Below are positions 1 to 64,000 of a DNA stretch of 64,000 nt, piece after piece. Each line of letters begins with the position of its first letter. Position 1 is the first letter of the stretch. The position numbers and the translations under genes were made by a program. A model generated the notes under the pieces. The model did not search any database. It saw only the letters and a list, made by a program, of their open reading frames with translations, and was not told the origin of the DNA. The DNA comes from Patescibacteria group bacterium (GTDB lineage: Bacteria > Krumholzibacteriota > Krumholzibacteriia > Krumholzibacteriales > Krumholzibacteriaceae), in NCBI GenBank assembly GCA_035529435.1, contig DATKWS010000154.1, forward strand, positions 22,064 through 86,063, given 5' to 3'.

Positions 1-151
1 GGCCGGGGGCGATGGTCCGTGCCGGAGATCGCGCGGCACGGGAGCGGGAGGCGCGCCCCCCAGAGATCGCCGTACACATGCATGCGTGGTGGGACCGGGT
101 ACGGTTCCGCACCCTGATCAACAGGTTCTGACTCGGAAGAAGGAAAAACAT

Positions 152-2116
152 ATGCCTGACGTACCGACAAAGCTGCCACCGGAGGCGTACCGGGAACTGA
201 ACGAGGGGGAGTCATACCATCCGATCGTACCCGCGGACCGGGCGCCGCTCGAGGTCACGCTGCGCTCTCTCGGGATCGGTCTTGTCATGGCGATGATCTT
301 CTCGCTTGCCTCGGCCTACCTTGCGCTCAAGGCGGGGCAGGGGATGGAGGCCGCCATACCGATCGCGATCCTTGCGGTCGGTATGGCCGGGGTCTTCGCC
401 CGCCGGAGCACGATTCTCGAAAACGTCATCATCCAGTCGGTCGGCGCCGCGTCGAGCGCGGTCGTGGCCGGTGCCGTGTTCACCATTCCGGCGCTCTACA
501 TGCTCGATATAGAGGTGTCGTTCTGGCATATCTTCCTGACCGCCTTCTTCGGCGGGTGCCTCGGCGTGCTCTTCCTGATCCCGCTGCGGAATTATCTCAT
601 GGTCAACGAACATGGAAAACTCCCCTTTCCCGAGGCGATGGCGACGACGGAGATACTGGTGGCGGGGGAGAGCGCCGGGCAGCAGGCGAAGACGCTCGTC
701 TGGAGCGCCCTCGTCGGATTCGTTTTCGATTTCTGTATACTGACCTTCAACTTCTGGCGGGAGGTCATCACCTTTCATGCGGTCGGGATCGGCCGCTGGC
801 TCGAGCGCCGTTTCGCCATGGCGATCCGTATCGACGGTCTCTCGGCGATCGTGGGGCTCGGCTACATCGTCGGGATCAAGTATGCCTCGATAATCGCTGC
901 GGGGAGTTTCCTCTCCTTTCTCGTTTTCATACCGTTCACCAAGTATATCGGCTCTCATCTCACCGGTGTCATCCCACCGGGGACCGTTCCCATCGCGGAC
1001 ATGGGCGTCGATGACATCTTCGTCAACTACGTGCGGCTGATCGGTATCGGCGGCATCGCCGGCGCGGGGATCATGGGAATCATCCGGAGCCTACCCTCGA
1101 TCGGGCAGTCGTTCATGCTGGGTGTAAAGGGGATTGCAGCGACGCACGGTGAGGTGCACGCGGACGTCAGGACGGAGCGGAACGTCAACATGCGGGATGT
1201 CCTGCTGGGGATCGCGGGGTGCGCGATCTGTGTATGGCTGTTCTTCCGCGGCGGGCTCGCCAATTCCCTCGTCTCCACGATCGGCGTTCTCCTCGCGCTC
1301 GGGATATCGTTTCTCTTCACGATGGTCGCCGCCCGCGCGATCGGCCTGATCGGGACGAATCCGGTCTCGGGCATGACGCTCGTGACCCTCATCATCACGA
1401 GCGTCATTCTCACGAGGGTCGGGCTCACCGGCAAACCGGGGATGTTCGTGGCGCTCATCGTCGGCGGCGTTGTCTGCACCGCGCTCGCCGTCGCCGGGGC
1501 CTTCGCCACCGACCTCAAGACCGGGTACTGGATCGGCGCGACACCGAGGAACCAGCAGGTCTACAAGTTCCTCGGCGTCCTCGTCTCGGCGGCCTTCTGC
1601 GGCATCGCCATGATACTGCTCGCGAAGACCTACACGCTGGGTTCGCTTGAAATGCCCGCGCCGCAGGCCTCCGCGATGAAGGAGATCATCTACGGCCTCA
1701 TGGGTCCCGAAGCCGGCGTGCAGTGGATCCTTTTCGCGTTCGGAGTGATCATCTCGGTGCTCCTCGCGATGAGCGGCGTGCCGGCGCTGGCCTTCGCGCT
1801 GGGAATGTACCTGCCGATACAGCTCAACACGGCCGTGCTGCTCGGCGGCTTCATCTCGTACCTCGTCGGTAGGAGCTCGAAGGATGCCGAACTGGTCAAG
1901 GAGCGAAAGGAACGGGGCATCCTCGTTGCATCCGGATACATCGCCGGCGGCTCGATCGCCGGGGTGTTCTCCGCCGTCGTTGCGGTTATCGGCCTGGACC
2001 GTTTCCTGCGGGTGACGTACTCCGAGACTGCGAGTGAGCTGCTTGCGATCGCTATGCTGGCCGCACTCTCACTCTTCATGTATCACTACTCGAAGATGGT
2101 GAAACGCGGGGGATGA
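152..2116 (+). CDS. OPT-family oligopeptide transporter (multi-pass membrane protein)
   Basis: 676-aa ORF with many hydrophobic helices and composition typical of the OPT superfamily. ATG at 152 is preceded by the GGAAGAAGGAAA RBS. TGA stop overlaps the next ATG (ATGA). Confidence 0.75.
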   Translation: MPDVPTKLPPEAYRELNEGESYHPIVPADRAPLEVTLRSLGIGLVMAMIFSLASAYLALKAGQGMEAAIPIAILAVGMAGVFARRSTILENVIIQSVGAASSAVVAGAVFTIPALYMLDIEVSFWHIFLTAFFGGCLGVLFLIPLRNYLMVNEHGKLPFPEAMATTEILVAGESAGQQAKTLVWSALVGFVFDFCILTFNFWREVITFHAVGIGRWLERRFAMAIRIDGLSAIVGLGYIVGIKYASIIAAGSFLSFLVFIPFTKYIGSHLTGVIPPGTVPIADMGVDDIFVNYVRLIGIGGIAGAGIMGIIRSLPSIGQSFMLGVKGIAATHGEVHADVRTERNVNMRDVLLGIAGCAICVWLFFRGGLANSLVSTIGVLLALGISFLFTMVAARAIGLIGTNPVSGMTLVTLIITSVILTRVGLTGKPGMFVALIVGGVVCTALAVAGAFATDLKTGYWIGATPRNQQVYKFLGVLVSAAFCGIAMILLAKTYTLGSLEMPAPQASAMKEIIYGLMGPEAGVQWILFAFGVIISVLLAMSGVPALAFALGMYLPIQLNTAVLLGGFISYLVGRSSKDAELVKERKERGILVASGYIAGGSIAGVFSAVVAVIGLDRFLRVTYSETASELLAIAMLAALSLFMYHYSKMVKRGG

Positions 2117-2865
2117 CCGGCGCCGTTGTCCACATGGAGCGCGATAGAAAGAACATAACCTTTACCCATTCCATCCGGACCCTCTATTCCGAGCAGGGCC
2201 TGCGATTCCAGCGGGAGAAGTACCTGCCGAAGATCGAGTTTCTGAGAAACCACTTCGGGGGGCGCTTCGGCGAGATACGCCTTGCCGATATCGGGGTCGG
2301 CTATGGGGTGTTTCTCCATCTGATGGAGAAGGAGTACGGGCTCCGGCGCCTGTACGGCATGGATCCGTTTCCCGATTCGATCGAGATCGCCGGGCGCTAC
2401 ACATCCGCACGTATCGAGCGGGGGGACATCACCGACGAGGAATGGCCCTTGGAGAAGGGATTCTTCGATGTCATCACCTGTTTCGACGTCGTCGAGCATC
2501 TCATGGACCCCGGAATCTTCTTCGGCCGTGCCGGCGACTACCTCGGGATCGACGGGCTCGTCGTCGTGACGACCCCCAACCGGGACCTGCCGTACCGGAT
2601 GCGCACCATCCCACTCATCGGTCTGCCCGATACGAATCCGACCCATATCAACGTGCGTGAGTCGCGTTACTGGAAAGGGCTGGTCCGCCGGTACGGTTTC
2701 GATATTCTCGCCGCCTGGAAGGGGGAGCACCTGACGCACATCCGTCTCGCCCCGAAGGTGCTCGCGGCACTCTGCTCGCTGCTGCGGCTGGATCACCGGA
2801 GGCTGCCGCTCGTCAATGCATTCGAGCAATCGTTCTGCATGGTGCTGCGGCGCGGTGCGGTGTAG
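2113..2865 (+). CDS. class I SAM-dependent methyltransferase
   Basis: Motif I-like LADIGVGYGVF and the acidic loop FDVITCFDVVEHLMDP typical of the Rossmann methyltransferase fold. Start is translationally coupled to the upstream gene. Confidence 0.65.
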   Translation: MTGAVVHMERDRKNITFTHSIRTLYSEQGLRFQREKYLPKIEFLRNHFGGRFGEIRLADIGVGYGVFLHLMEKEYGLRRLYGMDPFPDSIEIAGRYTSARIERGDITDEEWPLEKGFFDVITCFDVVEHLMDPGIFFGRAGDYLGIDGLVVVTTPNRDLPYRMRTIPLIGLPDTNPTHINVRESRYWKGLVRRYGFDILAAWKGEHLTHIRLAPKVLAALCSLLRLDHRRLPLVNAFEQSFCMVLRRGAV

Positions 2866-2947
2866 CATCGGCCGGATCCCGGCCGCGGCCCTCCGGCGCC
2901 GGAATGGATTATCGCGATCGCGGTGCCCGCGGTACGGCCGTACCGTT

Positions 2948-3814
2948 TTACTCCGGCGAGTAGGTGACCGATATCCGGTCCCCCGGTTCATCCTCGAAGT
3001 ACCCGTATACATTCAGAATGATGTCATCGAATCCGCCGTAACCGGCCGCGTACCGTTCGGCGATCTCCCTGATATCGAATGAACCCTGCGTCGTGATGAA
3101 CGCCTCGCAGAAATCCCCGAGGTTGACGTGCTGGAGAAACAGATTCGTCTGGACGGGGTACGATTCCATGAATGCGGGACTCCAGTACAGCTTGTACGCG
3201 TGATCCCCGCAGCCGCCGCCGTGCGACACGGTCAGTGTCAGCACGTTGCCGGTGATCGTTCCCTCCCGGACAACGACGGGGTCCCGCTGGAGCAGACCGG
3301 GAGGGGAAGAGGTGGGGATTACACGATCGATCCGGACGCCGTTCGATACCTTTCCGATCATCAGGATGGCGCTGTAGTCCTCGGGATCGTAATCGTGCTC
3401 GAGATCGGGATAGGGATCGAGCCGGAGGAGTGTGAAACTGTACCCCCATGTGTAATCGGTCATGTCGGGAGTCTTGCCGGGCTCGCTCGACGGCCGGATG
3501 ATCGGCGTCACAGTCGAGGGTCCCCTGCCGGGCAGGTCGATCCGGAATGCGGTAGCGGCCTGCCCCTCCCAGAAGCAGTCGACCTCGAAGGGGCATCTCC
3601 CTTCGGTGACATGTATGAAGGTGATGTAGAGATTCTCCTCCTCGACGAGGACGGTCTGCCCGTAACCGATCGAGATATCCGCTTCGAGATCCTTTACGAC
3701 GATATCCGGTTGCGGAAGGTCTTGACCGCACGGGCAGATACATGAATCATCGGAACAGTTGACGAGCGGGAGACAGCAGATGAGCGTAAGCGCTATCCGT
3801 GCGAGAGTGCGCAT
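2948..3814 (-). CDS. hypothetical secreted lipoprotein
   Basis: N-terminal signal peptide MRTLARIALTLICCLPLVNC-SDD with a lipobox cysteine. No recognisable catalytic motif. Confidence 0.5.
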   Translation of the reverse strand: MRTLARIALTLICCLPLVNCSDDSCICPCGQDLPQPDIVVKDLEADISIGYGQTVLVEEENLYITFIHVTEGRCPFEVDCFWEGQAATAFRIDLPGRGPSTVTPIIRPSSEPGKTPDMTDYTWGYSFTLLRLDPYPDLEHDYDPEDYSAILMIGKVSNGVRIDRVIPTSSPPGLLQRDPVVVREGTITGNVLTLTVSHGGGCGDHAYKLYWSPAFMESYPVQTNLFLQHVNLGDFCEAFITTQGSFDIREIAERYAAGYGGFDDIILNVYGYFEDEPGDRISVTYSPE

Positions 3815-3936
3815 TGTCCACCTCCCTGTTACGGTATAATATAATGCCTACCGCCTATCGGTAAACGTCCCATTCCCGGGCGGTGTCCGCGTTACGCGAA
3901 CCGCGGCGGTACGGAATCGCGGGCGGCATCGTCTCG

Positions 3937-4179
3937 TTACGGGGTATCGATTCCGGTGGGGGGTGGTGCCGTTTTCCGGTTTTCTTTTCTGCCGCAACGT
4001 ACCGTTGCGATGACATATCCGATAATGATGCCGAGGACCAGGGTGAACAGGATCATGACGATCCGCGGCATTCCGAATTCCCAGAACAGCAGGTGAATCG
4101 GCACGTTCGCCGTGTTCTGGAGGGCTATCACCAGCGCGATGATAATGAGAATCAAGGCAACGACGATCTTTGTATTCAT
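3937..4179 (-). CDS. LapA-like (DUF1049) small inner-membrane protein
   Basis: 80-aa ORF with two TM helices separated by a short loop and a basic C-terminus, the pattern of LapA/YciS-family proteins. Confidence 0.45.
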   Translation of the reverse strand: MNTKIVVALILIIIALVIALQNTANVPIHLLFWEFGMPRIVMILFTLVLGIIIGYVIATVRCGRKENRKTAPPPTGIDTP

Positions 4180-4292
4180 ATCAAACCTCTCCTGTCGGCA
4201 CCGCTACTATGAACGTTTTTCGCGCACGAAGTCAATGGTATTCGTGATCGATCCCGGGAGGTGATACGGTGCACGATGTGCAGCGGTGAGGA

Positions 4293-6269
4293 TCAGGCGC
4301 GGTCCAACCAGAGAAGTGTCTGGCCCGCCGAGACGGTGTCATGCGGGGAGACCTCGACGGAGGAAACGGTCGCCCCGACCGGAGCGGTGATCTCCGTCTC
4401 CATCTTCATCGCTTCGAGCGCGATGAGCACGGCCCCGCCCTCGACGACATCGCCGGGCTGCACATTGATCCGGATGATGGCCCCGGGCATCGGGGCCGTA
4501 ATGGCGATCTCACCTTCATGATTGACATGGTGGGCGGCCGCGGCGGCGTACGACCGGGCGCTCCGTGTTCTTCCCGCTCCCGTATGCCGGGATCCGCCGC
4601 CGGTTTGCCGGGTGCCCGTGGCGGTGTGAGAACTCCCGTTCTGCGCTCTTTGTTCCACTCCCTGCCCGTGTACCTCGATACCGTACGTCGTCCCGTCGAC
4701 GGTGATCGTCCTTCCGTCGATGAGAATCGCGTACGTCCGGTCGGCGACGGTGACCCGGTATGCGGCCTTCCGCCGCTGCGTCCCGTCCGGCCGGCCCGTT
4801 CCCGCCGGACCACCCGGAGGGGATGCCTTCCGGTCGAGCGCGATCGTTTCGCATTTCTCCGACGGTGTGATCTTCCGGATGTTGAGCTTGGCCTCGCCCC
4901 GGAGGAACGCGATCCCCTTGTCCCGGCATGTCGCGGCGATGAATATGTTCTCGTCGGTGATCGGTACGGCCGCCTCTTTGAGCAACCGTTTCGCCGCCCC
5001 GACTCCCTTTGAAGGGTCCTCGTCATTTATCTCGCGCGGGCTCCGCCCGGTCGGTTCGAGGCCGAGTTGCTCCGCGGCGAGCTCGACGATCTTCGGGTCG
5101 GGAGGAACCGGGGTCCTGCCGAAGTATCCGAGTACCATCTTGCCGTATCCCTCGGCGATCCGCTCCCACGGTCCGAACATTACATTATTGAATGCCTGCT
5201 GGAAGTAGAACTGGCTGACCGGCGTAACGGAGGTTCCGAATCCTCCGAGCGCCACCACATCCTTCATTGCCGCGATGACCTCGGGGAACCGGGCGAGGAT
5301 CTTGTTGTCGCGCATCATCTGCGTGTTGGCCGTGTAGGCGCCGCCGGGCATCGGCGAGAAGGGAATCATCGGCTCGACCCTGATCGCCTCGGGGGGGAGG
5401 AAGTAATCCTGCATGCATTCTTTGAGCACTTCCTCCGCCTTCAGCACTTTGTCGATGTCGATGCCGAGGTCGTACTCCGTGCCGCGCAGGGCGTGCCACA
5501 TGACGGCCACATCGGGTTGCCCCGTACCGCCCGAGACGGGCGCCATCGAGAGGTCGAGCGCGTCGGCCCCGGCCTCGAGGGCGGCCCGGTAGCAGGTTAT
5601 GCTGGTGCCGGCCGTCTCGTGCGTGTGGAAGCGGAGGGGGGTTCCGGGAGGCAGCATCCTCCGGGCCTGCGCGATCGTGTCGTGGACCGTCCCGGGCGTG
5701 GCGGTACCCGAGGCGTCCTTGAAGCAGACCGAGTCGAACGGTATGCCGGCATCGAGGATATTCCGGAGCACCGTCATGTAGAACTCGGGTGTGTGGGCCT
5801 CACGCGAGCCGGGCGGCATCCCCATCATCGTAACGCAGATCTCGTGCCTGAGTCCCGCGTTCACGATACAGCGGCCGCTGTAGTCGAGGTTGTCGACGTC
5901 GTTGAGGGCGTCGAAATTTCGTATCGTGGTGATCCCGTGTTTCTTGAACAGTTCGGCGTGGAGCTCGATGATGTCACTGCTCTGCGACTCGAGCCCGACG
6001 ACATTGATTCCGCGCGCGAGCGTCTGGAGGTTCGCGTCGGGACCGGCGGTTCGCCGGAACGCGTCCATCATTTCGAAGGCGTCTTCATTGCAGTAGAAAT
6101 AGAGGGACTGGAAGCGTGCTCCGCCGCCCGCCTCGAAGTGCGTGAGCCCCGCCTCGACGGCCGCTTCGACCGCGGGCAGGAAATCCTTTGTCAGAACACG
6201 GGCGCCGTAGACGGACTGAAACCCGTCCCTGAACGCTGTGATCATGAATTCGATCCGTTTTTTCGCCAT
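4293..6269 (-). CDS. pyruvate carboxylase subunit B / oxaloacetate decarboxylase alpha (5S carboxyltransferase with C-terminal biotinyl domain)
   Basis: N-terminal TIM-barrel carboxyltransferase region (FMITAFRDGFQS...). C-terminal biotin attachment motif EAMKMET. A long Gly/Thr/Arg-rich linker lies between the two domains. Confidence 0.8.
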   Translation of the reverse strand: MAKKRIEFMITAFRDGFQSVYGARVLTKDFLPAVEAAVEAGLTHFEAGGGARFQSLYFYCNEDAFEMMDAFRRTAGPDANLQTLARGINVVGLESQSSDIIELHAELFKKHGITTIRNFDALNDVDNLDYSGRCIVNAGLRHEICVTMMGMPPGSREAHTPEFYMTVLRNILDAGIPFDSVCFKDASGTATPGTVHDTIAQARRMLPPGTPLRFHTHETAGTSITCYRAALEAGADALDLSMAPVSGGTGQPDVAVMWHALRGTEYDLGIDIDKVLKAEEVLKECMQDYFLPPEAIRVEPMIPFSPMPGGAYTANTQMMRDNKILARFPEVIAAMKDVVALGGFGTSVTPVSQFYFQQAFNNVMFGPWERIAEGYGKMVLGYFGRTPVPPDPKIVELAAEQLGLEPTGRSPREINDEDPSKGVGAAKRLLKEAAVPITDENIFIAATCRDKGIAFLRGEAKLNIRKITPSEKCETIALDRKASPPGGPAGTGRPDGTQRRKAAYRVTVADRTYAILIDGRTITVDGTTYGIEVHGQGVEQRAQNGSSHTATGTRQTGGGSRHTGAGRTRSARSYAAAAAHHVNHEGEIAITAPMPGAIIRINVQPGDVVEGGAVLIALEAMKMETEITAPVGATVSSVEVSPHDTVSAGQTLLWLDRA

Positions 6270-6289
6270 GGTCCGTCTCGCCTGCTGAT

Positions 6290-7336
6290 TCACTCCTGCG
6301 GCTTGATGATGACCTTGATCGATTCTGTCCCTGCGGCGACAAGGCGAAAACCCGCGCCGGTCTCTCCGAGGGGCAGACGGTGGGTCACCATGTCGGTTAC
6401 CGTGAAATCCGGATCACGGAGCATCTCGATTGCCTTCTCTATGTCCTCGGGGCATCCCGCGTATGTCGAATGGATCGTGATCTGATCGCGCCATATCCGG
6501 AAGAATGGAAGCGTCACCTCGACTCCCGGTTCGAGCGGTGCAAAGAGCAGGACCGTGCCGCCGCGCTCCGCCGACCGGAACGCCTGCTCCACGACGGACG
6601 TCATCCCGGCACAGGTTATGACGAGATCGAAAAGTGCGTCCTCGTTCAGCGTCCGGAGCCTCGCCGGTGTTGCATCTCCGGCGACAAGCGCCGCGTCGGC
6701 CCCGAAGCGCCGCGCGGCCTCGAGCCGGTACCGCTCGATATCGGTCGTCACGATGCGCCCGGCTCCCCGCGCCCTGAGGGCCTTGACGAAGAGAAGTCCC
6801 GATATGCCGCTTCCCAGGACGAGCACACTGCCGCCTGCCTTGAATCCCGCTACACGGAGACCCCGCAGCACGCATGCCAGGGGCTCCACGAAGGCGCCCT
6901 CGTCGAACGACATCCCTTCCGGCAGAAGGAACGTACCGGTCCGTACGTTGATCTCGGGCACCCTGATAAACTGGGCGAATCCACCCGGATCGAAGTTCGT
7001 CGAGCGGAGCGTGTCGCAGAGCGAGTGCTGTCCCGCTTCACAGTACCGGCACTCATTGCACGGCACGTGGTGCGATACGAATACGCGGTCCCCCGCACTG
7101 AACCGTTCGACCCGTTTCCCCGCATCGACGACGACCCCGGCGATCTCGTGTCCGAGTACGAGCGGCGCTTTCTGAATTCGGTACCACTCCATCACATCAC
7201 TGCCGCAGATACCGCTCGATTCCACGCGCACGAGCAGCTCCCCGGGGCCGATCGCGGGAACGGGACGTTCCTCGATACGGATATCGTTGTTGTTGTAGTA
7301 TTCCGCTGCACGCATCGTTTTCACGGTGTGCACCAT
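6290..7336 (-). CDS. zinc-dependent alcohol dehydrogenase (MDR family; sorbitol/threonine dehydrogenase-like)
   Basis: Catalytic-zinc motif GICGSDxxxxxG...GHE and structural-zinc cysteines CNECRYCEAGQHSLC. Rossmann GxGxxG motif LVLGSGISG. Confidence 0.8.
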   Translation of the reverse strand: MVHTVKTMRAAEYYNNNDIRIEERPVPAIGPGELLVRVESSGICGSDVMEWYRIQKAPLVLGHEIAGVVVDAGKRVERFSAGDRVFVSHHVPCNECRYCEAGQHSLCDTLRSTNFDPGGFAQFIRVPEINVRTGTFLLPEGMSFDEGAFVEPLACVLRGLRVAGFKAGGSVLVLGSGISGLLFVKALRARGAGRIVTTDIERYRLEAARRFGADAALVAGDATPARLRTLNEDALFDLVITCAGMTSVVEQAFRSAERGGTVLLFAPLEPGVEVTLPFFRIWRDQITIHSTYAGCPEDIEKAIEMLRDPDFTVTDMVTHRLPLGETGAGFRLVAAGTESIKVIIKPQE

Positions 7337-7385
7337 TCCTGTTCTTGAGAGGCGAAGAGAGGTTTGTGGCGAAACGGCCGCCGTG

Positions 7386-8183
7386 TCAGGTCGTTTTGGC
7401 CATCTCGCCTTCGTAGATCTCCATGGCCTCGTCGACCGTGGCCCCCCCGTGCACGACGGCGCGGACGCCGCGTATCGAGGCCACCGGCTGCTCCGACTGC
7501 CAGATGTTCCGTCCCATGTCGACGCCGACCGCGCCCTGGCTCATCGCGTCGTGAGCGAGCTGGAGGGCGTCGCGGAACGTTTCGAGCTTCGGTCCGCCCG
7601 CGATGACGACCGGTACGAGGCACGATTCGACGACCTTCTGGAAATCGTCGCAGTAGTATGTTTTGACGAAATGGGCGCCGAGCTCGGCCGCTATGCGGCA
7701 GCAGAGCGAGAGGAAACGCGCATCGCGCTTTTCGAGTTTCTTGCCGACTGCGGTCACCGCCAGTACGGGGATGCCGTACCGCTGTCCCTCGGTGACGAGA
7801 TCTGCGAGATTCTTGAGCGTCTGTTTCTCGTATTCCGTCCCGACAAATATCGAGAGCGCGACGGCGGAGACGTTGAGACGGATCGCCTCCTCGAATGTCG
7901 TGGTGATCTCCTCGTCGGCGAGCGACGGTCCGATGATGCTCGTTCCTCCCGAAACCCGCAGCACGATCGGCAGGTTCTCGGTGGGCTCTACCGATGTTCG
8001 GAGCACGCCCCGCGTCAGCATCAAGGCGTCCGCGTACGGTATGAGCGGCGTTATGGTATCCCGCGGAACCTCGAGCTTGCGTGTCGGTCCGAGAAAGTAG
8101 CCGTGATCGACCGCCAGCATGACCGTGTGACCGGTATCCGGTTTGATAATACGAGACAATCTGTTTTTGAGTCCCCAGTCCAT
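7386..8183 (-). CDS. DhnA-type class I aldolase family protein (FbaB/LsrF/AroA'-like)
   Basis: About 265 aa with conserved DHGYFLGP and VKTYY (Schiff-base lysine region) signatures of the DeoC/DhnA aldolase family. ATG at 8183 has a GGAGA RBS. Confidence 0.65.
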   Translation of the reverse strand: MDWGLKNRLSRIIKPDTGHTVMLAVDHGYFLGPTRKLEVPRDTITPLIPYADALMLTRGVLRTSVEPTENLPIVLRVSGGTSIIGPSLADEEITTTFEEAIRLNVSAVALSIFVGTEYEKQTLKNLADLVTEGQRYGIPVLAVTAVGKKLEKRDARFLSLCCRIAAELGAHFVKTYYCDDFQKVVESCLVPVVIAGGPKLETFRDALQLAHDAMSQGAVGVDMGRNIWQSEQPVASIRGVRAVVHGGATVDEAMEIYEGEMAKTT

Positions 8184-8325
8184 TACTTGTTCTCCTTCTC
8201 TGTCCGGTAAAAATAACGATATGTACAGGATCGGATTATAGGTACACCCGCCGTGCCCGGTCAAGGACGATTTGGCGGCGCGCCCCGGCGGCCGCTTCGA
8301 ACGGGGAGTGACTGACCGGCGGGGC

Positions 8326-9540
8326 TCACCCGCATACGATATCCTCCGGAATCAATTCCATGGAGGCCCTTCCGGCCGGTATCCGGCCATGACGGAGGCT
8401 GACGAGGAGGTAGACGAGAACGATCGATGTGACGACCGCGAGGACCAAAAACGGTGTGTGTATGCCGAAGGCGTCCGAGAGGAATCCCGAGGCGAACGCG
8501 AAGGTCGAATTGCCGATGATCATGACGTTCGACACGAGGCTGAAGGCGGCCGTCCGGTTCTTCGCGTCGATGATGCTGCCGACGAATGAGAGGTTCACGG
8601 GGTAGGTGATGAAGATGGCCAATCCGTAGACGATGATCGCCGCGATGGTGACTGCGGCATTGTCGCTGATTCCCATTACGAGAACCGATGCGATGACGAC
8701 GACATAGGCGAGTGTCAGGGTCCGCGATCGTCCCAGGAAATCGGCGATATATCCGTAGAACATCGTTGAGACGGTGCCCGCCGCCAGCCAGCAGGCGAGG
8801 ACGACGCCCGTCCGCGACATCGGTATTCCGAGTTTGTGGTTGAGGAGGCTCGGGGCGTAGTTGAGCGTGATGCCCCATGAGATGCCGCCGAGCAGTAACA
8901 AGGGGATAAAGGGCTTCAGCTTGCAGAACGTTTCCCGCCACGATACGTGTTCGTTCCTCAGGACCACCGGCCGGTCGGATGTTCCGCGCGAGATGAGGAG
9001 CCCAAAAAGCAGGACGATGAAATTGACGCCGCTCCACACGAGGAGCGGCAGTTTCCAGTTGAAGCGCTCTGCGAGAAATCCCGTCAATATGAAGGATACA
9101 AGCACGCCGATGTCGCCGAATGCGCTCTGTAAGCCCATCGCGCGATCGAGCCGCTTCCCGGCGAATGCATGCGAGATCCATGCGATGCCGACTGGATGGT
9201 AGATGCTCGTTCCGATTCTCACGCCGATGAAGAACAGCACGAGCGTGAGGTAGCTGCTTGAGAGAGTCAGGAGCAGCAGGGAAAAACCGACGATGGCCGC
9301 GTCGAGGGCGAGAAAGCGCCGGTAATGGTGGGTCCTCACGTGGTGGCCGATGAGCAGTTGAAACAGAAATGCGACGATGAGCCCGACGAGGATGATCGTG
9401 CCGATGTCCGAGTACCGTTGGATAAGGTCGGTTTTCGTGTACAGTATGGGAAAAACGGCCGGCAGCGCCACGACCGAACCGTCGTTGCAAGCGTGGTGAA
9501 GCGAGACCGCCGCCAGTATCCGTCGTTTAATTCTATCCAT
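8326..9540 (-). CDS. MFS transporter
   Basis: 404 aa with 12 predicted TM helices. Has the D-R/K-x-G-R-like loop motifs typical of the major facilitator superfamily. Confidence 0.7.
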   Translation of the reverse strand: MDRIKRRILAAVSLHHACNDGSVVALPAVFPILYTKTDLIQRYSDIGTIILVGLIVAFLFQLLIGHHVRTHHYRRFLALDAAIVGFSLLLLTLSSSYLTLVLFFIGVRIGTSIYHPVGIAWISHAFAGKRLDRAMGLQSAFGDIGVLVSFILTGFLAERFNWKLPLLVWSGVNFIVLLFGLLISRGTSDRPVVLRNEHVSWRETFCKLKPFIPLLLLGGISWGITLNYAPSLLNHKLGIPMSRTGVVLACWLAAGTVSTMFYGYIADFLGRSRTLTLAYVVVIASVLVMGISDNAAVTIAAIIVYGLAIFITYPVNLSFVGSIIDAKNRTAAFSLVSNVMIIGNSTFAFASGFLSDAFGIHTPFLVLAVVTSIVLVYLLVSLRHGRIPAGRASMELIPEDIVCG

Positions 9541-9709
9541 GCGGTGACCGCCGTTTCATTCGATCGGGAACGGTCTCGCTGCGCCGGAAGGGTCCACGAA
9601 TCGGCCGACCGCGCCGGTCGATGCTCGAAAAGTGAATATATACGTTCCTCATTGTAGATGTTAGTATTTTCCGTGTCGGAACGAACCGTTTTCGAAGTGG
9701 AGGTGCTCG

Positions 9710-10828
9710 ATGCCGAACCGCATGCTGAATGTGCTCATCGTGGTGCTGCTGTCGTGTTCCGTCGTTGCGGAATGCGCCGTTCCCGGACGCGCCGCCGGCA
9801 CGGCGCCGGAGATCAGGATGCCCGCCGATACGATCGGTTACGCGACGGACCCCGCGCAGATCGAGGCGGTGATCATGCTCGCCGACTCGCTCGAGGCGGA
9901 TCGCTACGCGGCGAACGCGGAGCGATTTCCCCTGATGGGCGAACGGGGGATCGGCGGTGCCATCGCGCCGCACGACGACTACCTGTATGCGGGACGCGTC
10001 TACGTGCACGCGCTGCGGGAGATCAGGACGCCTCTCGTAGTGCTGTTCGGCGTGTGCCACGCGGCGCGGCGGCGCGGATTGCAGGGCAAGCTCGTATTCG
10101 ATTCTTTCGATGCGTGGAAGGGCCCGTACGGTGATTGCCCGGTGTCTCCGCTGCGTGATGAGATCATCGATGCGCTTCCCCCGGAAATGGTGCTCGTCAG
10201 TAACGAGCTGCACGCCGGGGAGCATTCCCTCGAGGCGTTCGTGCCGCTTCTCCAGTACTACAACCGGAACGTCCGCATCCTGCCCGTACTCGTCACGCGG
10301 CTCGAGGGACCGCTCTTCGCCGGGGCCGCCCGGCAGATGGCCGGCGTTCTGCATGAGGTGACGCGCAGGCACGGCATGAAGCTGGGCGAGGATTACACGA
10401 TTCTCATTTCGGCCGACTGCGTCCACTACGGCGATGACCGGTGGGACGGGAGGAATTACGCCCCGTTCGGTACGGACCGTGAGGGGTACGAGAAGGCGGT
10501 CGAACAGGATCTGTCCATTGCACGCACGTGTCTCGCACGGACGGTGAGCAGGGAGTCGATCGCCTGTTTCAGGGAACGGGTGGAGCGGGACGACCTCGAA
10601 TGGCCGTACACGGTGACGTGGTGCGGCGTCTACTCGATCCCGTTCGGTCTCAGCGTGCTGCTCGGGGTGGTGGAACGTGCCGGGCGGGAACCGCCCACCG
10701 GGCACCTCCTGCGGTACGGTACGAGCATCGATCCGGGCCCGCTGCCGCTCGGTGAAACCGGCCTCGGCGTCACCAACATCAATACGTTGCGTCACTGGGT
10801 GGGGCATGCGGCAATCGGGTACTGGTGA
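9710..10828 (+). CDS. Memo-like protein (MEMO1 / AmmeMemoRadiSam system protein B family) with N-terminal signal peptide
   Basis: Conserved APHDDYxYAG, HAGEHSLEAFVPLLQY and ADCVHYG motifs of the MEMO1 fold. Hydrophobic secretion-type N-terminus MLNVLIVVLLSCSVVA. Confidence 0.65.
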   Translation: MPNRMLNVLIVVLLSCSVVAECAVPGRAAGTAPEIRMPADTIGYATDPAQIEAVIMLADSLEADRYAANAERFPLMGERGIGGAIAPHDDYLYAGRVYVHALREIRTPLVVLFGVCHAARRRGLQGKLVFDSFDAWKGPYGDCPVSPLRDEIIDALPPEMVLVSNELHAGEHSLEAFVPLLQYYNRNVRILPVLVTRLEGPLFAGAARQMAGVLHEVTRRHGMKLGEDYTILISADCVHYGDDRWDGRNYAPFGTDREGYEKAVEQDLSIARTCLARTVSRESIACFRERVERDDLEWPYTVTWCGVYSIPFGLSVLLGVVERAGREPPTGHLLRYGTSIDPGPLPLGETGLGVTNINTLRHWVGHAAIGYW

Positions 10829-10889
10829 CGGGATGCGCCGCGGCTGTTATGTATTGGGGCTCGGCCCCCGTGCACCCTGCGGCTGTGAC

Positions 10890-11237
10890 TCAGGAGGGAT
10901 CGAGCTCCAGCACATCCCCGGCACGTGTTCCGCTCTCGGCGAGGCAGTTGGAGGGGAGCTCGAGGACGCCGATCGCATCGGGCACCTCGTCGGTGTAGCA
11001 GTTCGGAGGGAAGTTGCGCAGCACCTTGACGATCCGTCCCTCCCTGTCGAGGAACGCGATATCAACCGGCTGGTGAATGCCGACCGTGTACACGGCGTGG
11101 CACGGCGTTATCCATACCCCGCAGTCATCGGGGATACCGCTTCGGTTCAGGAAATGGAGCGTCTCGCGAAAATGCGCGTTGAAGTTGAGAAGCGTCGTCG
11201 CGAGAAACGTGCCGCGGGTCCTGTTTCGTACCGACAT
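10890..11237 (-). CDS. DUF192 (ACR, COG1430) domain protein
   Basis: 115 aa. Sequence pattern GIPDDCGVWITPCHAVYTVGIHQPVDIAFLDREGRIV matches the conserved DUF192 core. Confidence 0.5.
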   Translation of the reverse strand: MSVRNRTRGTFLATTLLNFNAHFRETLHFLNRSGIPDDCGVWITPCHAVYTVGIHQPVDIAFLDREGRIVKVLRNFPPNCYTDEVPDAIGVLELPSNCLAESGTRAGDVLELDPS

Positions 11238-11250
11238 TCTCGGTGCTCCT

Positions 11251-11883
11251 CTACCAGGTGATTCCCAGCATCAAGACGGCGATGACGGCGAGAGCGATTT
11301 TGCCCGGCCACGGGAGAATCTCACTTTGTGCCGGTGTGATCGAGATCGTTGCGTGCCCTCCGTGGGGGACACCGGGTTCTCCGAACGGCGCACCATCTCT
11401 GCTGTCGTCATCGAGCATGCGATGCGATTCCATCTCGACGAGGGAGGGTCGAATGATGCCGTGGTAGGGTGTCAACGGATAGAATGGCATGCCCTGGAAG
11501 AGGGATTCCGTCATGAACGTCGTGCGCGCTTTCAGGACATGCTGGACCAGAACGAAACCGGTGGCGATGCAATAGGCGAGCGCGAAATTGATCGGTCCCA
11601 CGGCCGTGCCGATGACACAGGTCGTGAATATGTCGGCGCGCTTCATCCATCCAAGACGATGGAGCGGCAGCGCGAGGAGCGCCGCCGTTCCGGCGCCGGA
11701 AAGGCCGATCACGATGCCATTCATACCTTCCGTGACACTGTAGAGTGGCAGGGTCACGGCGATCGCAACCGCATTGATGATCCCCTGGAGATTCGGTCTT
11801 TTCGATCTGTTGATCACCGCGGAAAAGACGAGAAAGACCGTAATGAGCCGGAGAACCGAACTGTCCGAAATCCAGACTGACAT
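11251..11883 (-). CDS. hypothetical polytopic membrane protein
   Basis: ORF with five or more hydrophobic helices. No diagnostic motif was recognised. Start is assigned to an internal ATG. Confidence 0.35.
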   Translation of the reverse strand: MSVWISDSSVLRLITVFLVFSAVINRSKRPNLQGIINAVAIAVTLPLYSVTEGMNGIVIGLSGAGTAALLALPLHRLGWMKRADIFTTCVIGTAVGPINFALAYCIATGFVLVQHVLKARTTFMTESLFQGMPFYPLTPYHGIIRPSLVEMESHRMLDDDSRDGAPFGEPGVPHGGHATISITPAQSEILPWPGKIALAVIAVLMLGITW

Positions 11884-12303
11884 TCGCGCCACCCCTTTGC
11901 ACAGCCCTGATACGATCTTCCATCTACACAGCATAACAAGATGTATTCCTCATCTCGTCCCGCCGCGACACGCGATCGATGCCCATCGCTACGATTGCAT
12001 CTTCATCGATTCAATCGTTTTATTTATAATGAGTTATATTTTAAGCTCCCGGCGTCGTATCCTGATGGAGGGGGAAGGCGTCACGGTGATTCCCGGTGCG
12101 GGATGGGTGGAAGTACCCAGTTCGAGCGGCGCCGGGCTGCCGGTGTGGGCCAAATCCCGTAGCCGCGAATCGAGAAGGATCGATGCGTGCGCGTCGTTTC
12201 CCGTACTGCTGTGTTGTTCCCTGTCGTGAATCGTCGCGGATGGTCGTGCATGCCGCCGCCGGTCGCCACGGCGCACCGCCGTCACCGTGATTTTGTGCGT
12301 TCA

Positions 12304-13647
12304 TTACTTCGTCGTACGCCCGCCGCGCGCCGATGCGGCCGTCGAGTATTCGTAGATCGTTCTGCTCTTGAAGATAAAGAACGCGAGGATGCCGCCGATG
12401 ATGGCGGGGAGGGCGTAGTATGCGCCGAAGATACGGATCGTGATGATGATCGCAGCGATCGGAATGTTCATCGCGGCGCCGAGGATCGCGGCGACGCCGC
12501 AGGCGATGCAACTGTGGTAGGCCGGGGTCCCGGCGCCGAATCCGGACAGCGAGCTCATCAGTGCGCCGCTTCCCATCCCGAGGATGATCAGGGGGCCGGT
12601 GAATCCCCCGCTCATACCGCTCCCGACGGTCAGGGATGTGGCGGCGATCTTGACGAAAAGAACGATGACGAGGAACAGGGAGACGTGATCGCGGAGGAAG
12701 GGGTGCGTGACGACCGCCGCCGGGTCACCGCCCGCAACGGAGAAGAAAAAAGGCATCGATGTTCCGAGCGCCCACCGCGCGTGCAGGAGCCACGCAGCGG
12801 AGACGAGAATCCCCGCGATCGCGGCCCGTCCGGGCTGGCCGAACGGGAGGCGGTGGAATGCCCGGGAGGTTCTCTCGAACGAGATGATGAACAGCACGCC
12901 GAACGCACCGGCGACCACGGCCACGAGGAGGAGCCAGAGGGCGAGCGCGCCGGTCATGCTGAATGCGGGGGCCGCCACACGGAAGATCGGTTCCTGGCCG
13001 AGCAGGTGGCGCGAGGCGGCGTACGCGACGCCGCCGGTCAGGATCGAGGGAAAGAGGTCGCTGTACCGGAGCGATTCCTTGCGGAGGATCTCCGCCGCGA
13101 AGAATCCGCCGCCGAGGGGTGCGTGGAAGATCGCGCTCACGGCACCGCTCACGCCGCAGATCGCGGCGATGCGGATATCCTCCTCGCCGTGCAGCTTGAA
13201 GATCCGGCCGAGCAGGACGGTCGTGGAGCTCCCGGCGCCTGCGCAGATCCGGGCCAGGGGTCCCACGATCCCGCCGCTGCAGTACGATCCCAGTGTGACG
13301 ATCGTGGCGGGGAATTTCAAGGCCGTCGCCGCGAGGCTCAACCGTCCCGTTCCCGCATTGACGCTCCGCAGGTAGGAGGGAATCCCCTCGCCGCCCGCTT
13401 CCGGCACCCGGCGGACAAGGAGCGTTCCGACGATAACGGCCCCCAGGAGCGGCACGATAAAAGGCGCACGGGGGATCCATCGGGGGGCCGCAGCCAGCCC
13501 CCACTCCAGCGTGATATTGAACAGGGCGACGATGAGCGCGCTGCACACGCCCGTCACGAGGGCGATGGCGATCCACCGCGCAAGGAGTATGAACGATTGC
13601 TGGATATCGCCGGATTTCTTCTGCTCGATGACTCTACTCCCGGCCAC
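12304..13647 (-). CDS. ClC-family voltage-gated chloride channel / H+-Cl- antiporter
   Basis: 447 aa with 10 or more TM segments. Selectivity-filter-like motifs GGEGIP and GIVGP (GSGIP / GxFxP classes). Confidence 0.7.
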   Translation of the reverse strand: MAGSRVIEQKKSGDIQQSFILLARWIAIALVTGVCSALIVALFNITLEWGLAAAPRWIPRAPFIVPLLGAVIVGTLLVRRVPEAGGEGIPSYLRSVNAGTGRLSLAATALKFPATIVTLGSYCSGGIVGPLARICAGAGSSTTVLLGRIFKLHGEEDIRIAAICGVSGAVSAIFHAPLGGGFFAAEILRKESLRYSDLFPSILTGGVAYAASRHLLGQEPIFRVAAPAFSMTGALALWLLLVAVVAGAFGVLFIISFERTSRAFHRLPFGQPGRAAIAGILVSAAWLLHARWALGTSMPFFFSVAGGDPAAVVTHPFLRDHVSLFLVIVLFVKIAATSLTVGSGMSGGFTGPLIILGMGSGALMSSLSGFGAGTPAYHSCIACGVAAILGAAMNIPIAAIIITIRIFGAYYALPAIIGGILAFFIFKSRTIYEYSTAASARGGRTTK

Positions 13648-13697
13648 GTGTTTTTTCGTTTACATCGCGCCGCGGCGCCGGTCAGGCCTTCGAACCG

Positions 13698-14780
13698 CTA
13701 CGGCCCGACACCGGCGATCCGCCGGAACGCTTGTTCGACACGCTCCATATTGGTTTCCCACAGGCCACGCTCGCGCACGAGGCGCACGTTCCGTTCTCGG
13801 ACCGATCGCGCGAGTTCGCGGTCCCGTATCATGTCGATTACGGCGCGGGCAAGGGCGGGACGGTCGCCGGGCGGGAAGAGGAGTCCGTTCACGCCGTCTT
13901 CGATCCATTCCCTGTTCGCCGGTATATCCGTCACGACCGGGGGGGCGCCGCAGGCCATCGCCTCGAGAAGGGAAACCGAGGTCGAATCCGATCGCGATGT
14001 CGATACGTAGACGGCGGCGGATTGGAGCACCGCGACGATGCTCTCCGTCGTCGTTCTCCCCTCGAATGCGATTCGGTCCTGCACTCCCCGCGCCGATGCG
14101 AGGTGCTCGAGGCGGTCCCGCGCGGGCCCCTCGCCGACCACGACGAACCGTGCGCCCGTATCTTCGACGATCTCCGGTGCGGCATCGATCAGGAGGTCGA
14201 TATTGTAAATGGGATGGAGCTTGCGCGTGCTGACGACGATCGGCGCGCCGCGGTCCGGCGCGCCGCGGTCGCCGGCGGGGAGATGGAAAACGGCCGCGTC
14301 GATTCCGAAGTATGCCTTGAGAATCCTCTCCCGCGGCGCACCGATGTCGGACGCGATGCCGGAGAGCACGTCGGCGTCGGTCGTGACGAGATCGGCGCGG
14401 CGGATCGCGTACCGGATCTGCGTCCGGTGGAGAGGGGAGGAAGGGTAGTCGACGAGGAGGTCGGAACCGAGCGCCGATACGGCGAACGGACGGTGCCCGC
14501 AGAGCGCGCCGAGCAGTCCGTACCCGCCGACGTACAGGGAGTTCACCAGCTCGGGCTGGAAATCGGCGAGGAGCTTTTTGACCGCACCGAGTGCCGCGAG
14601 GTATCCGAGCAGCTTTGTCGGCAGGTGCTTCGCCAGGCGCACCGAGGGGAAGGGGCATCCCGTCACATCCTCGAACGAGATCAGCAGCACTTCATGGCCC
14701 CGCCCGTGGAAGTAGGAGACCCAGCGCCTGACATGGTTCAACGAGCCGTCCCCGAGGAATGCCATCCGCATTCGCCACAC
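13698..14780 (-). CDS. glycosyltransferase family 4 (GT-B fold)
   Basis: C-terminal EX7E-like region with the hallmark FEG/FPS and E..G..P.V pattern (AFEGRTTTESIVAVLQSAAVYVSTSRSDSTSVSLLEAMACGAPPV). Confidence 0.7.
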   Translation of the reverse strand: MWRMRMAFLGDGSLNHVRRWVSYFHGRGHEVLLISFEDVTGCPFPSVRLAKHLPTKLLGYLAALGAVKKLLADFQPELVNSLYVGGYGLLGALCGHRPFAVSALGSDLLVDYPSSPLHRTQIRYAIRRADLVTTDADVLSGIASDIGAPRERILKAYFGIDAAVFHLPAGDRGAPDRGAPIVVSTRKLHPIYNIDLLIDAAPEIVEDTGARFVVVGEGPARDRLEHLASARGVQDRIAFEGRTTTESIVAVLQSAAVYVSTSRSDSTSVSLLEAMACGAPPVVTDIPANREWIEDGVNGLLFPPGDRPALARAVIDMIRDRELARSVRERNVRLVRERGLWETNMERVEQAFRRIAGVGP

Positions 14781-14964
14781 CCTCCCATGATTGAATAATA
14801 CAAGCGGTTATAACAGAAAACGTGTTGAATGAATAGCATATAGTTACGGGGCGCCGGGCCGGGTGGGATCCTTCATGTGTAAGACGCACCGGCGCGTTTT
14901 TCCCCCGAGCATTTGACACCTCGCCCCACACCCGCTAGAATGTCCCGTTGGGAGTGTAGGGACA

Positions 14965-16329
14965 ATGAGCATATTCAACGGCACACGGCTCACCGACGAG
15001 GCCTTCAAGCTCGATATCGACCGGATGCGGCGCGGCTGGTATTCGGACAAGTACTTCGAGAACAGCGTGCGCATGTATGAGGAACTGGTCCGGCGCGGTT
15101 ACTCGTTCCGGGGGCGCTCGCCCGCTCTCGAGACGCGGGGCATGCCGCCCGACGCCGTCTCGATCGGGGATATGGAGGTCGAGATGCAGTGGTTCACGCG
15201 GCGCCGGCCGTTCACGCTGGTGGCCGGCGTGGACAAGGCGCTCGCGATGATCCGTCACTGCGCCGGATACTTCGATGAACGGGACACCTTCGTCGAGACA
15301 TACGGCCGTCTCGATATCGAGGCGGTCGAGGACGGCGTGAAGGTGCCGCACGAGGGCGGCCCGCTGCGGGTGTGGCCCGTGATGCGTGTGCGGGGACGGT
15401 ACCGTGATTTCGCCATACTCGAGACTCCCACCCTCGGCGCATTGAGCCGGGCAAGCCGTATCGCAACGAACGTGTACGAGGTGCTCGTTGCGGCTCGGGG
15501 CAAACCGGTCCTCTTCTTTCCGGCACGGTTCGATGCGCACGAGATCCAGGCGGCCGACGGGTACGCCTACGATATCGCCGTCCGGCGGTATGCGCTCGAT
15601 ACGGGCCGTGAAGTCGGCTCGTACGTTTCGACCGACGCGCAGGGGGACTGGTGGGGCGGCGCGGGGGGCGGCACCGTCGCCCATGCCGCGATCGCCTCCT
15701 TCCTCGGCGATACCGCCGAGCTGATGGTCGCCTTCGCCGAGACGCGGCCACCCGATGTGCCGCGGATTGCCCTTGTCGATTTTCATAACGACTCGGTCGG
15801 GGACTCGCTCGCCGTCCTGGAGGCGTTGTTCACCCGGTACCGGCGGTGCATCGATCGGGGCGACGAGACGGCGGCGAACAGGTACCGGCTCTACGGCGTG
15901 CGTCTCGACACGAGCGGTTCGATGCGTGACGTGAGCGTGCCGGAGCTCGGTGACCCCTCGCGGGAGTGCGGGGTCACGCCGGAGCTCGTGGTGATCGTGC
16001 GCACGGCCCTTGACAGGGCGTACGAGGGCTGGAACATCCCACCCTCCTGGCACGGGCGCGCCCGCGAGTACTGCCGCTCGGTGAAGATCGTCGCGACGGG
16101 CGGATTCGATCCGGAGCGGATCGGGGAATTCGAACGGCGCGGGGTCCCCGTCGATATCTACGGCGTCGGTTCGTGGCTGCTCTCATCGTGCAGGCGTTGC
16201 GGAACGAACAACGATTTTACCGCCGATGTGGTGCGTGTGCGGGTGAGCGAAGAGTGGATTCCGATGGCGAAGATCGGGCGGGCTCCGGGGGAGAATCCCG
16301 ATCTGAGACCGGTTTCATTTCAGGAGTAG
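14965..16329 (+). CDS. pncB: nicotinate phosphoribosyltransferase (archaeal/type II NAPRTase family)
   Basis: Conserved RLDTSGS (phosphoribosyl-binding) motif, GGF...G glycine-rich C-terminal region and overall length about 450 aa. Confidence 0.75.
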   Translation: MSIFNGTRLTDEAFKLDIDRMRRGWYSDKYFENSVRMYEELVRRGYSFRGRSPALETRGMPPDAVSIGDMEVEMQWFTRRRPFTLVAGVDKALAMIRHCAGYFDERDTFVETYGRLDIEAVEDGVKVPHEGGPLRVWPVMRVRGRYRDFAILETPTLGALSRASRIATNVYEVLVAARGKPVLFFPARFDAHEIQAADGYAYDIAVRRYALDTGREVGSYVSTDAQGDWWGGAGGGTVAHAAIASFLGDTAELMVAFAETRPPDVPRIALVDFHNDSVGDSLAVLEALFTRYRRCIDRGDETAANRYRLYGVRLDTSGSMRDVSVPELGDPSRECGVTPELVVIVRTALDRAYEGWNIPPSWHGRAREYCRSVKIVATGGFDPERIGEFERRGVPVDIYGVGSWLLSSCRRCGTNNDFTADVVRVRVSEEWIPMAKIGRAPGENPDLRPVSFQE

Positions 16330-16347
16330 AGGCACGGAGGGGGGATC

Positions 16348-17058
16348 ATGAACGAGGAGTCGTTATCCGAGAGGTCGGAGCCGTTTGTGCGGTGGCTCGG
16401 TGTATGGCGGGATGGTCTCGACCGCCGATCGTTCGCCGCGGCGGTTCCGGAATCCGGCGCCGCCGCGGTCATGTCGGTCGATCTGATCAACGGATTTTGC
16501 TACGAGGGTCCGCTGGCGAGCCCGCGTGTCGCGGCCATCGTGCCGGCGGTGGTGGCGCTCTTCGAAACGGCCCATGCCGCGGAGGTGAACCGTTTTCTCC
16601 TCTTCCAGGACACCCACGGCGATGAGGCTTCCGAGTTCGACGCGTTCGGTCCACACTGCATCGCCGGCACGCGTCAGGCGGAGACGATCCCCGCGCTGGC
16701 CGCACTTCCATTCTCCGGCCTGTTCCGCATCGTCGGGAAGAACTCCCTATCCCCGGCGAGCGGGACGATCCTCGATGAGTGGATCGATTCGCACGGAGAA
16801 ATCGATCATTTCATCGTCGTCGGTGACTGTACGGACCTCTGCGTCTACCAGCTCGCCATGCATCTCAGGCTCACCGCGAACGCCGCGAATATACGCCGCA
16901 CCGTCATCGTGCCGGCCGATTGTGTCGAGACGTACGACATGCAGGTCGAATGGGCGGGCGAGATGGGGGTCCTTCCGCACGACGGCGGGTTGCTCCACAC
17001 GCTGTTTTTGTATCATCTCGCGTTGAACGGCGTCGAGATCATCGCCGGCATCGATTGA
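16348..17058 (+). CDS. pncA: isochorismatase-family hydrolase, probable nicotinamidase
   Basis: Conserved D...K...C triad spacing (VDLINGFC, catalytic Cys in GDCTDLCVYQ). Lies immediately downstream of pncB. Confidence 0.65.
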   Translation: MNEESLSERSEPFVRWLGVWRDGLDRRSFAAAVPESGAAAVMSVDLINGFCYEGPLASPRVAAIVPAVVALFETAHAAEVNRFLLFQDTHGDEASEFDAFGPHCIAGTRQAETIPALAALPFSGLFRIVGKNSLSPASGTILDEWIDSHGEIDHFIVVGDCTDLCVYQLAMHLRLTANAANIRRTVIVPADCVETYDMQVEWAGEMGVLPHDGGLLHTLFLYHLALNGVEIIAGID

Positions 17059-17216
17059 TCGCTCACGGTCATCCCTGCGGCCGTCGAGTGATCACGTACC
17101 GGCCGCGCGGCCGAAGCGAAGTATAATTACGTTTGACCGGCCGGTGTCCGAGGCGTAACTTGAACGTGTTTCGAAGGAACGACAGAGCCACAGGTTATCT
17201 GAGAGGAGGCGGTAAC

Positions 17217-17561
17217 ATGGATTGCAGGCAGAATCTGCTGGATGCATTCCAGGCGTGCGGTGAGGCGGCTGTTCTGTACCGCGGCCAGAACATCCTGATG
17301 GCGAACGAGAACTTCGCATCGCTCTTCGGGCGTACCGTTGATGAGTGCGCGGGGCTGCCTATTCTCGAGATATGTCACAACGAGTCGATCGAGATGATTC
17401 AGGACTACATACGACGGCGTGCCCTCGGCAACCACGATCTCCCATCCTCGTACGAGGCGACGTTCCGGACCCCGAGCGAACCGAAGACGATCATGCATCT
17501 CACGGTGGTCAAGTTGAGGAATGTCGAGGGAGCATTGGTCCTCTTCAACAAGAAGGAATAA
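17217..17561 (+). CDS. small stand-alone PAS-domain protein
   Basis: 114 aa with a strong RBS GAGAGGAGG. PAS-like core (ILMANENFASLFGRTVDECAGLPILEI). Confidence 0.4.
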   Translation: MDCRQNLLDAFQACGEAAVLYRGQNILMANENFASLFGRTVDECAGLPILEICHNESIEMIQDYIRRRALGNHDLPSSYEATFRTPSEPKTIMHLTVVKLRNVEGALVLFNKKE

Positions 17562-17588
17562 CGGTTCCACCGCCGGAGCCGGGCGCCG

Positions 17589-18122
17589 CTACATGAATTT
17601 CGCGCTGAAGCCGCCGTACACCTTGAGCGAATCTCCGTCGTGGTATTCGCTGCCGAGAACGGCCTCGATCGAGAACTGCACGATTCCCGGAACGCCGCAT
17701 CCCACATCCTCGAACAGGATCCATCCGTGCGACTCGGGCTGTGCGGTCGAGATCTCGTTCGGTGTATCGAGGACGAAGATGTCGACGCCGGACGGCTCGT
17801 TCCAAACATAGTAATTGGAAAAGTCGATTTTCTCGCCCGGCCCGATGTCGTCGAGGACGGCGCGCAGGCTCCAGTAATTGCCGCCGCCGTCCCATCACCT
17901 GATATGCAACGTCCGGGTGGGGACTTCTCCCTGTTCCCACGGCCCGCACCAGATCGACACGTGCGGCTCGAAACCGATACGGGATCCGTCCGTCCGTTCG
18001 AAAACGAGGGTATTCTCGACGGAAAAAGAATTGCCCGGACCGTTCGAATCATCGCTGCACCCGCCGATCGCCATGGCCGCGATAAAGCCCGTGATCAATA
18101 TGATCGTGGATATTCGCCGCAT
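17589..18122 (-). pseudogene. lipoprotein gene interrupted by an in-frame TGA (pseudogene, sequencing error or recoded)
   Basis: Signal peptide with lipobox MRRISTIILITGFIAAMAIGGC-SDD. Reading frame is continuous across the TGA at 17895-17897 (…TLHIR*WDGGGNYWSLRAV…), then 103 more codons to TAG at 17589. Confidence 0.4.
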
Positions 18123-18205
18123 CGCCTGATCTACTCCCGAATAGGATATCGATTCCGCTCTACTGCTTGATTCGCCGTCGAGTCTAACGGTAGGCCGTTT
18201 ACGAA

Positions 18206-21200
18206 TCAACGGTCAGGTGCTGAACGCCGTACTTGTTTGTGCCTGCTCTCGATCCAGGTAAACAGCACCGGTACGATGATGAGGTTCGAGATCGTGCAGG
18301 TGATCATGCCGCCCACAGTCGGAACGGCGATCGGAATCATCACCTCGCTCCCCGTTCCCGTCGCGAACATAACGGGAAGGAGCGCCAGCACGGTCGTCGC
18401 GGTCGTCATCAGTATCGGGCGGACCCGCAGCACGCCCGCCTCGATCGCCGATCCGATGAAGTCGGTGCTGTCGCGCGTTCGCATACGCATGTAATCGAGT
18501 ATCACGATCCCGTCCTCCACCGCGACGCCGAACAGCGCGATGTATCCGACCCAGACGGCGGTGCTGAAGTATATCCCGAGGATGTACTGCAGGATGACGG
18601 CGCCGACGAACGAGAAGGGGAGCGCGCTCACGAGGATCAGTGCCGACGAGAGCGACTTGAACTTGATGAACAGCAGCAGGTATATGATGAACAGGCAGAT
18701 CGGCACGAGCACGAGGAGCCGGAGATCGGCCTCGCGTTTGTACTGGTACTGCCCCGCGATACTGTAGTAGACGCCCGCCGGCAGATCCGGCTTGATGTGC
18801 TCCGCAAGCGACCGTTCCACGTGATCGACGAATTCCATGAGTCCCGTGGCGCTCCGGTCTATCGAAACGAAGACACGCGTGTACGGCAGGGTGTTCTCGG
18901 TCGCGATCATCGCCGGTCCCGGTACCCTTCTGATCGTCGCGAGGAGCGCGAGGGGAATCTGGCGCCCGTCCGGTGTCGATACGAGAACGGCGCCGATTTT
19001 ATCCTCGCTGTTCCTCAGCTCACGGGGGTAACGGACGCTGATCGGGTATCGTTCCCGTCCCTCGATCGTCATCGCGACGTTCATTCCACCGATCGCCGTC
19101 GAGATCACGTCCTGCACATCACCGAGAAGGACACCGTAACGGGAGATGCGTTCGCGGTCGATCTCGATCTCGAGGTAGGGTTTGTTGCCGAGCCGTTCGG
19201 CATAGGGCCCCAGTGCGCCGGGAATTTCACGCAGTAGTTCCTCGATCCGGATCGCCACATTCTCGATCGCGTGGAGATCGCTGCCGAACACCTTGATGCC
19301 GACCGGCGTCTGTATGCCGGTTGCGAGCATGTCGATCCGGTTTCTGATCGGCTGGGTCATGATCGGACTCACACCGGGCATCTGTGTCTTTTCCTTGATT
19401 TCCTCGATCAATTTCTCCCGGGTCATTCCCGGCCGCCACGCGGACCTGTCTTTTAATTTTATGATTGTCTCTATCATCGCGACGGGGGCGGGATCGGTCG
19501 CCGTCTCGGCCCTGCCGAGCTTCCCGACCACGGTCTCGACTTCGGGGAGCGATTTGATGACTGCATCCTGCGTGCGCATCACCTCGTGCACCTGCGTGAG
19601 CGAGGCGCCGGGCAGGAGCACCGGCATAAAGAGCAGGTCCCCCTCGTTGAGCGGGGGCATGAACTCACCCGGTATCGTCGTGGAGAGCAGGAAGCTGCCG
19701 GCGAGAATCACCGCCGCCGCGATGATGACGAGCAGGCGGTGCCTGATCGACCACCTGACCACGGGGCGGTAGGTCTGCGTGAGGAGCCGCGTGATGATGT
19801 TCTCCCGTGCATCCCGCAGGCGCCCGCGGAGGAAAAAAGTGCTCAGAACGGGCAGGAGGGTGATCGAAAGTATCGCCGATACGGTCATGACGAATGTCTT
19901 GGTGAATGCGAGGGGGTGGAAGAGTTTTCCGCTCTGACCCACCAGCGCGAAGACCGGAATAAAGGCGACGATGATGATGAGAATCGCGAAGAAGATCGGC
20001 GGTCCGACCTCGCGGGCCGCCGCGAGTGTGATACCGATCCGCTCATCGCTGCTGATGCGGGTACCCGTCCTGCCCCGCTCGGAGAGGTGGCGGTGGATGT
20101 TCTCCGTCATGACGATCCCCGCGTCGACCATCACACCGATCGCGATTGCGATTCCTCCGAGGGACATGATGTTCGACGGGAGTCCGATGCCCTTCATGAT
20201 GAGAAACGCGCCGAGAATGCCGAGCGGGAGCAGGAGCGCTATGATCAGTGTACTGCGCAGGTGCAGGAGAAACAGGAGGAGCACGGCGGCGGCTACGAGG
20301 ATCTCCTCGATCAGCGCCACCTTCAGCGTGTGTGTGGCTCGGTCGATCACCTCGGTCCGGTCGTAGAACGGCACGATACGGATGCCCGGCGGCAGGCCCG
20401 CTTCGATCTCCGTTATCTTTTTCTTGGTCCGATTGATCACGCCGAGCGGATTTTCACCGTACCGCATCACGACGACCCCGCCGACCGCCTCTGCGCCCTC
20501 CTTGTCGAGCGCGTTGCGCCTGAAATCGGGTTCGAGCGTGACGGTGGCGACATCGCCGATGGTAACCGGCACACCGTCCTCCGCGTCGAGAACGATGCGT
20601 TCGAGGTCCTCTATCCCCTTGACGAATCCGATCCCCCGGATGATGAACTCCATACCACCCTCTTCGAAGACCTTTGCGCCGATGTCGATGTTGCTCCGGC
20701 TGATCGCGTTGATGATTTTTTTAAATGGAATCCGGTAGGCGAAGAGCTTATCGGGATCGACCTGCACCTGGTACTGGCGCACGAACCCGCCGATGGAGGC
20801 GACCTCGCTGACGCCCTTGACGGCGGTGAGCTGGTAACGTACGTACCAGTCCTGCAGGCTGCGAAGCGTTCCGATATCCGTTTCGGCGAGAACGAGCCGG
20901 TTACCGTCCTCGGGGCATGTATCCGGTGTGGTGGATGTTACGAGCGGGTGGTCGGGGCAGTAATATACGTTTTCGATCGTGTACCAGAAGATCTGACCGA
21001 GTGCCGAGGCGTCGGGCCCGAGAACGGGAGTCACGCCGGACGGCATGTCGTTCTGGGCGAGATTGATGCGTTCCAGTACCCGCGTCCGTGCCCAGTAGAA
21101 GTCGGTCCCTTCATCGAATAAGATATTGACGAGACAGAATCCGAACGCGGAATTGCCGCGAATCGTCTTCACGCGGGGGATTCCCATCAACTTCGTCGTG

Positions 21201-21406
21201 AGGGGATAGGTGACCTGGTCTTCGATATCGCGCGGGCTGCGCCCCGGCCAGTCGGCGATCACGAGGACCTGCATCTCACCGATATCGGGAATCGCGTCGA
21301 CCGGCGTACCGAGCAGCGCCCAGACACCGGCGCCGGCGACGAGCGCGACGATCGACAGCACGATAAAGCGGTTCTCGAGGCACCATTTGATTATATAATT
21401 GATCAT
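18206..21406 (-). CDS. cusA: CusA/CzcA-family heavy-metal efflux RND transporter
   Basis: 1066 aa with 12 TM segments and two large periplasmic loops. Last gene of an adaptor/OMF operon. Confidence 0.85.
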   Translation of the reverse strand: MINYIIKWCLENRFIVLSIVALVAGAGVWALLGTPVDAIPDIGEMQVLVIADWPGRSPRDIEDQVTYPLTTKLMGIPRVKTIRGNSAFGFCLVNILFDEGTDFYWARTRVLERINLAQNDMPSGVTPVLGPDASALGQIFWYTIENVYYCPDHPLVTSTTPDTCPEDGNRLVLAETDIGTLRSLQDWYVRYQLTAVKGVSEVASIGGFVRQYQVQVDPDKLFAYRIPFKKIINAISRSNIDIGAKVFEEGGMEFIIRGIGFVKGIEDLERIVLDAEDGVPVTIGDVATVTLEPDFRRNALDKEGAEAVGGVVVMRYGENPLGVINRTKKKITEIEAGLPPGIRIVPFYDRTEVIDRATHTLKVALIEEILVAAAVLLLFLLHLRSTLIIALLLPLGILGAFLIMKGIGLPSNIMSLGGIAIAIGVMVDAGIVMTENIHRHLSERGRTGTRISSDERIGITLAAAREVGPPIFFAILIIIVAFIPVFALVGQSGKLFHPLAFTKTFVMTVSAILSITLLPVLSTFFLRGRLRDARENIITRLLTQTYRPVVRWSIRHRLLVIIAAAVILAGSFLLSTTIPGEFMPPLNEGDLLFMPVLLPGASLTQVHEVMRTQDAVIKSLPEVETVVGKLGRAETATDPAPVAMIETIIKLKDRSAWRPGMTREKLIEEIKEKTQMPGVSPIMTQPIRNRIDMLATGIQTPVGIKVFGSDLHAIENVAIRIEELLREIPGALGPYAERLGNKPYLEIEIDRERISRYGVLLGDVQDVISTAIGGMNVAMTIEGRERYPISVRYPRELRNSEDKIGAVLVSTPDGRQIPLALLATIRRVPGPAMIATENTLPYTRVFVSIDRSATGLMEFVDHVERSLAEHIKPDLPAGVYYSIAGQYQYKREADLRLLVLVPICLFIIYLLLFIKFKSLSSALILVSALPFSFVGAVILQYILGIYFSTAVWVGYIALFGVAVEDGIVILDYMRMRTRDSTDFIGSAIEAGVLRVRPILMTTATTVLALLPVMFATGTGSEVMIPIAVPTVGGMITCTISNLIIVPVLFTWIESRHKQVRRSAPDR

Positions 21407-21442
21407 GCGTGTTCCTCACATGAAGCAGTGCGATTATATTGA

Positions 21443-22762
21443 TCAGTGCCGGTGCTGGATCTGCGAATCCTTTTTCCCGCTTTCCTTTCCGATGGCGCCG
21501 CCGTAGACCTCTTCGGCCTCGCCGGTCAGCTGGGTCTGGCTGTCCAGAAGGAAGCTGCCGCGCTCCACCACACGCTCACCCTCCCGGAGCCCGTCAAGAA
21601 TGACATAGAATCCCTCGGCCATGGGACCGATCCTCACCCGCCGCAGCTCGTAACGGCCCGGTGCGATCTCGACGAACGCGACGGTTCTGGTCCCCGTATT
21701 GATGACGGCCGAGCGGGGAACGGCAAGAACGCCGTCATGCTCCACCGTCTCCTGGGTATGCATGGTTCCGTGCGCTGTCTCGGTTTCGTGGCTGTCGGCC
21801 GGCATGATCGGGATGTGGATCTCGACACGTACGAACATTCCCGGCATGAGAGCTCGATCCTTGTTGCCGGTTTCGATCCTGATCTTCGCACTTCGTGTTT
21901 TTGTATCGAGAACCGGCTCGATAAAGGTGACCTCGCCGTCGAACGTCTGGCCGGGACGGGCCTCGGGGGAAATGATCGCGTGCTGGCCGGTCGCCACGGC
22001 GTCGAGATCGTGCTCGAAAACATCGGCGACGATCCATACACGGTCGAGGTCGGCAAGGTGCACGAGAGGTTCGCCTTCCCTCACGTATGCACCCTCCATG
22101 ATATTTTTATGAATCACCGTACCGCCGGTCGGTGCGTGCACCGTGAGCTCCGTCCACGGCTCGCCGCGCCCGGCGAGTTCCGAGATCTGCTTTTCGGTGA
22201 TCCCCCACAGACGCAGTTTCTCCCTCGCCGCCGGCTCCAGCGTTGAGCCGCGGGCGAGGATGAACTCCTTCTGCGCCGAGAGGAGCTCGGGGCTGTATAT
22301 CGCCGCGATGGGTTCGCCGGCCGAGAATTCCTTGCCGGTGTAATCAGCGTACAGGTGTTCGATGCGTCCGCCCACGCGCGCCGATACGACGGCGAGACTC
22401 GTCTCGTCATAGATCACCCGGCCCGCCGCGCGGATCGTTTTGGACAGCATCCGTCTCGCGACCTCGACCGTACGGATCCTGGCGAGGCGGGCGGCATCCG
22501 TACCGATGACAAGCTCGACGGCCTTCGACGCCCCTTCCGGCACGGCGCCGGCGGGCTGCACGTATACCGGCACGAGGTCCATGTTGCAGATGGGGCACTT
22601 GCCCGCGGTCTCCGATTTGACCGTTGGGTGCATCCCGCAGGTCCAGTACAGGATGTTCCGGTCGTCGTCCTGAGCATGTGCAGGCACCACGGCTGCAACG
22701 ACGAGTACTGCGGCCAAAAGCGCCACCGTCGAAATATGTATTCTCAATAGTGCATGTATCAT
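21443..22762 (-). CDS. cusB: RND efflux periplasmic adaptor (CusB-like) with N-terminal heavy-metal-binding zinc-ribbon domain
   Basis: Signal peptide. N-terminal YWTCGMHP…CPICNMDL metal-binding domain followed by a membrane-fusion-protein beta-barrel/lipoyl fold. Confidence 0.8.
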   Translation of the reverse strand: MIHALLRIHISTVALLAAVLVVAAVVPAHAQDDDRNILYWTCGMHPTVKSETAGKCPICNMDLVPVYVQPAGAVPEGASKAVELVIGTDAARLARIRTVEVARRMLSKTIRAAGRVIYDETSLAVVSARVGGRIEHLYADYTGKEFSAGEPIAAIYSPELLSAQKEFILARGSTLEPAAREKLRLWGITEKQISELAGRGEPWTELTVHAPTGGTVIHKNIMEGAYVREGEPLVHLADLDRVWIVADVFEHDLDAVATGQHAIISPEARPGQTFDGEVTFIEPVLDTKTRSAKIRIETGNKDRALMPGMFVRVEIHIPIMPADSHETETAHGTMHTQETVEHDGVLAVPRSAVINTGTRTVAFVEIAPGRYELRRVRIGPMAEGFYVILDGLREGERVVERGSFLLDSQTQLTGEAEEVYGGAIGKESGKKDSQIQHRH

Positions 22763-22783
22763 CTCTGGCCTCCTACCGGATAA

Positions 22784-24082
22784 TTACTCTATGGGTACGA
22801 GATCCGCGCCGGCCGCCTCCTCGAGGGCGGCGATCGTGCGTTCAAGCTCGGCTGTTTTCTCGGCATGCGAGATCTGGAGCTCGAGGAGCATGACCTCGCT
22901 GTCCAGTACGGAGAGGAAATCGACCTCCCCCGTCACGTATCCGGCCTCGGCCGATTCGAGTACCCTGCGGCCCCGCGGTATCAGCTCATCCTCGTAGAGG
23001 GACACCATGTCACGGGCGATGCGGTACTGCCGGTGGAGAGATTCGATGGCCGCGAGAATGTGCGACCGCGCCGAGGCGAGCGTGTACTCGGCATGACGAA
23101 CGAGGCTCCTCGCGGCCGCGACATCCCCGCGCACCTTGCCGAACCAGAGTGGAATCCTGGCGCCGATCGATACATTCCACGCATCATTTCCCGAATCGGG
23201 GATAGCGAGCGGCGATTCACCGATGACAAAGTAACTCATGCCGACGGTGAAATCGGGTAGGTATCCCTTGCGTGCCAGGGCGACCGATTGCATGCGCTGA
23301 TCGACGACGAGTTCTCCCAAACGGAGCTCGGGCTGGTCGAGTGCGAGCCGGCGGAGCTCATCGAGGGACAAGCCGATCTCGCTGGTCGTCCCGGCCGGTT
23401 CGATCTCGATCGGATCGTTCGGTCGCCTGTTCAGGAGTTCATTGAGGGAAGCCGTCAGGGTCGAACGCCGTTCATCATTGGCAAGTTTTTTCTCGTGCAA
23501 TCTCAGCCGCTGCATCTGCACCTTCAGAAGATCATGCTGGGGCGCCTTTCCGGTTTCCAGGCGTGTATTGACGAGCTGCTCGAACTGCCCGAACAACTCG
23601 TCCTGCCGATCGAGGATCGCATCGGCGCGTTCGGCGGCGAGGAGCGTATAATACGCATCCTTGACCTTCCTGCGTATTCTGAGCGTCGTGATTTTCAGCC
23701 TCTCCTGCGTGATCGTCGCTTCAAGGGTGGAAATGCTCCCCTTCGCCGAGAGCTTACCGGGGAAGGGGATCGGCTGCATCAGGTACAGAATGCTGCGCTG
23801 CGGGCCGAGGCGAGTCTCGATGCTCTCGGGGAAGTAGGTGAAGGTGAACATCGGATCGGGGTAGCCCTTCGCAACGGATACACGATGCCCGGCCGCATAT
23901 ACCGCCTCTTCGGCCGCACGTATCTCGGGATTGCGCCGCGATGCGATATCGAGCAGATTGTTCAGTGTAAAGACATACGTGGTGTCTCGCGTATCCTCCA
24001 GTGAGTACCCCGCCGACACAGAGACGATCAAAATGGCCGTCGATGCAATGGCCGTCGCGATATACCGGCAGATAGTTTTCAA
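22784..24082 (-). CDS. cusC: TolC-family outer-membrane efflux protein (CusC-like)
   Basis: 432 aa with signal peptide and two repeated coiled-coil/beta-barrel OEP halves. First gene of the cusCBA-type operon. Confidence 0.8.
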   Translation of the reverse strand: MKTICRYIATAIASTAILIVSVSAGYSLEDTRDTTYVFTLNNLLDIASRRNPEIRAAEEAVYAAGHRVSVAKGYPDPMFTFTYFPESIETRLGPQRSILYLMQPIPFPGKLSAKGSISTLEATITQERLKITTLRIRRKVKDAYYTLLAAERADAILDRQDELFGQFEQLVNTRLETGKAPQHDLLKVQMQRLRLHEKKLANDERRSTLTASLNELLNRRPNDPIEIEPAGTTSEIGLSLDELRRLALDQPELRLGELVVDQRMQSVALARKGYLPDFTVGMSYFVIGESPLAIPDSGNDAWNVSIGARIPLWFGKVRGDVAAARSLVRHAEYTLASARSHILAAIESLHRQYRIARDMVSLYEDELIPRGRRVLESAEAGYVTGEVDFLSVLDSEVMLLELQISHAEKTAELERTIAALEEAAGADLVPIE

Positions 24083-24469
24083 GTTTTTTCCTTAACGCCC
24101 TGACATCCCCGGGGAGCAAACAGCCGCATCAGCGAGTGATCATATACTGAGATGTTCACTATGCTATTATAGTGTTTGGATACGCTCCGGTTCCAGCAAT
24201 ACTTATTATTATATAAATTTTTCTCTCATCGGCGCGTGACGGGTAATACCGGGATTCTCTGACCGACGGCATGGTAGCCGACGGCCCGAACGACGGCGAA
24301 CCACGCCCCGTCCGCCGGCGAGATGATTACGGGACCGGAATCACCGTTTACCTATATAAATAATATTAATTCTTGTTTACGCGGAAACAACATAATAGAT
24401 TTATAATAGGAATGTGACAGAATATGGCGCGTCGAGATGATCCGGCGCGCAACAGCGAGGCGATTAATC

Positions 24470-25612
24470 ATGAAACGTCCGAACAAGAACGGCATGTGGC
24501 TGTTGGGATTGGTGTTGATTGCGATGATAGGTAGTTCTACAAACGGTACGGAACTGGAGAAGGCCACCTTTGCCGGTGGTTGTTTCTGGTGCATGGAGGG
24601 ACCGTTCGAGCAACTCGACGGCGTCGTCGAAGTCGTCTCGGGCTACACCGGCGGGCAGGTCGAAAATCCGTCCTACGAAGCTGTCTGTTCCGGAACGACC
24701 GGACATTACGAGGCGGTTCAGGTGGTCTATGATCCATCGAAGGTCGACTACGAACAACTTCTCGAGGTTTTCTGGCGGCAGATCGATCCGACCGATCCCG
24801 GCGGACAATTCGCCGACCGCGGCCCCCAGTACCGTACGGCGATCTTCTACCACACCGAGGCGCAGAGAGAACTCGCCGAGCGTGCCAAGAAGGCATTGGA
24901 CGGATCGGGTATATTCAAGCGGCCGGTCGTTACGGAGATAAAACAGGCCTCGATCTTCTACGAAGCGGAGGATTACCACCAGGAATATTACCGGACCTGC
25001 CCGGTGCAGTACAAGGCATACCGGAGCGGATCGGGGCGAGAGGGATTTATCAATACTATATGGGGCGAAAGGTCCGGGAATATTTTTCAGAAACGGGATG
25101 ATACTACGGAGCCGTCCGGCGGGGGAGGGGACTCCCCGGAAGCAGACCGCCGGGAAGGGAGCGGTGCATACATGAAGCCGGGCAGCGACGATTTGAAGGA
25201 TAAACTCACCCCGCTCCAGTACGCGGTAACACAGGAGTGCGGGACGGAGCGGGCGTTCGACAACGAGTTCTGGAACAACAAGCGCGAAGGTATTTACGTC
25301 GATATCGTCACGGGGGAGCCGCTCTTCAGCTCGGTCGACAAGTTCGATTCGGGTACGGGATGGCCGAGCTTCACGAAGCCGCTCGCACCGGACAACATTG
25401 TCGAGAAGGCCGATCGCAGCAACTTCATGACTCGTACCGAGGTGCGCAGCCGGCACGGAGATTCCCACCTCGGGCACGTCTTCGAGGACGGGCCGGCGCC
25501 GACGGGTTTCCGGTACTGCATCAACTCCGCCGCGCTTCGATTCATCCCGAAAGAGGATCTCGAGAAAGAAGGGTACGGCGAGTATCTAACATTGTTCGAA
25601 AAGAAAGAATAA
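24470..25612 (+). CDS. msrAB: bifunctional peptide-methionine sulfoxide reductase MsrA-MsrB, secreted
   Basis: Signal peptide. MsrA active site GGCFWCME. MsrB (SelR) domain with its CxxC zinc motifs and catalytic [17 protein letters not shown]. Confidence 0.85.
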
Positions 25613-25678
25613 TGCCGCTCTCGGGGTGCCGTGTCCCCGCGGCACGCGGCACCCTTTGTTTTCATTGCGTCCTCCCGA

Positions 25679-27217
25679 TCAGGGAAGGCGGATCGGTGCA
25701 TCCGGCCCCGTTGGGAGCCCCAGCAGCATCCAGACGGCTAGCAGAATCGTCCAGAAGATACCGAATACAATGGTGTACGGCAGCATTGTCGCCGTGATCG
25801 TACCGATCCCGTACTTCTCGTCGTACTTCTGCGCGAAGGCGACGATGAGGGCGAAGTAGCTCATCATCGGTGTGATGATATTGGTAATCGAATCCCCGAT
25901 CCGGAACGCCGCCTGCGTGATCCCCGGGTGGTAACCGAGGAGCATGAACATCGGGACGAAGATCGGCGCCATGATCGCCCACTTGGCCGATGCGCTCCCC
26001 ATGAAGAGGTTGATGAACGCCGAGAGGACGACGAACGCTACGAGCAGCCAGACGCCCGTGAAGCCGATCGAACGCAGCAGCTCCGCCCCCTTGATCGCGA
26101 GGAGCACGCCCATGTTGCTGTTCTTGAAGTAGTAGACGAACTGGCCGGCGAAGAAGACGAGGACGATGTACCCGGCGAGACCCTTCATCGAGCCGGTCAT
26201 GTGCCGTACGGCGTCCTTGTCGTTTCGAATCGTACCGACCGCTATCCCGTAGGCGAGACCGGGAACGAGGAAAAAGACCATGATCGCCGTTATGAGGCCG
26301 CTCATGAAGGGGGAACGGAGCAGCGATCCCGTCTCGGGGTTGCGGAGTATCGCGTTTCCCGGGATCGTGAGGATCGCGAGGATAACGAGCACCGCCGCAA
26401 GGGAGATACCCGCCCAAGCGAGTCCCCGCTTCTCGTTGCGAGAGACCTCGTCAAACGCCTCGGTCTTACCCTCGTAGGCACCGAGCCGCGGTTCGACGAA
26501 CTTCTCCGTCACCCACGTTCCGAGCACGACGAGGAGACATGCGGAGACGATCATGAAATAGAAGTTGACGGCCGGATTGATATGCATCGAGGGATCGACG
26601 AGGTTGGCGGCCGATTCGGAGAGGCCGGCGAGGATCGGGTCGATCGATCCGATCAGGAAATTGGCGCCGAATCCGCCCGAGACGCCGCAGAACGCGGCCG
26701 CGATCCCCGCGAGCGGATGGCGCTTGAAGGCGGCGAAGATCATACCTCCGAGGGGGATCAGGACGACGTACCCCGCGCTCGAGGCGAGGTGCGAGAGGAT
26801 CCCGGCGGCGATGACCGCCGCCGTGACGAGGCGCCGCGGGGCGGCGGTCACGAGGTGCCTGAGGAGCGCCGAGAGAAGGCCGGAACCCTCGGCGACGCCG
26901 ATGCCGATCATCGCGACGAGGACGATGCCGAGCGGGGGAAAGTAGACGAAGTTGTCGGTCGCCTTGGAGAATATGAAGCGGAGCCCCTCGGCGTTCAGAA
27001 GGCTCACCGCCTTGATCGTCTCGCCGGTGCCGGGGTGCACGGCCGTCGTTCCGCTCCGCGAGACGATCTCCGATACGATCACGACCGCGAGGGCGAATAT
27101 CGCGAACAGGGTAGCCGGGTGGGGAAAGCGGTTCCCGACCGTTTCGATTCTATCCAACATCCTCAGCAGGACGGAGCGGCCGGCCGCCGCCGGTTTATTG
27201 GAATCCTCTCGATCCAT
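25679..27217 (-). CDS. AbgT-family transporter (p-aminobenzoyl-glutamate/efflux family)
   Basis: N-terminal LDRIETVGNRFPHPATLF motif conserved in AbgT/MtrF. 512 aa and polytopic. Confidence 0.7.
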   Translation of the reverse strand: MDREDSNKPAAAGRSVLLRMLDRIETVGNRFPHPATLFAIFALAVVIVSEIVSRSGTTAVHPGTGETIKAVSLLNAEGLRFIFSKATDNFVYFPPLGIVLVAMIGIGVAEGSGLLSALLRHLVTAAPRRLVTAAVIAAGILSHLASSAGYVVLIPLGGMIFAAFKRHPLAGIAAAFCGVSGGFGANFLIGSIDPILAGLSESAANLVDPSMHINPAVNFYFMIVSACLLVVLGTWVTEKFVEPRLGAYEGKTEAFDEVSRNEKRGLAWAGISLAAVLVILAILTIPGNAILRNPETGSLLRSPFMSGLITAIMVFFLVPGLAYGIAVGTIRNDKDAVRHMTGSMKGLAGYIVLVFFAGQFVYYFKNSNMGVLLAIKGAELLRSIGFTGVWLLVAFVVLSAFINLFMGSASAKWAIMAPIFVPMFMLLGYHPGITQAAFRIGDSITNIITPMMSYFALIVAFAQKYDEKYGIGTITATMLPYTIVFGIFWTILLAVWMLLGLPTGPDAPIRLP

Positions 27218-27478
27218 CGATCAGCTCCTCGTCATGTCCATCGTACGACACCGCACGTAAATCGCGGCCATACCCTCGGTATCCCGGCCGATGCACGTGA
27301 TTCGCCCGGCGGCCCGGAGGTCCCATGCCGTTGCGCCGGGTGCCGAACGTGACTACTTGCTTTTTTGGACCATATAAATATCACGATGTGCAGGCAAGGG
27401 ATTTCCTGCACCGGAGTATGCTGCGGACGCCGCCCGTATCCCCCCGAAAGCGCACGGCCGTCGATTCTTGAGCCGCCG

Positions 27479-27895
27479 CTACTGGAGCCCGCTGCCCACC
27501 GTTGCGGGGATGAGCCTGCCGAACTTCACGCCCTTCATCGCGATCAGCTCATCGGAGATCCGCTGAACGCGGTCCGGTCGTCCGCGCAATACCTTGGCCT
27601 CGAGGCAATTGTCATGATCGAGGTGCAGGTGGAGTGTGGCGATGATCTCACCGCCCCAATCGTGCTCCTTGTCGAGAAGGCGCGATGACAGCTCGCGCCG
27701 GTGGTGGTCGAATACAATCACGAGCACACCGATCACTTCCCCCGTCGCCTCGCTCCATTCTTCCTGCACCAGCGCACCGCGAACGAGATCGCGTATCGCC
27801 TCGGAGCGATTCGGGTACCGCCGCCGTTTCACTATGCGGTCGAGCCTTCCGAGCAGTTCGCCGTCCATCGAAACACCGAATCGTGTCGTTTTCAT
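27479..27895 (-). CDS. nikR: nickel-responsive regulator NikR (ribbon-helix-helix + ACT-like metal-binding domain)
   Basis: N-terminal RHH (FGVSMDGELLGRLDRIV). C-terminal HxH…C nickel-site pattern (HLHLDHDNCLE). Confidence 0.75.
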   Translation of the reverse strand: MKTTRFGVSMDGELLGRLDRIVKRRRYPNRSEAIRDLVRGALVQEEWSEATGEVIGVLVIVFDHHRRELSSRLLDKEHDWGGEIIATLHLHLDHDNCLEAKVLRGRPDRVQRISDELIAMKGVKFGRLIPATVGSGLQ

Positions 27896-27970
27896 AGGCC
27901 GGATTCCTCCATTTTCGTCCCTGTCACGGCAGTTGCGCCCGTGCCGGACATCGCACCCGGCGGTTTCCCG

Positions 27971-29611
27971 TCACCCGCCGTCTTTTTCGGTATAATGCGA
28001 ATGACGGAATGCGGCCGCCGCCGTCCGGTGCGCCGTCCGGTGCGCATGTATGAGCCCCGTCCGCTCGAGAATTTCATGATTTTCCAGCACCTCTGCAACC
28101 GGACCGGAGGCTGCGATGGTCCGGTCGGGCCCCAGGATGACGGCCTTCTCCCCGATATGCCTGGCGAGGAGGAGATCCTGCGTCGCGATGACGAGTGTCT
28201 TTCGCCGTTCGGAGAGTTCGGACAGGAGGTCGATCAGGGCGCCCTCCGTCGCCGGGTCGAGGCTTGCCGTCGGTTCATCCATCAGGTAGATCTCGGGATC
28301 GACCGTCAGGATGGATCCGATGGCGACGCGTTTCTTCTCGCCGCCGCTCAACCGGTACGGATAACGGTCGCCGAGGGCGTCTATGCCGAGCAGCTTCATC
28401 GCGTCTTCCACCACGCGCTCGAGCGCCTCGCCGCTCAAGCCCTTCTGAATCGGACCGAACGCGAGCTCGTCCCACACCGTCGGTGAGAAACACTGTATGT
28501 CGGGATTCTGGAAAACGAGCCCGACACTGCTCCGGAAAAACCGTCTGAATTCTTTCGCACGCAGGCGCTCCTCCGTGACGGCCCCGCCGAATGCGTCGAC
28601 CTCGCCGCTCTGAGGGAAGAGGAGTCCGTCGAGTATCCGCAGGAGCGTCGATTTGCCCGAACCGTTGGGACCGAGTATGACCGTACAGGTCCCCGCGTAT
28701 ATGCGCAGGGCATCGATCCGAATGCCGGGAGTGCCGTCGGGGTATGCATAGAAGACGTTCCGCAGCTCGAATACCCGGTCCACGCCGGGGTCCCCGCCCC
28801 GTTCAACCCGGTCCCCGCCGGTCCCCGCGCCGCCCGGTTCATGCCGCTCCGGACCGCTCCGCACGTCCGTACGCTCCGGACCGGCTGGTAGAGATGAACC
28901 ATCCACCGGATCGCTTCCTCGGGAAACCATTGCCAACTGCACTCCCTCGGCGAGGTGCAGGGACCGCACGAAGAGATACCCGGTACTTCGAAAGAGAAAG
29001 GAGAGCTCCATACGGTACGGGAGCGTCGAGATAACCCGGCTCGTGCGTGCCGCCAGCAGCTCGACGAGTGTTCTCAGCAGGAGGAGAAAATACCGGTATG
29101 ATATGGAGAGGAGCGACACGAGCACGTGAGGTGCCCGCAATTGCCCGAGTGCGCGTGTGACGATGTTCCACCGGGTGGTGAGTATCAGGAGCAGTGCGAA
29201 CGATACACTCGTCGAGACGCGCATGATGAGATAGACCGCGGTGGTGAGCCCCTCCCGCGTGATCGTGACGGGACCCACGGCGGCGGCCCGTTCCCCCGGC
29301 GTCATGAAGAGCGCCGGAATCGCGATCACTCCGGTAAAGAGTGGGATGAAAATCCATACCCGCTTGATGAAATCGAACGCTCCGATGCCGGAAAGGCAGG
29401 CCAACACCAGCGAAGCGGCGTACAGTACGAGCAGCACGGGGATGCTCCTCGTCAGGGAGCAGAGGAGCACGAGCAGCGGCAGGGCCACAATCTTGATCCG
29501 CGCGTCGATCGATTGCAGCAATCCGCCCGTACGTGCCCAGCGCTCGTTCGCCACCGTGTTTTCGATAAGGCGCGCGACTGCGGCGATATTCTTCTCAAGA
29601 GTGAGTGCCAT
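27971..29611 (-). CDS. ECF-transporter fusion: CbiQ/NikQ transmembrane (T) component fused to CbiO/NikO ATPase
   Basis: N-terminal about 270 aa polytopic CbiQ-like region. Acidic/Gly-rich linker. ABC ATPase with Walker A GPNGSGKST, signature LSGGEKKRV and Walker B IYLMDEP. No stop codon between the two halves. Confidence 0.7.
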   Translation of the reverse strand: MALTLEKNIAAVARLIENTVANERWARTGGLLQSIDARIKIVALPLLVLLCSLTRSIPVLLVLYAASLVLACLSGIGAFDFIKRVWIFIPLFTGVIAIPALFMTPGERAAAVGPVTITREGLTTAVYLIMRVSTSVSFALLLILTTRWNIVTRALGQLRAPHVLVSLLSISYRYFLLLLRTLVELLAARTSRVISTLPYRMELSFLFRSTGYLFVRSLHLAEGVQLAMVSRGSDPVDGSSLPAGPERTDVRSGPERHEPGGAGTGGDRVERGGDPGVDRVFELRNVFYAYPDGTPGIRIDALRIYAGTCTVILGPNGSGKSTLLRILDGLLFPQSGEVDAFGGAVTEERLRAKEFRRFFRSSVGLVFQNPDIQCFSPTVWDELAFGPIQKGLSGEALERVVEDAMKLLGIDALGDRYPYRLSGGEKKRVAIGSILTVDPEIYLMDEPTASLDPATEGALIDLLSELSERRKTLVIATQDLLLARHIGEKAVILGPDRTIAASGPVAEVLENHEILERTGLIHAHRTAHRTAAAAFRHSHYTEKDGG

Positions 29612-29915
29612 GCTTGACAAGCCTGCCGATGCCCAGTACCGCCGCGGTGGTGAGCCCCGCCCCGACGAGAGCGGAAAGGATCGTTCCCACTCCCGTCCGC
29701 CAGCCCTCCGCGGCGAGGCCCGGGAACTCGTACTCGGGGAAGGGCGCACTGGGGCGTTTTTTCTGCGCGTTACGCATTCCATCGGGTGCGAAGCCCACGA
29801 TCTCCGTGACGGAGTTGAGGTCCCATTCCCCCCAAGCGCTTCCGATCACGAGAATGCCGATCGGTGTCAGAATCGCCAGTACGATCAATGCAATCCAACC
29901 CCTGGTGTATCTCAT
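29595..29915 (-). CDS. CbiN/NikN small membrane component of Ni/Co ECF transporter
   Basis: About 106 aa with two TM helices (MRYTRGWIALIVLAILTPIGILVIGSAWGEW…). Its ATG overlaps the cbiM TGA (TGATG). Confidence 0.6.
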   Translation of the reverse strand: MRYTRGWIALIVLAILTPIGILVIGSAWGEWDLNSVTEIVGFAPDGMRNAQKKRPSAPFPEYEFPGLAAEGWRTGVGTILSALVGAGLTTAAVLGIGRLVKHGTHS

Positions 29916-30628
29916 CACGCTCCTCCCCCGCCACCGTCCGGCCCTGCGGACCGGGCGCCGGCGCTGAAGAGCTCGTGGTGGTAGCGTCCGAGAAAGGCGA
30001 CCACTCCTCCGGTGATGACGGCCTCCACCGCTCCGCCGGCGGTGAGATGCGGGATCATCATTGCCGGCACCGTCACCGAGACGTTGAAGGGGCAATAGAG
30101 AGGGGTTCCGTCGGGCAGGTGGTGGAACAGCGGCTGTAATCCCAGCTCCAGCGCAACGGCGAGTGCCGCCGCGTTCAGTCCGATATAGGCGCCGATCGCC
30201 GCCGCGGCGGTGAATCGGCGGCTTCCCGGTTCGGAGGAGCCGGCTACCGCCCTGAATACGAGGTACCCCACGAGCGGCATGACGAAGCCCATGTTGAAGA
30301 CGTTTGCGCCGAGTGCGAGGATACCGCCGTCACCGAAAAAGAGCGCCTGTATGGCGAGGGTCAGCGTGATCGCTAACAGGGCAGGCCAGGGGCCGACGAG
30401 GATCGCGATCAGAACTCCCCCGGCCGCGTGTCCGGTCGTTCCCCCGGGCAACGGGATATTGAACATCATGATGAGGAAGGAGAATGCCGCCAGGATGGCG
30501 AGCAACGGTATGTGCGCCTGCCCCAGGCGCGTGCGGACGGCGCGGAGAGACTGCCACCAGAGGGGGGCCGTCAAAAGATAAAATATCCCCGATGTATGCG
30601 GTGAAATGTACCCGTCGGGTATGTGCAT
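29915..30628 (-). CDS. CbiM/NikM substrate-specific component of Ni/Co ECF transporter
   Basis: Starts with the canonical MHIPDGY N-terminus required for metal coordination. Polytopic. Confidence 0.8.
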   Translation of the reverse strand: MHIPDGYISPHTSGIFYLLTAPLWWQSLRAVRTRLGQAHIPLLAILAAFSFLIMMFNIPLPGGTTGHAAGGVLIAILVGPWPALLAITLTLAIQALFFGDGGILALGANVFNMGFVMPLVGYLVFRAVAGSSEPGSRRFTAAAAIGAYIGLNAAALAVALELGLQPLFHHLPDGTPLYCPFNVSVTVPAMMIPHLTAGGAVEAVITGGVVAFLGRYHHELFSAGARSAGPDGGGGGA

Positions 30629-30791
30629 GAATCCTTCCCACAATCGTGTTATTTTTTATATTTTCGTAACACAACAAATCTATACGATGGCTCCGGTGCG
30701 GTCAAATAGTTTTCTGCTCCGGGAATATCGGATTGCCACGGGCGTTACAGCGTATTACCATGTAGTAGAGTACGTTACGGGAGAATCGAGC

Positions 30792-31508
30792 ATGAGCGGG
30801 ATCGATCGGACACGGAGCCGTCCACAAAGTGGAAACGGGCTTTTCATCAAAGCCTACCGGGCCCTGCGGCGCGTGTACGGCCCGCAGCACTGGTGGCCCG
30901 TGACACCGCCCGGTGAATTCGAGCCGGCCTACACCGGCGGGCCGTGCTCACCGGAACAGGTTTTCGAGGTAGCGGCGGGTGCCGTTCTCACGCAGAACAC
31001 CGCCTGGAAGAATGCGGCCAAGGCCATCGTGAACCTGAACAGGGCCGGTGTTCTCGATCCCGCGGCTATCCGGGACATCGATGAGAGGGAGCTGGCGCAT
31101 CTCGTGCGTCCATCCGGTTATTACAACCAGAAGGCGCGGCGGTTGAAGACGCTGGCCGATTATTTCATCGGCGCGGATGTGGTCACGAGGGAGGCGCTAC
31201 TCCGACTCGGAGGGGTGGGCCCGGAAACAGCCGATTCGATAATGCTTTATGCATTCGGCAGGCCCTATTTCGTCGTCGACGCCTACACGCGGAGAATATT
31301 CGGACGGATGGGAGCGATCGACGGTGGATCATCATACGAGAGCATCAGGGAGACGTTCGAGAGGAGTCTGCCGCGCCGGATTTCCCTGTACCGGGAGTTT
31401 CACGCGCTGATCGTCGAGCATGGCAAACGGAGCTGTCGGCGAAATCCCCTCTGTGCGGCGTGCGTCATCGCCGACCTCTGCGGATGGAAGAACGGAGAGG
31501 CGCTTTGA
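30792..31508 (+). CDS. endonuclease III-like HhH-GPD domain protein (COG2231 type)
   Basis: Helix-hairpin-helix LGGVGPETADSIMLYAFGRPYFVVDAYTRRIF with catalytic Asp. No [4Fe-4S] cysteine cluster. Confidence 0.6.
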   Translation: MSGIDRTRSRPQSGNGLFIKAYRALRRVYGPQHWWPVTPPGEFEPAYTGGPCSPEQVFEVAAGAVLTQNTAWKNAAKAIVNLNRAGVLDPAAIRDIDERELAHLVRPSGYYNQKARRLKTLADYFIGADVVTREALLRLGGVGPETADSIMLYAFGRPYFVVDAYTRRIFGRMGAIDGGSSYESIRETFERSLPRRISLYREFHALIVEHGKRSCRRNPLCAACVIADLCGWKNGEAL

Positions 31509-31550
31509 CATACCGCACGGCGCCATATCCATATCGAAGCATGTATATGG

Positions 31551-31771
31551 TTAGCCTTAATCCGTCATTCTTGTGTATGTGAATGTGTGGCCGGGCGCCG
31601 GGACGGGGGCGCTCCGGCTCAAACAGTCCTCGCGCACCGGATCGGAAGCGTTGTATCCCGAGAGATCACACGTTGTGGCGTGCCGGTGTGCTGCGGAACT
31701 CGCCGTCGGCCGCCGTCCCTACGCGCCCGGCCGGTCCATCAACGACGACAGTATTGACGGATTAAGGTTAA
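31551..31771. mobile_element. MITE-like non-autonomous element with 17-bp terminal inverted repeats (copy 1, about 221 bp)
   Basis: Left end TTAGCCTTAATCCGTCA. Right end TGACGGATTAAGGTTAA is its reverse complement. A near-identical shorter copy lies at 52845-52980. Confidence 0.55.
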
Positions 31772-31920
31772 ATGTTTTACTGTGAAAATAATTCTGGACA
31801 ACGGGTAGAAATTACTTGCCGGATTGGTTATATATCTTTACACTGAATCCGTTTAACTTGCCGAAAGGGGGATTACCCTGGGGTTCTCATAAATAATTGG
31901 AAATTTTTATATTATAGAGA

Positions 31921-31941
31921 TATTAATAATGATTATTGACA
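31921..31941 (+). promoter_or_regulatory. putative Fur box in the fur promoter
   Basis: AT-rich palindromic AATAATGATTATT about 70 bp upstream of the fur start, resembling the GATAATGATAATCATTATC consensus. Confidence 0.3.
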
Positions 31942-32006
31942 AATAAACATGTTAGATGATAGAATGTACAATTGGGGCAACGCTGATCTGATAGGAGGAA
32001 CTGTTA

Positions 32007-32423
32007 ATGCACTCGTTTGATAAAACCATCCAGAAACTCCGACAGGAAGGTTTCAAGCTGACCCCGCAGAGGCTCGCCGTGATCAAGCACATGATCGGCA
32101 ACAGCAGGCATCCATCAGCGCTGGCGATTCATAAGGATCTGAAGCGCCGGTATCCGAGTCTTTCATTTTCGACCGTCTACAACACACTGAACATGCTCGA
32201 GAGGATCGAGGAGGTGCAATCGCTCAACGTCATCGACGGTCACCTGAATTACGATCCCGATATCAGCACCCATGGCCACTTCCTCTGCACCAAATGCGGC
32301 ACGATCCATGATATCCGTTTCGAGGATTGCGACGATATCAAGCTGCCGCAGGGCGAGATCGGAGGCCATACCATCTCCTCGATACAGGTATCATTCAAGG
32401 GGACGTGCAGGATTTGCCGCTAG
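32007..32423 (+). CDS. fur: Fur-family metalloregulator (Fur/PerR/Zur)
   Basis: 138 aa. Winged-helix N-terminus and C-terminal metal-site motifs HGHFLCTKCG…CxxC (structural Zn). Confidence 0.8.
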   Translation: MHSFDKTIQKLRQEGFKLTPQRLAVIKHMIGNSRHPSALAIHKDLKRRYPSLSFSTVYNTLNMLERIEEVQSLNVIDGHLNYDPDISTHGHFLCTKCGTIHDIRFEDCDDIKLPQGEIGGHTISSIQVSFKGTCRICR

Positions 32424-32432
32424 GAAGTTTTC

Positions 32433-33050
32433 GTGATAGCGCAGGGTTGGAAATGTTCGCAATGCGGTTTCATTACCGTTGACCTCTTCCCCCCCGATAA
32501 CTGCCCGAAATGCAACGCCGACCGATCGGCATTCGAAACGGAACATGCGGTCAAGTTTTCCCAGGATGAGCGCGATGGCGTATTCAATGCCTGCTGGAGC
32601 GTCAGCTACGGGCTGTACCTCGTCAGCTCCATAGACGGCGACAAGATGAACGGGCAGATATGCAACACGCTCTTTCAGATCACCAGCGATCCTCCCCGCA
32701 TCGCCATCGGGATCAACCACGGAAACCTCACGCACGAGTACATAGAGAAAAGCGGTGTTTTTGCTGCATCCGTCCTCGGTGAGAACGACCACAGGATCGT
32801 CCGGCGCTTCGGGTACCGGTCCGGCCGGGATTTCGACAAATTCAAGGGTGTTCCCCTATTCAAGGGGAAGACGGGATGTCCGATATACGAGAAGGCCGTT
32901 GCGTACATCGAGTGCACCATTCTCAGGGACAAGACGACCGACGCCGGCACGCACAGCATCTTCATCGGGGATATCGTGAACGGCGCCCGCCTCACGGAGG
33001 ACGTTCCGATGACGTACGCGTTCTACCACGAAACCAAGGATAAGATTTGA
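32433..33050 (+). CDS. rubredoxin-like zinc-ribbon fused to flavin-reductase-like (FMN-binding split-barrel) domain
   Basis: N-terminal WKCSQCGF…CPKC (two CxxC). Following domain matches flavin reductase-like fold (PRIAIGINHGNLTHEYIEKSGVFAASV…). GTG start with AGGAAG RBS. Confidence 0.65.
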   Translation: MIAQGWKCSQCGFITVDLFPPDNCPKCNADRSAFETEHAVKFSQDERDGVFNACWSVSYGLYLVSSIDGDKMNGQICNTLFQITSDPPRIAIGINHGNLTHEYIEKSGVFAASVLGENDHRIVRRFGYRSGRDFDKFKGVPLFKGKTGCPIYEKAVAYIECTILRDKTTDAGTHSIFIGDIVNGARLTEDVPMTYAFYHETKDKI

Positions 33051-33168
33051 TCGGGACACCACCGGTATCACTTCGGCGCGGCGTTCCCGGGTCCGGTGTT
33101 TCGGATATAATTCCCTTCACAAACGGATCGTATTGTGTTTTCCTTTCAATTCGGGAAGGCATCGAAAC

Positions 33169-34167
33169 GTGAAGAGCGAAGATCAAAAGAAGCAGATACT
33201 GGATATACTCTCCGGCGCGATCCTGCGGGAGACGGATGCGTTCAATTACTATCACCGGAACGCCGATGGTCCGTCGGCACCGCCCGCCGTACGCGGGCTC
33301 TTCTCGCGGCTGGCGGAGGAGGAGCGGGTCCACCGTCACCTGCTGATCAACGAATTTCTCTCGGTGAAGCGCGGGTGGCGCGAGGAGGAGGGGGAAGGGA
33401 TAAAACACATTCCCGCATTCAGGGTGCCCGACAAGATCCCCTTCCTTCCCCTTCGGACCGGGCCGGATCTCGATGCCGCCGCGGTCTGCCTGCCGGGGAG
33501 GCTCGTGGGTGGTGACAACGTATTCTCCGCGGTCGTGCGCGATCATGCCGGCAACGCGACGGGTACATTCCTCGTTCTGTATGATGCGATGGGGCACAGT
33601 TTCGAGACGACGGAAACAAACGCGCTTGCCGCCAGGATTGTCGGCGAGCATTTCGAAGCATCGAGCACGGCCCGTATGCAGCAGGAGCTCCTCGCTCCCG
33701 ATCTGGTGGCGAAACTGCTGAACGAGAAACTGCATGAGAAGTTCGACGGGCAGGGTGTTTTTATCACACTGTTCTGTGCGACGTTCGATACACGGAGTGC
33801 CACGATGTCCTATACCTGCGGCGGGCACGAGCCGCCATTCGTCGTTCGCGCGGACGGGCGGGTGGAATCGCTCCTCAACACGCAGCTCATCGTCGGGATC
33901 GATCCCGATTTCGACTATACCGCCGATGCGGTGCCGTTCGGGGAAGGGGACATTCTCTGCATCTTCACCGACGGGATTGTGGAGGCGAGAAACGAGGAGG
34001 GTGATTTCTTCGGCCGCAGCGGTGTGCAGGCGGTGCTTGCGCGGAGCGGTCCTGCAACGCCCCGCCAACTGATAGAGGACCTGCTCGAGGGGGTTCGGAA
34101 TCACTCGGCGGCCGAACTGATACAGGATGAGATTTCAATAGTTGTCGTCAGATCGAAAGGAGCGTAG
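33169..34167 (+). CDS. rubrerythrin/ferritin-like domain fused to PP2C-type (SpoIIE/RsbU) serine phosphatase
   Basis: N-terminal helix pair with E…ExxH (LRETDAFNYYH / EEERVHRH). C-terminal PP2C motifs GDNVFSAV, DAMGHSFE, CGGHEPP and FTDGIVEARN. Confidence 0.65.
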   Translation: MKSEDQKKQILDILSGAILRETDAFNYYHRNADGPSAPPAVRGLFSRLAEEERVHRHLLINEFLSVKRGWREEEGEGIKHIPAFRVPDKIPFLPLRTGPDLDAAAVCLPGRLVGGDNVFSAVVRDHAGNATGTFLVLYDAMGHSFETTETNALAARIVGEHFEASSTARMQQELLAPDLVAKLLNEKLHEKFDGQGVFITLFCATFDTRSATMSYTCGGHEPPFVVRADGRVESLLNTQLIVGIDPDFDYTADAVPFGEGDILCIFTDGIVEARNEEGDFFGRSGVQAVLARSGPATPRQLIEDLLEGVRNHSAAELIQDEISIVVVRSKGA

Positions 34168-34192
34168 CAGCGTGGCTCGACACGATTCCGAG

Positions 34193-34663
34193 ATGAAAAT
34201 GGCGATCGAGGGTGCGATCTACCGGGAGATAGGGGCGCGGGATTTCTACCGCACCATTGCCGAAGGTATTCAGAATGCGGAGGGGAAGGAGAAGTTCTCC
34301 CGGCTCTCGGAAGACGAGGACGGCCACCGGGCGAAGCTCGAGTCGTGGCTCGACAGGTTGTTCGGGGAATCATTCTCGCCGCAGCCGGACAAGCTCAAGG
34401 AGTCGGAGATCGGTGGGATCGGCATAGATGAACGCACGGGCGCGCTCGAAGCGCTGAACATAGCCATCGGTGCGGAGGAAGAGGCGGAGGCGTTTTACCG
34501 GAATCAGGCGGCCGGTACAGATATTCCGGAGCTGAGGGAGCTGCTGCTCGGTATAGCGGACGAGGAGCACGGCCATTTTGCGATGCTCGAGGCGGAACGG
34601 AATTCGATCATCGGCGGTTTCTACTGGTTCGATATGGATTCGACATCGTTTCTCGAGGACTGA
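34193..34663 (+). CDS. rubrerythrin-like diiron four-helix-bundle protein (no rubredoxin domain)
   Basis: Two E…ExxH pairs ([17 protein letters not shown] and [18 protein letters not shown]) characteristic of ferritin-like diiron sites. Confidence 0.65.
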
Positions 34664-34748
34664 CGGACATCCCGTCCTGTGGAACGCCGGCGAACGACCC
34701 GCCACGGGACGGCGCGATGCACCGGGGATGCAATGGGAGGTTTCATTG

Positions 34749-34865
34749 GTGAAAAAATGGAAGTGTACCCTCTGCGGATACATTCATACCGGCATGGAAC
34801 CCCCGGATGAATGTCCGGTCTGCGGGGCGCCGAAGGAGAAATTCGTCGAGTATGTCCTCGCATAG
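34749..34865 (+). CDS. mini rubredoxin-like zinc-ribbon protein (38 aa)
   Basis: [15 protein letters not shown]…[11 protein letters not shown], i.e. two CxxCG knuckles. GTG start 8 nt after a GGGAGG RBS. Confidence 0.5.
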
Positions 34866-34896
34866 ATCGGGGAGTATCTGTACGAGAGAGGAGACC

Positions 34897-35058
34897 ATGA
34901 TGGAAAAGTGGAAATGTACGTTGTGCGGTTACATCTACGATCCCGCCCTGGGTGACCCGGATAACGGCGTCGAGCCAGGTACGGCCTTCGAGGACCTCCC
35001 CGATGACTGGGTGTGCCCGGACTGCGGCGCCGGCAAAGAAGATTTCGAGAAGGTGTGA
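34897..35058 (+). CDS. rubredoxin
   Basis: 53 aa canonical [12 protein letters not shown]…[16 protein letters not shown]. Preceded by a GGAGA RBS. Confidence 0.85.
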
Positions 35059-35075
35059 CACCCACACCCGGTTGA

Positions 35076-36770
35076 TTGCGACGCAGTAGTCACCCGATGA
35101 GCCGAAACGATCGGGGGCTGCCGGATCGTGCTCGCTGCACGGGGCGGGAGACCACGGACGTGACAACGAATGAAGGAAATACCGCAGCGCCGCGACCGCA
35201 CGCTGAACGCAGGCGGTTTCTCGTTTCGATGGGTATCCTCGCGGGCGGCGCCCTCGTCGTGCGGGCCGCGTTCCTCGGGTGCCGCATGGTTCTCAGTGGT
35301 GACGAGGTTCATTATGCGGAATCGCTCCACCGGTTCATGGAGGGGAGGTTCACAGAGGGATTCTCCGATTACTGGTCGTTCTTCTATCCCTTCCTCGCAC
35401 TTCCGTTCGGAAAGATTTACGGGAGCGCAGAGCCGGCCCTGCGGCTGCTGTCCGTAATCTGCGGCGGCGCGGTCGTCGTGCCGTGCATGCTCATCGCGCG
35501 ACGCCTGTGGGGTGATCGCGCGGCCCTCCTGGCGGGAATCCTCATCGCGCTCCACCCAAGTCTCATACAATTTTCGACCGCCGCGATGACCGAGTCCCTC
35601 TCCGCGCTCCTTGTCTCGACCGCACTCTACCTGCTCATCCGGTTCCTGCAGGACGGCGGCAGATGGTTTTTTGTCGCCGGCGGTGTGGTGCTGGGGCTCG
35701 CTTACCTGACGCGCCAGGAGGCGCAGTTCATTCTCGCCCTCGTTGTTGTTGTCGTATTACTCGCCGGCGCGGGGACGGTTCCCCGGGGAAAGCGTCTTGT
35801 ACGCGCGGCGGTGCTGGCGGCGTTTTTCATAGTAACGATTCTCCCGAGCGTATTCTTGCTGCGGGCGAAGACGGGCCGGTGGACGGGGGGATCGAAGGCA
35901 TCGGTCAATCTCAGCTCACCGCTCATCTGGGAGGACGGCATCGAACGGGAACGGTACGTCTACGGCCTGAACGAATCCGGCACGGGGCGCCGTATCGATG
36001 AGATCGGTAGGGAGAGCGTCCTTGCAACGCTCTGGCGACAGCGGGACGCGGTGGTCTCCCGGTACTTCCCGAACCTCACGAGGGGAGTCGCCCTTCTGCC
36101 GAACCTCCTCGCCAGTCCGTTTCTCCTGCTCCTCGTGCCCCTCGGGCTGTTCGGGCGGGGATGGCGGCGGGGGGATCGCATGATTGAATTCGTGCTCCTC
36201 CTCGTCGGCATTCTTCCGTTCGTTCTCTATGCCGTTTTCCGGATCGATTTCCGGTACCTCGTTCCGTTTCTGCCCGTGTACCTCCTGTGGGGCGCACGGG
36301 GGTGTGGTGTGCTCGTCTCGTGGCTGCGTGAGAATGTATCACCGCGACCGATTCTATCCGTGATCACCCTGTTCGTTATCCTGGCGAGCCTCGTTCCATT
36401 CACGGTACGGCGCTATGCTCTTCTGGCCGCGAGCCAGCCGGTCGAGTACCGTGAGATCGGACGGTGGATCAGGGACAACGGCGGCGGGGGCGCCATGATT
36501 CTCGCGCCGTCGGGTTGGTCGGTCGGGTACTACGCGGGGAATCCGCTCGCCACCTTTATACCATGGACCGATCCGGACGGGCTCATCCGCTATGCCCGGT
36601 ACCACCGGTTCGAGTATCTCGTGCTCGGTACCGCGTATATCGAACACGCACGGCCGGCGCTCGAGCCGCTCGTCCGTGAGCCTGAGTACCCGGGATTCGA
36701 ATTGATACATACCTTTACAGACCGGTCCGGCGGAGAGATATTACTCTACCGCCTCGGCACCACCTCCTGA
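35076..36770 (+). CDS. GT39/ArnT-like (PMT family) membrane glycosyltransferase
   Basis: Polytopic. N-terminal extracytoplasmic-loop DE motif (SGDEVHYAE) typical of the GT-C PMT/ArnT family. Confidence 0.6.
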   Translation: MRRSSHPMSRNDRGLPDRARCTGRETTDVTTNEGNTAAPRPHAERRRFLVSMGILAGGALVVRAAFLGCRMVLSGDEVHYAESLHRFMEGRFTEGFSDYWSFFYPFLALPFGKIYGSAEPALRLLSVICGGAVVVPCMLIARRLWGDRAALLAGILIALHPSLIQFSTAAMTESLSALLVSTALYLLIRFLQDGGRWFFVAGGVVLGLAYLTRQEAQFILALVVVVVLLAGAGTVPRGKRLVRAAVLAAFFIVTILPSVFLLRAKTGRWTGGSKASVNLSSPLIWEDGIERERYVYGLNESGTGRRIDEIGRESVLATLWRQRDAVVSRYFPNLTRGVALLPNLLASPFLLLLVPLGLFGRGWRRGDRMIEFVLLLVGILPFVLYAVFRIDFRYLVPFLPVYLLWGARGCGVLVSWLRENVSPRPILSVITLFVILASLVPFTVRRYALLAASQPVEYREIGRWIRDNGGGGAMILAPSGWSVGYYAGNPLATFIPWTDPDGLIRYARYHRFEYLVLGTAYIEHARPALEPLVREPEYPGFELIHTFTDRSGGEILLYRLGTTS

Positions 36771-37160
36771 AAATACGATCCGGCACCAAAACCGCGGCCC
36801 CGTGATCCGGACCGGTACCGATCCACGGTACGGCTTTCGTATGTGGTGTGCCGTTTCCTTTGATTTCCAATCATGCCGTATCGTATCCCGTGCATTCGAT
36901 CTATTTCCCGTTGCCGCCAATTGTTCCCGGTTGTTCCCGGCCGTTTCCCACGGCGTCCACCGGCCTGTCATGATTCTTCATGCGGTGTATTGATATCCCC
37001 CCTATTGTGAATAATTCTTGCAATATTGTTCCTGCAGACAACGTCACGGATGCGCCGTGAAAAGTATAAGTCAATTATTTTTAATGACTTCGTTCGATTT
37101 CACCACATGCCGGCCATGGCGGAAAATCGAGCGGTATGGTGAGTTTCATTTCAGCCGATT

Positions 37161-38714
37161 ATGCAAAACCTGAGTTTCAAGATACAGATCGCCATGCTTG
37201 TCAGCCTGCTTGTTGCGGGGCTCGTGGCCGCATTTTCCTGGACGGTTGCCACGCGGGAACGGAGCATGATTCTATCGGAGGTTCTCCACCGCGTGGTTCT
37301 GCAGGGCCGGAACCTGGCGCTCAGCTCGGCAAAACCGCTTTTACACGAGGATCCCGAGTTTGAATTGCATCCACTCGTTGCCAAGGTAATCGAATACGAT
37401 CACGATGTTGTTTCGATCGTCGTGGTCGATCACAATAGCGTTATCAAGGGCCACCGGGACGTTGCGGCTATTGACAAGGTATACATACCGTTAAAAGAGC
37501 TCAGGCCCATAGATCAGGTCACGCACCAGTCGGCCGGCGAGACATTCAGGGAAAACGAGAGTTTCATCGAGGTGTCCGTTCCCGTCACCGATCGGAGGGA
37601 GAGAATCGGGACGGTATACCTTCAATACTCCAAACGGGGGATTCGCGAGGCCATGGATACCATCAAGGGGAGGATACTGCGCATCGGCCTTTTTGCGCTC
37701 GCCGTGGGTGTACTGCTCTCCCTTCTGCTCGCCTTCCATATTACGAGTCCCATCAGTAAACTGACACGGGGCGCCGAATCGATCGGCCGCGGGAATCTCG
37801 ACACGAGGATCAAGATCAGGTCGGTGAAGGAGATTCAGGCACTCGCGCACACCTTCAACGAGATGGCCAGGAGTCTCGAGGAGAGTCACCGCGCGATGCT
37901 CGACAAGGAGAGGATGGAGAAGGAGCTCGAGATCGCGCGCGAGATCCAGGAGACGCTCCTGCCGGCGCATCTGCCGCATCTGCGCAATTTCGAAATTGAT
38001 GCATACTACCATCCCGCCTCCCAGGTCGGTGGTGACTATTTCGATCTCATACGGGTCGACGAGCGGCACCTCATGATCGTTGTCGGCGATGTCGCGGGCA
38101 AGGGCGTTCCCGGTCTCGTCATCATGGCGATGGCGAGAATTCTCGTGCGGCATTTGGCGCTCAAGGGGGAGCGGCCGTCGAAACTTCTGCGTCATCTCAA
38201 TGTGCTCCTGAAGCGCGATATGAAACGGAACCTCTTCCTGACTCTTTTCTGCGGTTTACTCGATACCCACGATGGCACACTCCGATTCGCCAGCGCGGCC
38301 CACATGCCGCTCATCGTGTATCACAGCAACGAACAGATGGTACGCATGATGAGTACGAAGGCCAGGCCGGTCGGGATCTTTTCGGACGAGGTGTTTTCGC
38401 AGGGGCTCGAGGAATATGTCGTTTGTCTCCAACCCGGTGATCTGCTTCTCCAATTCACCGACGGTCTCAACGAGATGCGCGACCCTGCCGGGAATGAGTT
38501 CGGGATAGAGAGGATCATGCAGACGGCATACGACGAGGCGAAGGGTGGCGCCCGGCACCTGATCGCGGAGATAAAGCGGAGACTCGGGGAATTTCGTCAT
38601 GGCGAACTGCAGAGCGACGATCTCACGCTCCTCGCGGTGAGCGCGCTGCCCGCCGGCATGGAGAGGGTAAACGAGGAACGTATGGAGATCCTCGACAGGG
38701 TGGTATTCGATTGA
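37161..38714 (+). CDS. membrane sensor-HAMP-PP2C serine phosphatase (RsbU/SpoIIE family)
   Basis: TM1, about 150-aa periplasmic domain, TM2, HAMP, then PP2C motifs GGDYFD, VGDVAGKG and FTDGLNE. Confidence 0.75.
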   Translation: MQNLSFKIQIAMLVSLLVAGLVAAFSWTVATRERSMILSEVLHRVVLQGRNLALSSAKPLLHEDPEFELHPLVAKVIEYDHDVVSIVVVDHNSVIKGHRDVAAIDKVYIPLKELRPIDQVTHQSAGETFRENESFIEVSVPVTDRRERIGTVYLQYSKRGIREAMDTIKGRILRIGLFALAVGVLLSLLLAFHITSPISKLTRGAESIGRGNLDTRIKIRSVKEIQALAHTFNEMARSLEESHRAMLDKERMEKELEIAREIQETLLPAHLPHLRNFEIDAYYHPASQVGGDYFDLIRVDERHLMIVVGDVAGKGVPGLVIMAMARILVRHLALKGERPSKLLRHLNVLLKRDMKRNLFLTLFCGLLDTHDGTLRFASAAHMPLIVYHSNEQMVRMMSTKARPVGIFSDEVFSQGLEEYVVCLQPGDLLLQFTDGLNEMRDPAGNEFGIERIMQTAYDEAKGGARHLIAEIKRRLGEFRHGELQSDDLTLLAVSALPAGMERVNEERMEILDRVVFD

Positions 38715-38738
38715 GGAAGTACTGAACGGGGTTTCGAT

Positions 38739-39848
38739 ATGAGGCTCGAAATGTTCGACAGGGAAACGATGACTGTCTGCGTGAGCTGCGCGGACCGGCA
38801 GGATTGGGATATCCTCGACAAGCTCTCCAGCCTCATCGCGGTCTCCTCGGATTGCGGATTCAACCGGATCATATTCGAGCCGCCGTCACGCCTGCCTCTG
38901 CCGGTCGGTATGGCGCTCGAGCAGCTTGCCCGCCGTAACGGGGTCATCCTTTCCGCCGCCGATGAAAGCGCCGCCGGGGAGGCGAAGGACGAGTTCGGTT
39001 TCGTCGTGGTGAGCAGGGAGTCCAGTTTTATCTGCCTCCGTGATTCGGGCGATGATATGCATTACCAGCTCTACCTCGAGGCCTGCGAGGAGAACGTCGA
39101 TCTCGGCGCGCGTCTCGCCTACCTGCTCGCAAACGTGCTCGGTTTCACGAGCCTCATCTCGTTCGAGATTCGTTTCAGCGTGTACGAGCTCCTCAACAAC
39201 ATTTTCGAGCACGGTCTCGAGCAGGGTGCCAGCCAGTGGGTCGAATTGATCATCGAGAAAAAGCGAGATAAGCTGTCGGTTTCGCTGGTCGACAAGGGAG
39301 TCGCGTTCGATCCGACAAGGGATGAGAAATTCAACCTGGCACGGTACCTGGAATCGGGCAAGAAACGGGGGCTCGGTCTCGTCATGACACGCAGGATAGC
39401 GGGGCGGATGCAGTACCATCGGGATGGGGAATTCAACAAGATCCATTTCGAGAAATCGGATTCATTCCCCGGAGGGACTCTCCGGGCCGTAAAGGAGGAG
39501 ACAATGGCACAGTTCATAGTCGGTGAACCGGTCCGCACGGAGGACGGTTCCTCCCTCATGGCGCTCGAGGGCGATCTCGATACGAAAGGCGCTCTTGTCA
39601 TGGAGGATCTGATGTCGCAGCTCCTCGACCAGAAGATGTTCCGCGTGATCTTCGATTTCGAAAAGGTACCGTTCGTGTCAAGCGCGGGAGTGGGAATTCT
39701 TCTCGGGATCGTATCCTCGCTCCGCGAGGAGGGTGGGGAGGTTACCCTGTTGAACGTTTCGCCGAAGGTGAAGTCGGTGTTCAGGCTTCTCAATCTCGAT
39801 GACTATTTCACCATCGCCGACTCACGGGATTCGTTTGTCGAATTCTGA
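38739..39848 (+). CDS. fusion of RsbW/SpoIIAB-type serine kinase (GHKL ATPase) with C-terminal STAS anti-sigma-antagonist domain
   Basis: Central HATPase_c N-box ELLNNIFEHG and G-box GLGLVMTRR. C-terminal STAS with the phospho-acceptor region FVSSAGVGILLG. N-terminal about 110 aa of unknown function. Confidence 0.6.
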   Translation: MRLEMFDRETMTVCVSCADRQDWDILDKLSSLIAVSSDCGFNRIIFEPPSRLPLPVGMALEQLARRNGVILSAADESAAGEAKDEFGFVVVSRESSFICLRDSGDDMHYQLYLEACEENVDLGARLAYLLANVLGFTSLISFEIRFSVYELLNNIFEHGLEQGASQWVELIIEKKRDKLSVSLVDKGVAFDPTRDEKFNLARYLESGKKRGLGLVMTRRIAGRMQYHRDGEFNKIHFEKSDSFPGGTLRAVKEETMAQFIVGEPVRTEDGSSLMALEGDLDTKGALVMEDLMSQLLDQKMFRVIFDFEKVPFVSSAGVGILLGIVSSLREEGGEVTLLNVSPKVKSVFRLLNLDDYFTIADSRDSFVEF

Positions 39849-39871
39849 GAACCATCACGGAGGAATTCTGG

Positions 39872-41317
39872 ATGAGCAAGGCGCCGCCTGAACAGACGTG
39901 CCGCAGCGAACCTGATGTGAAACGGCTCGAGGAAAGTCTCGAGAAGCGGAATATCACATTCGAGGCGCTGTTCGGACTGTTCGAGAAGATCGGAACGACG
40001 CTGGACCTGGCAACGATCGTCCGGCTCTTCCTGCTCACCCTCATGGGACAACTCAGGTTGAAACGCATCGCCTTGTATCTTGCTTCCTCGGATGGAACGC
40101 GGTTCGTGATGCATCACGCGCTGGGTATCGGCCGGCAGGTGCTGCCGACGGCCTTCTGCGTGGAGCACACGCTCACGCGCTGGTTGCGGTCGGAAAAGGA
40201 CGCTCCGCATATAGACAGTTTCTTCAATGAGTACAAGGGCGAGGTGCCCGGGGAGACGGCCGGTTTTCTCGGGGAAATGGCCGGGCGAAGTTTCGCCTAT
40301 GCGTATCCCCTTACCGATCGGGATGAGTTGCTGGGAGCGGTGTTCTTCAGCGGGAAGGTGACGGGGGAGGGATTCTCACAATTCGACAACGAGCTGCTGC
40401 GGATGCTCGCCAAGGTTGCCACCATCACGATCAGGAATGCGGCACTCTACCGCTCGGCGGTGCAGTCCAAGCAGGAGCTCGAGAGGTTTTCACGGATCAA
40501 GAAGGAGTTCATCAACCACACCTCGCACGAGTTGCGGACGCCGATCACCGTTCTCAAGAGCGCACTCTGGTCGATCGAATCGGACGAGATCGATGAAGGC
40601 GTACTGATCGATATGTCCAAGGATGCCGTGCTCAGGATGCAGGACAAGATCGAACAACTGCTCTCGCTCAACGATATCGAATTGAACGCGACCGCATTCG
40701 ACCTCGCCCGGACCGATGTCTCGTCGCTGCTGGAGGAGTGCCTGCGCGAGATCATCCCCGAGCTCGAGGAGAAACAGATAACGGTCGATCTCGATGACCG
40801 CGCCCGTTACCGGGAGATCATGGTCGATGCCGCCAAGATGAAGCTCGTGCTGCGCGGTATCATCGATAACGCCGTCAATGCTGTCGAGAGGGGCGGCACC
40901 ATTTCGATCGTGACCGATGTCACGGATATCCCGCCGGGGGGCGGCGATGGGATCGAGATACCCGATTGGTCGACTGTCGCGGAGGGACCGCTTCCGTATT
41001 CCCCGTGTGATGCGGCGGACAACGAGCACGCAGGTACCGGCCCGTCACGGAACTTCACCGATTTTCATCCATCGAGCCAGGGATCGTTCCTCGTCATGCG
41101 CATGCGGGACGACGGCGTCGGTATACCGGCCGACGAGATCATGGCCGTTTCCGAGCCGTTCCGGCGGGCCTCGAATTCTCCCCTGAAAAACGTCAAGGGG
41201 CTCGGCATCGGTCTCTCCGTCGCGTTGAAGATCATCGCGGGACACGGCGGGCGGCTCTTTTGTAGAAGCGAAGAGGGAAGAGGGACGGAATTCTCTATCT
41301 GGCTGAACGCCGATTGA
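39872..41317 (+). CDS. cytoplasmic GAF-domain sensor histidine kinase (no cognate response regulator adjacent)
   Basis: GAF domain. HisKA H-box HTSHELRTPITVL. HATPase_c with an about 50-aa insertion before the G-boxes. Confidence 0.75.
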   Translation: MSKAPPEQTCRSEPDVKRLEESLEKRNITFEALFGLFEKIGTTLDLATIVRLFLLTLMGQLRLKRIALYLASSDGTRFVMHHALGIGRQVLPTAFCVEHTLTRWLRSEKDAPHIDSFFNEYKGEVPGETAGFLGEMAGRSFAYAYPLTDRDELLGAVFFSGKVTGEGFSQFDNELLRMLAKVATITIRNAALYRSAVQSKQELERFSRIKKEFINHTSHELRTPITVLKSALWSIESDEIDEGVLIDMSKDAVLRMQDKIEQLLSLNDIELNATAFDLARTDVSSLLEECLREIIPELEEKQITVDLDDRARYREIMVDAAKMKLVLRGIIDNAVNAVERGGTISIVTDVTDIPPGGGDGIEIPDWSTVAEGPLPYSPCDAADNEHAGTGPSRNFTDFHPSSQGSFLVMRMRDDGVGIPADEIMAVSEPFRRASNSPLKNVKGLGIGLSVALKIIAGHGGRLFCRSEEGRGTEFSIWLNAD

Positions 41318-41480
41318 TCGATGTCACGCTTGTCCGCGTGTCGATCCCCGAACATGTGTGAAGAAACGGGGCGTGCGGTGTTCCGAGCGCCCAAGCCGGT
41401 CCGCGCCTTTCGCTGCATAATGGAAAAGGCGGCCCCTCTCTTGTAGAGAGACCGCCCGTGTAACTGTATTGGCCGGTATG

Positions 41481-42131
41481 CTACTCCTCCGCTTCCTCCG
41501 TAACGACGCGAATCGATTTGATGACGACCGGCTTCGCGGGGACGTTACTGAGGTTCCCCTTCGCCGTGGTTTTTACCGCGGCGATTGTATCGACGACGTC
41601 GCCGCCCTCTATCACCTTTCCGAAAACGGCGTACCCGTAATCCCTCACGCCATGATCGAGCAACTTGTTGTCTTTCAGATTGATGAAAAACTGGCTCGTG
41701 GCACTGTTGATTTCAGGGGTCCGGGCCATCGCCACGGTGTACTTCATGTTGTTGAGCCCGTTCTTCGCCTCGTTCTCTATCGGCTTGCCCGTCTCCTTCT
41801 TCACCATCTCCGGGGTGAAGCCGCCGCCCTGGACCATGAAATCCGGAATGACCCTGTGGAAGATCGTTCCGTCGTAGAATTTGGTTTCGACATATTTCAG
41901 GAAATTCTTCACGGTGATCGGGGCCTTGTCCGTGTAGAGCTCCATCACGAAGGGTCCGAGATTCGTCTCCACGCGAACCAGTACAGTTTCTCCAGGTTCC
42001 ACCGGCTTCTTCTCCGTTTCTATCTTGGTCTGGGTGGGCTTTTTCATTTCCTGCGCGACCACGCCGGTAAGGCAGAGTGAAACGATAATGGCACACAGGG
42101 CGAACACGAGAATACCGTTATGCAATCTCAT
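41481..42131 (-). CDS. ppiA: cyclophilin-type peptidyl-prolyl cis-trans isomerase, secreted
   Basis: Signal peptide. Conserved FHRVIPDFMVQGGG cyclophilin signature. GGAGG RBS. Confidence 0.8.
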   Translation of the reverse strand: MRLHNGILVFALCAIIVSLCLTGVVAQEMKKPTQTKIETEKKPVEPGETVLVRVETNLGPFVMELYTDKAPITVKNFLKYVETKFYDGTIFHRVIPDFMVQGGGFTPEMVKKETGKPIENEAKNGLNNMKYTVAMARTPEINSATSQFFINLKDNKLLDHGVRDYGYAVFGKVIEGGDVVDTIAAVKTTAKGNLSNVPAKPVVIKSIRVVTEEAEE

Positions 42132-42377
42132 AGGGAAACACCTCCTCATCTGTTTTCCAGCTTCGTTCTCAATCGTGATGTTGAATATACCGTCTCGGGG
42201 AGATCAGTAAAAGAAAAAATTGTGGCTGGTCTTCCCAGACCAGGGGGAGCGAGGACGTCCCGGTCCCCTTCATATATCGGTCTGCCATGATTTTTTGCTT
42301 TTCCTTATTTTATATTCTTTGATAGGATTACGGATGAGGGCGGCTATGTCCCTCGAGTACTACCCCGAGGTGAGAAA

Positions 42378-43268
42378 ATGAGTCGAAAACTGGTCTATGA
42401 ACAGGTGGATGTCTTTACAAACAAAGCGTTTGGCGGAAACCAACTCGCCGTGTTTCACTCACCGGGAAAGCTCACCAAACACCAGATGCAAACTATAGCC
42501 AGAGAAATCAACTTTTCCGAAACAACGTTCATTTTTCCGTCAAAAAACAAGGAAGTACATGCCAAGGTGCGGATTTTCACACCGGGCGAGGAGGTGCCCT
42601 TCGCCGGGCATCCGACGATCGGCACGGCATTCGTCCTCTATTCCAGGATGACCGGCAAGAAGAAGCCCGACACGTTGGTGCTGGAGCTCGGCGTCGGCAA
42701 GATTCATGTCGATATCGAACAAAGCGGTAACTATATAACCGGCCTTACGATGCACCAACCCCTCCCCGAATTTGGATCCGCGCTCCAGAACAGGGGGCAG
42801 GCCGCGAGGGCTCTTGGCATACGGCCGTTCAACATCCTCGGCGGAGGAGTTGTGTCGAACGGGCTCAGTTTCCTGATCGTCGAAGCACAGGAGCGGGAAT
42901 CGGTGGAGAGGGCCCGCCTGAACCTCGAGGAGGCGGTCAACGTCATAGACCGCCATAACGTCGTCGGCATATATCTCTTTTCCCGCGAGGAGGGAAAGGA
43001 ATTGCGAATCCACGCCCGATCCTTCGCACCGACCATGGGGGTGATGGAGGATCCGGCCACGGGCTCTGCGGCCGGCGCGCTCGGCGGCTATCTCGCCAGG
43101 ATTCTGAAGTTCCCCATCGATCTACGGCTTTCCGTCGAGCAGGGAGTCGAGATGAAACGGCCGAGTCAGATCATGGTCGATATTCATTGTGACCGGGGGA
43201 TGGTGAACAGCGTCAAGGTAACGGGCAAGGTCGTGCACGTGGGAGAGGGGACGATATTCCTCTCGTAG
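42378..43268 (+). CDS. PhzF-family isomerase
   Basis: N-terminal VDVFT…GNQLAVF and the catalytic Glu region ETTF characteristic of PhzF/DAP-epimerase-fold proteins. Confidence 0.75.
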   Translation: MSRKLVYEQVDVFTNKAFGGNQLAVFHSPGKLTKHQMQTIAREINFSETTFIFPSKNKEVHAKVRIFTPGEEVPFAGHPTIGTAFVLYSRMTGKKKPDTLVLELGVGKIHVDIEQSGNYITGLTMHQPLPEFGSALQNRGQAARALGIRPFNILGGGVVSNGLSFLIVEAQERESVERARLNLEEAVNVIDRHNVVGIYLFSREEGKELRIHARSFAPTMGVMEDPATGSAAGALGGYLARILKFPIDLRLSVEQGVEMKRPSQIMVDIHCDRGMVNSVKVTGKVVHVGEGTIFLS

Positions 43269-43471
43269 AGGAAAATTGTTTACTTTTTAATAATATCTGT
43301 TATAATATCATGTGGTTCCATTGCGGCACGATCGACATCGCCGCGGGGAATCAGAACGAGGATTCCGGATATTACCGGAAAATGTTCTAGGGAAGGTGGC
43401 CCGCGTGACCCCTACTTTGGATCTATTTTCCGGTTTTTTTCTGCTTTCAACCGGCGCGGAGCGCCCCGTTC

Positions 43472-45541
43472 TCAATCCCCGGGATGCAGGTGCTCGGCGA
43501 ACCATTCATGGAGCGTGTTCCACCACAGCTCGGCATTCAACGGCTTCAGCACGAAATGGGTTTCGTCCGGGTAGAAGAGGAGCTTTGAATAGACGCCCCT
43601 GCGCTGGAGTGCCGTGAAGAACTGGAGTCCCTCCCCGTAGGGAACGCGGTAATCGTGCTCACCGTGCACGACGAGGCACGGTGTCTTGAATGCAGCCGCG
43701 TAGTTGTGCGGTGAGAAACGTTCGTACATCTCCGGATTCTCCCACGGCGCTCCCCTGAATTCCCATTCGGGGAACCAGAGTTCCTCGGTCGCCCCGTACA
43801 TGCTCTCGAGGTTGTAGACCCCATCGTGCGAGACGAGGCAGCGAAAGCGCGTCGAGTGGCCCTCGATCCAGTTGATCATGTAGCCGCCGTACGAGGCGCC
43901 GGCCGCGGCGATGCGATCCTTGTCGATGAAGGGAAACCGCTCGATGCAGTAATCGACGCCGTTCATGATGTCGGTGTAGACGGCGCCGCCCCAGTCGCCG
44001 CTGATTGCATCCGTGAGAGCCTGTCCGTACCCCGTGCTGCCGGTGGGATTCAGCATGACGACGACGTAGCCGGGAGAGGCGAACATCTGCGCGTTCCAGC
44101 GGTAGTGGAAGTCGTCGCCGAACGCGCCCTGCGGCCCCCCATGTATGAGGAGTATCACCGGGTACTGTTTACCCTCGGTGAAGTAAGGGGGTTTTACGAG
44201 CATGCCGTGGATCGAGTCCGTGGCGCCCCGGTACCGGAACTCCTCCACCGGATTCATCTCGAGCCTGTCGAGAACTTCCTTGTTGACATCGGTGATCTGC
44301 GTGACCCGTTGCCCGCCGGCCGTAGCCCGGAAAAGGTCGACGGGACGCCTCGTGTTCTGTCTTGCAATGATCAGGTGTTTGCCGTCGAGCGTCACGCGGA
44401 CATTGGTGTCGTATCCGCCGCGAATGACGAGGCGCGCGTCATTGCCCCGGACGGTGACGGCACCGATCGAGCTCCGCCCCGTATCCTCGGTCGTGAAGTA
44501 CAGCGTGCGGTTGTCGGGGCTCCACGCGAACCTGCCGATGCTGTAATCGAAGCCTTCGGTCAGGTTCTTGCTCGCTCCGGATCTCCGGTCGTAGATCATC
44601 ATCCGGTACCGGTCCGCCTCGAAGCGGGGGGTCATCTGGGCCCGGTACGCGATGTAGCGTCCGTTCGGCGAGTAGCGCGGATTGTTGTCGTTTGAGAGAT
44701 TTGCGCCGGTGATGTTCCGCGGCTCCCCGCCGGGGATCGTCATGACGAAAAGGTCGTTATTGGTCGAGGTGGCTATGAACGAGTCGGGGTTCATCGTGTA
44801 GCACAGCTCCGTGCCGTCCGGGGAGAAGTCGTAGTCCCGCTCGCCGCCGAGAGAGATCGGCGGCACGTCGGTCATACCCCGGTTGATCTCGACGAGCGAC
44901 TCCCCCTTGGGATCGGTGAGAAAAAGATGGCTCCAGCGTCCATCGCGCCAGTGGTTCCAGTGGCGGTAGAGGAGGCGGTCGATCAGGCGGGCCTTGACCT
45001 GGCTGTTCTGGTGCCGATCCAGCTTCTCGCCGTTGCAATCCATATCGGGGCACTCGGGATATACCCGTGAAGTGAAAGCGATCCAGCGGCCGTCGGGCGA
45101 CCAGAGCGGCCCTTCGGCACCGGTCGGTACGTCGGTGACACGGCGTGCCTCGCCGCCGTCGGCCGGAATCACCCAGATCTGGGATGTGCCCTCCCTGTCC
45201 GAGATGAAGGCGAGATGCCTGCCGTCGGGCGACCAGCACGGCGAGTAATCGTTTCCGTCGCTGCGGACGAATTCCCATACATCCCCGCCCGCGGTGGGCA
45301 CGAGGTAGACGTCGGTGTTCGAAGAATTCTCCTCCTTGTCGAACCACGTTACCTGGAAAGCGGCCCACGTTCCGTCCGGGGAAATCTCGTAGCTCCCGAT
45401 CCTTCCCAGGGCGATGAGATCGTCGAACGTGATGGCGTGCGTGCCGGCGTTTTCCGCGGCCGCGGCACCGGCGCTCCTCGCGGCAGCGCCGAGACTTGTG
45501 AGAGCGAGAAGGCAGAACAGAAAGCCTGTGTGCCGTTTCAT
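43472..45541 (-). CDS. S9-family serine peptidase with N-terminal beta-propeller (prolyl oligopeptidase / acylaminoacyl peptidase-like)
   Basis: Signal peptide. TolB-like WD/propeller repeats. C-terminal alpha/beta hydrolase with GGSYGGYM nucleophile elbow, plus Asp/His downstream. Confidence 0.8.
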   Translation of the reverse strand: MKRHTGFLFCLLALTSLGAAARSAGAAAAENAGTHAITFDDLIALGRIGSYEISPDGTWAAFQVTWFDKEENSSNTDVYLVPTAGGDVWEFVRSDGNDYSPCWSPDGRHLAFISDREGTSQIWVIPADGGEARRVTDVPTGAEGPLWSPDGRWIAFTSRVYPECPDMDCNGEKLDRHQNSQVKARLIDRLLYRHWNHWRDGRWSHLFLTDPKGESLVEINRGMTDVPPISLGGERDYDFSPDGTELCYTMNPDSFIATSTNNDLFVMTIPGGEPRNITGANLSNDNNPRYSPNGRYIAYRAQMTPRFEADRYRMMIYDRRSGASKNLTEGFDYSIGRFAWSPDNRTLYFTTEDTGRSSIGAVTVRGNDARLVIRGGYDTNVRVTLDGKHLIIARQNTRRPVDLFRATAGGQRVTQITDVNKEVLDRLEMNPVEEFRYRGATDSIHGMLVKPPYFTEGKQYPVILLIHGGPQGAFGDDFHYRWNAQMFASPGYVVVMLNPTGSTGYGQALTDAISGDWGGAVYTDIMNGVDYCIERFPFIDKDRIAAAGASYGGYMINWIEGHSTRFRCLVSHDGVYNLESMYGATEELWFPEWEFRGAPWENPEMYERFSPHNYAAAFKTPCLVVHGEHDYRVPYGEGLQFFTALQRRGVYSKLLFYPDETHFVLKPLNAELWWNTLHEWFAEHLHPGD

Positions 45542-45780
45542 CGATCTTCCTCCGTGTCGGGGTGGAAGCACAATCATAGACGCGTAATGAGAGCGGTTAT
45601 GTATGCAACCCGGTAACGATCACGCGCCGATGCCGGCATTCTATTGGAATAGAACGCGCGGGGCAACGGAAAACGGGCCGGTGACGTTCCCCCGATAACC
45701 GAAGGTGACGACCGCCGGCTCGCGTGAAGCCGACGATCCCGAACGGAGTGGGCAGGCGCCGCCGCGCGGGCCCGCAAAAA

Positions 45781-45823
45781 AAAGGAGAAACGTAAACGTT
45801 TCTCCTTCCGTGGATGGGGGAAA
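45781..45823 (-). terminator. rho-independent terminator (minus strand)
   Basis: On the minus strand: GGAGAAACG-TTTA-CGTTTCTCC hairpin followed by a T8 tract. Confidence 0.45.
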
Positions 45824-46119
45824 CCCCCTCACTTCATCCTCCACCCGTAATATTCTTTTACTTAGTTAAACTAAAACCCCATCTCTTCCCTGGATCTGCC
45901 GCCTCAATTCGCCGGCACCTGACTTTTCACTGCCCCCCTGCGTGCTTCGCTTTCCACAGTGAAAGGGCTACTTTCCGATTTTATTAGACGGTCGCTTTTC
46001 ACAATTTGACATCGCACAGTGCATTTAATAGGTAATTATACCTATATTACTATACGTTAATATTCACTAATTTCATATTTTAATAGAGGTTGCTGGAAAA
46101 TGGCGGATCACGATTTTTT

Positions 46120-49068
46120 TTAAGGCGCTTGAGTGGGTGCACTCTGGTCTGATCGTGCGGCGCAACGTTCGACGCCGGGATCGAATCTTCCACAGCAGAT
46201 GAGGGGCGCCCATAAGTGAATATTATCAAAGGTATTACCGGAAGCACGGCTCTTCTCTATCATCTCTCTCTGCATGGCGCAGAGCGCCGCAGTGGCCGAT
46301 GACGCGCCGCCCCACAACTTTTCATAGAACGATGTTACGGCCCTCTCGGCGGCGGCATCCTCTATCGGCCACAGCGAACCGACTACCATGTGTGCGCCGG
46401 AGCGGACGAACGCCCCCGCCAGTCCCGAACCCGCCTGAGCGTACTGTGTGCCGCCCCCGACCGATTCGCACGCCGCAAGAAAGACGAGCCGAACATGCGA
46501 CAGATCGAGCCTCAGAATTTCTTGTTCATCGAGAAGAGCGCCCGAGAGCTCTCTCTCGCCGGTGATCTCCCCGGAAGGTGAGAGGAGGAGGGCCGTTTTT
46601 CCGCTGTGCAGGGGGTAGTGTATGGAGTGTGATGAGATGTGTACCAGGTCGGAACGCTCGATACGGGCGAGTAACGCCTGCCTGGTTGCCCCCGTCCCCT
46701 GGAGCACCGTGCCGTTCTCGAAGAATTGTTGCAGCCGGACAAGCTCCCTTCCGGCGTAATGGAGGGAATCGAGGCGGGGGTAGATCCTGCGCGCGAGATC
46801 GGGAATGACGGCATTGCCGACAATGAGCGGTGCCCGGAAACGCGGTGCGGCCGTCCCGCCGGATTCGCCGGGAGCAGCCACGGGTTCATACTGTGGATCG
46901 GCGGTGCCGGGCACCGCACGGGTGGTCTTCCCACTGCCGGTGTGCAGATCGAGCAGGCTGGGGGAGACGAATATCGTTTTGGATTCCAGGAGAAACCGGT
47001 CCGAGCCGCGAGCCGCCAGGGCGCCGAACGGCAGAAGACGGAGGACGCCGTCGGGGATAAAGCAGAGTATCTCGGCGGATTCGACGAGGGGCGCGAGCGG
47101 CTCGATCAGAAAGCCGTAGAGACGGGATGTAATCCCGGCGATACGGTCCCGGTTCAGGCCGGGTCCGGAATGTCGATCGCTGACGGACGGCCCGCACTGC
47201 TCGATGAACGCGCGCACCTCCCGGTCGAGCGTCACGCTCTCCACGGCGACGCACCGGTGCGTGGCGCCGTTCCTGTTCAACGCCACGAGTATCAACCGGT
47301 CCGGCGTGATCGTGGTTTGGACGATGAGGGCGCACTCCGGAATCCATGCCCGGTCCGCAATGCATGACCTGATGGAATCGTCGAGGGCCATGGATGGGAC
47401 GGACCGGCCGCAGGGATCAGCGTGCCGCGACCGCTCGGCCCAGAAGAGAACGGAATCGGCCCCATGCGATGTCTCGCTGTCGAGACGTATAAGGTCGTCA
47501 TAGATCGAATCGACCAGTTGCACGAGGAAGTGCCTGTTTTCCACGTGCGGTTTCCGCAACGATTCCTCCTCGAAGAGGGCAATGGCGCCTGCGAGAATCT
47601 TTCGGCCGTCGTTCCGGTTCCCCCGGCTGATCTTTGTTTTTCCGAGGAGCCGGCACGATTCGATTTGCTGCATCCAGTAATTTTCCTCGATCGCCAGGCG
47701 CACGGCCTCATCGAGGAGTTCCTCGGCCTGTCGGTAGCGATGCTGCTCGAAGTGGAGACGGGCCATCGCCGTCGTGTATTCGGCCACCCGGCGGTTCTCC
47801 CGAAGCCTGTGTGAGACGGCCAATGCACGTTCGTAACAGGAAAGTGCCTCCTCGGTCTTTCCCGCCGCCGCGTATGTATCGCCGAGCTGTTTCTCCAACT
47901 CGGCGATGTAGTGTTGATCGATGCCGCGCTGTGCGATCGACAGCGCTTTTTCCATTTTGGCGATCGCCTCGCCGAGGTTTCCCGCCGCGCGCTGGATACG
48001 GGAAAGGAGTGCGAGTCCCGATGCAAGGTACTGCTCCGTCGCGTGCGTAACGTAGATGCCGGTCTCGGGTGAGTCGCCGCTCAGCAGTTCCTCGGCGAGA
48101 AGCGTCGATTTCTCCGCGATGCCGGCGGCGCGGTTCGTTTCGCCGAAGCTGTTGAGTAACCGCGCGAGTGTGAGATTTCGAGAGATGGAGCAATTCGGAT
48201 CACAGGCGTGTTCGCTGCAGCGGCAGGCCTGCACGAGCAGGGATTCCGCTTCGACGGTGAATCCTTCGGTGCCGCGGAGGCAGCCGAGAAACGAGAGGGC
48301 CCGGCTCAGGTAGTAGGGGTCCCCGCATCGCTCTGCGTTCGAGAGGCTCAACCGGTAGGCCGCGTCCGCAGCCTCGAAATTCCCCTTCCGCACGTGATAG
48401 GCGCCGATCCGGCCCGAGATGTAACTCACACTTGGCAGGTGCTCGGTATCCCTGTACGTATCGAGGGCCTCCTCGAGGCAGCGCACCCCCTCGGGATCGC
48501 GCCCCGAGGCGAAATAGTAATCGGCGAGCGTTTCGAGCCCTTTGCCGGTCCACCGGCCGCATCCGGCGTCTTCAAGGGCCGCGATGCTCTCCCGGAGGAC
48601 CGTCTCTATCTCCTCGGCCCGGTCGAGCTCATCGTAGATTCTGTCATGGCACCGCACAATGCACCTGCGCGCCGCCGTGTACGCGCTCAATTTCCGCTCG
48701 TCATCGAGGAGGTCTGCGATCAGGAGGGAAAAGTGACGCGAGTGGAACGCCGAATCGAGCAGGTAGGCGATTTTCCCGGCCTCCACGGCGCAGTAGGCGA
48801 AGGTCCCCTGCGCACCGCGTTCATGCGCCTCGAGAAGAAGGTTGAATTGCGGGCTCAGTGCTTTCTCGCTCCAGATGAAGCCGCTTTTTTCGAAGAGTGC
48901 CACGGCGGCGTCATCGCTCAAGAGCTGGGCCGGAATCCCTGATACTTTCACGTACTCGAGGTTGTACATCTCGCCGTCTCCGGGCGCGGGGGCGAGGTGC
49001 ACCGCTGCGCTGATGATGATGTAGGCGAGCGCCGCGTACGCCGGGATATGATAGCGAACTGGTTTCAT
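46120..49068 (-). CDS. TPR-repeat protein with C-terminal CHAT (caspase-like) domain, membrane-anchored
   Basis: N-terminal TM helix. Many TPR-like repeats. C-terminal CHAT with the His/Cys dyad region (VHISSHSIHYP… and LVFLAACESVGG). Confidence 0.7.
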   Translation of the reverse strand: MKPVRYHIPAYAALAYIIISAAVHLAPAPGDGEMYNLEYVKVSGIPAQLLSDDAAVALFEKSGFIWSEKALSPQFNLLLEAHERGAQGTFAYCAVEAGKIAYLLDSAFHSRHFSLLIADLLDDERKLSAYTAARRCIVRCHDRIYDELDRAEEIETVLRESIAALEDAGCGRWTGKGLETLADYYFASGRDPEGVRCLEEALDTYRDTEHLPSVSYISGRIGAYHVRKGNFEAADAAYRLSLSNAERCGDPYYLSRALSFLGCLRGTEGFTVEAESLLVQACRCSEHACDPNCSISRNLTLARLLNSFGETNRAAGIAEKSTLLAEELLSGDSPETGIYVTHATEQYLASGLALLSRIQRAAGNLGEAIAKMEKALSIAQRGIDQHYIAELEKQLGDTYAAAGKTEEALSCYERALAVSHRLRENRRVAEYTTAMARLHFEQHRYRQAEELLDEAVRLAIEENYWMQQIESCRLLGKTKISRGNRNDGRKILAGAIALFEEESLRKPHVENRHFLVQLVDSIYDDLIRLDSETSHGADSVLFWAERSRHADPCGRSVPSMALDDSIRSCIADRAWIPECALIVQTTITPDRLILVALNRNGATHRCVAVESVTLDREVRAFIEQCGPSVSDRHSGPGLNRDRIAGITSRLYGFLIEPLAPLVESAEILCFIPDGVLRLLPFGALAARGSDRFLLESKTIFVSPSLLDLHTGSGKTTRAVPGTADPQYEPVAAPGESGGTAAPRFRAPLIVGNAVIPDLARRIYPRLDSLHYAGRELVRLQQFFENGTVLQGTGATRQALLARIERSDLVHISSHSIHYPLHSGKTALLLSPSGEITGERELSGALLDEQEILRLDLSHVRLVFLAACESVGGGTQYAQAGSGLAGAFVRSGAHMVVGSLWPIEDAAAERAVTSFYEKLWGGASSATAALCAMQREMIEKSRASGNTFDNIHLWAPLICCGRFDPGVERCAARSDQSAPTQAP

Positions 49069-49122
49069 GTCCGGTCCCCGTTCGCTGTATACTATAGCAG
49101 AAAAATACAATAATAATAATGA

Positions 49123-50040
49123 TTATTCTTTAATGAGAGCCCGCGCCTTCTCTGCCCATGGAGAGGTTGGATCCCTGTGGATGTACGATTCGAGATACCG
49201 GTTCGCCTCGGCCGTTTTCCCGGTCGCATGGTATATGATTCCGAGGTTGTAATAGGCCTCGGGAGGTACATGTTCACGTTGTGCAGCATCGATCAGGCGG
49301 ATCAGCGCCAGATCGGTTCTCCCCAGCCTGTACGATACCACAGCGAGATCGTTGTACGAGCGGCCGTCATCCGGCGCCAGGAGTGCGGCCCGTCGGTATG
49401 CCACTTCGGCCCTGTCGAACCGGTTCATGGCGAAATGCAGATGCCCGAGGAGCTGGTGGACTTCCGGATTGCGGGGATATCGCCGAATGAGCTGTTTCAG
49501 TGTGCCTTCGAGTCGTTCGAACCGGCGGTAATCACCCGCTGGATTTCCGCGAATCGCGACCGGTGTTCCGCCCGGTCTGTCCCGCCCGCCGGTGAGGCGC
49601 AGCTCGCCGATCTGTGCGGCTGATAGGACCGTGTCGATCTCCGTCCGGGCCGCCCGCAACTCGGGATCCCAGGCAGGGGAGAGCATGAGGAGGCTCAGAA
49701 CGAAGATCATTGCTATCGAAGTTGCTAGTGCAGAATAGGTTACGGTCGCATGCCACACCCGCGCAAGGAACGGCGCACGAGGAGGGGATTGGCGCGCCGC
49801 CTCAGTAATGCCGGATCTATCTTGCTGCGCGAGCGGTTCCCGCCGAGCGGTACACTGGAGGGCCGGATCCGGCAAGAAGGTCCCGGTCATCTCGTCGAGT
49901 TCCCCCTTTGCGTTGAACAGGGTTGCCAGGCAGCGGGGACAATCCGCAACATGCTTCTCGTACGCCCGGCGTTCCTCATCCGTGAGGCGCCTGTCGAGAT
50001 ATGCCGCGAGCCATTCCTCGTTATTACAGAATTCCTTCAT
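49123..50040 (-). CDS. anti-sigma factor (zf-HC2 N-terminus, single TM, periplasmic TPR domain)
   Basis: HxxxCxxC motif EKHVADCPRC at N-terminus. TM helix. TPR repeats. Immediately downstream of the ECF sigma factor. Confidence 0.6.
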   Translation of the reverse strand: MKEFCNNEEWLAAYLDRRLTDEERRAYEKHVADCPRCLATLFNAKGELDEMTGTFLPDPALQCTARREPLAQQDRSGITEAARQSPPRAPFLARVWHATVTYSALATSIAMIFVLSLLMLSPAWDPELRAARTEIDTVLSAAQIGELRLTGGRDRPGGTPVAIRGNPAGDYRRFERLEGTLKQLIRRYPRNPEVHQLLGHLHFAMNRFDRAEVAYRRAALLAPDDGRSYNDLAVVSYRLGRTDLALIRLIDAAQREHVPPEAYYNLGIIYHATGKTAEANRYLESYIHRDPTSPWAEKARALIKE

Positions 50041-50148
50041 GGCGATTATCGATTAACTCGTTTCCGAGCTTCCCCTTAGTTCATTATAGATTAGACGACA
50101 ATTTTTCGTGTTTCCGCGGTCTATTTGTTAATAGTATGTCAGTTTTTT

Positions 50149-51063
50149 TCAGTGAAACGGATGACCGTGGCCGTCCGGCGGTGTGTTCCACATATCTTCC
50201 CACGAGTGCAGTTCCATGAGGTTCTGCACGATTCCCTGGTAAATTTCCAGTGGTATGCCGGTCTCCAGCAACATCGCTTTCAGCTGCGCGAACAGCTTTT
50301 CGAGGCGCCGGTAGACCAATTGCTCGTTTCCGAGATCGAGCACCTCGCAGATCCTCCTGGCGCTCGCCTTGTGCTCGAACCGGAGCTGGAGAATGATCTG
50401 GTCGCGGTGCGGCAGATGGAGGAGGGCATCGCGGAGGTTCTGCAGCGCCTCGCGGAACAGATCGCTCTCCATGAGAATATCCGGAACCGGTTGCGTACGG
50501 CGTTCCAGTGGCACATGATCACTCGAGGTGTAAGCGGTGCCGTTCAGTGGAACGTTCCGTACTATTGAGGGAGCGAGCAGTTTCTCGATGAGCTTGCCGA
50601 GCCTGCGCTCCCGCGCCGTTTGGATTATGCGCTCCTCGCATTCGATCAGATCGAGGTAGGAGATATGATCTCCCATCTCGGCACGGAGCCCCGCGAGCAC
50701 CTCGTGGATCGGGAGTGCCTGGATGAATGCCAGCTTGAAGTAGCGCCGGTCGACCGGGAGAAGCCCTCCGAGGGCCGTCAGTACGTGCCGGATCCCCTTC
50801 GAGCTTCTGAAATAGTCCCGGCAGTGATTCACCGTTACGATGAACAGCCACGTCGAGAGCGTCGATCTGCCGTTGAACTTGGCGAGCTTTTCGTTTTTGA
50901 GCTTTTCCAGAAGCGAAACGTACAGGTCGCGCGCGATTTCATCGTCATTCACGTACCTGCCGATGATGCTCTGCATGTTATCGGTATAGGTTTCGATGAA
51001 CCGATGCCATGCCGCAATATCGCCGGCCATGATCTTTCTTACGAGATCGAGATCGACCTTCAT
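50149..51063 (-). CDS. ECF-type sigma-70 factor with long sigma2-sigma4 linker and C-terminal extension
   Basis: Region 2 STLSTWLFIVTVNHCRDYFR. Region 4 HTH ASARRICEVLDLGNEQLVYRRLEKLFAQLK. About 300 aa, versus about 190 for a minimal ECF sigma. Confidence 0.6.
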   Translation of the reverse strand: MKVDLDLVRKIMAGDIAAWHRFIETYTDNMQSIIGRYVNDDEIARDLYVSLLEKLKNEKLAKFNGRSTLSTWLFIVTVNHCRDYFRSSKGIRHVLTALGGLLPVDRRYFKLAFIQALPIHEVLAGLRAEMGDHISYLDLIECEERIIQTARERRLGKLIEKLLAPSIVRNVPLNGTAYTSSDHVPLERRTQPVPDILMESDLFREALQNLRDALLHLPHRDQIILQLRFEHKASARRICEVLDLGNEQLVYRRLEKLFAQLKAMLLETGIPLEIYQGIVQNLMELHSWEDMWNTPPDGHGHPFH

Positions 51064-51195
51064 GCTATAATTATAATTGAAAATCGATGGATAGCAACCG
51101 ATAACCCCGGCCGGCGGCAAGGACACTACTCCGTGAGGAAACAGGTGCGCACCGGGAGTGCCGCTTCGCCGGCGGGACGATCTTGTGGTGTGGAT

Positions 51196-51528
51196 CTAGA
51201 GCTGGTTCCTCTCGGGCGGGCGCCGCTCGGGAACGTAGATGTCCGGTACCGATCCCTCGTTCCATTCCCGCGAAACGTACAGGTTGCAGTAGCAGCTTCC
51301 GTACTCCGCCACGTCCGGCTCGCGGTAATCGCACGGACAGATGATATCTTTGTCGTGCTCGCGGTCATCCGCGGCGAGTCGGCACGGGCACGCCATGTAT
51401 CCGTATCGCTCCCTGTTGGTCAGGAGTCCCTGGAGGAGCTCCAGCGTCCGTTCCCGGTCATGATTGAAATAATACCCCTTCGGTTCGTTCAAAGCTTTCA
51501 GCCGTTCGTACAGTTCCTCGACATTCAT
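51196..51528 (-). CDS. ferredoxin:thioredoxin reductase catalytic-subunit-like (FTR-like) [4Fe-4S] disulfide reductase
   Basis: CPC-x16-CPC-x12-CYC arrangement (CPCRLAADDREHDKDIICPCDYREPDVAEYGSCYC) matching the FtrC CPC…CPC…CHC motif. ATG overlaps the upstream glutaredoxin stop. Confidence 0.6.
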   Translation of the reverse strand: MNVEELYERLKALNEPKGYYFNHDRERTLELLQGLLTNRERYGYMACPCRLAADDREHDKDIICPCDYREPDVAEYGSCYCNLYVSREWNEGSVPDIYVPERRPPERNQL

Positions 51529-51785
51529 GACAGGCCCAGCGCCTCCTTCAACTCTTCTTCCCGGTAGCCGACGATCACCCGGTCGCCGATGATGATGGTG
51601 GGATAGGAAAGCCGCTCGTTGAGCCTCCGGAGCTCCTGCAGAACGGCACGTTTCTCCTCCCGCTCCAGCAGATCGACGTCGGTGAACTCGTGTGGTATGT
51701 TGTGTTCCCTCATGAACCGCTTGGCGGCCTTGCAATGCCCGCAGGTGCTGATCGTGTACATTCTTACTGGTTTATCCGGGCCCAC
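51525..51785 (-). CDS. glutaredoxin/NrdH-like small thiol-disulfide oxidoreductase
   Basis: 86 aa with the thioredoxin fold and active site CGHC (YTISTCGHCKAAKRFM). Confidence 0.65.
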   Translation of the reverse strand: MGPDKPVRMYTISTCGHCKAAKRFMREHNIPHEFTDVDLLEREEKRAVLQELRRLNERLSYPTIIIGDRVIVGYREEELKEALGLS

Positions 51786-51820
51786 TGTATTCCTCCTTGA
51801 ACGGGGCCGTTCCGGGCGGT

Positions 51821-52759
51821 CTATCGCGGCGCACCCCGCTCCGTTGCGACATAGAATGTCCGCTCCCCCTGCCTCTGCGGGGCTATGCGGCCCTCACCGG
51901 CGAGACGCGAGAGGAGCTTCGCCACGCCGGGCATCGGGACGCCGAGGGCCCGGTGCAGATCCTCGGCGGTGCACGGTCGCCGCGCGACGAGGGCGATGAT
52001 CTGCTCCCGTACCGCCCGGTCCTCCCGATCCGTTCTCGCCGTCGTTTCGGTGATGATCTCGCAGTTCGGCGCGATGCATCCGCCCGCCTCCTCGAGGGCC
52101 CGTTTATCGAGGGGGACGATGGCCCGCTCGGTCCCGGGGCGCACCGCCGTGTTGAGCTGAACGGCATCGACACGGAGGCGTTTCAAGACATCCCGCAGCG
52201 CCGCCAGGTTTTCGGTATCGGTGTTGAATCCATCGATCAGCAGGATCTCGAGGAGAATCGTTCCGGCGAAATCGGCCGTGAAACGCTCGAGGCCGTCGAT
52301 GATCCCGTGCAGGTCACACCGCTCGTGCGGGCGGTTGATTCTGTTGAATGTACGCTCCAGCGCGGTGTCGAGCGAGGGAAGTACCGTATCCGCATGGAGC
52401 ATCTCGTCGCGCACGGCTGCGCTGTCGAGCAGGGAGCTGTTCGTGATGATCGCCACGGGTATGCTGCTCATCCGCTTCACCTCGAGTATAAGCTCCCCGA
52501 GCCTGAGGTACAGCGTCGGTTCTCCCGCACCGGACAGGGTCAGGTAGTCGGGCTTGTCGGGTATCTGGGAGAGGCGTTCATCGAGCTCGGCGAGGATGCC
52601 GTCGAGCGGAAAGAATTCCCGCCGCTCACACGTTTTGTCCGTCGTCGCCCCGCACTCGCAGTAGACGCAGTCGTACGTGCACGTCTTGTAAGGGATGATG
52701 TCGATGCCGAGTGATCTGCCGAGCCGCCGTGACGGCACCGGCCCGAAAATACGCTGCAC
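51821..52759 (-). CDS. radical SAM protein (COG0731-like Fe-S oxidoreductase)
   Basis: CxxxCxxC cluster motif CTYDCVYC preceded by the conserved GPVPSRRLGRSLGID N-terminus. Confidence 0.7.
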   Translation of the reverse strand: MQRIFGPVPSRRLGRSLGIDIIPYKTCTYDCVYCECGATTDKTCERREFFPLDGILAELDERLSQIPDKPDYLTLSGAGEPTLYLRLGELILEVKRMSSIPVAIITNSSLLDSAAVRDEMLHADTVLPSLDTALERTFNRINRPHERCDLHGIIDGLERFTADFAGTILLEILLIDGFNTDTENLAALRDVLKRLRVDAVQLNTAVRPGTERAIVPLDKRALEEAGGCIAPNCEIITETTARTDREDRAVREQIIALVARRPCTAEDLHRALGVPMPGVAKLLSRLAGEGRIAPQRQGERTFYVATERGAPR

Positions 52760-52844
52760 GCCCCATACTCCCGGGAAAGGGTGACCTGACCACCGGACGG
52801 ATAATACATGCGAAATGTATTATATCGTGATGCGTTTTACCAGG

Positions 52845-52980
52845 CTAACCTTAATCCGTCATTCTTTTGGATGTGAATGTTCGGCCGGGCGCCGGTGCGC
52901 TGCGGAACTCGCCGTCGGCCGCCGTCCCTACGCGCCCGCCCGGTCCATCAATTACGACAGTATTAACAAATTAAGGCTCA
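52845..52980. mobile_element. MITE-like element copy 2 (internally deleted, about 136 bp)
   Basis: Shares the left TIR CTAACCTTAATCCGTCA and a roughly 65-bp near-identical core with copy 1. The right TIR is partly degenerate. Confidence 0.45.
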
Positions 52981-53091
52981 TTCTCCAACGACGCTGTCAA
53001 TGCTTGCGGAATCGGCTTGAATCGATCATTATCAGTATCGACGAGTTGAACGAGAACAATGTTCTGTGTCATCCCTTCGAGGGGGATTTTC

Positions 53092-54960
53092 ATGAGTAAC
53101 GTTTTTTCGGGCTTGTACCAGGAAAAGAAACGGTCTCCCGACGATCTGGTGAAACTGATACGTCCCGGGAGCAGGATATTTATCGGATCGGGCGCGGCCG
53201 AGCCGCAGACCCTGATCAAGGTGTTGATCGAGAAGGGCAAGTATATCGAAGATCACGAGACGATCAACCTGCTCGAACTGGGTACGACCCCGTACGCCGA
53301 ATCGGTGCTCAGCAAACCGTTTCACAAGAACGCATTCTTTATAGGGCAGAATGTCCGTGACGATGTAAACGAGGGGAGGGCAGAGTACACGCCGATCTTT
53401 CTCTCCGAGCTGCCGTCGTTGATACGGTCGGGGCGTCTCAAGATCGATGTGGCGCTGATACAGGTGGCCCCCCCCGATAACTACGGTTTCTGCTCACTCG
53501 GCGTATCGGTCGACATCGTGAAGGCCGGGGCCGAGAGCGCGCGGCTCGTCATAGCGGAGGTCAACAAGCAGATGCCCCGCACACTCGGGGACTGCTTCGT
53601 TCACCTCAAGGACATCGATTACATAGTCGAGAGCGACACGCCCCTCGTCATGTGGTCGCCGCCCAAGCCGGACGAGGTTTCAGATCGTATCGGCCGGAAT
53701 GTGGCGCGCCTCATCGGCGACGGCGCGACGATCCAGGCGGGAATCGGCATGATTCCGAACGCGATCCTTTCCCACCTGCACGACAAGCACGATCTCGGCA
53801 TCCACACGGAGATGTTCTCGGACGGGATTATCGATCTCGTCGAGAGCGGGGTTGTCACGAACAGCAAGAAGTCGATCCACAACGGCAAGATCATCGCCAC
53901 CTTTTGCATGGGGACGCAGCGTCTCTACGATTTCGTCGACGACAACCCGCTGATAGAATTCCACGCGTGCGATTACACCAACGATCCGTTCATCATCTCG
54001 CAGAACAACAAGATGATTTCGATCAACGCGGCTATCCAGGTCGATCTCACCGGGCAGGTCTGCGCCGATTCAATCGGCGAGTACTTCTACGCGGGGATCG
54101 GGGGACAGGTCGATTTCGTGCGCGGCGCGGCCCGGTCCAAGGGGGGCAAGCCGATCATCGTGCTTCCCTCGACGGCGAAGCACGGCACGGTATCGCGTAT
54201 CGCCCCCTACCTGGACCAGGGTGCCGGCGTCGTGACCTCGCGGGGGGATGTTCACTACGTGGCGACCGAACACGGGATCGCCAATCTCCACGGGCGCAAC
54301 CTCATGGAGCGCGCCCTCGCTCTCATCAGCATCGCGCACCCCGATTTCCGCAATGAGCTGCTGAACTATGCCAAGCAGCGGCGTATCGTGCATGTGGACC
54401 AGATGCCGCTCGCGGGCGCGGGCCGGTTCTACCCGGAGAAATACGAGCATACGGTCGTCTTCGGCGATGTAGAGGTTTTCTTCAGACCCGTCAAGCCGAC
54501 CGACGAGGCGCTCGACCGGGCGTTTTTCTATTCGCTGAGCGACGAATCGATCTACTACCGCTTCTTCAACATCGTCAAATCGATGCCGCACGAGAAGATC
54601 CAGCCGTTCGTGAACATCGATTACCGCGAGGAGATGGCGATCGTGGGGTTTCTCGGCGAGCCGGGGGACGAGGAGATCATAGCGATCGGTCGTTTCAAGA
54701 ACGATCCCGCAGACAACGAGGCCGAGGTGGCGTTTCTCGTGGGGGACGACTGGCAGAACCGCGGGATCGGCACGCACCTGATGCGGAAATTGATCGAGAT
54801 AGCGTGCGATATGGGGATCGAGGGATTCAAGGCGGAGGTGCTCGCCGATAACAAGAAGATGCTGCACGTATTTCACAAGGTCGGCTACCCGATTCACAGC
54901 AAACTCGAGGCAGGATCGTACTTCATCCGTATCGTATTCTCCGAGGGAGGCGCGAAGTGA
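53092..54960 (+). CDS. acetyl-CoA hydrolase/CoA-transferase family domain fused to C-terminal GNAT acetyltransferase
   Basis: N-terminal about 460 aa with GIGxxPNA and GGQVDF CoA-transferase signatures. C-terminal GNAT motif A (QNRGIGTHLMRKLIE). Confidence 0.7.
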   Translation: MSNVFSGLYQEKKRSPDDLVKLIRPGSRIFIGSGAAEPQTLIKVLIEKGKYIEDHETINLLELGTTPYAESVLSKPFHKNAFFIGQNVRDDVNEGRAEYTPIFLSELPSLIRSGRLKIDVALIQVAPPDNYGFCSLGVSVDIVKAGAESARLVIAEVNKQMPRTLGDCFVHLKDIDYIVESDTPLVMWSPPKPDEVSDRIGRNVARLIGDGATIQAGIGMIPNAILSHLHDKHDLGIHTEMFSDGIIDLVESGVVTNSKKSIHNGKIIATFCMGTQRLYDFVDDNPLIEFHACDYTNDPFIISQNNKMISINAAIQVDLTGQVCADSIGEYFYAGIGGQVDFVRGAARSKGGKPIIVLPSTAKHGTVSRIAPYLDQGAGVVTSRGDVHYVATEHGIANLHGRNLMERALALISIAHPDFRNELLNYAKQRRIVHVDQMPLAGAGRFYPEKYEHTVVFGDVEVFFRPVKPTDEALDRAFFYSLSDESIYYRFFNIVKSMPHEKIQPFVNIDYREEMAIVGFLGEPGDEEIIAIGRFKNDPADNEAEVAFLVGDDWQNRGIGTHLMRKLIEIACDMGIEGFKAEVLADNKKMLHVFHKVGYPIHSKLEAGSYFIRIVFSEGGAK

Positions 54961-56102
54961 CGGAGACAACGGGTGTCACCGCCGTATTCGTCAATGCTCC
55001 GCGGCTCGGCGAGTTTCAATTCAGCCCTGATCATCCCTTCAAACCGGAGCGCATATCCCGGGTCTACCGTATGTGCCGGGAGCGGGGCCTGTTCTCCGGT
55101 CCCGGTGTGCGGGTCGATGAAGTGCGTGAGGCCGATCCCGGCGTCCTCGAGCGTTTTCACACACCGGCGTATATTGCGGCGCTGAAACGGGCCGACGGGG
55201 GCGATGATGTCGATCTCGACATGCTCCATCACGGTATCGGATCGATGGAGAATCCGGTCTTCCGGGGAATTCTCGAGTTCTCGACCCTCTCCGCCACGGC
55301 GAGCCGCCGAGCGGCACGGATCGTCCTCGAGGGGGCGGAGAGCGCCTTCAATCCCTGCGGCGGATTTCACCATGCTCATCCCGACCGTGCGTCGGGTTTC
55401 TGCTATGTCAACGATGTCGCGATCGCAATCGGGGAGCTGCGGGAGGCGGGCAGGCGCGTGGCCTATGTAGACATCGACGCGCATCACGGCGATGCGGTAC
55501 AGGAGGCCTTCTACGGCGACGCGTCCGTTCTCACCGTATCGATGCACGAGACGGGAAAAACGCTCTTTCCCTGGGGCGGATTCGAACGCGAGATCGGGGA
55601 GGGGAGCGGCAGGGGATTCAATATAAATATTCCCCTCGAACCCGGCACCGACGACGAGATCTTCATGCTCCTCTTCAGGGAAATCACACTGGAAGCCCTG
55701 CACCTCTTCCGGCCGGATGTCGTCGTGGGTCAGTTCGGGACCGATATGCTCGCAACCGATCCCCTCACACACCTCAAGCTCACCAACAACGGCTATATCG
55801 AGGCGGTGGAGTTGCTCCACAGGCATTTCCCCCGCATCGTCGCGCTCGGCGGCGGCGGATACCGGATGGAGGATGTCGTCAAGGGATGGACGCTGGTGTG
55901 GGCGGAGCTTGCCGGTATCCGGCTCGATGAGGGGTACGGTGGAGCGCTGGGGGGAGTCCTGCTTGGAGATTCGTCGATCCAGGGATCGGATCTCCGCGAC
56001 ATGCGGCTCTACACCACGGGACCGGTCAAGGAGAATCTCGTCGCTCAGGCCGAACGGCTCATCGCGCATTTTCGCGAAACGATAAAACCCCTTCTGTCGT
56101 AG
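54957..56102 (+). CDS. acuC: histone-deacetylase-family protein (AcuC/AphA-type lysine deacetylase)
   Basis: Zn/active-site motifs GFHHAHPDRASGFCYVND, DIDAHHGDAV and MHETGKTLFP. GTGA start overlaps the upstream gene. Confidence 0.8.
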   Translation: MTETTGVTAVFVNAPRLGEFQFSPDHPFKPERISRVYRMCRERGLFSGPGVRVDEVREADPGVLERFHTPAYIAALKRADGGDDVDLDMLHHGIGSMENPVFRGILEFSTLSATASRRAARIVLEGAESAFNPCGGFHHAHPDRASGFCYVNDVAIAIGELREAGRRVAYVDIDAHHGDAVQEAFYGDASVLTVSMHETGKTLFPWGGFEREIGEGSGRGFNINIPLEPGTDDEIFMLLFREITLEALHLFRPDVVVGQFGTDMLATDPLTHLKLTNNGYIEAVELLHRHFPRIVALGGGGYRMEDVVKGWTLVWAELAGIRLDEGYGGALGGVLLGDSSIQGSDLRDMRLYTTGPVKENLVAQAERLIAHFRETIKPLLS

Positions 56103-56314
56103 CATGATCCGATAGCACTTGCCGGAGCACGGACCGTTTGCACGACCGTACGTCCCGTGGACGGACCGGCGCGCGTGGAATTCTCCGGGTGCCGAAGAAA
56201 GTATTTGAATGTACGTATCCAACGTCTTATGTTACTTCACGTCATATCGATACCGCGTGCGCGATTGATCGCGCCGCACGGGAATGCCGTGGGAGAAACC
56301 GTTTGAGCGTCGGA

Positions 56315-58741
56315 ATGGAATTCATAGAGGCGGAACTGAACGCCCTGATCGATGCCATACGTGAATCGGGCGGCTCGCGGGAAATCGAACGTGCGCTGCA
56401 AGAAGCGGTCGAGTCGGTCCATTACGGGAAGGTCCCGGATGAGGACGGGCTGATCGAGTTGATCCGCAATGTCATCGGCATCTCCAAGCCGTCGATACTC
56501 TCCCGGGGCTGGGAGGAGACCTGGGGCAACCTCTTCTCGCATCTCATTCAGATCATACAGAGTGGCGAGCGTGGAACTGAACGGGTGATCTCGTACCTGT
56601 ACGGGAACGCCGTTCTCCCCGATACGGTGAGGGATGAGCGTATTCTGTGCGTGAATCCCGGTTCGACATCGACGAAGCTGGCGCTGTTCCGGGGGCTCAT
56701 GCGCGAGGCGACCGCCGAGGTGCATATTCCACCCGATTTCGACGACAGTGTCGAGAGCCGCTGCGAGGCGATCATCCAGTGGGTGGAACAGCGGGGCATC
56801 GCGCCCGGCGGGCTGACCGGCATCTCGTGCCGGGGCGGTTTCGTTCTTCCCGTACCGACGGGCACCTACAAGGTGTGCAGCGAAATGGTGGAGGATCTCT
56901 CCGAGCCCCGCATCCAGCACGCATCGAACATGGCAATCCCGATCGGCCTGCGGCTCAAGGAACGGTTTGGAAACGGCGGCAATCTTCTCATCACCACGAC
57001 CGATCCCGTCGCATCCGACGAGATGGAAACCGGGGTGCGGCTCACCGGCATCCTGAGGATTCTCCGCGATGGGTCGGGTGCTCACTACCTCAGTCATCAG
57101 GCGGTTCATCGTCTCACCTGCTCGATCATCGGGTGCGAGCCGGACCGGTTCACGAGTATCAGCGCCCATCTGGGCGGCGGGATATCGATCGTCAGGCACA
57201 TGGACGGGATCATCGGCGATCTCGTGAATGCATTCGCCGGCATTCCGAGTGCGAACCGTTCCGGGAACATACCCCTCGACTGCCTCATGGAGGCGATCGA
57301 TCGGGGCGAGATAAGTTTTCACGAGCTGAAGAAGTACCTCTACCGCGAGGGCGGATTGATAAATCTGACCGGTACGAACGATTTCCGCGCCCTGCTGCAT
57401 TTCAGGGATACCGGCGCCGTCGAGCGGCAGCGGAAAAAGATAGAGCTGGTTGTCGATTTTCTCGCGGCAAACATCGCGAGCTCGGTGATGAAGCTCGCGG
57501 CGGTCGAGGGAGCGATCGACGTCGTTGTTCTCACGGGAGGCCTCTCGCGGAGCTCCGAGTTCACCGGCCGTATAAAGCGCAAGGTTTTTCCCTACTTTCC
57601 CGTTGTCGTGATACCCGGTTCGATCGAGCATGAATCGATGGTGGCCGGTCATCTCCGCGCCCGGTACACTCGCGGTGAGATGAAGGATTACCGGATCGAG
57701 CGCGACCGGCTCAGGCGGCGGCGGATGGAGGAGCGGGAACTCCTCGAGACGGAGATTTTCCCGCATCCGCACCTGCGCAGGCGCGAGAGCGCCCCGATCA
57801 CGAGCCTCGACGAGCTGGTGTACATGTCCCGCTCGCTCGTGGCCAAGTATCGCGCTCCGCGGGTCGCGATCGTCGGGGCCGAGAACGAGGATGCGGTGGT
57901 GGCGGCCAAACAGGCCAATGAGGAGGGTCGGTATCCGGTCGCCAAGTTTCTCCTCGTCGGTGACTATTACGAGGTCAACAAGCTGGCGTGGGAGTACGAT
58001 ATCACGGTCGACGGCGATAACTACACGATCGTCGACTCCGATGACCCGGTTGCACGGGCCGTCGAGCTGCTCGATGCGGGGGAGGCGGACCTTCTCATGA
58101 AGGGGAGGGTCAAGACGGCCGAAATCATGGGGGGAGCCCTTCACTATCTCAAGGCAAGCAAACGCCTCAAGAAGGACCGCATCTACAGCCATGTCGGTAT
58201 CTTCCAAATACCCAATTATCCCAAGCTTCTCATGGTGACCGACGCGGCGCTGATACCGAGCCCCACGGAGAAGATGAAGGCGAAGATCCTTGAAAACGCG
58301 CTGACGGTCTGCGGGTATCTGAATATCACGAAACCGAAGGTCGCGGTCATCTCCGCGGTCGAGACGATGAATCCGAGCGTCGAATCATCGATGCTGGCCG
58401 GCGAGTTCGCCGCCCGGTACCGGGACCGGACCGACTGCATCATCGAAGGTCCCCTCTCGCTCGATGTGGCGATGGATCCACGTTCCGCGCACGAGAAGAA
58501 ATATGCCGGGCAGATCAAGGGGAACGCCGATGTGCTGCTCATGCCCGACATAGAGGCCGGCAATGTCGTCTACAAGTCGCTCACCGTTTCTTCGGGCGCG
58601 TACCTCGCAGGGGCCATCATGGGGGCGGGTATCCCGATCATCCTGACATCGCGCGGGGACTCGGCGCGATCGAAACTCGCCTCGATCTGTCTCGCATGTC
58701 TCATTGCACTGAAGCAGGGGGATTTGCCCCTGGTCGAGTGA
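56315..58741 (+). CDS. fusion protein: N-terminal about 100-aa domain + butyrate-kinase-like acyl kinase + phosphate butyryl/acetyl-transferase
   Basis: ASKHA-fold kinase motif ILCVNPGSTSTKLALF. C-terminal Ptb/Pta fold (ISAVETMNP, GPLSLDVAMD, ADVLLMPDIEAGNVVYK). Confidence 0.7.
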   Translation: MEFIEAELNALIDAIRESGGSREIERALQEAVESVHYGKVPDEDGLIELIRNVIGISKPSILSRGWEETWGNLFSHLIQIIQSGERGTERVISYLYGNAVLPDTVRDERILCVNPGSTSTKLALFRGLMREATAEVHIPPDFDDSVESRCEAIIQWVEQRGIAPGGLTGISCRGGFVLPVPTGTYKVCSEMVEDLSEPRIQHASNMAIPIGLRLKERFGNGGNLLITTTDPVASDEMETGVRLTGILRILRDGSGAHYLSHQAVHRLTCSIIGCEPDRFTSISAHLGGGISIVRHMDGIIGDLVNAFAGIPSANRSGNIPLDCLMEAIDRGEISFHELKKYLYREGGLINLTGTNDFRALLHFRDTGAVERQRKKIELVVDFLAANIASSVMKLAAVEGAIDVVVLTGGLSRSSEFTGRIKRKVFPYFPVVVIPGSIEHESMVAGHLRARYTRGEMKDYRIERDRLRRRRMEERELLETEIFPHPHLRRRESAPITSLDELVYMSRSLVAKYRAPRVAIVGAENEDAVVAAKQANEEGRYPVAKFLLVGDYYEVNKLAWEYDITVDGDNYTIVDSDDPVARAVELLDAGEADLLMKGRVKTAEIMGGALHYLKASKRLKKDRIYSHVGIFQIPNYPKLLMVTDAALIPSPTEKMKAKILENALTVCGYLNITKPKVAVISAVETMNPSVESSMLAGEFAARYRDRTDCIIEGPLSLDVAMDPRSAHEKKYAGQIKGNADVLLMPDIEAGNVVYKSLTVSSGAYLAGAIMGAGIPIILTSRGDSARSKLASICLACLIALKQGDLPLVE

Positions 58742-58831
58742 AACCAATGCGGCTGGCACGCTCGACCGTACCGGCTGCCGAAGCGGCTCACCGCGAAACG
58801 ATGATCACCCGATACGTCCGGAGGTGCACCA

Positions 58832-60538
58832 ATGGAAAAGCGGAGCAAACGCTTAGTGCTGCTTCTCTTCATCGTCTTTTTCCTCGTCGTGATTCCGTTG
58901 ATGGCGTTTTTCGGTCTCTTCTCGCGGGGAGCCCGGACGGGAATCAAGGCAAAGGCGGTGGTTCTCGATGTACAGGGGAGCATGCTCGATTACGAGCCAC
59001 AATTCTCCGCCGGTATCCTTCTGGCCAGGAATGGGAACACCCAGACCTATGTGCTGACCGTCATCGACAGGGCGGCGCGGGATCGGCGCGTCGGGGCCCT
59101 CGTCGTGCGGGTGCTGCCCTCGTCCGCCGGCGCCGCCAAGTGCGATGAGATCCGCAGTGCGCTGAACCGGTTCAGGAAGACCGGCAAGCGGGTGATCGTC
59201 TTCTCGCCGATGCTCGTCAACCACCACTACCTGATCGCCTGCGCCGCGGATTCCGTATTCATGCCCCCCAGCGGATATCTCCTTCTCTCCGGTCCTGCCT
59301 CCAGCGCGATGTTCATTCGCGGGACGTTCGACAAGCTGGGGATCGCACCGAACATTCACCGGATCGGGGAGTACAAGTCGGCGGCCGAGATGTTCACCGA
59401 ACGTGAGAGAACGCCCCCGTCGCGCCGGATGGTCGAACAACTGCTGCGGGATCTCCACGATCGGTTCGTTGAATCGGTGGCCGCCGGCCGGGGGGTGGGT
59501 GAAGATACCGTTCGCGCATGGATCGACCGCACCCTCTTCAGTCCCCGCAATGCGCTGCGGGAGGGTCTCATAGACGGCGTCCGGTACTGGGACCAGATCG
59601 TTTCGTCGCTCGGCGGTGGGCGCACGGAGCTCGTGAATTCGCGCGAGTACATGCGCTCGGCGGGAGCGATCTCCCTCGCTGCGCCGCGCATCGCCGTTGT
59701 GCATGCGCAGGGAAGGATCGTCATGGGGGAGAGCGGAATCGATCCGGTCGACGGTCTCACGATGGGATCGGAGACGATCACCCGCGAACTGCGCAGGGCG
59801 CGCACCAGCAGCCGGATCGATGCGGTCATTCTCAGGGTCGATTCCCCCGGCGGCGATGCGCTCGCCGGTGAGATGATAGCCCGCGCCGTCGAGATCACTG
59901 CCCGCGAAAAACCGGTTGTCGTGTCGATGTCGGATGTCGCCGCATCGGGTGGATACGAGATCTCCTACCGGGCCGATTGCATCGTCGCGCTTCCGGGAAG
60001 CGTGACGGGATCGATCGGATCGATCATCGGAAAACTGAACATGCGCGGCCTGTACAACCGCATCGGTGTGACCAAGGATGAGATCGGCATCGGGGGGAAG
60101 GCCCTGATGAATTCCGATTACCGTGATTTCAGCGACGAGGAATGGGACGTCATCAAGGAGGAGCACTGGGCCTTTTACCGCGACTGGATCGCCGATATCG
60201 CCCGCCGCCGCGACATGACGGTGGAGGAGGTGGACTCGCTTGGCAGGGGGCGTGTCTGGACCGGCAGCCAGGCGATCGAGCGGGGATTGATAGATGAGCT
60301 TGGAGGACTCGATCGGGCGCTCGAAGAGGCGTGTGACCTCGCCGGCATCGAGGATCCCTCACGCGTCGTCCTGGTGCATTACCCCGAGCGGATGAGCCTG
60401 GTTCAGATTCTCCTCTCCGGCCGGTTGTTCGACGGTACGGTCGAGTATGCATTACACGCCGCGCTTCAACGGGTCCTTGCGGGGAGCGGACCGGTCATGT
60501 TCCGCCGTGAATTGCCGGAATCGATGGATATGCGCTGA
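58832..60538 (+). CDS. sppA: signal peptide peptidase SppA, 67K (tandem S49 domain) type
   Basis: N-terminal TM anchor. Two ClpP/crotonase-like S49 repeats with the catalytic Ser/Lys regions (SMSDVAASGGY). Confidence 0.8.
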   Translation: MEKRSKRLVLLLFIVFFLVVIPLMAFFGLFSRGARTGIKAKAVVLDVQGSMLDYEPQFSAGILLARNGNTQTYVLTVIDRAARDRRVGALVVRVLPSSAGAAKCDEIRSALNRFRKTGKRVIVFSPMLVNHHYLIACAADSVFMPPSGYLLLSGPASSAMFIRGTFDKLGIAPNIHRIGEYKSAAEMFTERERTPPSRRMVEQLLRDLHDRFVESVAAGRGVGEDTVRAWIDRTLFSPRNALREGLIDGVRYWDQIVSSLGGGRTELVNSREYMRSAGAISLAAPRIAVVHAQGRIVMGESGIDPVDGLTMGSETITRELRRARTSSRIDAVILRVDSPGGDALAGEMIARAVEITAREKPVVVSMSDVAASGGYEISYRADCIVALPGSVTGSIGSIIGKLNMRGLYNRIGVTKDEIGIGGKALMNSDYRDFSDEEWDVIKEEHWAFYRDWIADIARRRDMTVEEVDSLGRGRVWTGSQAIERGLIDELGGLDRALEEACDLAGIEDPSRVVLVHYPERMSLVQILLSGRLFDGTVEYALHAALQRVLAGSGPVMFRRELPESMDMR

Positions 60539-60543
60539 ACCGC

Positions 60544-62208
60544 TCAGAATCGGTACCGGAGATCAAGGATGAGATACAGCATGTTTCCGGGAGTGAGAGA
60601 GGAACCCGAGTAGAGATCGAAGACGAGGCTGTTTTTGTAGTTCAGCGAGAATCCGACCGTTGCGGAGTAGTCGGACTGTATCTCGTCCTCCGCGTTCTCC
60701 GCCATGGATATGCCTTCGAGTGCCCGGTACACCATGCGTCCCGTACCGTTTGATACGGGTGCGCCGGAGGGAACCCGGGCAGACTCGATATAGATCGGTG
60801 GTATGAGGTACGCCTCGGTGTCCCGGATCCATCCGACCTGGGTGGTGAATCCCGCAAACAGGGTGAAATAGCCGGCCGGCCTGAACTCGACTGCTACCGG
60901 TATGACCAGCTGTGCGTGGATACGCTCCATTTCGAAATGGGAAGGACACGTGACCGATGTCTCCTCCACGGCGATGTCATACACCGTTTTTCTCTTGAAT
61001 CGGGCCGTTGGTTCCTCCTTGTTCAATGAACGGCAGAACGAACCGCTGAATCCGGCGGTCACATCGATCCTCCGCTCGAGGCGGAATGTCTTGCCTCCCT
61101 TGACGAAGATGGAGTATTCGGTGAAATCGCCTTCTCCGGTTATCGCCTGGTACGAAATGAAATCGGTCGTGAAGCTGCGCCACTTGTAATCGCGCCGGGT
61201 TTTGATCCAGTCTCCGTCGTACGCCGCGGTGTGATATCCGCCGCCGGCGAATATTCTGAATCCCTTCGCGAACGTGTGCCGCCCCCACAGATCGAACGAC
61301 CACATCGTTCCGTCCTTGTCGTCGATCCAGTCGAAACGGGTGTAATCGTAGCTCGTCCGCGTTCCGGTCGATACCTGATACCCGTTCTTGATATCGAGAA
61401 AGAAATCCTCCGTGCGCACGTTCACTTCGCCCTCGGAAATCCTGAACATCAACTCGCTGTCATTTCCGTTTTGTGTGCCCGAAAGCAGTCCGACCTGGAG
61501 ATACGGGGACAGCCAGCGCCGTGTTTTCTCGTCGTAATCGTGCCGTCTCTCGGTGTCGTGGAGATACGTTTCTCCATAACTCTCCGTGAACTGGTACCGT
61601 TCGGTGTATTTGGTCACCTGCTGCGTCCAATGGTAGTAGCAGTCGAATGCGCCGATACGGAAGCCGAGGATACGATCCTCTCCGATGCGCCGGGAGCAGG
61701 AAACGGCCGCGTGCATGTAATTGTTTTCGTTGTTGTTACGAATCGAGCTCAATGTGTTCGTGAAATCCAGGCCGGAGTAGGACACCTCGGGATACGAGTC
61801 CGTTTCATCGTCCGTATCGATGAACCACTCCGAAATCAGTGCGATATCGCATCCCCGCAGCCTGATGCCGTGGGCTAGCAGTTCATTGGTACGGTACTGG
61901 CCGGTTTCCGGCCTCGCGAGGATCTGGGTCATGTTGAACTGGAGGAATGGGAAGCGGTATACGGGCGATTCCCTCTGTCCATAGTTGATGGTGAATCCGT
62001 CGGACAACGATGCGTATGCCGGATTGAACATCAGATCGGTGTAGTAATCCGGTATGATGCCGGAAACGGCCGATCCGCCCAGTGCGTAGATACGCGCCGA
62101 GTAGTGTGTCTGTGCCCCCGCTCCCGGGACGTAACAGATCGGTACGATCGACGATAGCGCGATAATGGTCATCAGCCTGTATCGGGGCACCGGCATCGCA
62201 ATCTCCAT
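60544..62208 (-). CDS. hypothetical outer-membrane beta-barrel protein
   Basis: Signal peptide. Alternating amphipathic beta-strand pattern. Ends in the aromatic C-terminal residue motif (…DLRYRF). Confidence 0.45.
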   Translation of the reverse strand: MEIAMPVPRYRLMTIIALSSIVPICYVPGAGAQTHYSARIYALGGSAVSGIIPDYYTDLMFNPAYASLSDGFTINYGQRESPVYRFPFLQFNMTQILARPETGQYRTNELLAHGIRLRGCDIALISEWFIDTDDETDSYPEVSYSGLDFTNTLSSIRNNNENNYMHAAVSCSRRIGEDRILGFRIGAFDCYYHWTQQVTKYTERYQFTESYGETYLHDTERRHDYDEKTRRWLSPYLQVGLLSGTQNGNDSELMFRISEGEVNVRTEDFFLDIKNGYQVSTGTRTSYDYTRFDWIDDKDGTMWSFDLWGRHTFAKGFRIFAGGGYHTAAYDGDWIKTRRDYKWRSFTTDFISYQAITGEGDFTEYSIFVKGGKTFRLERRIDVTAGFSGSFCRSLNKEEPTARFKRKTVYDIAVEETSVTCPSHFEMERIHAQLVIPVAVEFRPAGYFTLFAGFTTQVGWIRDTEAYLIPPIYIESARVPSGAPVSNGTGRMVYRALEGISMAENAEDEIQSDYSATVGFSLNYKNSLVFDLYSGSSLTPGNMLYLILDLRYRF

Positions 62209-62538
62209 TCTGACAGCGGCAATGATAGATTTACTATACGCCGTGCCGCCGGTGCATATCAATACGAAAGTTGATGCGCCGGCCGTGAAACGGTCTCGCG
62301 CCGGCCGCACATAATTAATTGAAATAATATTATATATATGATACAATGCTCAATCGGTGGGGAATGGATATATGGTAAGTGGGGGGAATCATTACACCAA
62401 TGTCACTGTTCCCGGTGTGCAAGAGGGTGAAATATACCCTCCGAGGTAAGGAAGGAGGTACTATATATACACTTTCAGCTTCTCTTGATAACCCTTTAAT
62501 GGGTTGAAATAGCCAACCAGATGCAAGGAGAATGTAGA

Positions 62539-64000
62539 ATGAAGAATAACAGATGGCTGTTCCTTTTCGCGGTTGCCGTGCTGGCGTTGGCTTTCTCGAC
62601 AGTCGCCGTGCTCGCGCAGGCACCGCAGAAGGCACCGAAGAGGATCTATAATCCGCCGGAGGAGAATTTCGGCTTCGTTCCGGCGCCTCACGATGTCAGC
62701 CACATACAGCCCACTCCGCTCCTTCAGGGCACATTGCAGCCCGCTACGTGGGACTGGCGGATGCTGATGGGCGTATCCTCGGTGAAGAACCAGAATCCAT
62801 ACGGAACATGCTGGGCCTTCGCCGCGTGCGGTGACCTCGAGTCCAAGATCATGATCGCGGAAATGATCGAATACGACTACTCCGAGCTCAACATCCAGGC
62901 CTGCAATCCGACGAACACCAACTGCAACGCCGGCGGCAACGCCTACACGTCGACCAGCTACCTCGCGCTCCTCGGCTCGGTCGATGAGACCTGCGATCCG
63001 TACCCCGGCGGATGCCCGACGCCGACATGCATCAATCCGTCGTGCTCCTACCTGAAGCAGGTCACCGACTGGATTCTCATTCCGGACAACGTGGTTGCGA
63101 TCAAGAACGCCGTCATGACGTACGGTCCGGTCTACACTTCGATGTACGCGAGCTTTCCCGGCTTCGGCACCTATAACGGCAGCTACTGCCTTACCTACGG
63201 CGGCAGCGAGGATCCGAACCACGCCGTGCTGATCGTCGGTTGGGACGACGCCATGTGCAGCGGGAACGGCGCCTGGATCGTGAAGAACTCGTGGGGTACG
63301 GGCTGGGGTGCGGCGGGATTCTTCTATATCCAGTACGGCCATGCCCGTATCGGTGAGAACTCGAACGTCATAACCCAGTACAAGGATTACGATCCCAACG
63401 AGACGATCCTCTACTGGGACGAGTGGGGATGGTGGAGCAGCGTCGGCTACGGCGACGGCGTCGACTGGGGTATGGTGGAGATCACACCGACGACCAACGA
63501 GTTCCTGTTGACCGTCGATACGTGGGCCACCGCCTCGCCGACCTCCTACACGATGACGATATACGACGATTTCACGGGCGGCAGCCTGAGCAATGTACTC
63601 TACGGCCCCGTTTCGGGTGCGTGGACGGATGCCGGGTATCACAGCCTCGCGATCGATCCGCTGCTATCGGTGGGCGCCGGGAACGCGATCTATATCGAGA
63701 TCGAGTACAACACGGCGCCGTACGGTTACCCGGTTCCGTACGACGATTCCGGCCCGATGGAGACGGCGAAGACCTACATCAGCAACAGCGGCACGACCTG
63801 GAACGATCTCGGCAATGGCGGATACGCGATGGGCGACATCGGTATCCGTGGACGGATCGGGCCGCCGCCGCCGCCGCCGAACCCCTGTTGCACGTACGAA
63901 GGCGACCCGGCGTTTTATGTTGATTTCGGCGAGGACACCCACGACATGATCGCCGGCGAGACCTATTGCTGGACCGTCGGTCCCTGCAACTTCGGGTTCG
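62539..64000 (+). CDS. secreted papain-like (C1 family) cysteine peptidase, C-terminally truncated by window end
   Basis: AAGGAG RBS. Signal peptide. Catalytic Cys in NQNPYGTCWAFAA. His in NHAVLIVGWDD. Asn/Trp in NSWG. Poly-Pro linker GPPPPPPNP near the window end. Confidence 0.7.
   Translation, partial: MKNNRWLFLFAVAVLALAFSTVAVLAQAPQKAPKRIYNPPEENFGFVPAPHDVSHIQPTPLLQGTLQPATWDWRMLMGVSSVKNQNPYGTCWAFAACGDLESKIMIAEMIEYDYSELNIQACNPTNTNCNAGGNAYTSTSYLALLGSVDETCDPYPGGCPTPTCINPSCSYLKQVTDWILIPDNVVAIKNAVMTYGPVYTSMYASFPGFGTYNGSYCLTYGGSEDPNHAVLIVGWDDAMCSGNGAWIVKNSWGTGWGAAGFFYIQYGHARIGENSNVITQYKDYDPNETILYWDEWGWWSSVGYGDGVDWGMVEITPTTNEFLLTVDTWATASPTSYTMTIYDDFTGGSLSNVLYGPVSGAWTDAGYHSLAIDPLLSVGAGNAIYIEIEYNTAPYGYPVPYDDSGPMETAKTYISNSGTTWNDLGNGGYAMGDIGIRGRIGPPPPPPNPCCTYEGDPAFYVDFGEDTHDMIAGETYCWTVGPCNFGF

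Follow-up and report, generated by a model that had tools for sequence, protein, structure and literature searches.

Organization of the locus

Three consecutive genes on the minus strand of the window, the 64-kb stretch of DNA that was analysed, encode a sigma factor, an anti-sigma factor and a TPR-CHAT protein, and are accompanied by the following predicted control elements and a candidate RNA gene:

51070..51097, minus strand: promoter TTGCTA-N16-TATAAT of sigma-70 (housekeeping) type, ahead of the sigma gene (consensus scan, 10/12 matches)
50149..51063, minus strand: ECF-like sigma factor, 304 aa (Pfam, NCBIfam, homolog alignment, AF2 model)
50091..50117, minus strand: predicted ECF-type promoter P1, GGAAAC...CGTCTAA, between the sigma and anti-sigma genes (PWM, 26.4 bits)
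49123..50040, minus strand: anti-sigma factor, 305 aa (Pfam zf-HC2 and TPRs, 11-ortholog alignment, hydropathy)
46120..49068, minus strand: predicted exported TPR-CHAT caspase-like protease, 982 aa (Pfam CHAT, AF2, fold search)
46028..46045, no strand assigned: 18-bp perfect palindrome ATAGGTATAATTACCTAT, close upstream of P2 (window aligned with L001 and L024)
45984..46010, minus strand: predicted ECF-type promoter P2, GTCAAA-N14-CGTCTAA (PWM, 30.0 bits, the top score of the window)
45776..45977, minus strand: candidate small RNA, ~200 nt (DNA conservation, nhmmer, terminator; start predicted to within a few nt)

The initial annotation had placed three such genes here and named them sigma, zf-HC2 anti-sigma and TPR-CHAT; the reading frames were indeed found at the positions it gave, and Pfam and NCBIfam matches bear out the identities. 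The anti-sigma and CHAT genes are 54 nt apart. The CHAT frame is extendable to a TTG at 49110, and the ATG start is backed by an identical 982-aa database protein (P0041). The neighbors of the module are core-metabolism genes and the module sits in a syntenic core region; the radical SAM, S9 peptidase and PhzF genes of this neighborhood are syntenic within the phylum.

An ECF-like sigma factor with an additional domain

The first gene product had been labeled an ECF sigma factor, and this label can stand with a caveat. The general ECF model TIGR02937 recognizes its sigma-2 and sigma-4 regions (58.7 bits versus a cut-off of 42.9), Pfam places Sigma70_r2 at residues 23-89 and region 4 at ~204-264, and the cognate zf-HC2 anti-sigma gene lies directly downstream in all loci. 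The best PDB matches of sigma-2 are AlgU and RpoE. The protein departs, however, from the ECF layout of sigma-2 and sigma-4 only, with a short linker and no third domain. [quoted passage not shown] A length of ~300 aa is common to all 24 aligned homologs, and ~140 representative clusters give a single contiguous match that spans all three parts of the protein; the middle domain has a weak Sigma70_r4_2 match in 4 of 11 members. Shorter relatives of ~190-220 aa, which occur in soil-type triads, have the canonical ECF layout. No NCBIfam equivalog matched the sigma factor at its cut-off, and neither CHAT nor TPR comes up in the main text of the ECF reclassification paper.

The -10 element of the housekeeping-type promoter ends 7 nt before the ATG of the sigma gene, which predicts a leaderless mRNA. 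Of 9 orthologous loci, 8 have a perfect TATAAT ahead of the sigma gene, mostly ending 6-8 nt before the start codon; other relatives have a leader.

The anti-sigma factor and the TPR-CHAT protein

The anti-sigma factor has the architecture of a class I single-pass ZAS protein, in that an N-terminal H-x3-C-x2-C zinc domain is followed by one transmembrane helix. Pfam assigns zf-HC2 to residues 9-37 and TPRs to residues 180-303, and the single hydrophobic span covers residues 103-121, which agrees with the initial description of a membrane anti-sigma factor with its TPR domain outside. The cytoplasmic domain would bind zinc through C5 and H30-x3-C34-x2-C37; H30, C34 and C37 are invariant in the 11 aligned orthologs, and C5 is present in most. 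The outer part consists of a juxtamembrane segment (~124-166, WDPELR...LRLTGGR...IRG) and a periplasmic TPR domain (~175-305).

The TPR-CHAT protein begins with a signal peptide or anchor (residues 8-26), continues as a helical TPR superhelix (~124-550) and ends in the CHAT domain (~580-960). Pfam CHAT (PF12770) matches residues 648-960 with an E-value of 5e-45, and TPR families match ~340-475. The AF2 model has a pLDDT of 81 and a pTM of 0.78. The predicted catalytic pair is H814 in the motif HISSH and C867 in the motif LAACES, the conserved His and Cys motifs of the CHAT family. Loss of this dyad on alignment had been named as grounds for rejecting a protease role; on the contrary, the dyad is intact and shows no exception among 6 orthologs and 35 diverse CHAT-TPR proteins. 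The protein was also described as 980 aa long and membrane-anchored. The CHAT domain, the TPRs, export and a length of 982 aa all stand, but its sole hydrophobic segment is N-terminal, as in every ortholog, and could serve as signal peptide or as signal anchor; for this reason export is a safe conclusion and membrane anchoring is not established. By hydropathy, the anti-sigma TPR domain and the TPR-CHAT protein are extracytoplasmic in all orthologs.

A PDB fold search with the TPR-CHAT protein returned DdvA (8rw5/8rot) as the best match with an E-value of 3e-15, followed by Csx29 and separase. A sequence profile run against the PDB also matched the dyad region of DdvA (E-value 2.4e-9), the only CHAT-containing match.

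Two predicted ECF-type promoters and a candidate small RNA

The ECF-type motif GGGAAAA/GTCAAA-N13-CGTCTAA occurs in exactly two copies in 64 kb, one before the anti-sigma gene (P1) and one after the CHAT gene (P2). These sites score 26.4 and 30.0 bits in the PWM scan, the third-best site scores 14.3 bits, and shuffled sequence is expected to yield only 0.24 matches when the cut-off is set to the lowest training score. The P1 motif is found in the same intergenic region in all 11 loci of the first set and in 5 held-out loci, and the P2 motif follows the CHAT gene or a truncated anti-sigma gene in all nine first loci and in the held-out L039. The two -35 variants swap freely between the promoter positions. 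Each locus has G[GT][GC]AAAA-N13-CGTCTAA at two conserved places, and its -35 and -10 resemble the AAC and CGT of ECF target promoters. The AA and CGT that the motif carries are hallmarks of ECF promoters (PMC6061681). From position and motif, we infer that the window sigma would use both sites, with P1 predicted to drive the anti-sigma and CHAT genes and P2 predicted to drive the small RNA. The palindrome ATAGGTATAATTACCTAT is kept only in the three closest loci and may be an operator.

The candidate small RNA contains a conserved GAGAUGGGG box, a GGGGG/CCCCC hairpin and an intrinsic terminator at 45805-45776. The latter reads GGAGAAACG-TTTA-CGTTTCTCC followed by T8, and its hairpin shows compensatory changes. 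A rho-independent terminator had been noted ~300 bp downstream of the genes; it is real and lies 315-344 nt below the CHAT stop codon, but it closes a separate RNA unit with its own conserved promoter and does not simply end the operon. The window and L001 share strong DNA conservation over this unit, and nhmmer finds the element in L001, L024, L026 and L028. The 8-mer GAGATGGG occurs in 7 of 10 such regions, with 7 copies in 2.3 kb versus 10 in 399 kb elsewhere. The small RNA regions of all loci were read through and no conserved ORF was found, and the RNA is probably non-coding. The unit is kept whichever orientation the next gene has, and also in a variant that lacks the CHAT gene.

MicA, RybB and MicL are SigmaE-dependent small RNAs of enterobacteria. 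The RNA described here is likewise predicted to be transcribed on its own, from an ECF-type promoter to an intrinsic terminator, as a direct output of an envelope sigma factor. Unlike those RNAs, it adjoins the sigma operon in all loci, and it has no sequence relationship to a described RNA family; a search against Rfam returned nothing at the gathering threshold or at E-values up to 10 except terminator look-alikes.

Relationship to DdvS/DdvA and other systems

How might the membrane-tethered sigma factor be released? The M. xanthus anti-sigma factor DdvA is a single ZAS-TM-TPR-CHAT polypeptide, whose periplasmic TPR-CHAT portion was proposed in 2024 to act as its own site-1 protease, after which RseP cuts (PMC11506125). 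The best fold match being DdvA, the locus reads as a split DdvA, and the fusion of ZAS-TM and TPR-CHAT in that protein suggests, by Rosetta-stone logic, that their separate counterparts here work as partners. We hypothesize that the module is a conserved envelope-signaling system, a two-polypeptide version of Myxococcus DdvS/DdvA in which CHAT serves as a site-1 protease in trans, and we place the probability of this reading at roughly 45%.

The two systems have in common an N-terminal CHCC-type zinc anti-sigma domain with a single TM helix, ECF-type AA...CGT promoter logic, a proposed CHAT site-1 step followed by RseP, and a large TPR-CHAT that is periplasmic and carries a His-Cys dyad. The TPR-CHAT protein here ranks first by fold, matches by profile at the dyad, bears an export signal and is encoded next to the ZAS anti-sigma gene. 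They differ in that a 305-aa anti-sigma factor with a small TPR domain is here separate from a 982-aa TPR-CHAT protein with an export signal. In all loci they are encoded by distinct genes, and each protein has a membrane or export segment to itself; any cleavage would therefore be obligatorily in trans. The window sigma further differs in its extra domain and in having a housekeeping-type promoter, with the ECF-type promoter lying between the sigma and anti-sigma genes. No ECF-type motif precedes the sigma gene itself, unlike in typical autoregulated ECF operons, which speaks against the split-DdvA reading. The host belongs to a different phylum and the module to a syntenic core region. There is also no adjacent CBASS or CRISPR-Cas defense island that could form the regulon (PADLOC gave just a weak BovA match, E-value 3e-4), and, apart from the operon, the small RNA is the sole predicted local target.

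Regulated intramembrane proteolysis of ECF anti-sigma factors is classically represented by RseA/DegS/RseP of E. coli and RsiW/PrsW/RasP of B. subtilis (summarized in PMC11506125). As in those pathways, a single-pass anti-sigma factor with a cytoplasmic sigma-binding domain would undergo an outer cut that licenses an intramembrane cut; the putative site-1 enzyme is here an in-operon clan-CD cysteine protease and not a serine or metalloprotease encoded elsewhere. Craspase offers a second parallel, in which the TPR-CHAT protein Csx29 of type III-E CRISPR Cas7-11 cleaves Csx30, a binder of the ECF sigma factor RpoE (PMC10028731). Both would pair a TPR-CHAT protease with a substrate, here presumed, that controls an ECF-type sigma, and Csx29 represents the second-best fold class. 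Craspase, however, is cytoplasmic, RNA-guided and Cas7-11-bound, whereas the protease described here has an N-terminal export signal and its presumed substrate is a membrane ZAS anti-sigma factor; no cas genes were found in the window or related loci, nor any association with Cas7-11 or Csx30/Csx31.

Conservation of the gene triad

The triad was found in 10 independent loci of the Krumholzibacteriota type (L001, L002, L003, L026/27, L028, L029, L030, L031, L037 and L039), whose sigma factors are 42-84% identical to that of the window, and its retention there favors the split-DdvA reading. It is seen in every related locus of sufficient length, the sole exception being one deletion variant. Among more distant ECF relatives (23-39% identity), 10 metagenome loci encode a sigma factor, then a ZAS single-TM anti-sigma factor whose outer domain differs from the window type, then an exported or lipoprotein TPR-CHAT. 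Of the metagenome loci, 16 extend at least 3.8 kb past the sigma gene; 11 of these encode a CHAT domain on the same strand, which also favors a functional link. The initial annotation had made its case hinge on co-occurrence of sigma, anti-sigma and CHAT genes across genomes, and this co-occurrence was found both among the 42-84% identical sigmas and among the much more distant ones.

Could the adjacency be incidental, with three unrelated genes sharing a syntenic core region? Synteny of the whole neighborhood in the phylum means that linkage there is perhaps partly vertical inheritance. However, unrelated high-GC metagenome contigs with different flanks show this gene order around distant sigmas too, which already contradicts this explanation; a promoter motif is shared within the unit, and a fused homolog exists in DdvA. 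The triad arrangement is far beyond chance, and incidental adjacency is highly improbable.

In the deletion variant (L024/L025), the anti-sigma gene is cut down to a 56-aa ZAS stub without its TM/TPR part, and the entire CHAT gene is missing as well; the sigma gene, the RNA and the two promoters remain. This joint loss favors the split-DdvA reading, but it is one contiguous deletion and is therefore weak evidence for coupling.

Model for activation of the sigma factor

In the split-DdvA reading, the housekeeping-type promoter would supply the sigma factor constitutively, and the single-pass anti-sigma factor would tether it at the membrane through an N-terminal zinc-binding domain. TPR-CHAT would be exported to the periplasm, on the same side as the anti-sigma TPR domain, where upon a periplasmic signal His814/Cys867 would cut the outer side of the anti-sigma factor, CHAT acting as a dedicated site-1 protease in trans. 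The most likely site is the juxtamembrane segment, which links the TM helix to the TPR domain; the nearly invariant periplasmic positions P126, L149 and R164 all fall within it, which is consistent with this model. An RseP-type membrane site-2 protease and cytoplasmic proteases would then complete removal of the anti-sigma factor, and the freed sigma would read both promoters. P1 would thereby renew the anti-sigma factor and CHAT as a feedback or reset loop, and P2 would yield the ~200-nt RNA as the local output.

The CHAT protease had been suggested to stand in for both the site-1 and the site-2 enzyme. Its periplasmic location confines it to the site-1 step, and the suggestion fails for site-2, since a membrane-embedded cut would still be needed and RseP is required in the DdvA model. 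No site-2 (M50) protease gene was found in the 64-kb window, which counts against the model. The broader claim of a noncanonical ECF activation route fits the triad, the dyad and the topology, but it is not wholly new; site-1 cleavage by CHAT had a precedent, itself still only proposed, in DdvA.

An alternative is that TPR-CHAT is a sigma-induced output protease acting on other envelope proteins, while inactivation of the anti-sigma factor falls to a conventional site-1 protease or to its own zinc/thiol center. The CHAT gene lies behind the putative sigma-dependent promoter P1, with which an output role fits equally well, and the complete C-H-C-C motif of the anti-sigma factor could itself sense redox stress. 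An S9/PD40 peptidase gene adjoins the module in several loci, and three distant TPR-CHAT homologs have no sigma neighbor, so CHAT-TPR proteins do other jobs too, a point against the split-DdvA reading as well. However, one would not expect an output gene to remain beside the anti-sigma gene when sigma identity has dropped to 23-39% and the outer domains differ, or to be fused to the anti-sigma factor as in DdvA (PMC11506125), and the PWM scan found the motif ahead of no further gene in 64 kb. We regard this alternative as unlikely.

TPR-CHAT might instead be a non-proteolytic sensor or shield on the anti-sigma TPR domain, as RseB is on RseA, gating another protease, with the dyad put to some other use, such as self-processing, or to none. 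Both proteins carry TPR interaction modules on the same membrane side. In DdvA the bulky TPR-CHAT blocks RseP and its removal suffices for degradation, and dyad mutants behaved as wild type under the conditions tested, which counts against the cleavage model (PMC11506125). Yet His814 and Cys867 are unchanged in orthologs only 31-37% identical overall and in the diverse CHAT-TPR set, an invariance that argues for retained catalysis. We regard a non-proteolytic role as unlikely.

The locus may belong to a widespread class, undescribed in the literature searched, in which a zinc-finger anti-sigma factor would have a dedicated site-1 protease of its own, a free periplasmic caspase-like TPR-CHAT encoded in the operon. 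In Krumholzibacteriota, such a system would control an atypical three-domain ECF-like sigma factor, with a locus-attached, trans-acting small RNA as its principal direct output, a proposal in this full form that we offer tentatively and consider rather doubtful.

Recurrence of the sigma/anti-sigma/TPR-CHAT triad

The module begins with a sigma gene and reads, on the minus strand, through an anti-sigma gene into a gene for a large TPR-CHAT protein.

Genes of the triad
50149-51063, minus strand: sigma factor, 304 aa; Sigma70_r2 at residues 23-89, region 4 at about 204-264
49123-50040, minus strand: anti-sigma, 305 aa; N-terminal zf-HC2 motif, C-terminal TPR repeats
46120-49068, minus strand: TPR-CHAT protein, 982 aa; TPR repeats, C-terminal CHAT domain (PF12770, E 5e-45)

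Open reading frames and domain matches bear out the initial annotation, which had described these three minus-strand genes and their identities. The sigma start is fixed by a 99%-identical 304-aa database protein, and the ATG start of the CHAT protein by an identical 982-aa entry (P0041, HUV36936.1). The latter is labelled 'Patescibacteria group bacterium', all named related loci are Candidatus Krumholzibacteriota MAGs and the contig has 60% GC; the Patescibacteria label is probably a binning or taxonomy error.

A fundamental question is whether the three genes belong together. In Krumholzibacteriota-type loci, the order sigma/anti-sigma/TPR-CHAT is kept in every locus that is long enough, with one exception; the triad is present in the related loci L001, L002, L003, L026/27, L028, L029, L030 and L031, and in L037 and L039, which came out of a metagenome scan. 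The exception is informative: it is a deletion variant seen in two samples (L024 9019-9640; L025 3272-3893; sigma 72% identical to that of the window) in which a 56-aa zinc-finger stub is all that is left of the anti-sigma. The TM/TPR part of this protein has been lost along with the entire CHAT gene, and the sigma gene, both ECF-type promoters and the downstream RNA are kept. In L029, the anti-sigma and CHAT genes are separated by an additional 266-aa gene (10435-11235) for which no Pfam match is recorded.

Among the other loci from the metagenome scan were distant ECF relatives with 23-39% identity, most of them on contigs of high GC. The same gene order was observed in ten of these distant loci (L043, L073, L075, L082, L083, L090, L099, L105, L106 and L113), where the sigma gene is followed by a 190-270-aa zf-HC2 anti-sigma with one TM helix and then by an exported or lipoprotein TPR-CHAT protein of 960-1130 aa; L042 and L062 match this order up to their contig ends. 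The anti-sigmas of the distant loci carry a different small conserved outer domain, whose alignment is without a TPR pattern and which, judged from its sequence, looks like a small beta-rich domain. Sixteen metagenome loci extend for 3.8 kb or more beyond the sigma gene in the downstream direction, and 11 of them encode a CHAT domain on the same strand. Co-occurrence of CHAT proteins with the sigma, on which the initial annotation had made its proposal depend, thus extends from the related loci to distant ECF sigmas. Three distant TPR-CHAT homologs chosen by similarity to the protease have no sigma genes in their neighbourhood, and, taken with the recurring triad, these contexts indicate that the link belongs to the sigma clade and not to CHAT proteins generally. 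A further lipoprotein gene is often next in the distant-locus triads.

Around the module lies a syntenic set of metabolic genes (radical SAM, glutaredoxin, an FTR-like gene, S9 peptidase and PhzF). CRISPR, CBASS and other defence genes are absent from this neighbourhood, and PADLOC made no defence-system assignment. In the window (43472-45577, minus strand) and in L026 and L031, the module is followed by the exported S9 peptidase with PD40 beta-propeller repeats; in other loci the S9 peptidase comes after a convergent ABC transporter. The gene after CHAT encodes a PD40-repeat lipoprotein in two of the soil-type, distant-ECF loci (L083 4578-6515; L090 8403-9674), and the S9/PD40 gene may be a recurrent fourth partner or a coincidence. 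A conserved block at 53059-58741 (plus strand) shares synteny with the sigma locus in L026, L029 and L031. Its products are an acetyl-CoA hydrolase/transferase with a fused GNAT acetyltransferase, a protein of the histone-deacetylase family and an 867-aa fusion that matches both acetate kinase and phosphotransacetylase. A partner-switching-like cluster at 33133-34167 and 37161-41317 (plus strand) comprises a pair of SpoIIE-type phosphatases, of which one has a HAMP domain, a HATPase_c_2-STAS fusion and a histidine kinase.

A sigma factor with a third domain

The sigma scores 58.7 bits against the general ECF model TIGR02937 (cut-off 42.9), and it is not a textbook ECF sigma. All close homologs, which come from MAGs labelled Candidatus Krumholzibacteriota, share its length of about 300 aa, and the AF2 model places a three-helix domain at about residues 100-160, followed by a 35-residue disordered linker. 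This middle domain is conserved among homologs. Could it be a duplicated sigma-4? Sigma70_r4_2 Pfam matches are weak and confined to 4 of 11 members, an hhalign comparison with the sigma-4 of the same family is not significant (probability 0.6%), and a PDB profile search with the middle domain gave no match, so that none of the three backs a duplication. Sigma-2 resembles AlgU/RpoE (ECF), and the best PDB sequence matches of sigma-4 (residues about 194-266) are FliA/WhiG-type (group 3); together with the additional middle domain, these matches make the protein look like an intermediate of group 3 and group 4. By fold, the complete sigma model could not be told apart as group 3 or ECF. An exhaustive profile search with the sigma returned 80 representative clusters at E up to 1e-30, and among the 150 best matches listed most are 265-300 aa with a contiguous match across all three parts, which makes the three-domain sigma type a sizeable family. 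One soil locus, L043, has a 267-aa sigma of the same three-part layout together with the triad.

Topology and catalytic dyad

Each of the ten anti-sigma orthologs examined has one hydrophobic span (10/10; residues 103-121 in the window). Since the zinc-finger domain must meet the sigma in the cytoplasm, the TPR domain of the anti-sigma lies outside the membrane. Directly after the TM helix, the ortholog alignment contains WDP[DE]..R, LRL.GGR and a nearly invariant Arg164-Gly, and this conserved juxtamembrane segment is an obvious candidate substrate region for CHAT. When the anti-sigma was searched as a profile against the PDB, TPR matches prevailed and the result was uninformative on the ZAS (zinc anti-sigma) domain.

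The sole hydrophobic segment of the CHAT protein is located at its extreme N-terminus (7/7 orthologs examined) and looks like a signal peptide or signal anchor, which places the TPR-CHAT protein outside the membrane too; in distant relatives, this N-terminus is often lipoprotein-signal-like. The protein, initially described as membrane-anchored, can thus be called exported, and anchoring is a possibility. The suggestion that CHAT acts in place of site-1 and site-2 proteases overreaches as regards site-2, because an exported protease cannot cut within the membrane.

The His/Cys dyad, whose absence would have counted against the proposal, is in place. His814 (HISSH) and Cys867 (LAACES) are invariant across six orthologs only 31-37% identical to the window protein, and they are still invariant after alignment of 34 other, mostly distant, CHAT-TPR proteins. 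A non-catalytic shield is a less likely role for the exported protein than that of a protease acting on the anti-sigma, which is the preferred reading. The orthologs were collected from loci and not by protein search; in word-indexed searches, whether started from the CHAT protein or from the ortholog alignment, TPR proteins crowded the results and the 31-37% orthologs were missed. Residues 713-737 form a low-confidence Pro/Gly/Ala-rich loop inserted in the CHAT domain, shorter or missing in most orthologs, which may be a flexible regulatory or self-processing loop.

A split DdvA

The AlphaFold2 model of the window CHAT protein (pLDDT 81, pTM 0.78), calculated from an alignment built from distant CHAT-TPR proteins, was compared with the whole PDB. 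The top match is DdvA (8rw5, 8rot; E about 3e-15; about 980 aligned columns), followed by Csx29 of Craspase and separase. At the sequence level, a single-sequence PDB search with the CHAT protein returned TPR proteins only, DdvA being reached only with a profile; the ortholog profile matches the DdvA dyad region with an E of 2.4e-9. On the strength of the fold match and the dyad-region match, the locus is best described as a split DdvA.

DdvA, the anti-sigma of the Myxococcus xanthus DdvS/DdvA system, combines in one polypeptide a CHCC zinc anti-sigma domain, a single TM helix and a periplasmic TPR-CHAT portion of roughly 900 residues. Its authors proposed that CHAT makes the site-1 cut in the linker of a neighbouring protomer and that RseP follows, noted that the CHAT cut is unproven and the signal unknown, and recorded fusions of the DdvA type from Myxococcota and a single Comamonas only (PMC11506125; PMC6061681). 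The Myxococcus fusion argues that the separate anti-sigma and TPR-CHAT proteins act together.

Predicted promoters of the module

Sigma-gene promoter
51063-51097, minus strand: housekeeping-type promoter, TTGCTA-N16-TATAAT, with the -10 ending 7 nt before the ATG

The window sigma gene has no Shine-Dalgarno sequence. A perfect TATAAT stands upstream of the sigma gene in eight of the first nine loci, and a near-consensus TTGnnn-N16-18-TATAAT precedes the gene in the window, L001, L002, L024, L026, L028, L030 and L031. In most of the eight, the TATAAT ends 6-8 nt before the start codon, and there the sigma mRNA is predicted to be leaderless. For the window, the prediction is a leaderless mRNA made constitutively and not under autoregulation. 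A leader is present in other relatives, and in L040 it carries a Shine-Dalgarno-like GGGGTGG.

A second motif, G[GT][GC]AAAA-N13-CGTCTAA, occupies two fixed places per locus, one in the sigma/anti-sigma spacer (P1) and one just after the CHAT gene (P2). It contains both AA and CGT, the hallmarks of ECF promoters (PMC6061681). The -35 variants GGGAAAA and GTCAAA occur at either place across loci, which argues that one sigma reads both. A weight matrix trained on 20 promoter sites found two sites only in the 64-kb window, at 30.0 bits (C of CGTC at 45990) and 26.4 bits (at 50097); the next-best site reached 14.3 bits, and shuffles gave 0.24 hits at the lowest training score. Applied to five loci outside the training set, the matrix matched the sigma/anti-sigma spacer in all five, and in held-out L039 it matched the post-CHAT position too. 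From these sequence patterns we infer that P1 and P2 are used by this sigma. With the CHAT gene lying downstream of P1, CHAT could also be an induced effector, a reading that we consider less likely than that of an anti-sigma protease related to DdvA.

A perfect 18-bp palindrome, ATAGGTATAATTACCTAT, is located at 46028-46045, about 20 nt upstream of the -35 of the RNA promoter; it is kept in L001, has one change in L024 and is missing from loci further removed. Its role may be that of an operator or of an alternative -10 box.

An RNA unit downstream of the CHAT gene

RNA units with ECF-type promoter, GAGAUGGGG box, G/C hairpin and terminator
45776-46010, minus strand: window
8742-8975: L001
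9780-9963: L002
9290-9530: L024
12879-13122: L026
13065-13270: L028
14410-14601: L029
8575-8822: L030
12910-13120: L031
11950-12140: L039

The terminator reported downstream of the CHAT gene was recovered at 45805-45776, where a strong hairpin runs into T8 about 320 nt past the CHAT stop codon, and it belongs to an RNA gene. Over the roughly 330 nt from CHAT stop to terminator, the DNA of the window and L001 has a mean column identity of 74%, the flanking anti-sigma and CHAT proteins of the same pair being only 62-64% identical. The unit, consisting of P2, about 150-215 nt and an intrinsic terminator, is present in all of the first nine loci, deletion variant included, and is kept whether the next gene is co-directional or convergent, which argues for a stand-alone gene and not a leader. 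A leader of the S9 peptidase gene was rejected on the convergent next gene in L002, L024, L028, L029 and L030. A conserved small ORF was likewise discarded on inspection of the sequences, as peptides from a conserved ATG vary in length and sequence between loci; the RNA is probably non-coding.

Rfam searches of the whole window, and of 45700-46150 in permissive mode, returned no family and terminator look-alikes only, and a tRNA/tmRNA scan found none. The 8-mer GAGATGGG occurs in 7 of 10 RNA regions, with 7 copies in 2.3 kb of RNA regions vs 10 in 399 kb elsewhere. It usually lies about 105 nt downstream of the -10 box and is followed by a G/C hairpin and then by the terminator, in whose stem compensatory changes are seen. 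When nine RNA regions were aligned with MAFFT and folded with RNAalifold, the terminator was the one structure recovered, since the 5' halves diverge too far for alignment; single-sequence folds gave modest z-scores (-1.9 and -2.2). SigmaE-dependent sRNAs serve as the comparison system, and by this analogy the downstream RNA is likely to be a local output of the system.

Discussion

How would such a system release its sigma? The best-supported explanation, to which we assign a probability of about 0.45, is that CHAT acts as an anti-sigma protease on the outer side of the membrane. The sigma would be made constitutively and held by the ZAS anti-sigma until a periplasmic signal activates TPR-CHAT, which would then cut the anti-sigma outside the membrane. 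A site-2 protease would finish the release, and free sigma would transcribe the anti-sigma and CHAT genes as feedback and the RNA as output. Both the cleavage by CHAT and the need for a site-2 protease are steps that we infer.

The connection between ECF sigmas and TPR-CHAT proteins, and the site-1 hypothesis itself, are already published for DdvA. In the searchable literature we found no description of the split architecture or its breadth, nor of the three-domain sigma, the internal ECF-type promoter or the attached RNA, and the main text of the ECF reclassification paper does not mention CHAT. For specialists, the interest lies in ECF-like sigmas that have a third domain and form a sizeable family, and in a sigma operon with a small RNA as its apparent conserved local output in a phylum known from metagenomes only.

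DdvA holds protease and presumed substrate in one dimeric membrane protein, whereas here they are separate, soluble-domain proteins. Self-cleavage of DdvA has not been testable so far for this reason and because its signal is unknown; with protease and substrate separate, two purified fragments can simply be combined to look for cleavage, and a dyad mutant serves as the control. The split form thus makes the open question of how DdvA-type anti-sigmas are switched off directly testable in vitro. If cleavage proves positive, the triads around distant sigmas would point to a general route of ECF-sigma activation by a caspase-like enzyme outside the membrane.

Follow-up and report, generated by a model that had tools for sequence, protein, structure and literature searches.

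The 64,000-nt stretch of DNA analysed here (the window) carries a gene for a fused CoA-transferase and GNAT acetyltransferase, followed by a deacetylase gene and by a gene for a fusion of butyrate kinase and phosphotransbutyrylase (Buk-Ptb). The features recognized at this locus, with the evidence for each, are as follows.

53092..54960, + strand: coding sequence of the CoA-transferase-GNAT fusion, 622 aa (ORF and Pfam domains; identical protein P0001 in three assemblies)
53116..54390, + strand: family-I CoA-transferase domain, 4-hydroxybutyrate/butyryl-CoA transferase type, residues about 9-433 (PDB sequence matches, AF2 model fold)
53809..53811, + strand: codon of Glu240 (motif HTEM), predicted catalytic glutamate forming the glutamyl-CoA thioester (HTEM identical in aligned 4-HB CoA-transferases)
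54100..54117, + strand: GGQVDF loop, glycine-rich CoA-transferase signature, residues 337-342 (conserved in fusions and PDB homologues)
54397..54957, + strand: linker and Pat-type GNAT domain, residues 436-622, with D436-Q437, Y447-P448..E452 and YYRFF (488-492) (PDB matches, Foldseek, conservation)
54724..54726, + strand: codon of Glu545 (AEVAFLV), equivalent of catalytic PatZ E809 (residue-by-residue HMMER alignment to PatZ)
54754..54771, + strand: GNAT motif A / P-loop Q555-N-R-G-I-G560, predicted to bind the acyl-CoA pyrophosphate (fits R/Q-x-x-G-x-G/A)
54957..54960, + strand: GTGA stop/start overlap of the fusion and deacetylase genes (sequence; same 4-nt overlap in public gene calls)
54957..56102, + strand: class-I HDAC-family Zn deacetylase (HDLP/AcuC-like), 381 aa (Pfam Hist_deacetyl, E 2.8e-79)
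56315..58741, + strand: Buk-Ptb fusion, 808 aa, extended by about 105 aa at its N-terminus (NCBIfam; public gene call of 808 aa)

A family-I CoA-transferase joined to a Pat-type GNAT domain

The fusion gene begins at an ATG that agrees with public gene calls and is separated by 5 nt from the end of a Shine-Dalgarno sequence, GAGGGGGA (53079-53086). Its 622-aa product is a family-I CoA-transferase joined to a C-terminal Pat-type GNAT domain. Pfam places AcetylCoA_hydro at residues 21-183 (E 9.8e-31), AcetylCoA_hyd_C at 274-427 (E 9.8e-67) and the GNAT family Acetyltransf_1 at 508-599 (E 3.2e-11). [quoted passage not shown] The AF2 model has a pLDDT of 81.6 and a pTM of 0.81, with low confidence near functional loops (residues 60-100, 328-336 and 488-495).

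The CoA-transferase half matches the PDB sequences 9vag (4.4e-148), 3eh7 (3.1e-133) and 3gk7 (1e-118), and its modelled fold aligns with 3eh7, 3gk7 and 2oas at target-normalised TM values of 0.88-0.93. It has the two-domain alpha/beta fold of family-I CoA-transferases as well as their glycine-rich GxGG(Q) loop. Residue conservation was counted over 118 homologues of the fusion: the Glu240 position is Glu in 117 of them, and it agrees in position with Glu238 of 3gk7 (AbfT). G337, G338, D341 and F342 are invariant (118/118) in the glycine-rich loop, which forms the oxyanion hole in family-I CoA-transferases. Across the same homologues this half is more conserved than the GNAT half, and it is equally similar to bona fide standalone enzymes (55-61% identity) and to distant fusions. 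In RipA, Glu249 is described as the conserved catalytic residue of this CoA-transferase group, and the family mechanism has been described as well (PMC3180442). With its catalytic residues intact, the fused CoA-transferase is apparently active, judging from sequence. Its scores in NCBIfam do not reach the cut-offs of the butyryl-CoA:acetate CoA-transferase equivalog TIGR03948 (308 bits, cut-off 674.8) or of NF053666 (125 bits, cut-off 740).

For the GNAT region, the best PDB match is E. coli PatZ residues 707-874 (5.5e-24), followed by the S. lividans PatA GNAT (1.1e-18), mycobacterial Pat (4orf, 3.7e-14; 4ava, 6.3e-10) and Sulfolobus Pat. All top matches of residues 437-622 belong to Pat enzymes, the mycobacterial ones being from Mtb and Msm and the Sulfolobus one being Sso Pat, and the alignment begins at the YP..E segment and spans YYRFF. 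The NCBIfam Pat model scores 84.6 bits. Foldseek aligns the modelled half with 4u5y (TM 0.91, rmsd 2.0 A), which is the SlPatA GNAT solved in complex with the C-terminal domain of Acs. The Glu545 position is Glu in 105 and Asp in 13 of the 118 fusions, and its counterpart in PatZ/SePat, E809 (SlPatA E123), is a key catalytic residue (PMC12184503). Motif A, whose pattern in GNATs is R/Q-x-x-G-x-G/A (PMC8556138), is nearly invariant in the fusions (115 have the Q, 118 have G558 and 117 have G560). Sequence and predicted fold thus assign this GNAT specifically to the protein-lysine acetyltransferases of the Pat/PatZ type.

The GTG start of the deacetylase gene at 54957 shares bases with the TGA of the fusion gene (54958-54960). 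It is the sole start codon within the first 20 codons and is preceded, 6 nt upstream, by GGAGG (54946-54950). The best PDB match of the encoded protein is Aquifex HDLP (1c3r, 4.7e-61), with all active-site residues aligned: H138/H139, D174, H176, D263 and Y302 correspond to HDLP H131/H132, D168, H170, D258 and Y297. The active site is complete: it has the His-His dyad, the three zinc ligands (Asp-His-Asp) and, in the GGGGY loop, the catalytic Tyr. Catalytic residues are intact in all three enzymes. Top PDB matches (HDLP, Clr6, HDAC1/2/3, RPD3 and HDAC8) place it by sequence in class I, not class II/APAH. Its likeness to AcuC reflects the pipeline name of its homologues at NCBI and JGI, ‘acetoin utilization protein AcuC’.

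The Buk-Ptb gene starts at the ATG at 56315, 212 nt past the deacetylase stop. Its Buk half exceeds the NCBIfam butyrate kinase cut-off (NF002834, 227 bits, cut-off 222), and its Ptb half scores 239 bits with the phosphate butyryltransferase model TIGR02706, which is under the cut-off. No AcuB-like (CBS/ACT) gene was found in the 46-62 kb part of the window. The acuABC layout, in which an AcuA-type single-domain GNAT and AcuB accompany AcuC, is absent here; the deacetylase instead has the CoA-transferase-GNAT fusion and Buk-Ptb as neighbours.

Much of this had been proposed in an earlier note on the same DNA. Its account of a GNAT fused to an acetyl-CoA hydrolase/transferase-family domain with a GGQVDF signature, of a fusion stop that overlaps the GTG of an HDAC-family gene, and of an AcuC-type deacetylase agrees with the data above, and motif A, the feature on which it had hung the GNAT assignment, is present. 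It had also placed Buk-Ptb directly downstream. The gene is real and is the next one, but the start at TTG 56138 is rejected in favour of that in the public gene call.

Distribution and gene neighbourhoods of the fusion

The fusion protein is identical in three independent assemblies (NCBI, ENA and JGI), one of which has a different upstream gene. The database search that the earlier note had suggested for this fusion order returned more than 118 full-length homologues with the same domain order at 56-100% identity, from several bacterial phyla and one archaeon. The family extends to at least 590 metagenome stretches, and the top 150 representatives form about 38 clusters at 50% identity. In 78 of the 80 metagenome loci kept, the CoA-transferase is fused directly upstream of the GNAT, a subtype that is almost never unfused in this metagenome sample. 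Because motif A is nearly invariant and the protein recurs identically in three assemblies and in more than 118 full-length homologues, the fusion is not a chance ORF pattern. An assembly or gene-calling artefact joining two genes has practically no probability and is refuted by the single uninterrupted ORF, the recurrence just described and the conserved D436-Q437 junction, and we found nothing in its favour. The architecture is uncharacterised rather than rare: it is abundant in metagenomes, and a JGI label for it exists, ‘acyl-CoA hydrolase/GNAT superfamily N-acetyltransferase’.

Linkage to the deacetylase depends on lineage. The deacetylase gene lies directly 3ʹ of the fusion gene in all 44 informative loci of the close, Krumholzibacteriota-type clade, in four of eight loci of a mid clade and in three of 54 loci of a distant set; the pairing is therefore restricted to certain lineages and missing from most distant ones. 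Because the gap between the two genes is about 9-100 nt outside this genome and its very close relatives, the tight operon linkage is conserved but the exact GTGA overlap is not.

Buk-Ptb is found within 5 kb of the fusion gene in 33 of 40 close-clade loci, and in the loci L086, L100 and L101 the order is Buk-Ptb, fusion, deacetylase. Acs lies immediately upstream of the fusion gene in a Methanomassiliicoccales archaeon and elsewhere, and these adjacent Acs proteins carry the PX4GK lysine (PKTRSGK or PRTRTGK). A gene for ADP-forming acetyl-CoA synthetase (ACD) precedes the fusion gene by 16-19 nt in two further loci (L163 and L165). When distant Buk-Ptb fusions were taken as the starting point, a CoA-transferase-GNAT gene with its catalytic motifs kept was found to adjoin in three of four loci. 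The order is Acs, Buk-Ptb, fusion in L169 and L172, and Buk-Ptb, Acs, ACD, fusion, with overlapping genes, in L171. These neighbourhoods support a tie between the fusion and enzymes that interconvert short-chain acids, acyl-CoAs and ATP. However, of the 40 informative loci in the distant set, Acs or ACD occurs less than 5 kb from the fusion in only 12, and many distant fusions (the L113-L161 group) adjoin unrelated genes such as NT5C-like, MinC and MinD. In one locus (L127), a separate standalone CoA-transferase gene adjoins the fusion gene. Co-location with Acs, ACD and Buk-Ptb could also reflect the metabolic role of the CoA-transferase alone, in which case it would be uninformative on GNAT targets.

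A candidate reversible lysine-acylation switch

The locus is probably a switch that acts on short-chain acid / acyl-CoA / ATP metabolism by reversible lysine acylation. On balance, and with modest confidence, we favour as its best explanation a bifunctional CoA-transferase/protein-lysine acyltransferase that controls acid/acyl-CoA/ATP enzymes and is opposed by the deacetylase. The data show which domains are present, that their catalytic residues are intact and that the gene linkage is conserved; whether each domain is active, which way control runs, which proteins are targets and which acyl group is used are inferred. The CoA-transferase half would exchange CoA between free short-chain acids and thioesters of the acetyl-CoA or butyryl-CoA type by way of a Glu240-CoA thioester, and the C-terminal half would be a Pat-type protein-lysine acyltransferase. 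The CoA-transferase domain may replace the inactive NDP-forming acyl-CoA-synthetase-like (ACD-like) domain of Pat/PatZ, whose place it could take because it would bind and turn over the same acyl-CoA pool. In this manner it might make GNAT activity depend on the state of the acyl-CoA/acid pool, much as the N-terminal domain of Pat binds acetyl-CoA and allosterically controls its GNAT (PMC8556138, PMC12184503).

The predicted substrates of the GNAT are lysines of the enzymes of short-chain acid, acyl-CoA and ATP interconversion, a form of control that could limit futile cycling and over-drawing of CoA. The likeliest target in this genome would be the co-transcribed Buk-Ptb fusion, a conserved neighbour and thus a candidate target or partner. 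Because no Acs or ACD gene lies within the 64-kb window and Buk-Ptb is, to our knowledge, not a documented Pat substrate, this assignment derives from gene neighbourhood only. In other lineages, AMP-forming Acs, through its canonical PX4GK lysine, and ADP-forming acetyl-CoA synthetase are the likely targets. The deacetylase is expected to strip the acyl groups and would therefore make the switch reversible; a GNAT and an HDAC-type deacetylase also share one operon in acuABC (PMC8556138). Every computational test available supports the core reading of the earlier note, with function predicted from sequence.

An alternative that we regard as unlikely is that the CoA-transferase domain carries no metabolic flux and serves as an acyl-CoA-binding regulatory or oligomerisation domain, like the dead ACD-like domain of Pat/PatZ. 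In every multidomain Pat enzyme characterised so far, the domain that accompanies the GNAT regulates and does not catalyse (PMC8556138, PMC12184503), and the standalone enzyme in L127 could provide the metabolic activity there. However, the retention of Glu240 and of an invariant GGQxDF loop, the higher conservation of this half and its closeness to standalone enzymes all argue for catalysis, whereas the ACD-like domain of Pat has lost its catalytic histidine (PMC8556138).

A rather more doubtful possibility is that the CoA-transferase generates the acyl-CoA used by the attached GNAT, for example by converting acetyl-CoA and butyrate or 4-hydroxybutyrate to butyryl- or 4-hydroxybutyryl-CoA, such that the identity of the acylation reports which free carboxylate is present. 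The two conserved active sites are covalently tethered, the pTM value suggests a defined arrangement of the two domains, the GNAT subtype almost never occurs unfused in the metagenome sample, and the fusion is linked to butyrate-specific enzymes, with Buk above its NCBIfam cut-off. On the other hand, the donors best known for Pat-type GNATs are acetyl- and propionyl-CoA, and channelling is unnecessary because acyl-CoA diffuses freely. By a speculative extension, to which we give equally little weight, the fusion would turn free carboxylates (butyrate, 4-hydroxybutyrate or propionate) into lysine marks on Buk-Ptb, Acs or ACD: its CoA-transferase would form the CoA thioesters, with acetyl-CoA as the CoA donor, and the tethered GNAT would at once pass on the acyl group. 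If true, each fermentation product would leave a chemically different lysine acylation that the HDAC-type enzyme could erase, and these marks would redirect flow at the acid / acyl-CoA / ATP node. The known architectures of prokaryotic lysine acyltransferases would then gain a sixth type, the first with an accessory domain that makes the acyl donor.

It is decidedly unlikely that the GNAT instead acylates its own CoA-transferase domain, in cis or across an oligomer, with the deacetylase reversing this modification to tune CoA-transferase flux. Fusion would place writer and potential target in one oligomer, PatZ is published to autoacetylate, and many distant loci are without an obvious adjacent target gene, but self-modification leaves unexplained both why Acs, ACD and Buk-Ptb recur beside the fusion in varying order and the canonical Pat target lysine in adjacent Acs genes. 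Finally, there is a very slight chance that the cluster is a catabolic pathway and not a protein-modification system. The substrate would be a small amine (a polyamine, an amino acid or a compound related to acetoin) that is N-acylated by the GNAT and deacylated by the HDAC-family enzyme, and the pathway would supply the CoA-transferase and Buk-Ptb with acetate or butyrate. The GNAT superfamily acts mostly on small molecules, the deacetylase bears an acetoin utilization name and some bacterial HDAC-family enzymes are acetylpolyamine amidohydrolases (PMC8556138), but the closest GNAT relatives in sequence and fold are exclusively protein-lysine acetyltransferases, down to the Pat-specific N-terminal YP..E and YYRFF, the deacetylase resembles HDLP and HDAC1/2/8 and not the class II APAH type, and an operon that both makes and breaks one bond in a small molecule would be futile.

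Comparison with known acyltransferase systems

The partners listed for Pat-type GNATs in reviews and in a 2025 structural study are only NDP-forming-synthetase-like, cAMP, ACT and NADP+ domains (PMC8556138, PMC12184503), and the CoA-transferase-GNAT architecture is absent from the published acetyltransferase classifications consulted (types I-V). A close parallel is Type I Pat/PatZ (YfiQ) of Salmonella enterica and E. coli, which has the same GNAT subtype, with the catalytic Glu, motif A, YP..E and YYRF shared. In both proteins the N-terminal part is a large domain that descends from an acyl-CoA-metabolizing enzyme and binds acyl-CoA (binding being predicted for the fusion), and several lineages have the fusion gene linked to a gene for AMP-forming Acs. 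However, this domain is NDP-forming acyl-CoA-synthetase-like, about 700 aa long and catalytically dead in Pat, whereas in the fusion it is a family-I CoA-transferase of about 430 aa that keeps its catalytic residues. The erasers also differ: the marks made by Pat in enterobacteria are removed by the sirtuin CobB, whereas a Zn-dependent HDAC-type enzyme is paired with the fusion at this locus.

In Bacillus subtilis, acuABC likewise encodes a writer together with a Zn-dependent HDAC-family eraser, and it adjoins acsA, whose product is a short-chain acid activation enzyme controlled by AcuA/AcuC. AcuA belongs to another GNAT subtype and has a single domain, whereas the writer described here is fused to a CoA-transferase, has no AcuB (CBS/ACT) gene beside it and adjoins Buk-Ptb rather than Acs. 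The CoA-transferase half shares its fold, HTEM and GGQxDF with AbfT of Clostridium aminobutyricum (3GK7), P. gingivalis 3EH7 and the Yersinia butyryl-CoA transferase RipA, at 38-47% identity in structural alignments. These standalone enzymes lack a GNAT and stop at the position that corresponds to residue about 433 of the fusion.

Type III Pat enzymes (mycobacterial cAMP-Pat Rv0998/MSMEG_5458, ACT-GNAT and the NADP+-binding MxKat) present the same order as the fusion, with an N-terminal metabolite-binding domain followed by a homologous Pat-type GNAT. Their N-terminal domains are small non-enzymatic ligand sensors, whereas that of the fusion is a full-size and apparently catalytic enzyme.

Genes of the fusion operon

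The earlier note had described a CoA-transferase–GNAT fusion, translationally coupled to an AcuC-type deacetylase and followed by a butyrate kinase–phosphotransbutyrylase (Buk-Ptb) fusion, as a candidate reversible lysine-acylation module. Every particular of this observation was confirmed, in that the ORFs, the domains, the GGQVDF signature, the GTGA overlap and the Buk-Ptb gene were all found:

53092-54960, + strand, CoA-transferase–GNAT fusion, 622 aa
54957-56102, + strand, HDLP/AcuC-like deacetylase, 381 aa
56315-58741, + strand, Buk-Ptb fusion, 808 aa

An upstream ATG at 53059 would allow a longer reading of the fusion ORF. Three points favour the ATG at 53092 instead: a Shine-Dalgarno sequence (GAGGGGGA) lies 5 nt before it, public gene calls use it, and alignments of homologues begin there. 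[quoted passage not shown] Direct reading of the sequence places the TGA of the fusion (54958-60) over the GTG of the deacetylase (54957), and Buk-Ptb begins after a 212-nt gap at ATG 56315, in agreement with the public gene call.

The deacetylase carries a full Hist_deacetyl domain (E = 2.8e-79), and no start codon other than its GTG, which has GGAGG 6 nt upstream, occurs within the first 20 codons. Among solved structures, Aquifex HDLP is its nearest match (E = 4.7e-61) and class-I HDACs come next; in the alignment, H138/H139, D174, H176, D263 and Y302 of the deacetylase coincide with active-site residues of HDLP. Homologues are called ‘acetoin utilization protein AcuC’ by the NCBI and JGI pipelines. 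A 442-aa antisense ORF (54894-56222, - strand) was discounted as a shadow cast by the deacetylase gene, because similar ORFs in relatives recur only opposite conserved sense genes in GC-rich DNA. Rfam searches found no RNA elements at 52500-59000, repeat scans of the two intergenic regions gave nothing notable, and a sigma-70 promoter and terminator scan stayed at background level and did not define the transcription unit.

Distribution and gene neighbourhoods

An assembly artefact, raised earlier as a possible objection, is ruled out by three occurrences of the identical 622-aa protein, on an NCBI MAG contig, in a JGI metagenome and in an ENA assembly, where a different gene lies upstream. 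The best 120 database matches share 56-100% identity, and 118 of them span the full length and keep the domain order. When metagenomes were scanned with just the GNAT region, at least 590 stretches matched, and the CoA-transferase is fused directly upstream of the GNAT in 78 of the 80 loci kept; of the other two, one has its upstream DNA missing and L150 departs from the pattern. Of the top 150 GNAT matches in a library clustered at 50% identity, about 38 carry the GNAT at the C-terminal end of a 585-665-aa protein, and Pfam upheld the architecture in those tested. The named sources, all MAGs, are Krumholzibacteriota, Latescibacterota, Planctomycetota/Sedimentisphaerales, Chthonomonadales (Armatimonadota), a Myxococcales MAG and a Methanomassiliicoccales archaeon. 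The fusion is widespread in uncultivated anaerobes, and its architecture is uncharacterised rather than rare, since hundreds of members already reside in databases under generic names.

Variant architectures were also encountered. Proteins P0191 and P0409 (960-1067 aa, Myxococcales MAG) join a 4Fe-4S dicluster domain to a CoA-transferase and a GNAT of the same subtype, and the variants P0170 and P0248 bring two further forms, a fusion prolonged at its C-terminus by ~400 unassigned aa and a protein in which an N-terminal GNAT accompanies a Peptidase_C39-like domain. The 100%-identical database protein, P0001, is named by NCBI as from ‘Patescibacteria group bacterium’. This taxonomic label is probably wrong, because Krumholzibacteriota and Latescibacterota account for all close relatives, and because the window shows a GC content of ~60% and large multidomain genes.

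Gene contexts were compared among 121 non-redundant fused loci, grouped by the percent identity of their GNAT to that of the window protein.

Neighbours of the fusion gene by GNAT identity (Acs, AMP-forming acetyl-CoA synthetase; ACD, ADP-forming acetyl-CoA synthetase)
GNAT identity; deacetylase directly downstream; Buk-Ptb within 5 kb; Acs or ACD within 5 kb
≥64% (Krumholzibacteriota type); 44/44; 33/40; 0/40
55-63%; 4/8; 4/7; 0/7
<55%; 3/54; 0/40; 12/40 (6 Acs, 6 ACD)

The deacetylase is therefore a partner of the fusion only in some lineages. The recurrent association is with enzymes for the interconversion of short-chain acids, acyl-CoAs and ATP, and all three classes are found in operons with the fusion. 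For example, three loci of the intermediate group (L086, L100, L101) have the order Buk-Ptb, fusion, deacetylase, an archaeal locus (L081) has Acs ~50 nt upstream of the fusion, and in L163 and L165 an ACD gene precedes the fusion by 16-19 nt. The PX4GK lysine, which is the target site of Pat enzymes, is kept in the Acs proteins adjoining fusions. When the test was reversed by starting from four distant Buk-Ptb fusions (45-53% identical), a CoA-transferase–GNAT gene adjoined three of them, with the order Acs, Buk-Ptb, fusion in L169 and L172, and an overlapping four-gene operon of Buk-Ptb, Acs, ACD and fusion in L171 (6001-14070; 1.49-Mb contig). Catalytic motifs are retained in all linked members at these three loci. 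The L171 operon unites all of the short-chain acid/acyl-CoA/ATP routes with the putative regulator. A large distant group (L113-L161) adjoins NT5C-like, MinC and MinD genes, in what looks like plain synteny, and no Acs or ACD gene that could serve as a candidate target occurs in the 64-kb window.

In L169, a standalone 103-aa ORF (5666-5977) between full-length Acs and Buk-Ptb, upstream of the fusion gene, consists of the Acs C-terminal domain (AMP-binding_C) alone with its own PRTGTGK motif. Because this domain is what Pat GNATs recognise, the ORF may act as a decoy or adaptor, or may be what remains of a gene.

Other genes flank the operon in the window. A divergent upstream cluster (51196-52759, - strand) encodes a radical SAM protein with a C-terminal TrmB-like winged helix, a glutaredoxin and a ferredoxin-thioredoxin reductase catalytic subunit-like protein. 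Divergent placement of the radical SAM gene beside the fusion is conserved in most Krumholzibacteriota loci, and a Thioredoxin_3 gene precedes the fusion in two unrelated loci (L084, L085); a redox link is possible. Beyond it, a row of genes (46120-51126, - strand) for a 996-aa TPR/CHAT-domain protein, a zf-HC2 anti-sigma-like TPR protein and a 325-aa sigma-70-region-2-only protein looks like a signalling module, in part syntenic in relatives. On the other side lie a conserved neighbour, the signal-peptide peptidase gene sppA (58832-60538), and a 600-aa ORF (60544-62346, - strand) with no Pfam match, whose sequence pattern gives a tentative impression of a beta-barrel outer-membrane protein.

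A candidate Pat-like acylation switch

Pat-type reversible lysine acylation is the best-understood post-translational control of prokaryotic carbon metabolism. Control of Acs by Pat and a deacetylase, as with acuABC and acsA, avoids futile cycling and CoA drain. The best-supported reading of the present genes, which we hold with moderate confidence, is a switch of the same logic in which an apparently active CoA-transferase replaces the acyl-CoA-binding regulatory domain. The GNAT would acylate lysines on neighbouring acid/acyl-CoA/ATP enzymes (Buk-Ptb in the window, Acs or ACD elsewhere), and the HDLP/AcuC-like enzyme would remove the modification, making it reversible. Such a switch would avoid futile cycling and CoA drain where several routes join the same pools. 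The identities of the domains, the conservation of their residues and the linkage of the genes are shown; the activities, the targets and the identity of the acyl group we infer.

The CoA-transferase half (residues 9-432) matches 4-hydroxybutyrate CoA-transferases in the PDB (9vag, 4.4e-148; 3eh7, 3.1e-133; 3gk7, 1e-118) and also Yersinia RipA. In family-I enzymes, a catalytic glutamate forms a glutamyl-CoA thioester (PMC3180442). The HTEM motif with the predicted catalytic Glu240 is identical in the fusion and the aligned enzymes, Glu240 is kept in 117 of 118 fusions, and none of the 118 varies at the glycines, Asp or Phe of GGQxDF. This half is also better conserved across fusions than the GNAT half (column identity 0.8-0.9 versus 0.6-0.8), and judged by these residues it is apparently fully functional. 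A role for the domain as a sensor only is an unlikely alternative. Somewhat less probable is manufacture of the acyl donor in situ by the CoA-transferase. Improbable, too, is a CoA-transferase that regulates itself via its fused GNAT. Against the NCBIfam equivalog for butyryl-CoA:acetate CoA-transferase this half scores 308 bits, far under the 675 cut-off and too low for assignment to that enzyme.

Standalone homologues, which stop at residue ~433, just ahead of the conserved D436-Q437 junction, are 55-61% identical to this half, about the same as distant fusions. Fourteen positions that differ between fused and standalone forms (e.g. E37, H263, H291) were set aside as uninterpretable because all standalone sequences come from one clade, Melainabacteria/Obscuribacterales. 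In L127, a standalone CoA-transferase gene (1-1233, - strand) lies divergently beside the fusion gene (1495-3333, + strand), an arrangement relevant to whether metabolic flux still passes through the fused domain.

The highest-ranking PDB matches of the GNAT half (residues 437-622) are exclusively protein-lysine acetyltransferases: E. coli PatZ residues 707-874 (E = 5.5e-24), the S. lividans PatA GNAT (1.1e-18), mycobacterial Pat (3.7e-14 and 6.3e-10) and Sulfolobus Pat (1.5e-6). A role for the GNAT and deacetylase in small-molecule metabolism is accordingly given very little credence. The PatZ alignment starts in the Pat-specific YP..E segment, spans the YYRFF stretch of the fusion and pairs Glu545 with E809, regarded as the key catalytic residue in the 2025 paper on the PatZ structure (PMC12184503). 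Acetyl-CoA-binding motif A, whose absence would have told against the original proposal, is present as QNRGIG, which fits the pattern R/Q-x-x-G-x-G/A (PMC8556138). The domain thus shows every Pat catalytic-domain feature that sequence and structure comparison can assess.

An AlphaFold2 model built on 49 homologues (pLDDT 81.6, pTM 0.81) resembles 4-hydroxybutyrate CoA-transferases (TM 0.88-0.93) and, at TM 0.91 and rmsd 2.0 Å, the S. lividans PatA GNAT from its joint structure with the Acs C-terminal domain. None of the structures matched by the model unites a CoA-transferase with a Pat-type GNAT.

As for the candidate target in the window, the invariant lysines of Buk-Ptb (K121, K375, K596, K613, K637, K728, K754 and K787, numbered on the 808-aa protein) include none that is distinguishable as regulatory from the catalytic ones. 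Its N-terminal extension of ~105 aa (56315-56630) is predicted to be mostly helical, has no Pfam match and occurs with only moderate conservation in 26 homologous fusions; the segment may serve for docking or regulation.

Comparison with known acetyltransferase systems

Prokaryotic GNAT lysine acetyltransferases are classified as types I-V, with ACD-like, cAMP, ACT and NADP+ accessory domains, and a CoA-transferase partner is absent from these classifications (PMC8556138, PMC6456759, PMC12184503). Targeted literature searches on CoA-transferase–GNAT fusions and on butyrate in Krumholzibacteriota found no description of the architecture. If the switch model is true, it would extend the type I-V classification, provide a candidate regulator for switches of butyrate/acetate fermentation or oxidation in sediment and digester communities, and offer, in three proteins of one operon, a simple in vitro system for studying what sets the choice of acyl chain when bacteria acylate lysines.

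Although its GNAT catalytic domain fits Pat, the fusion as a whole protein lacks the architecture that defines type I and type II Pat. The sensor domains of characterised multidomain Pat enzymes are non-catalytic (a dead ACD-like domain, cAMP, ACT or NADP+), whereas the fusion carries an apparently functional CoA-transferase. The nearest operon analogue is acuABC, which the window operon matches in logic only.
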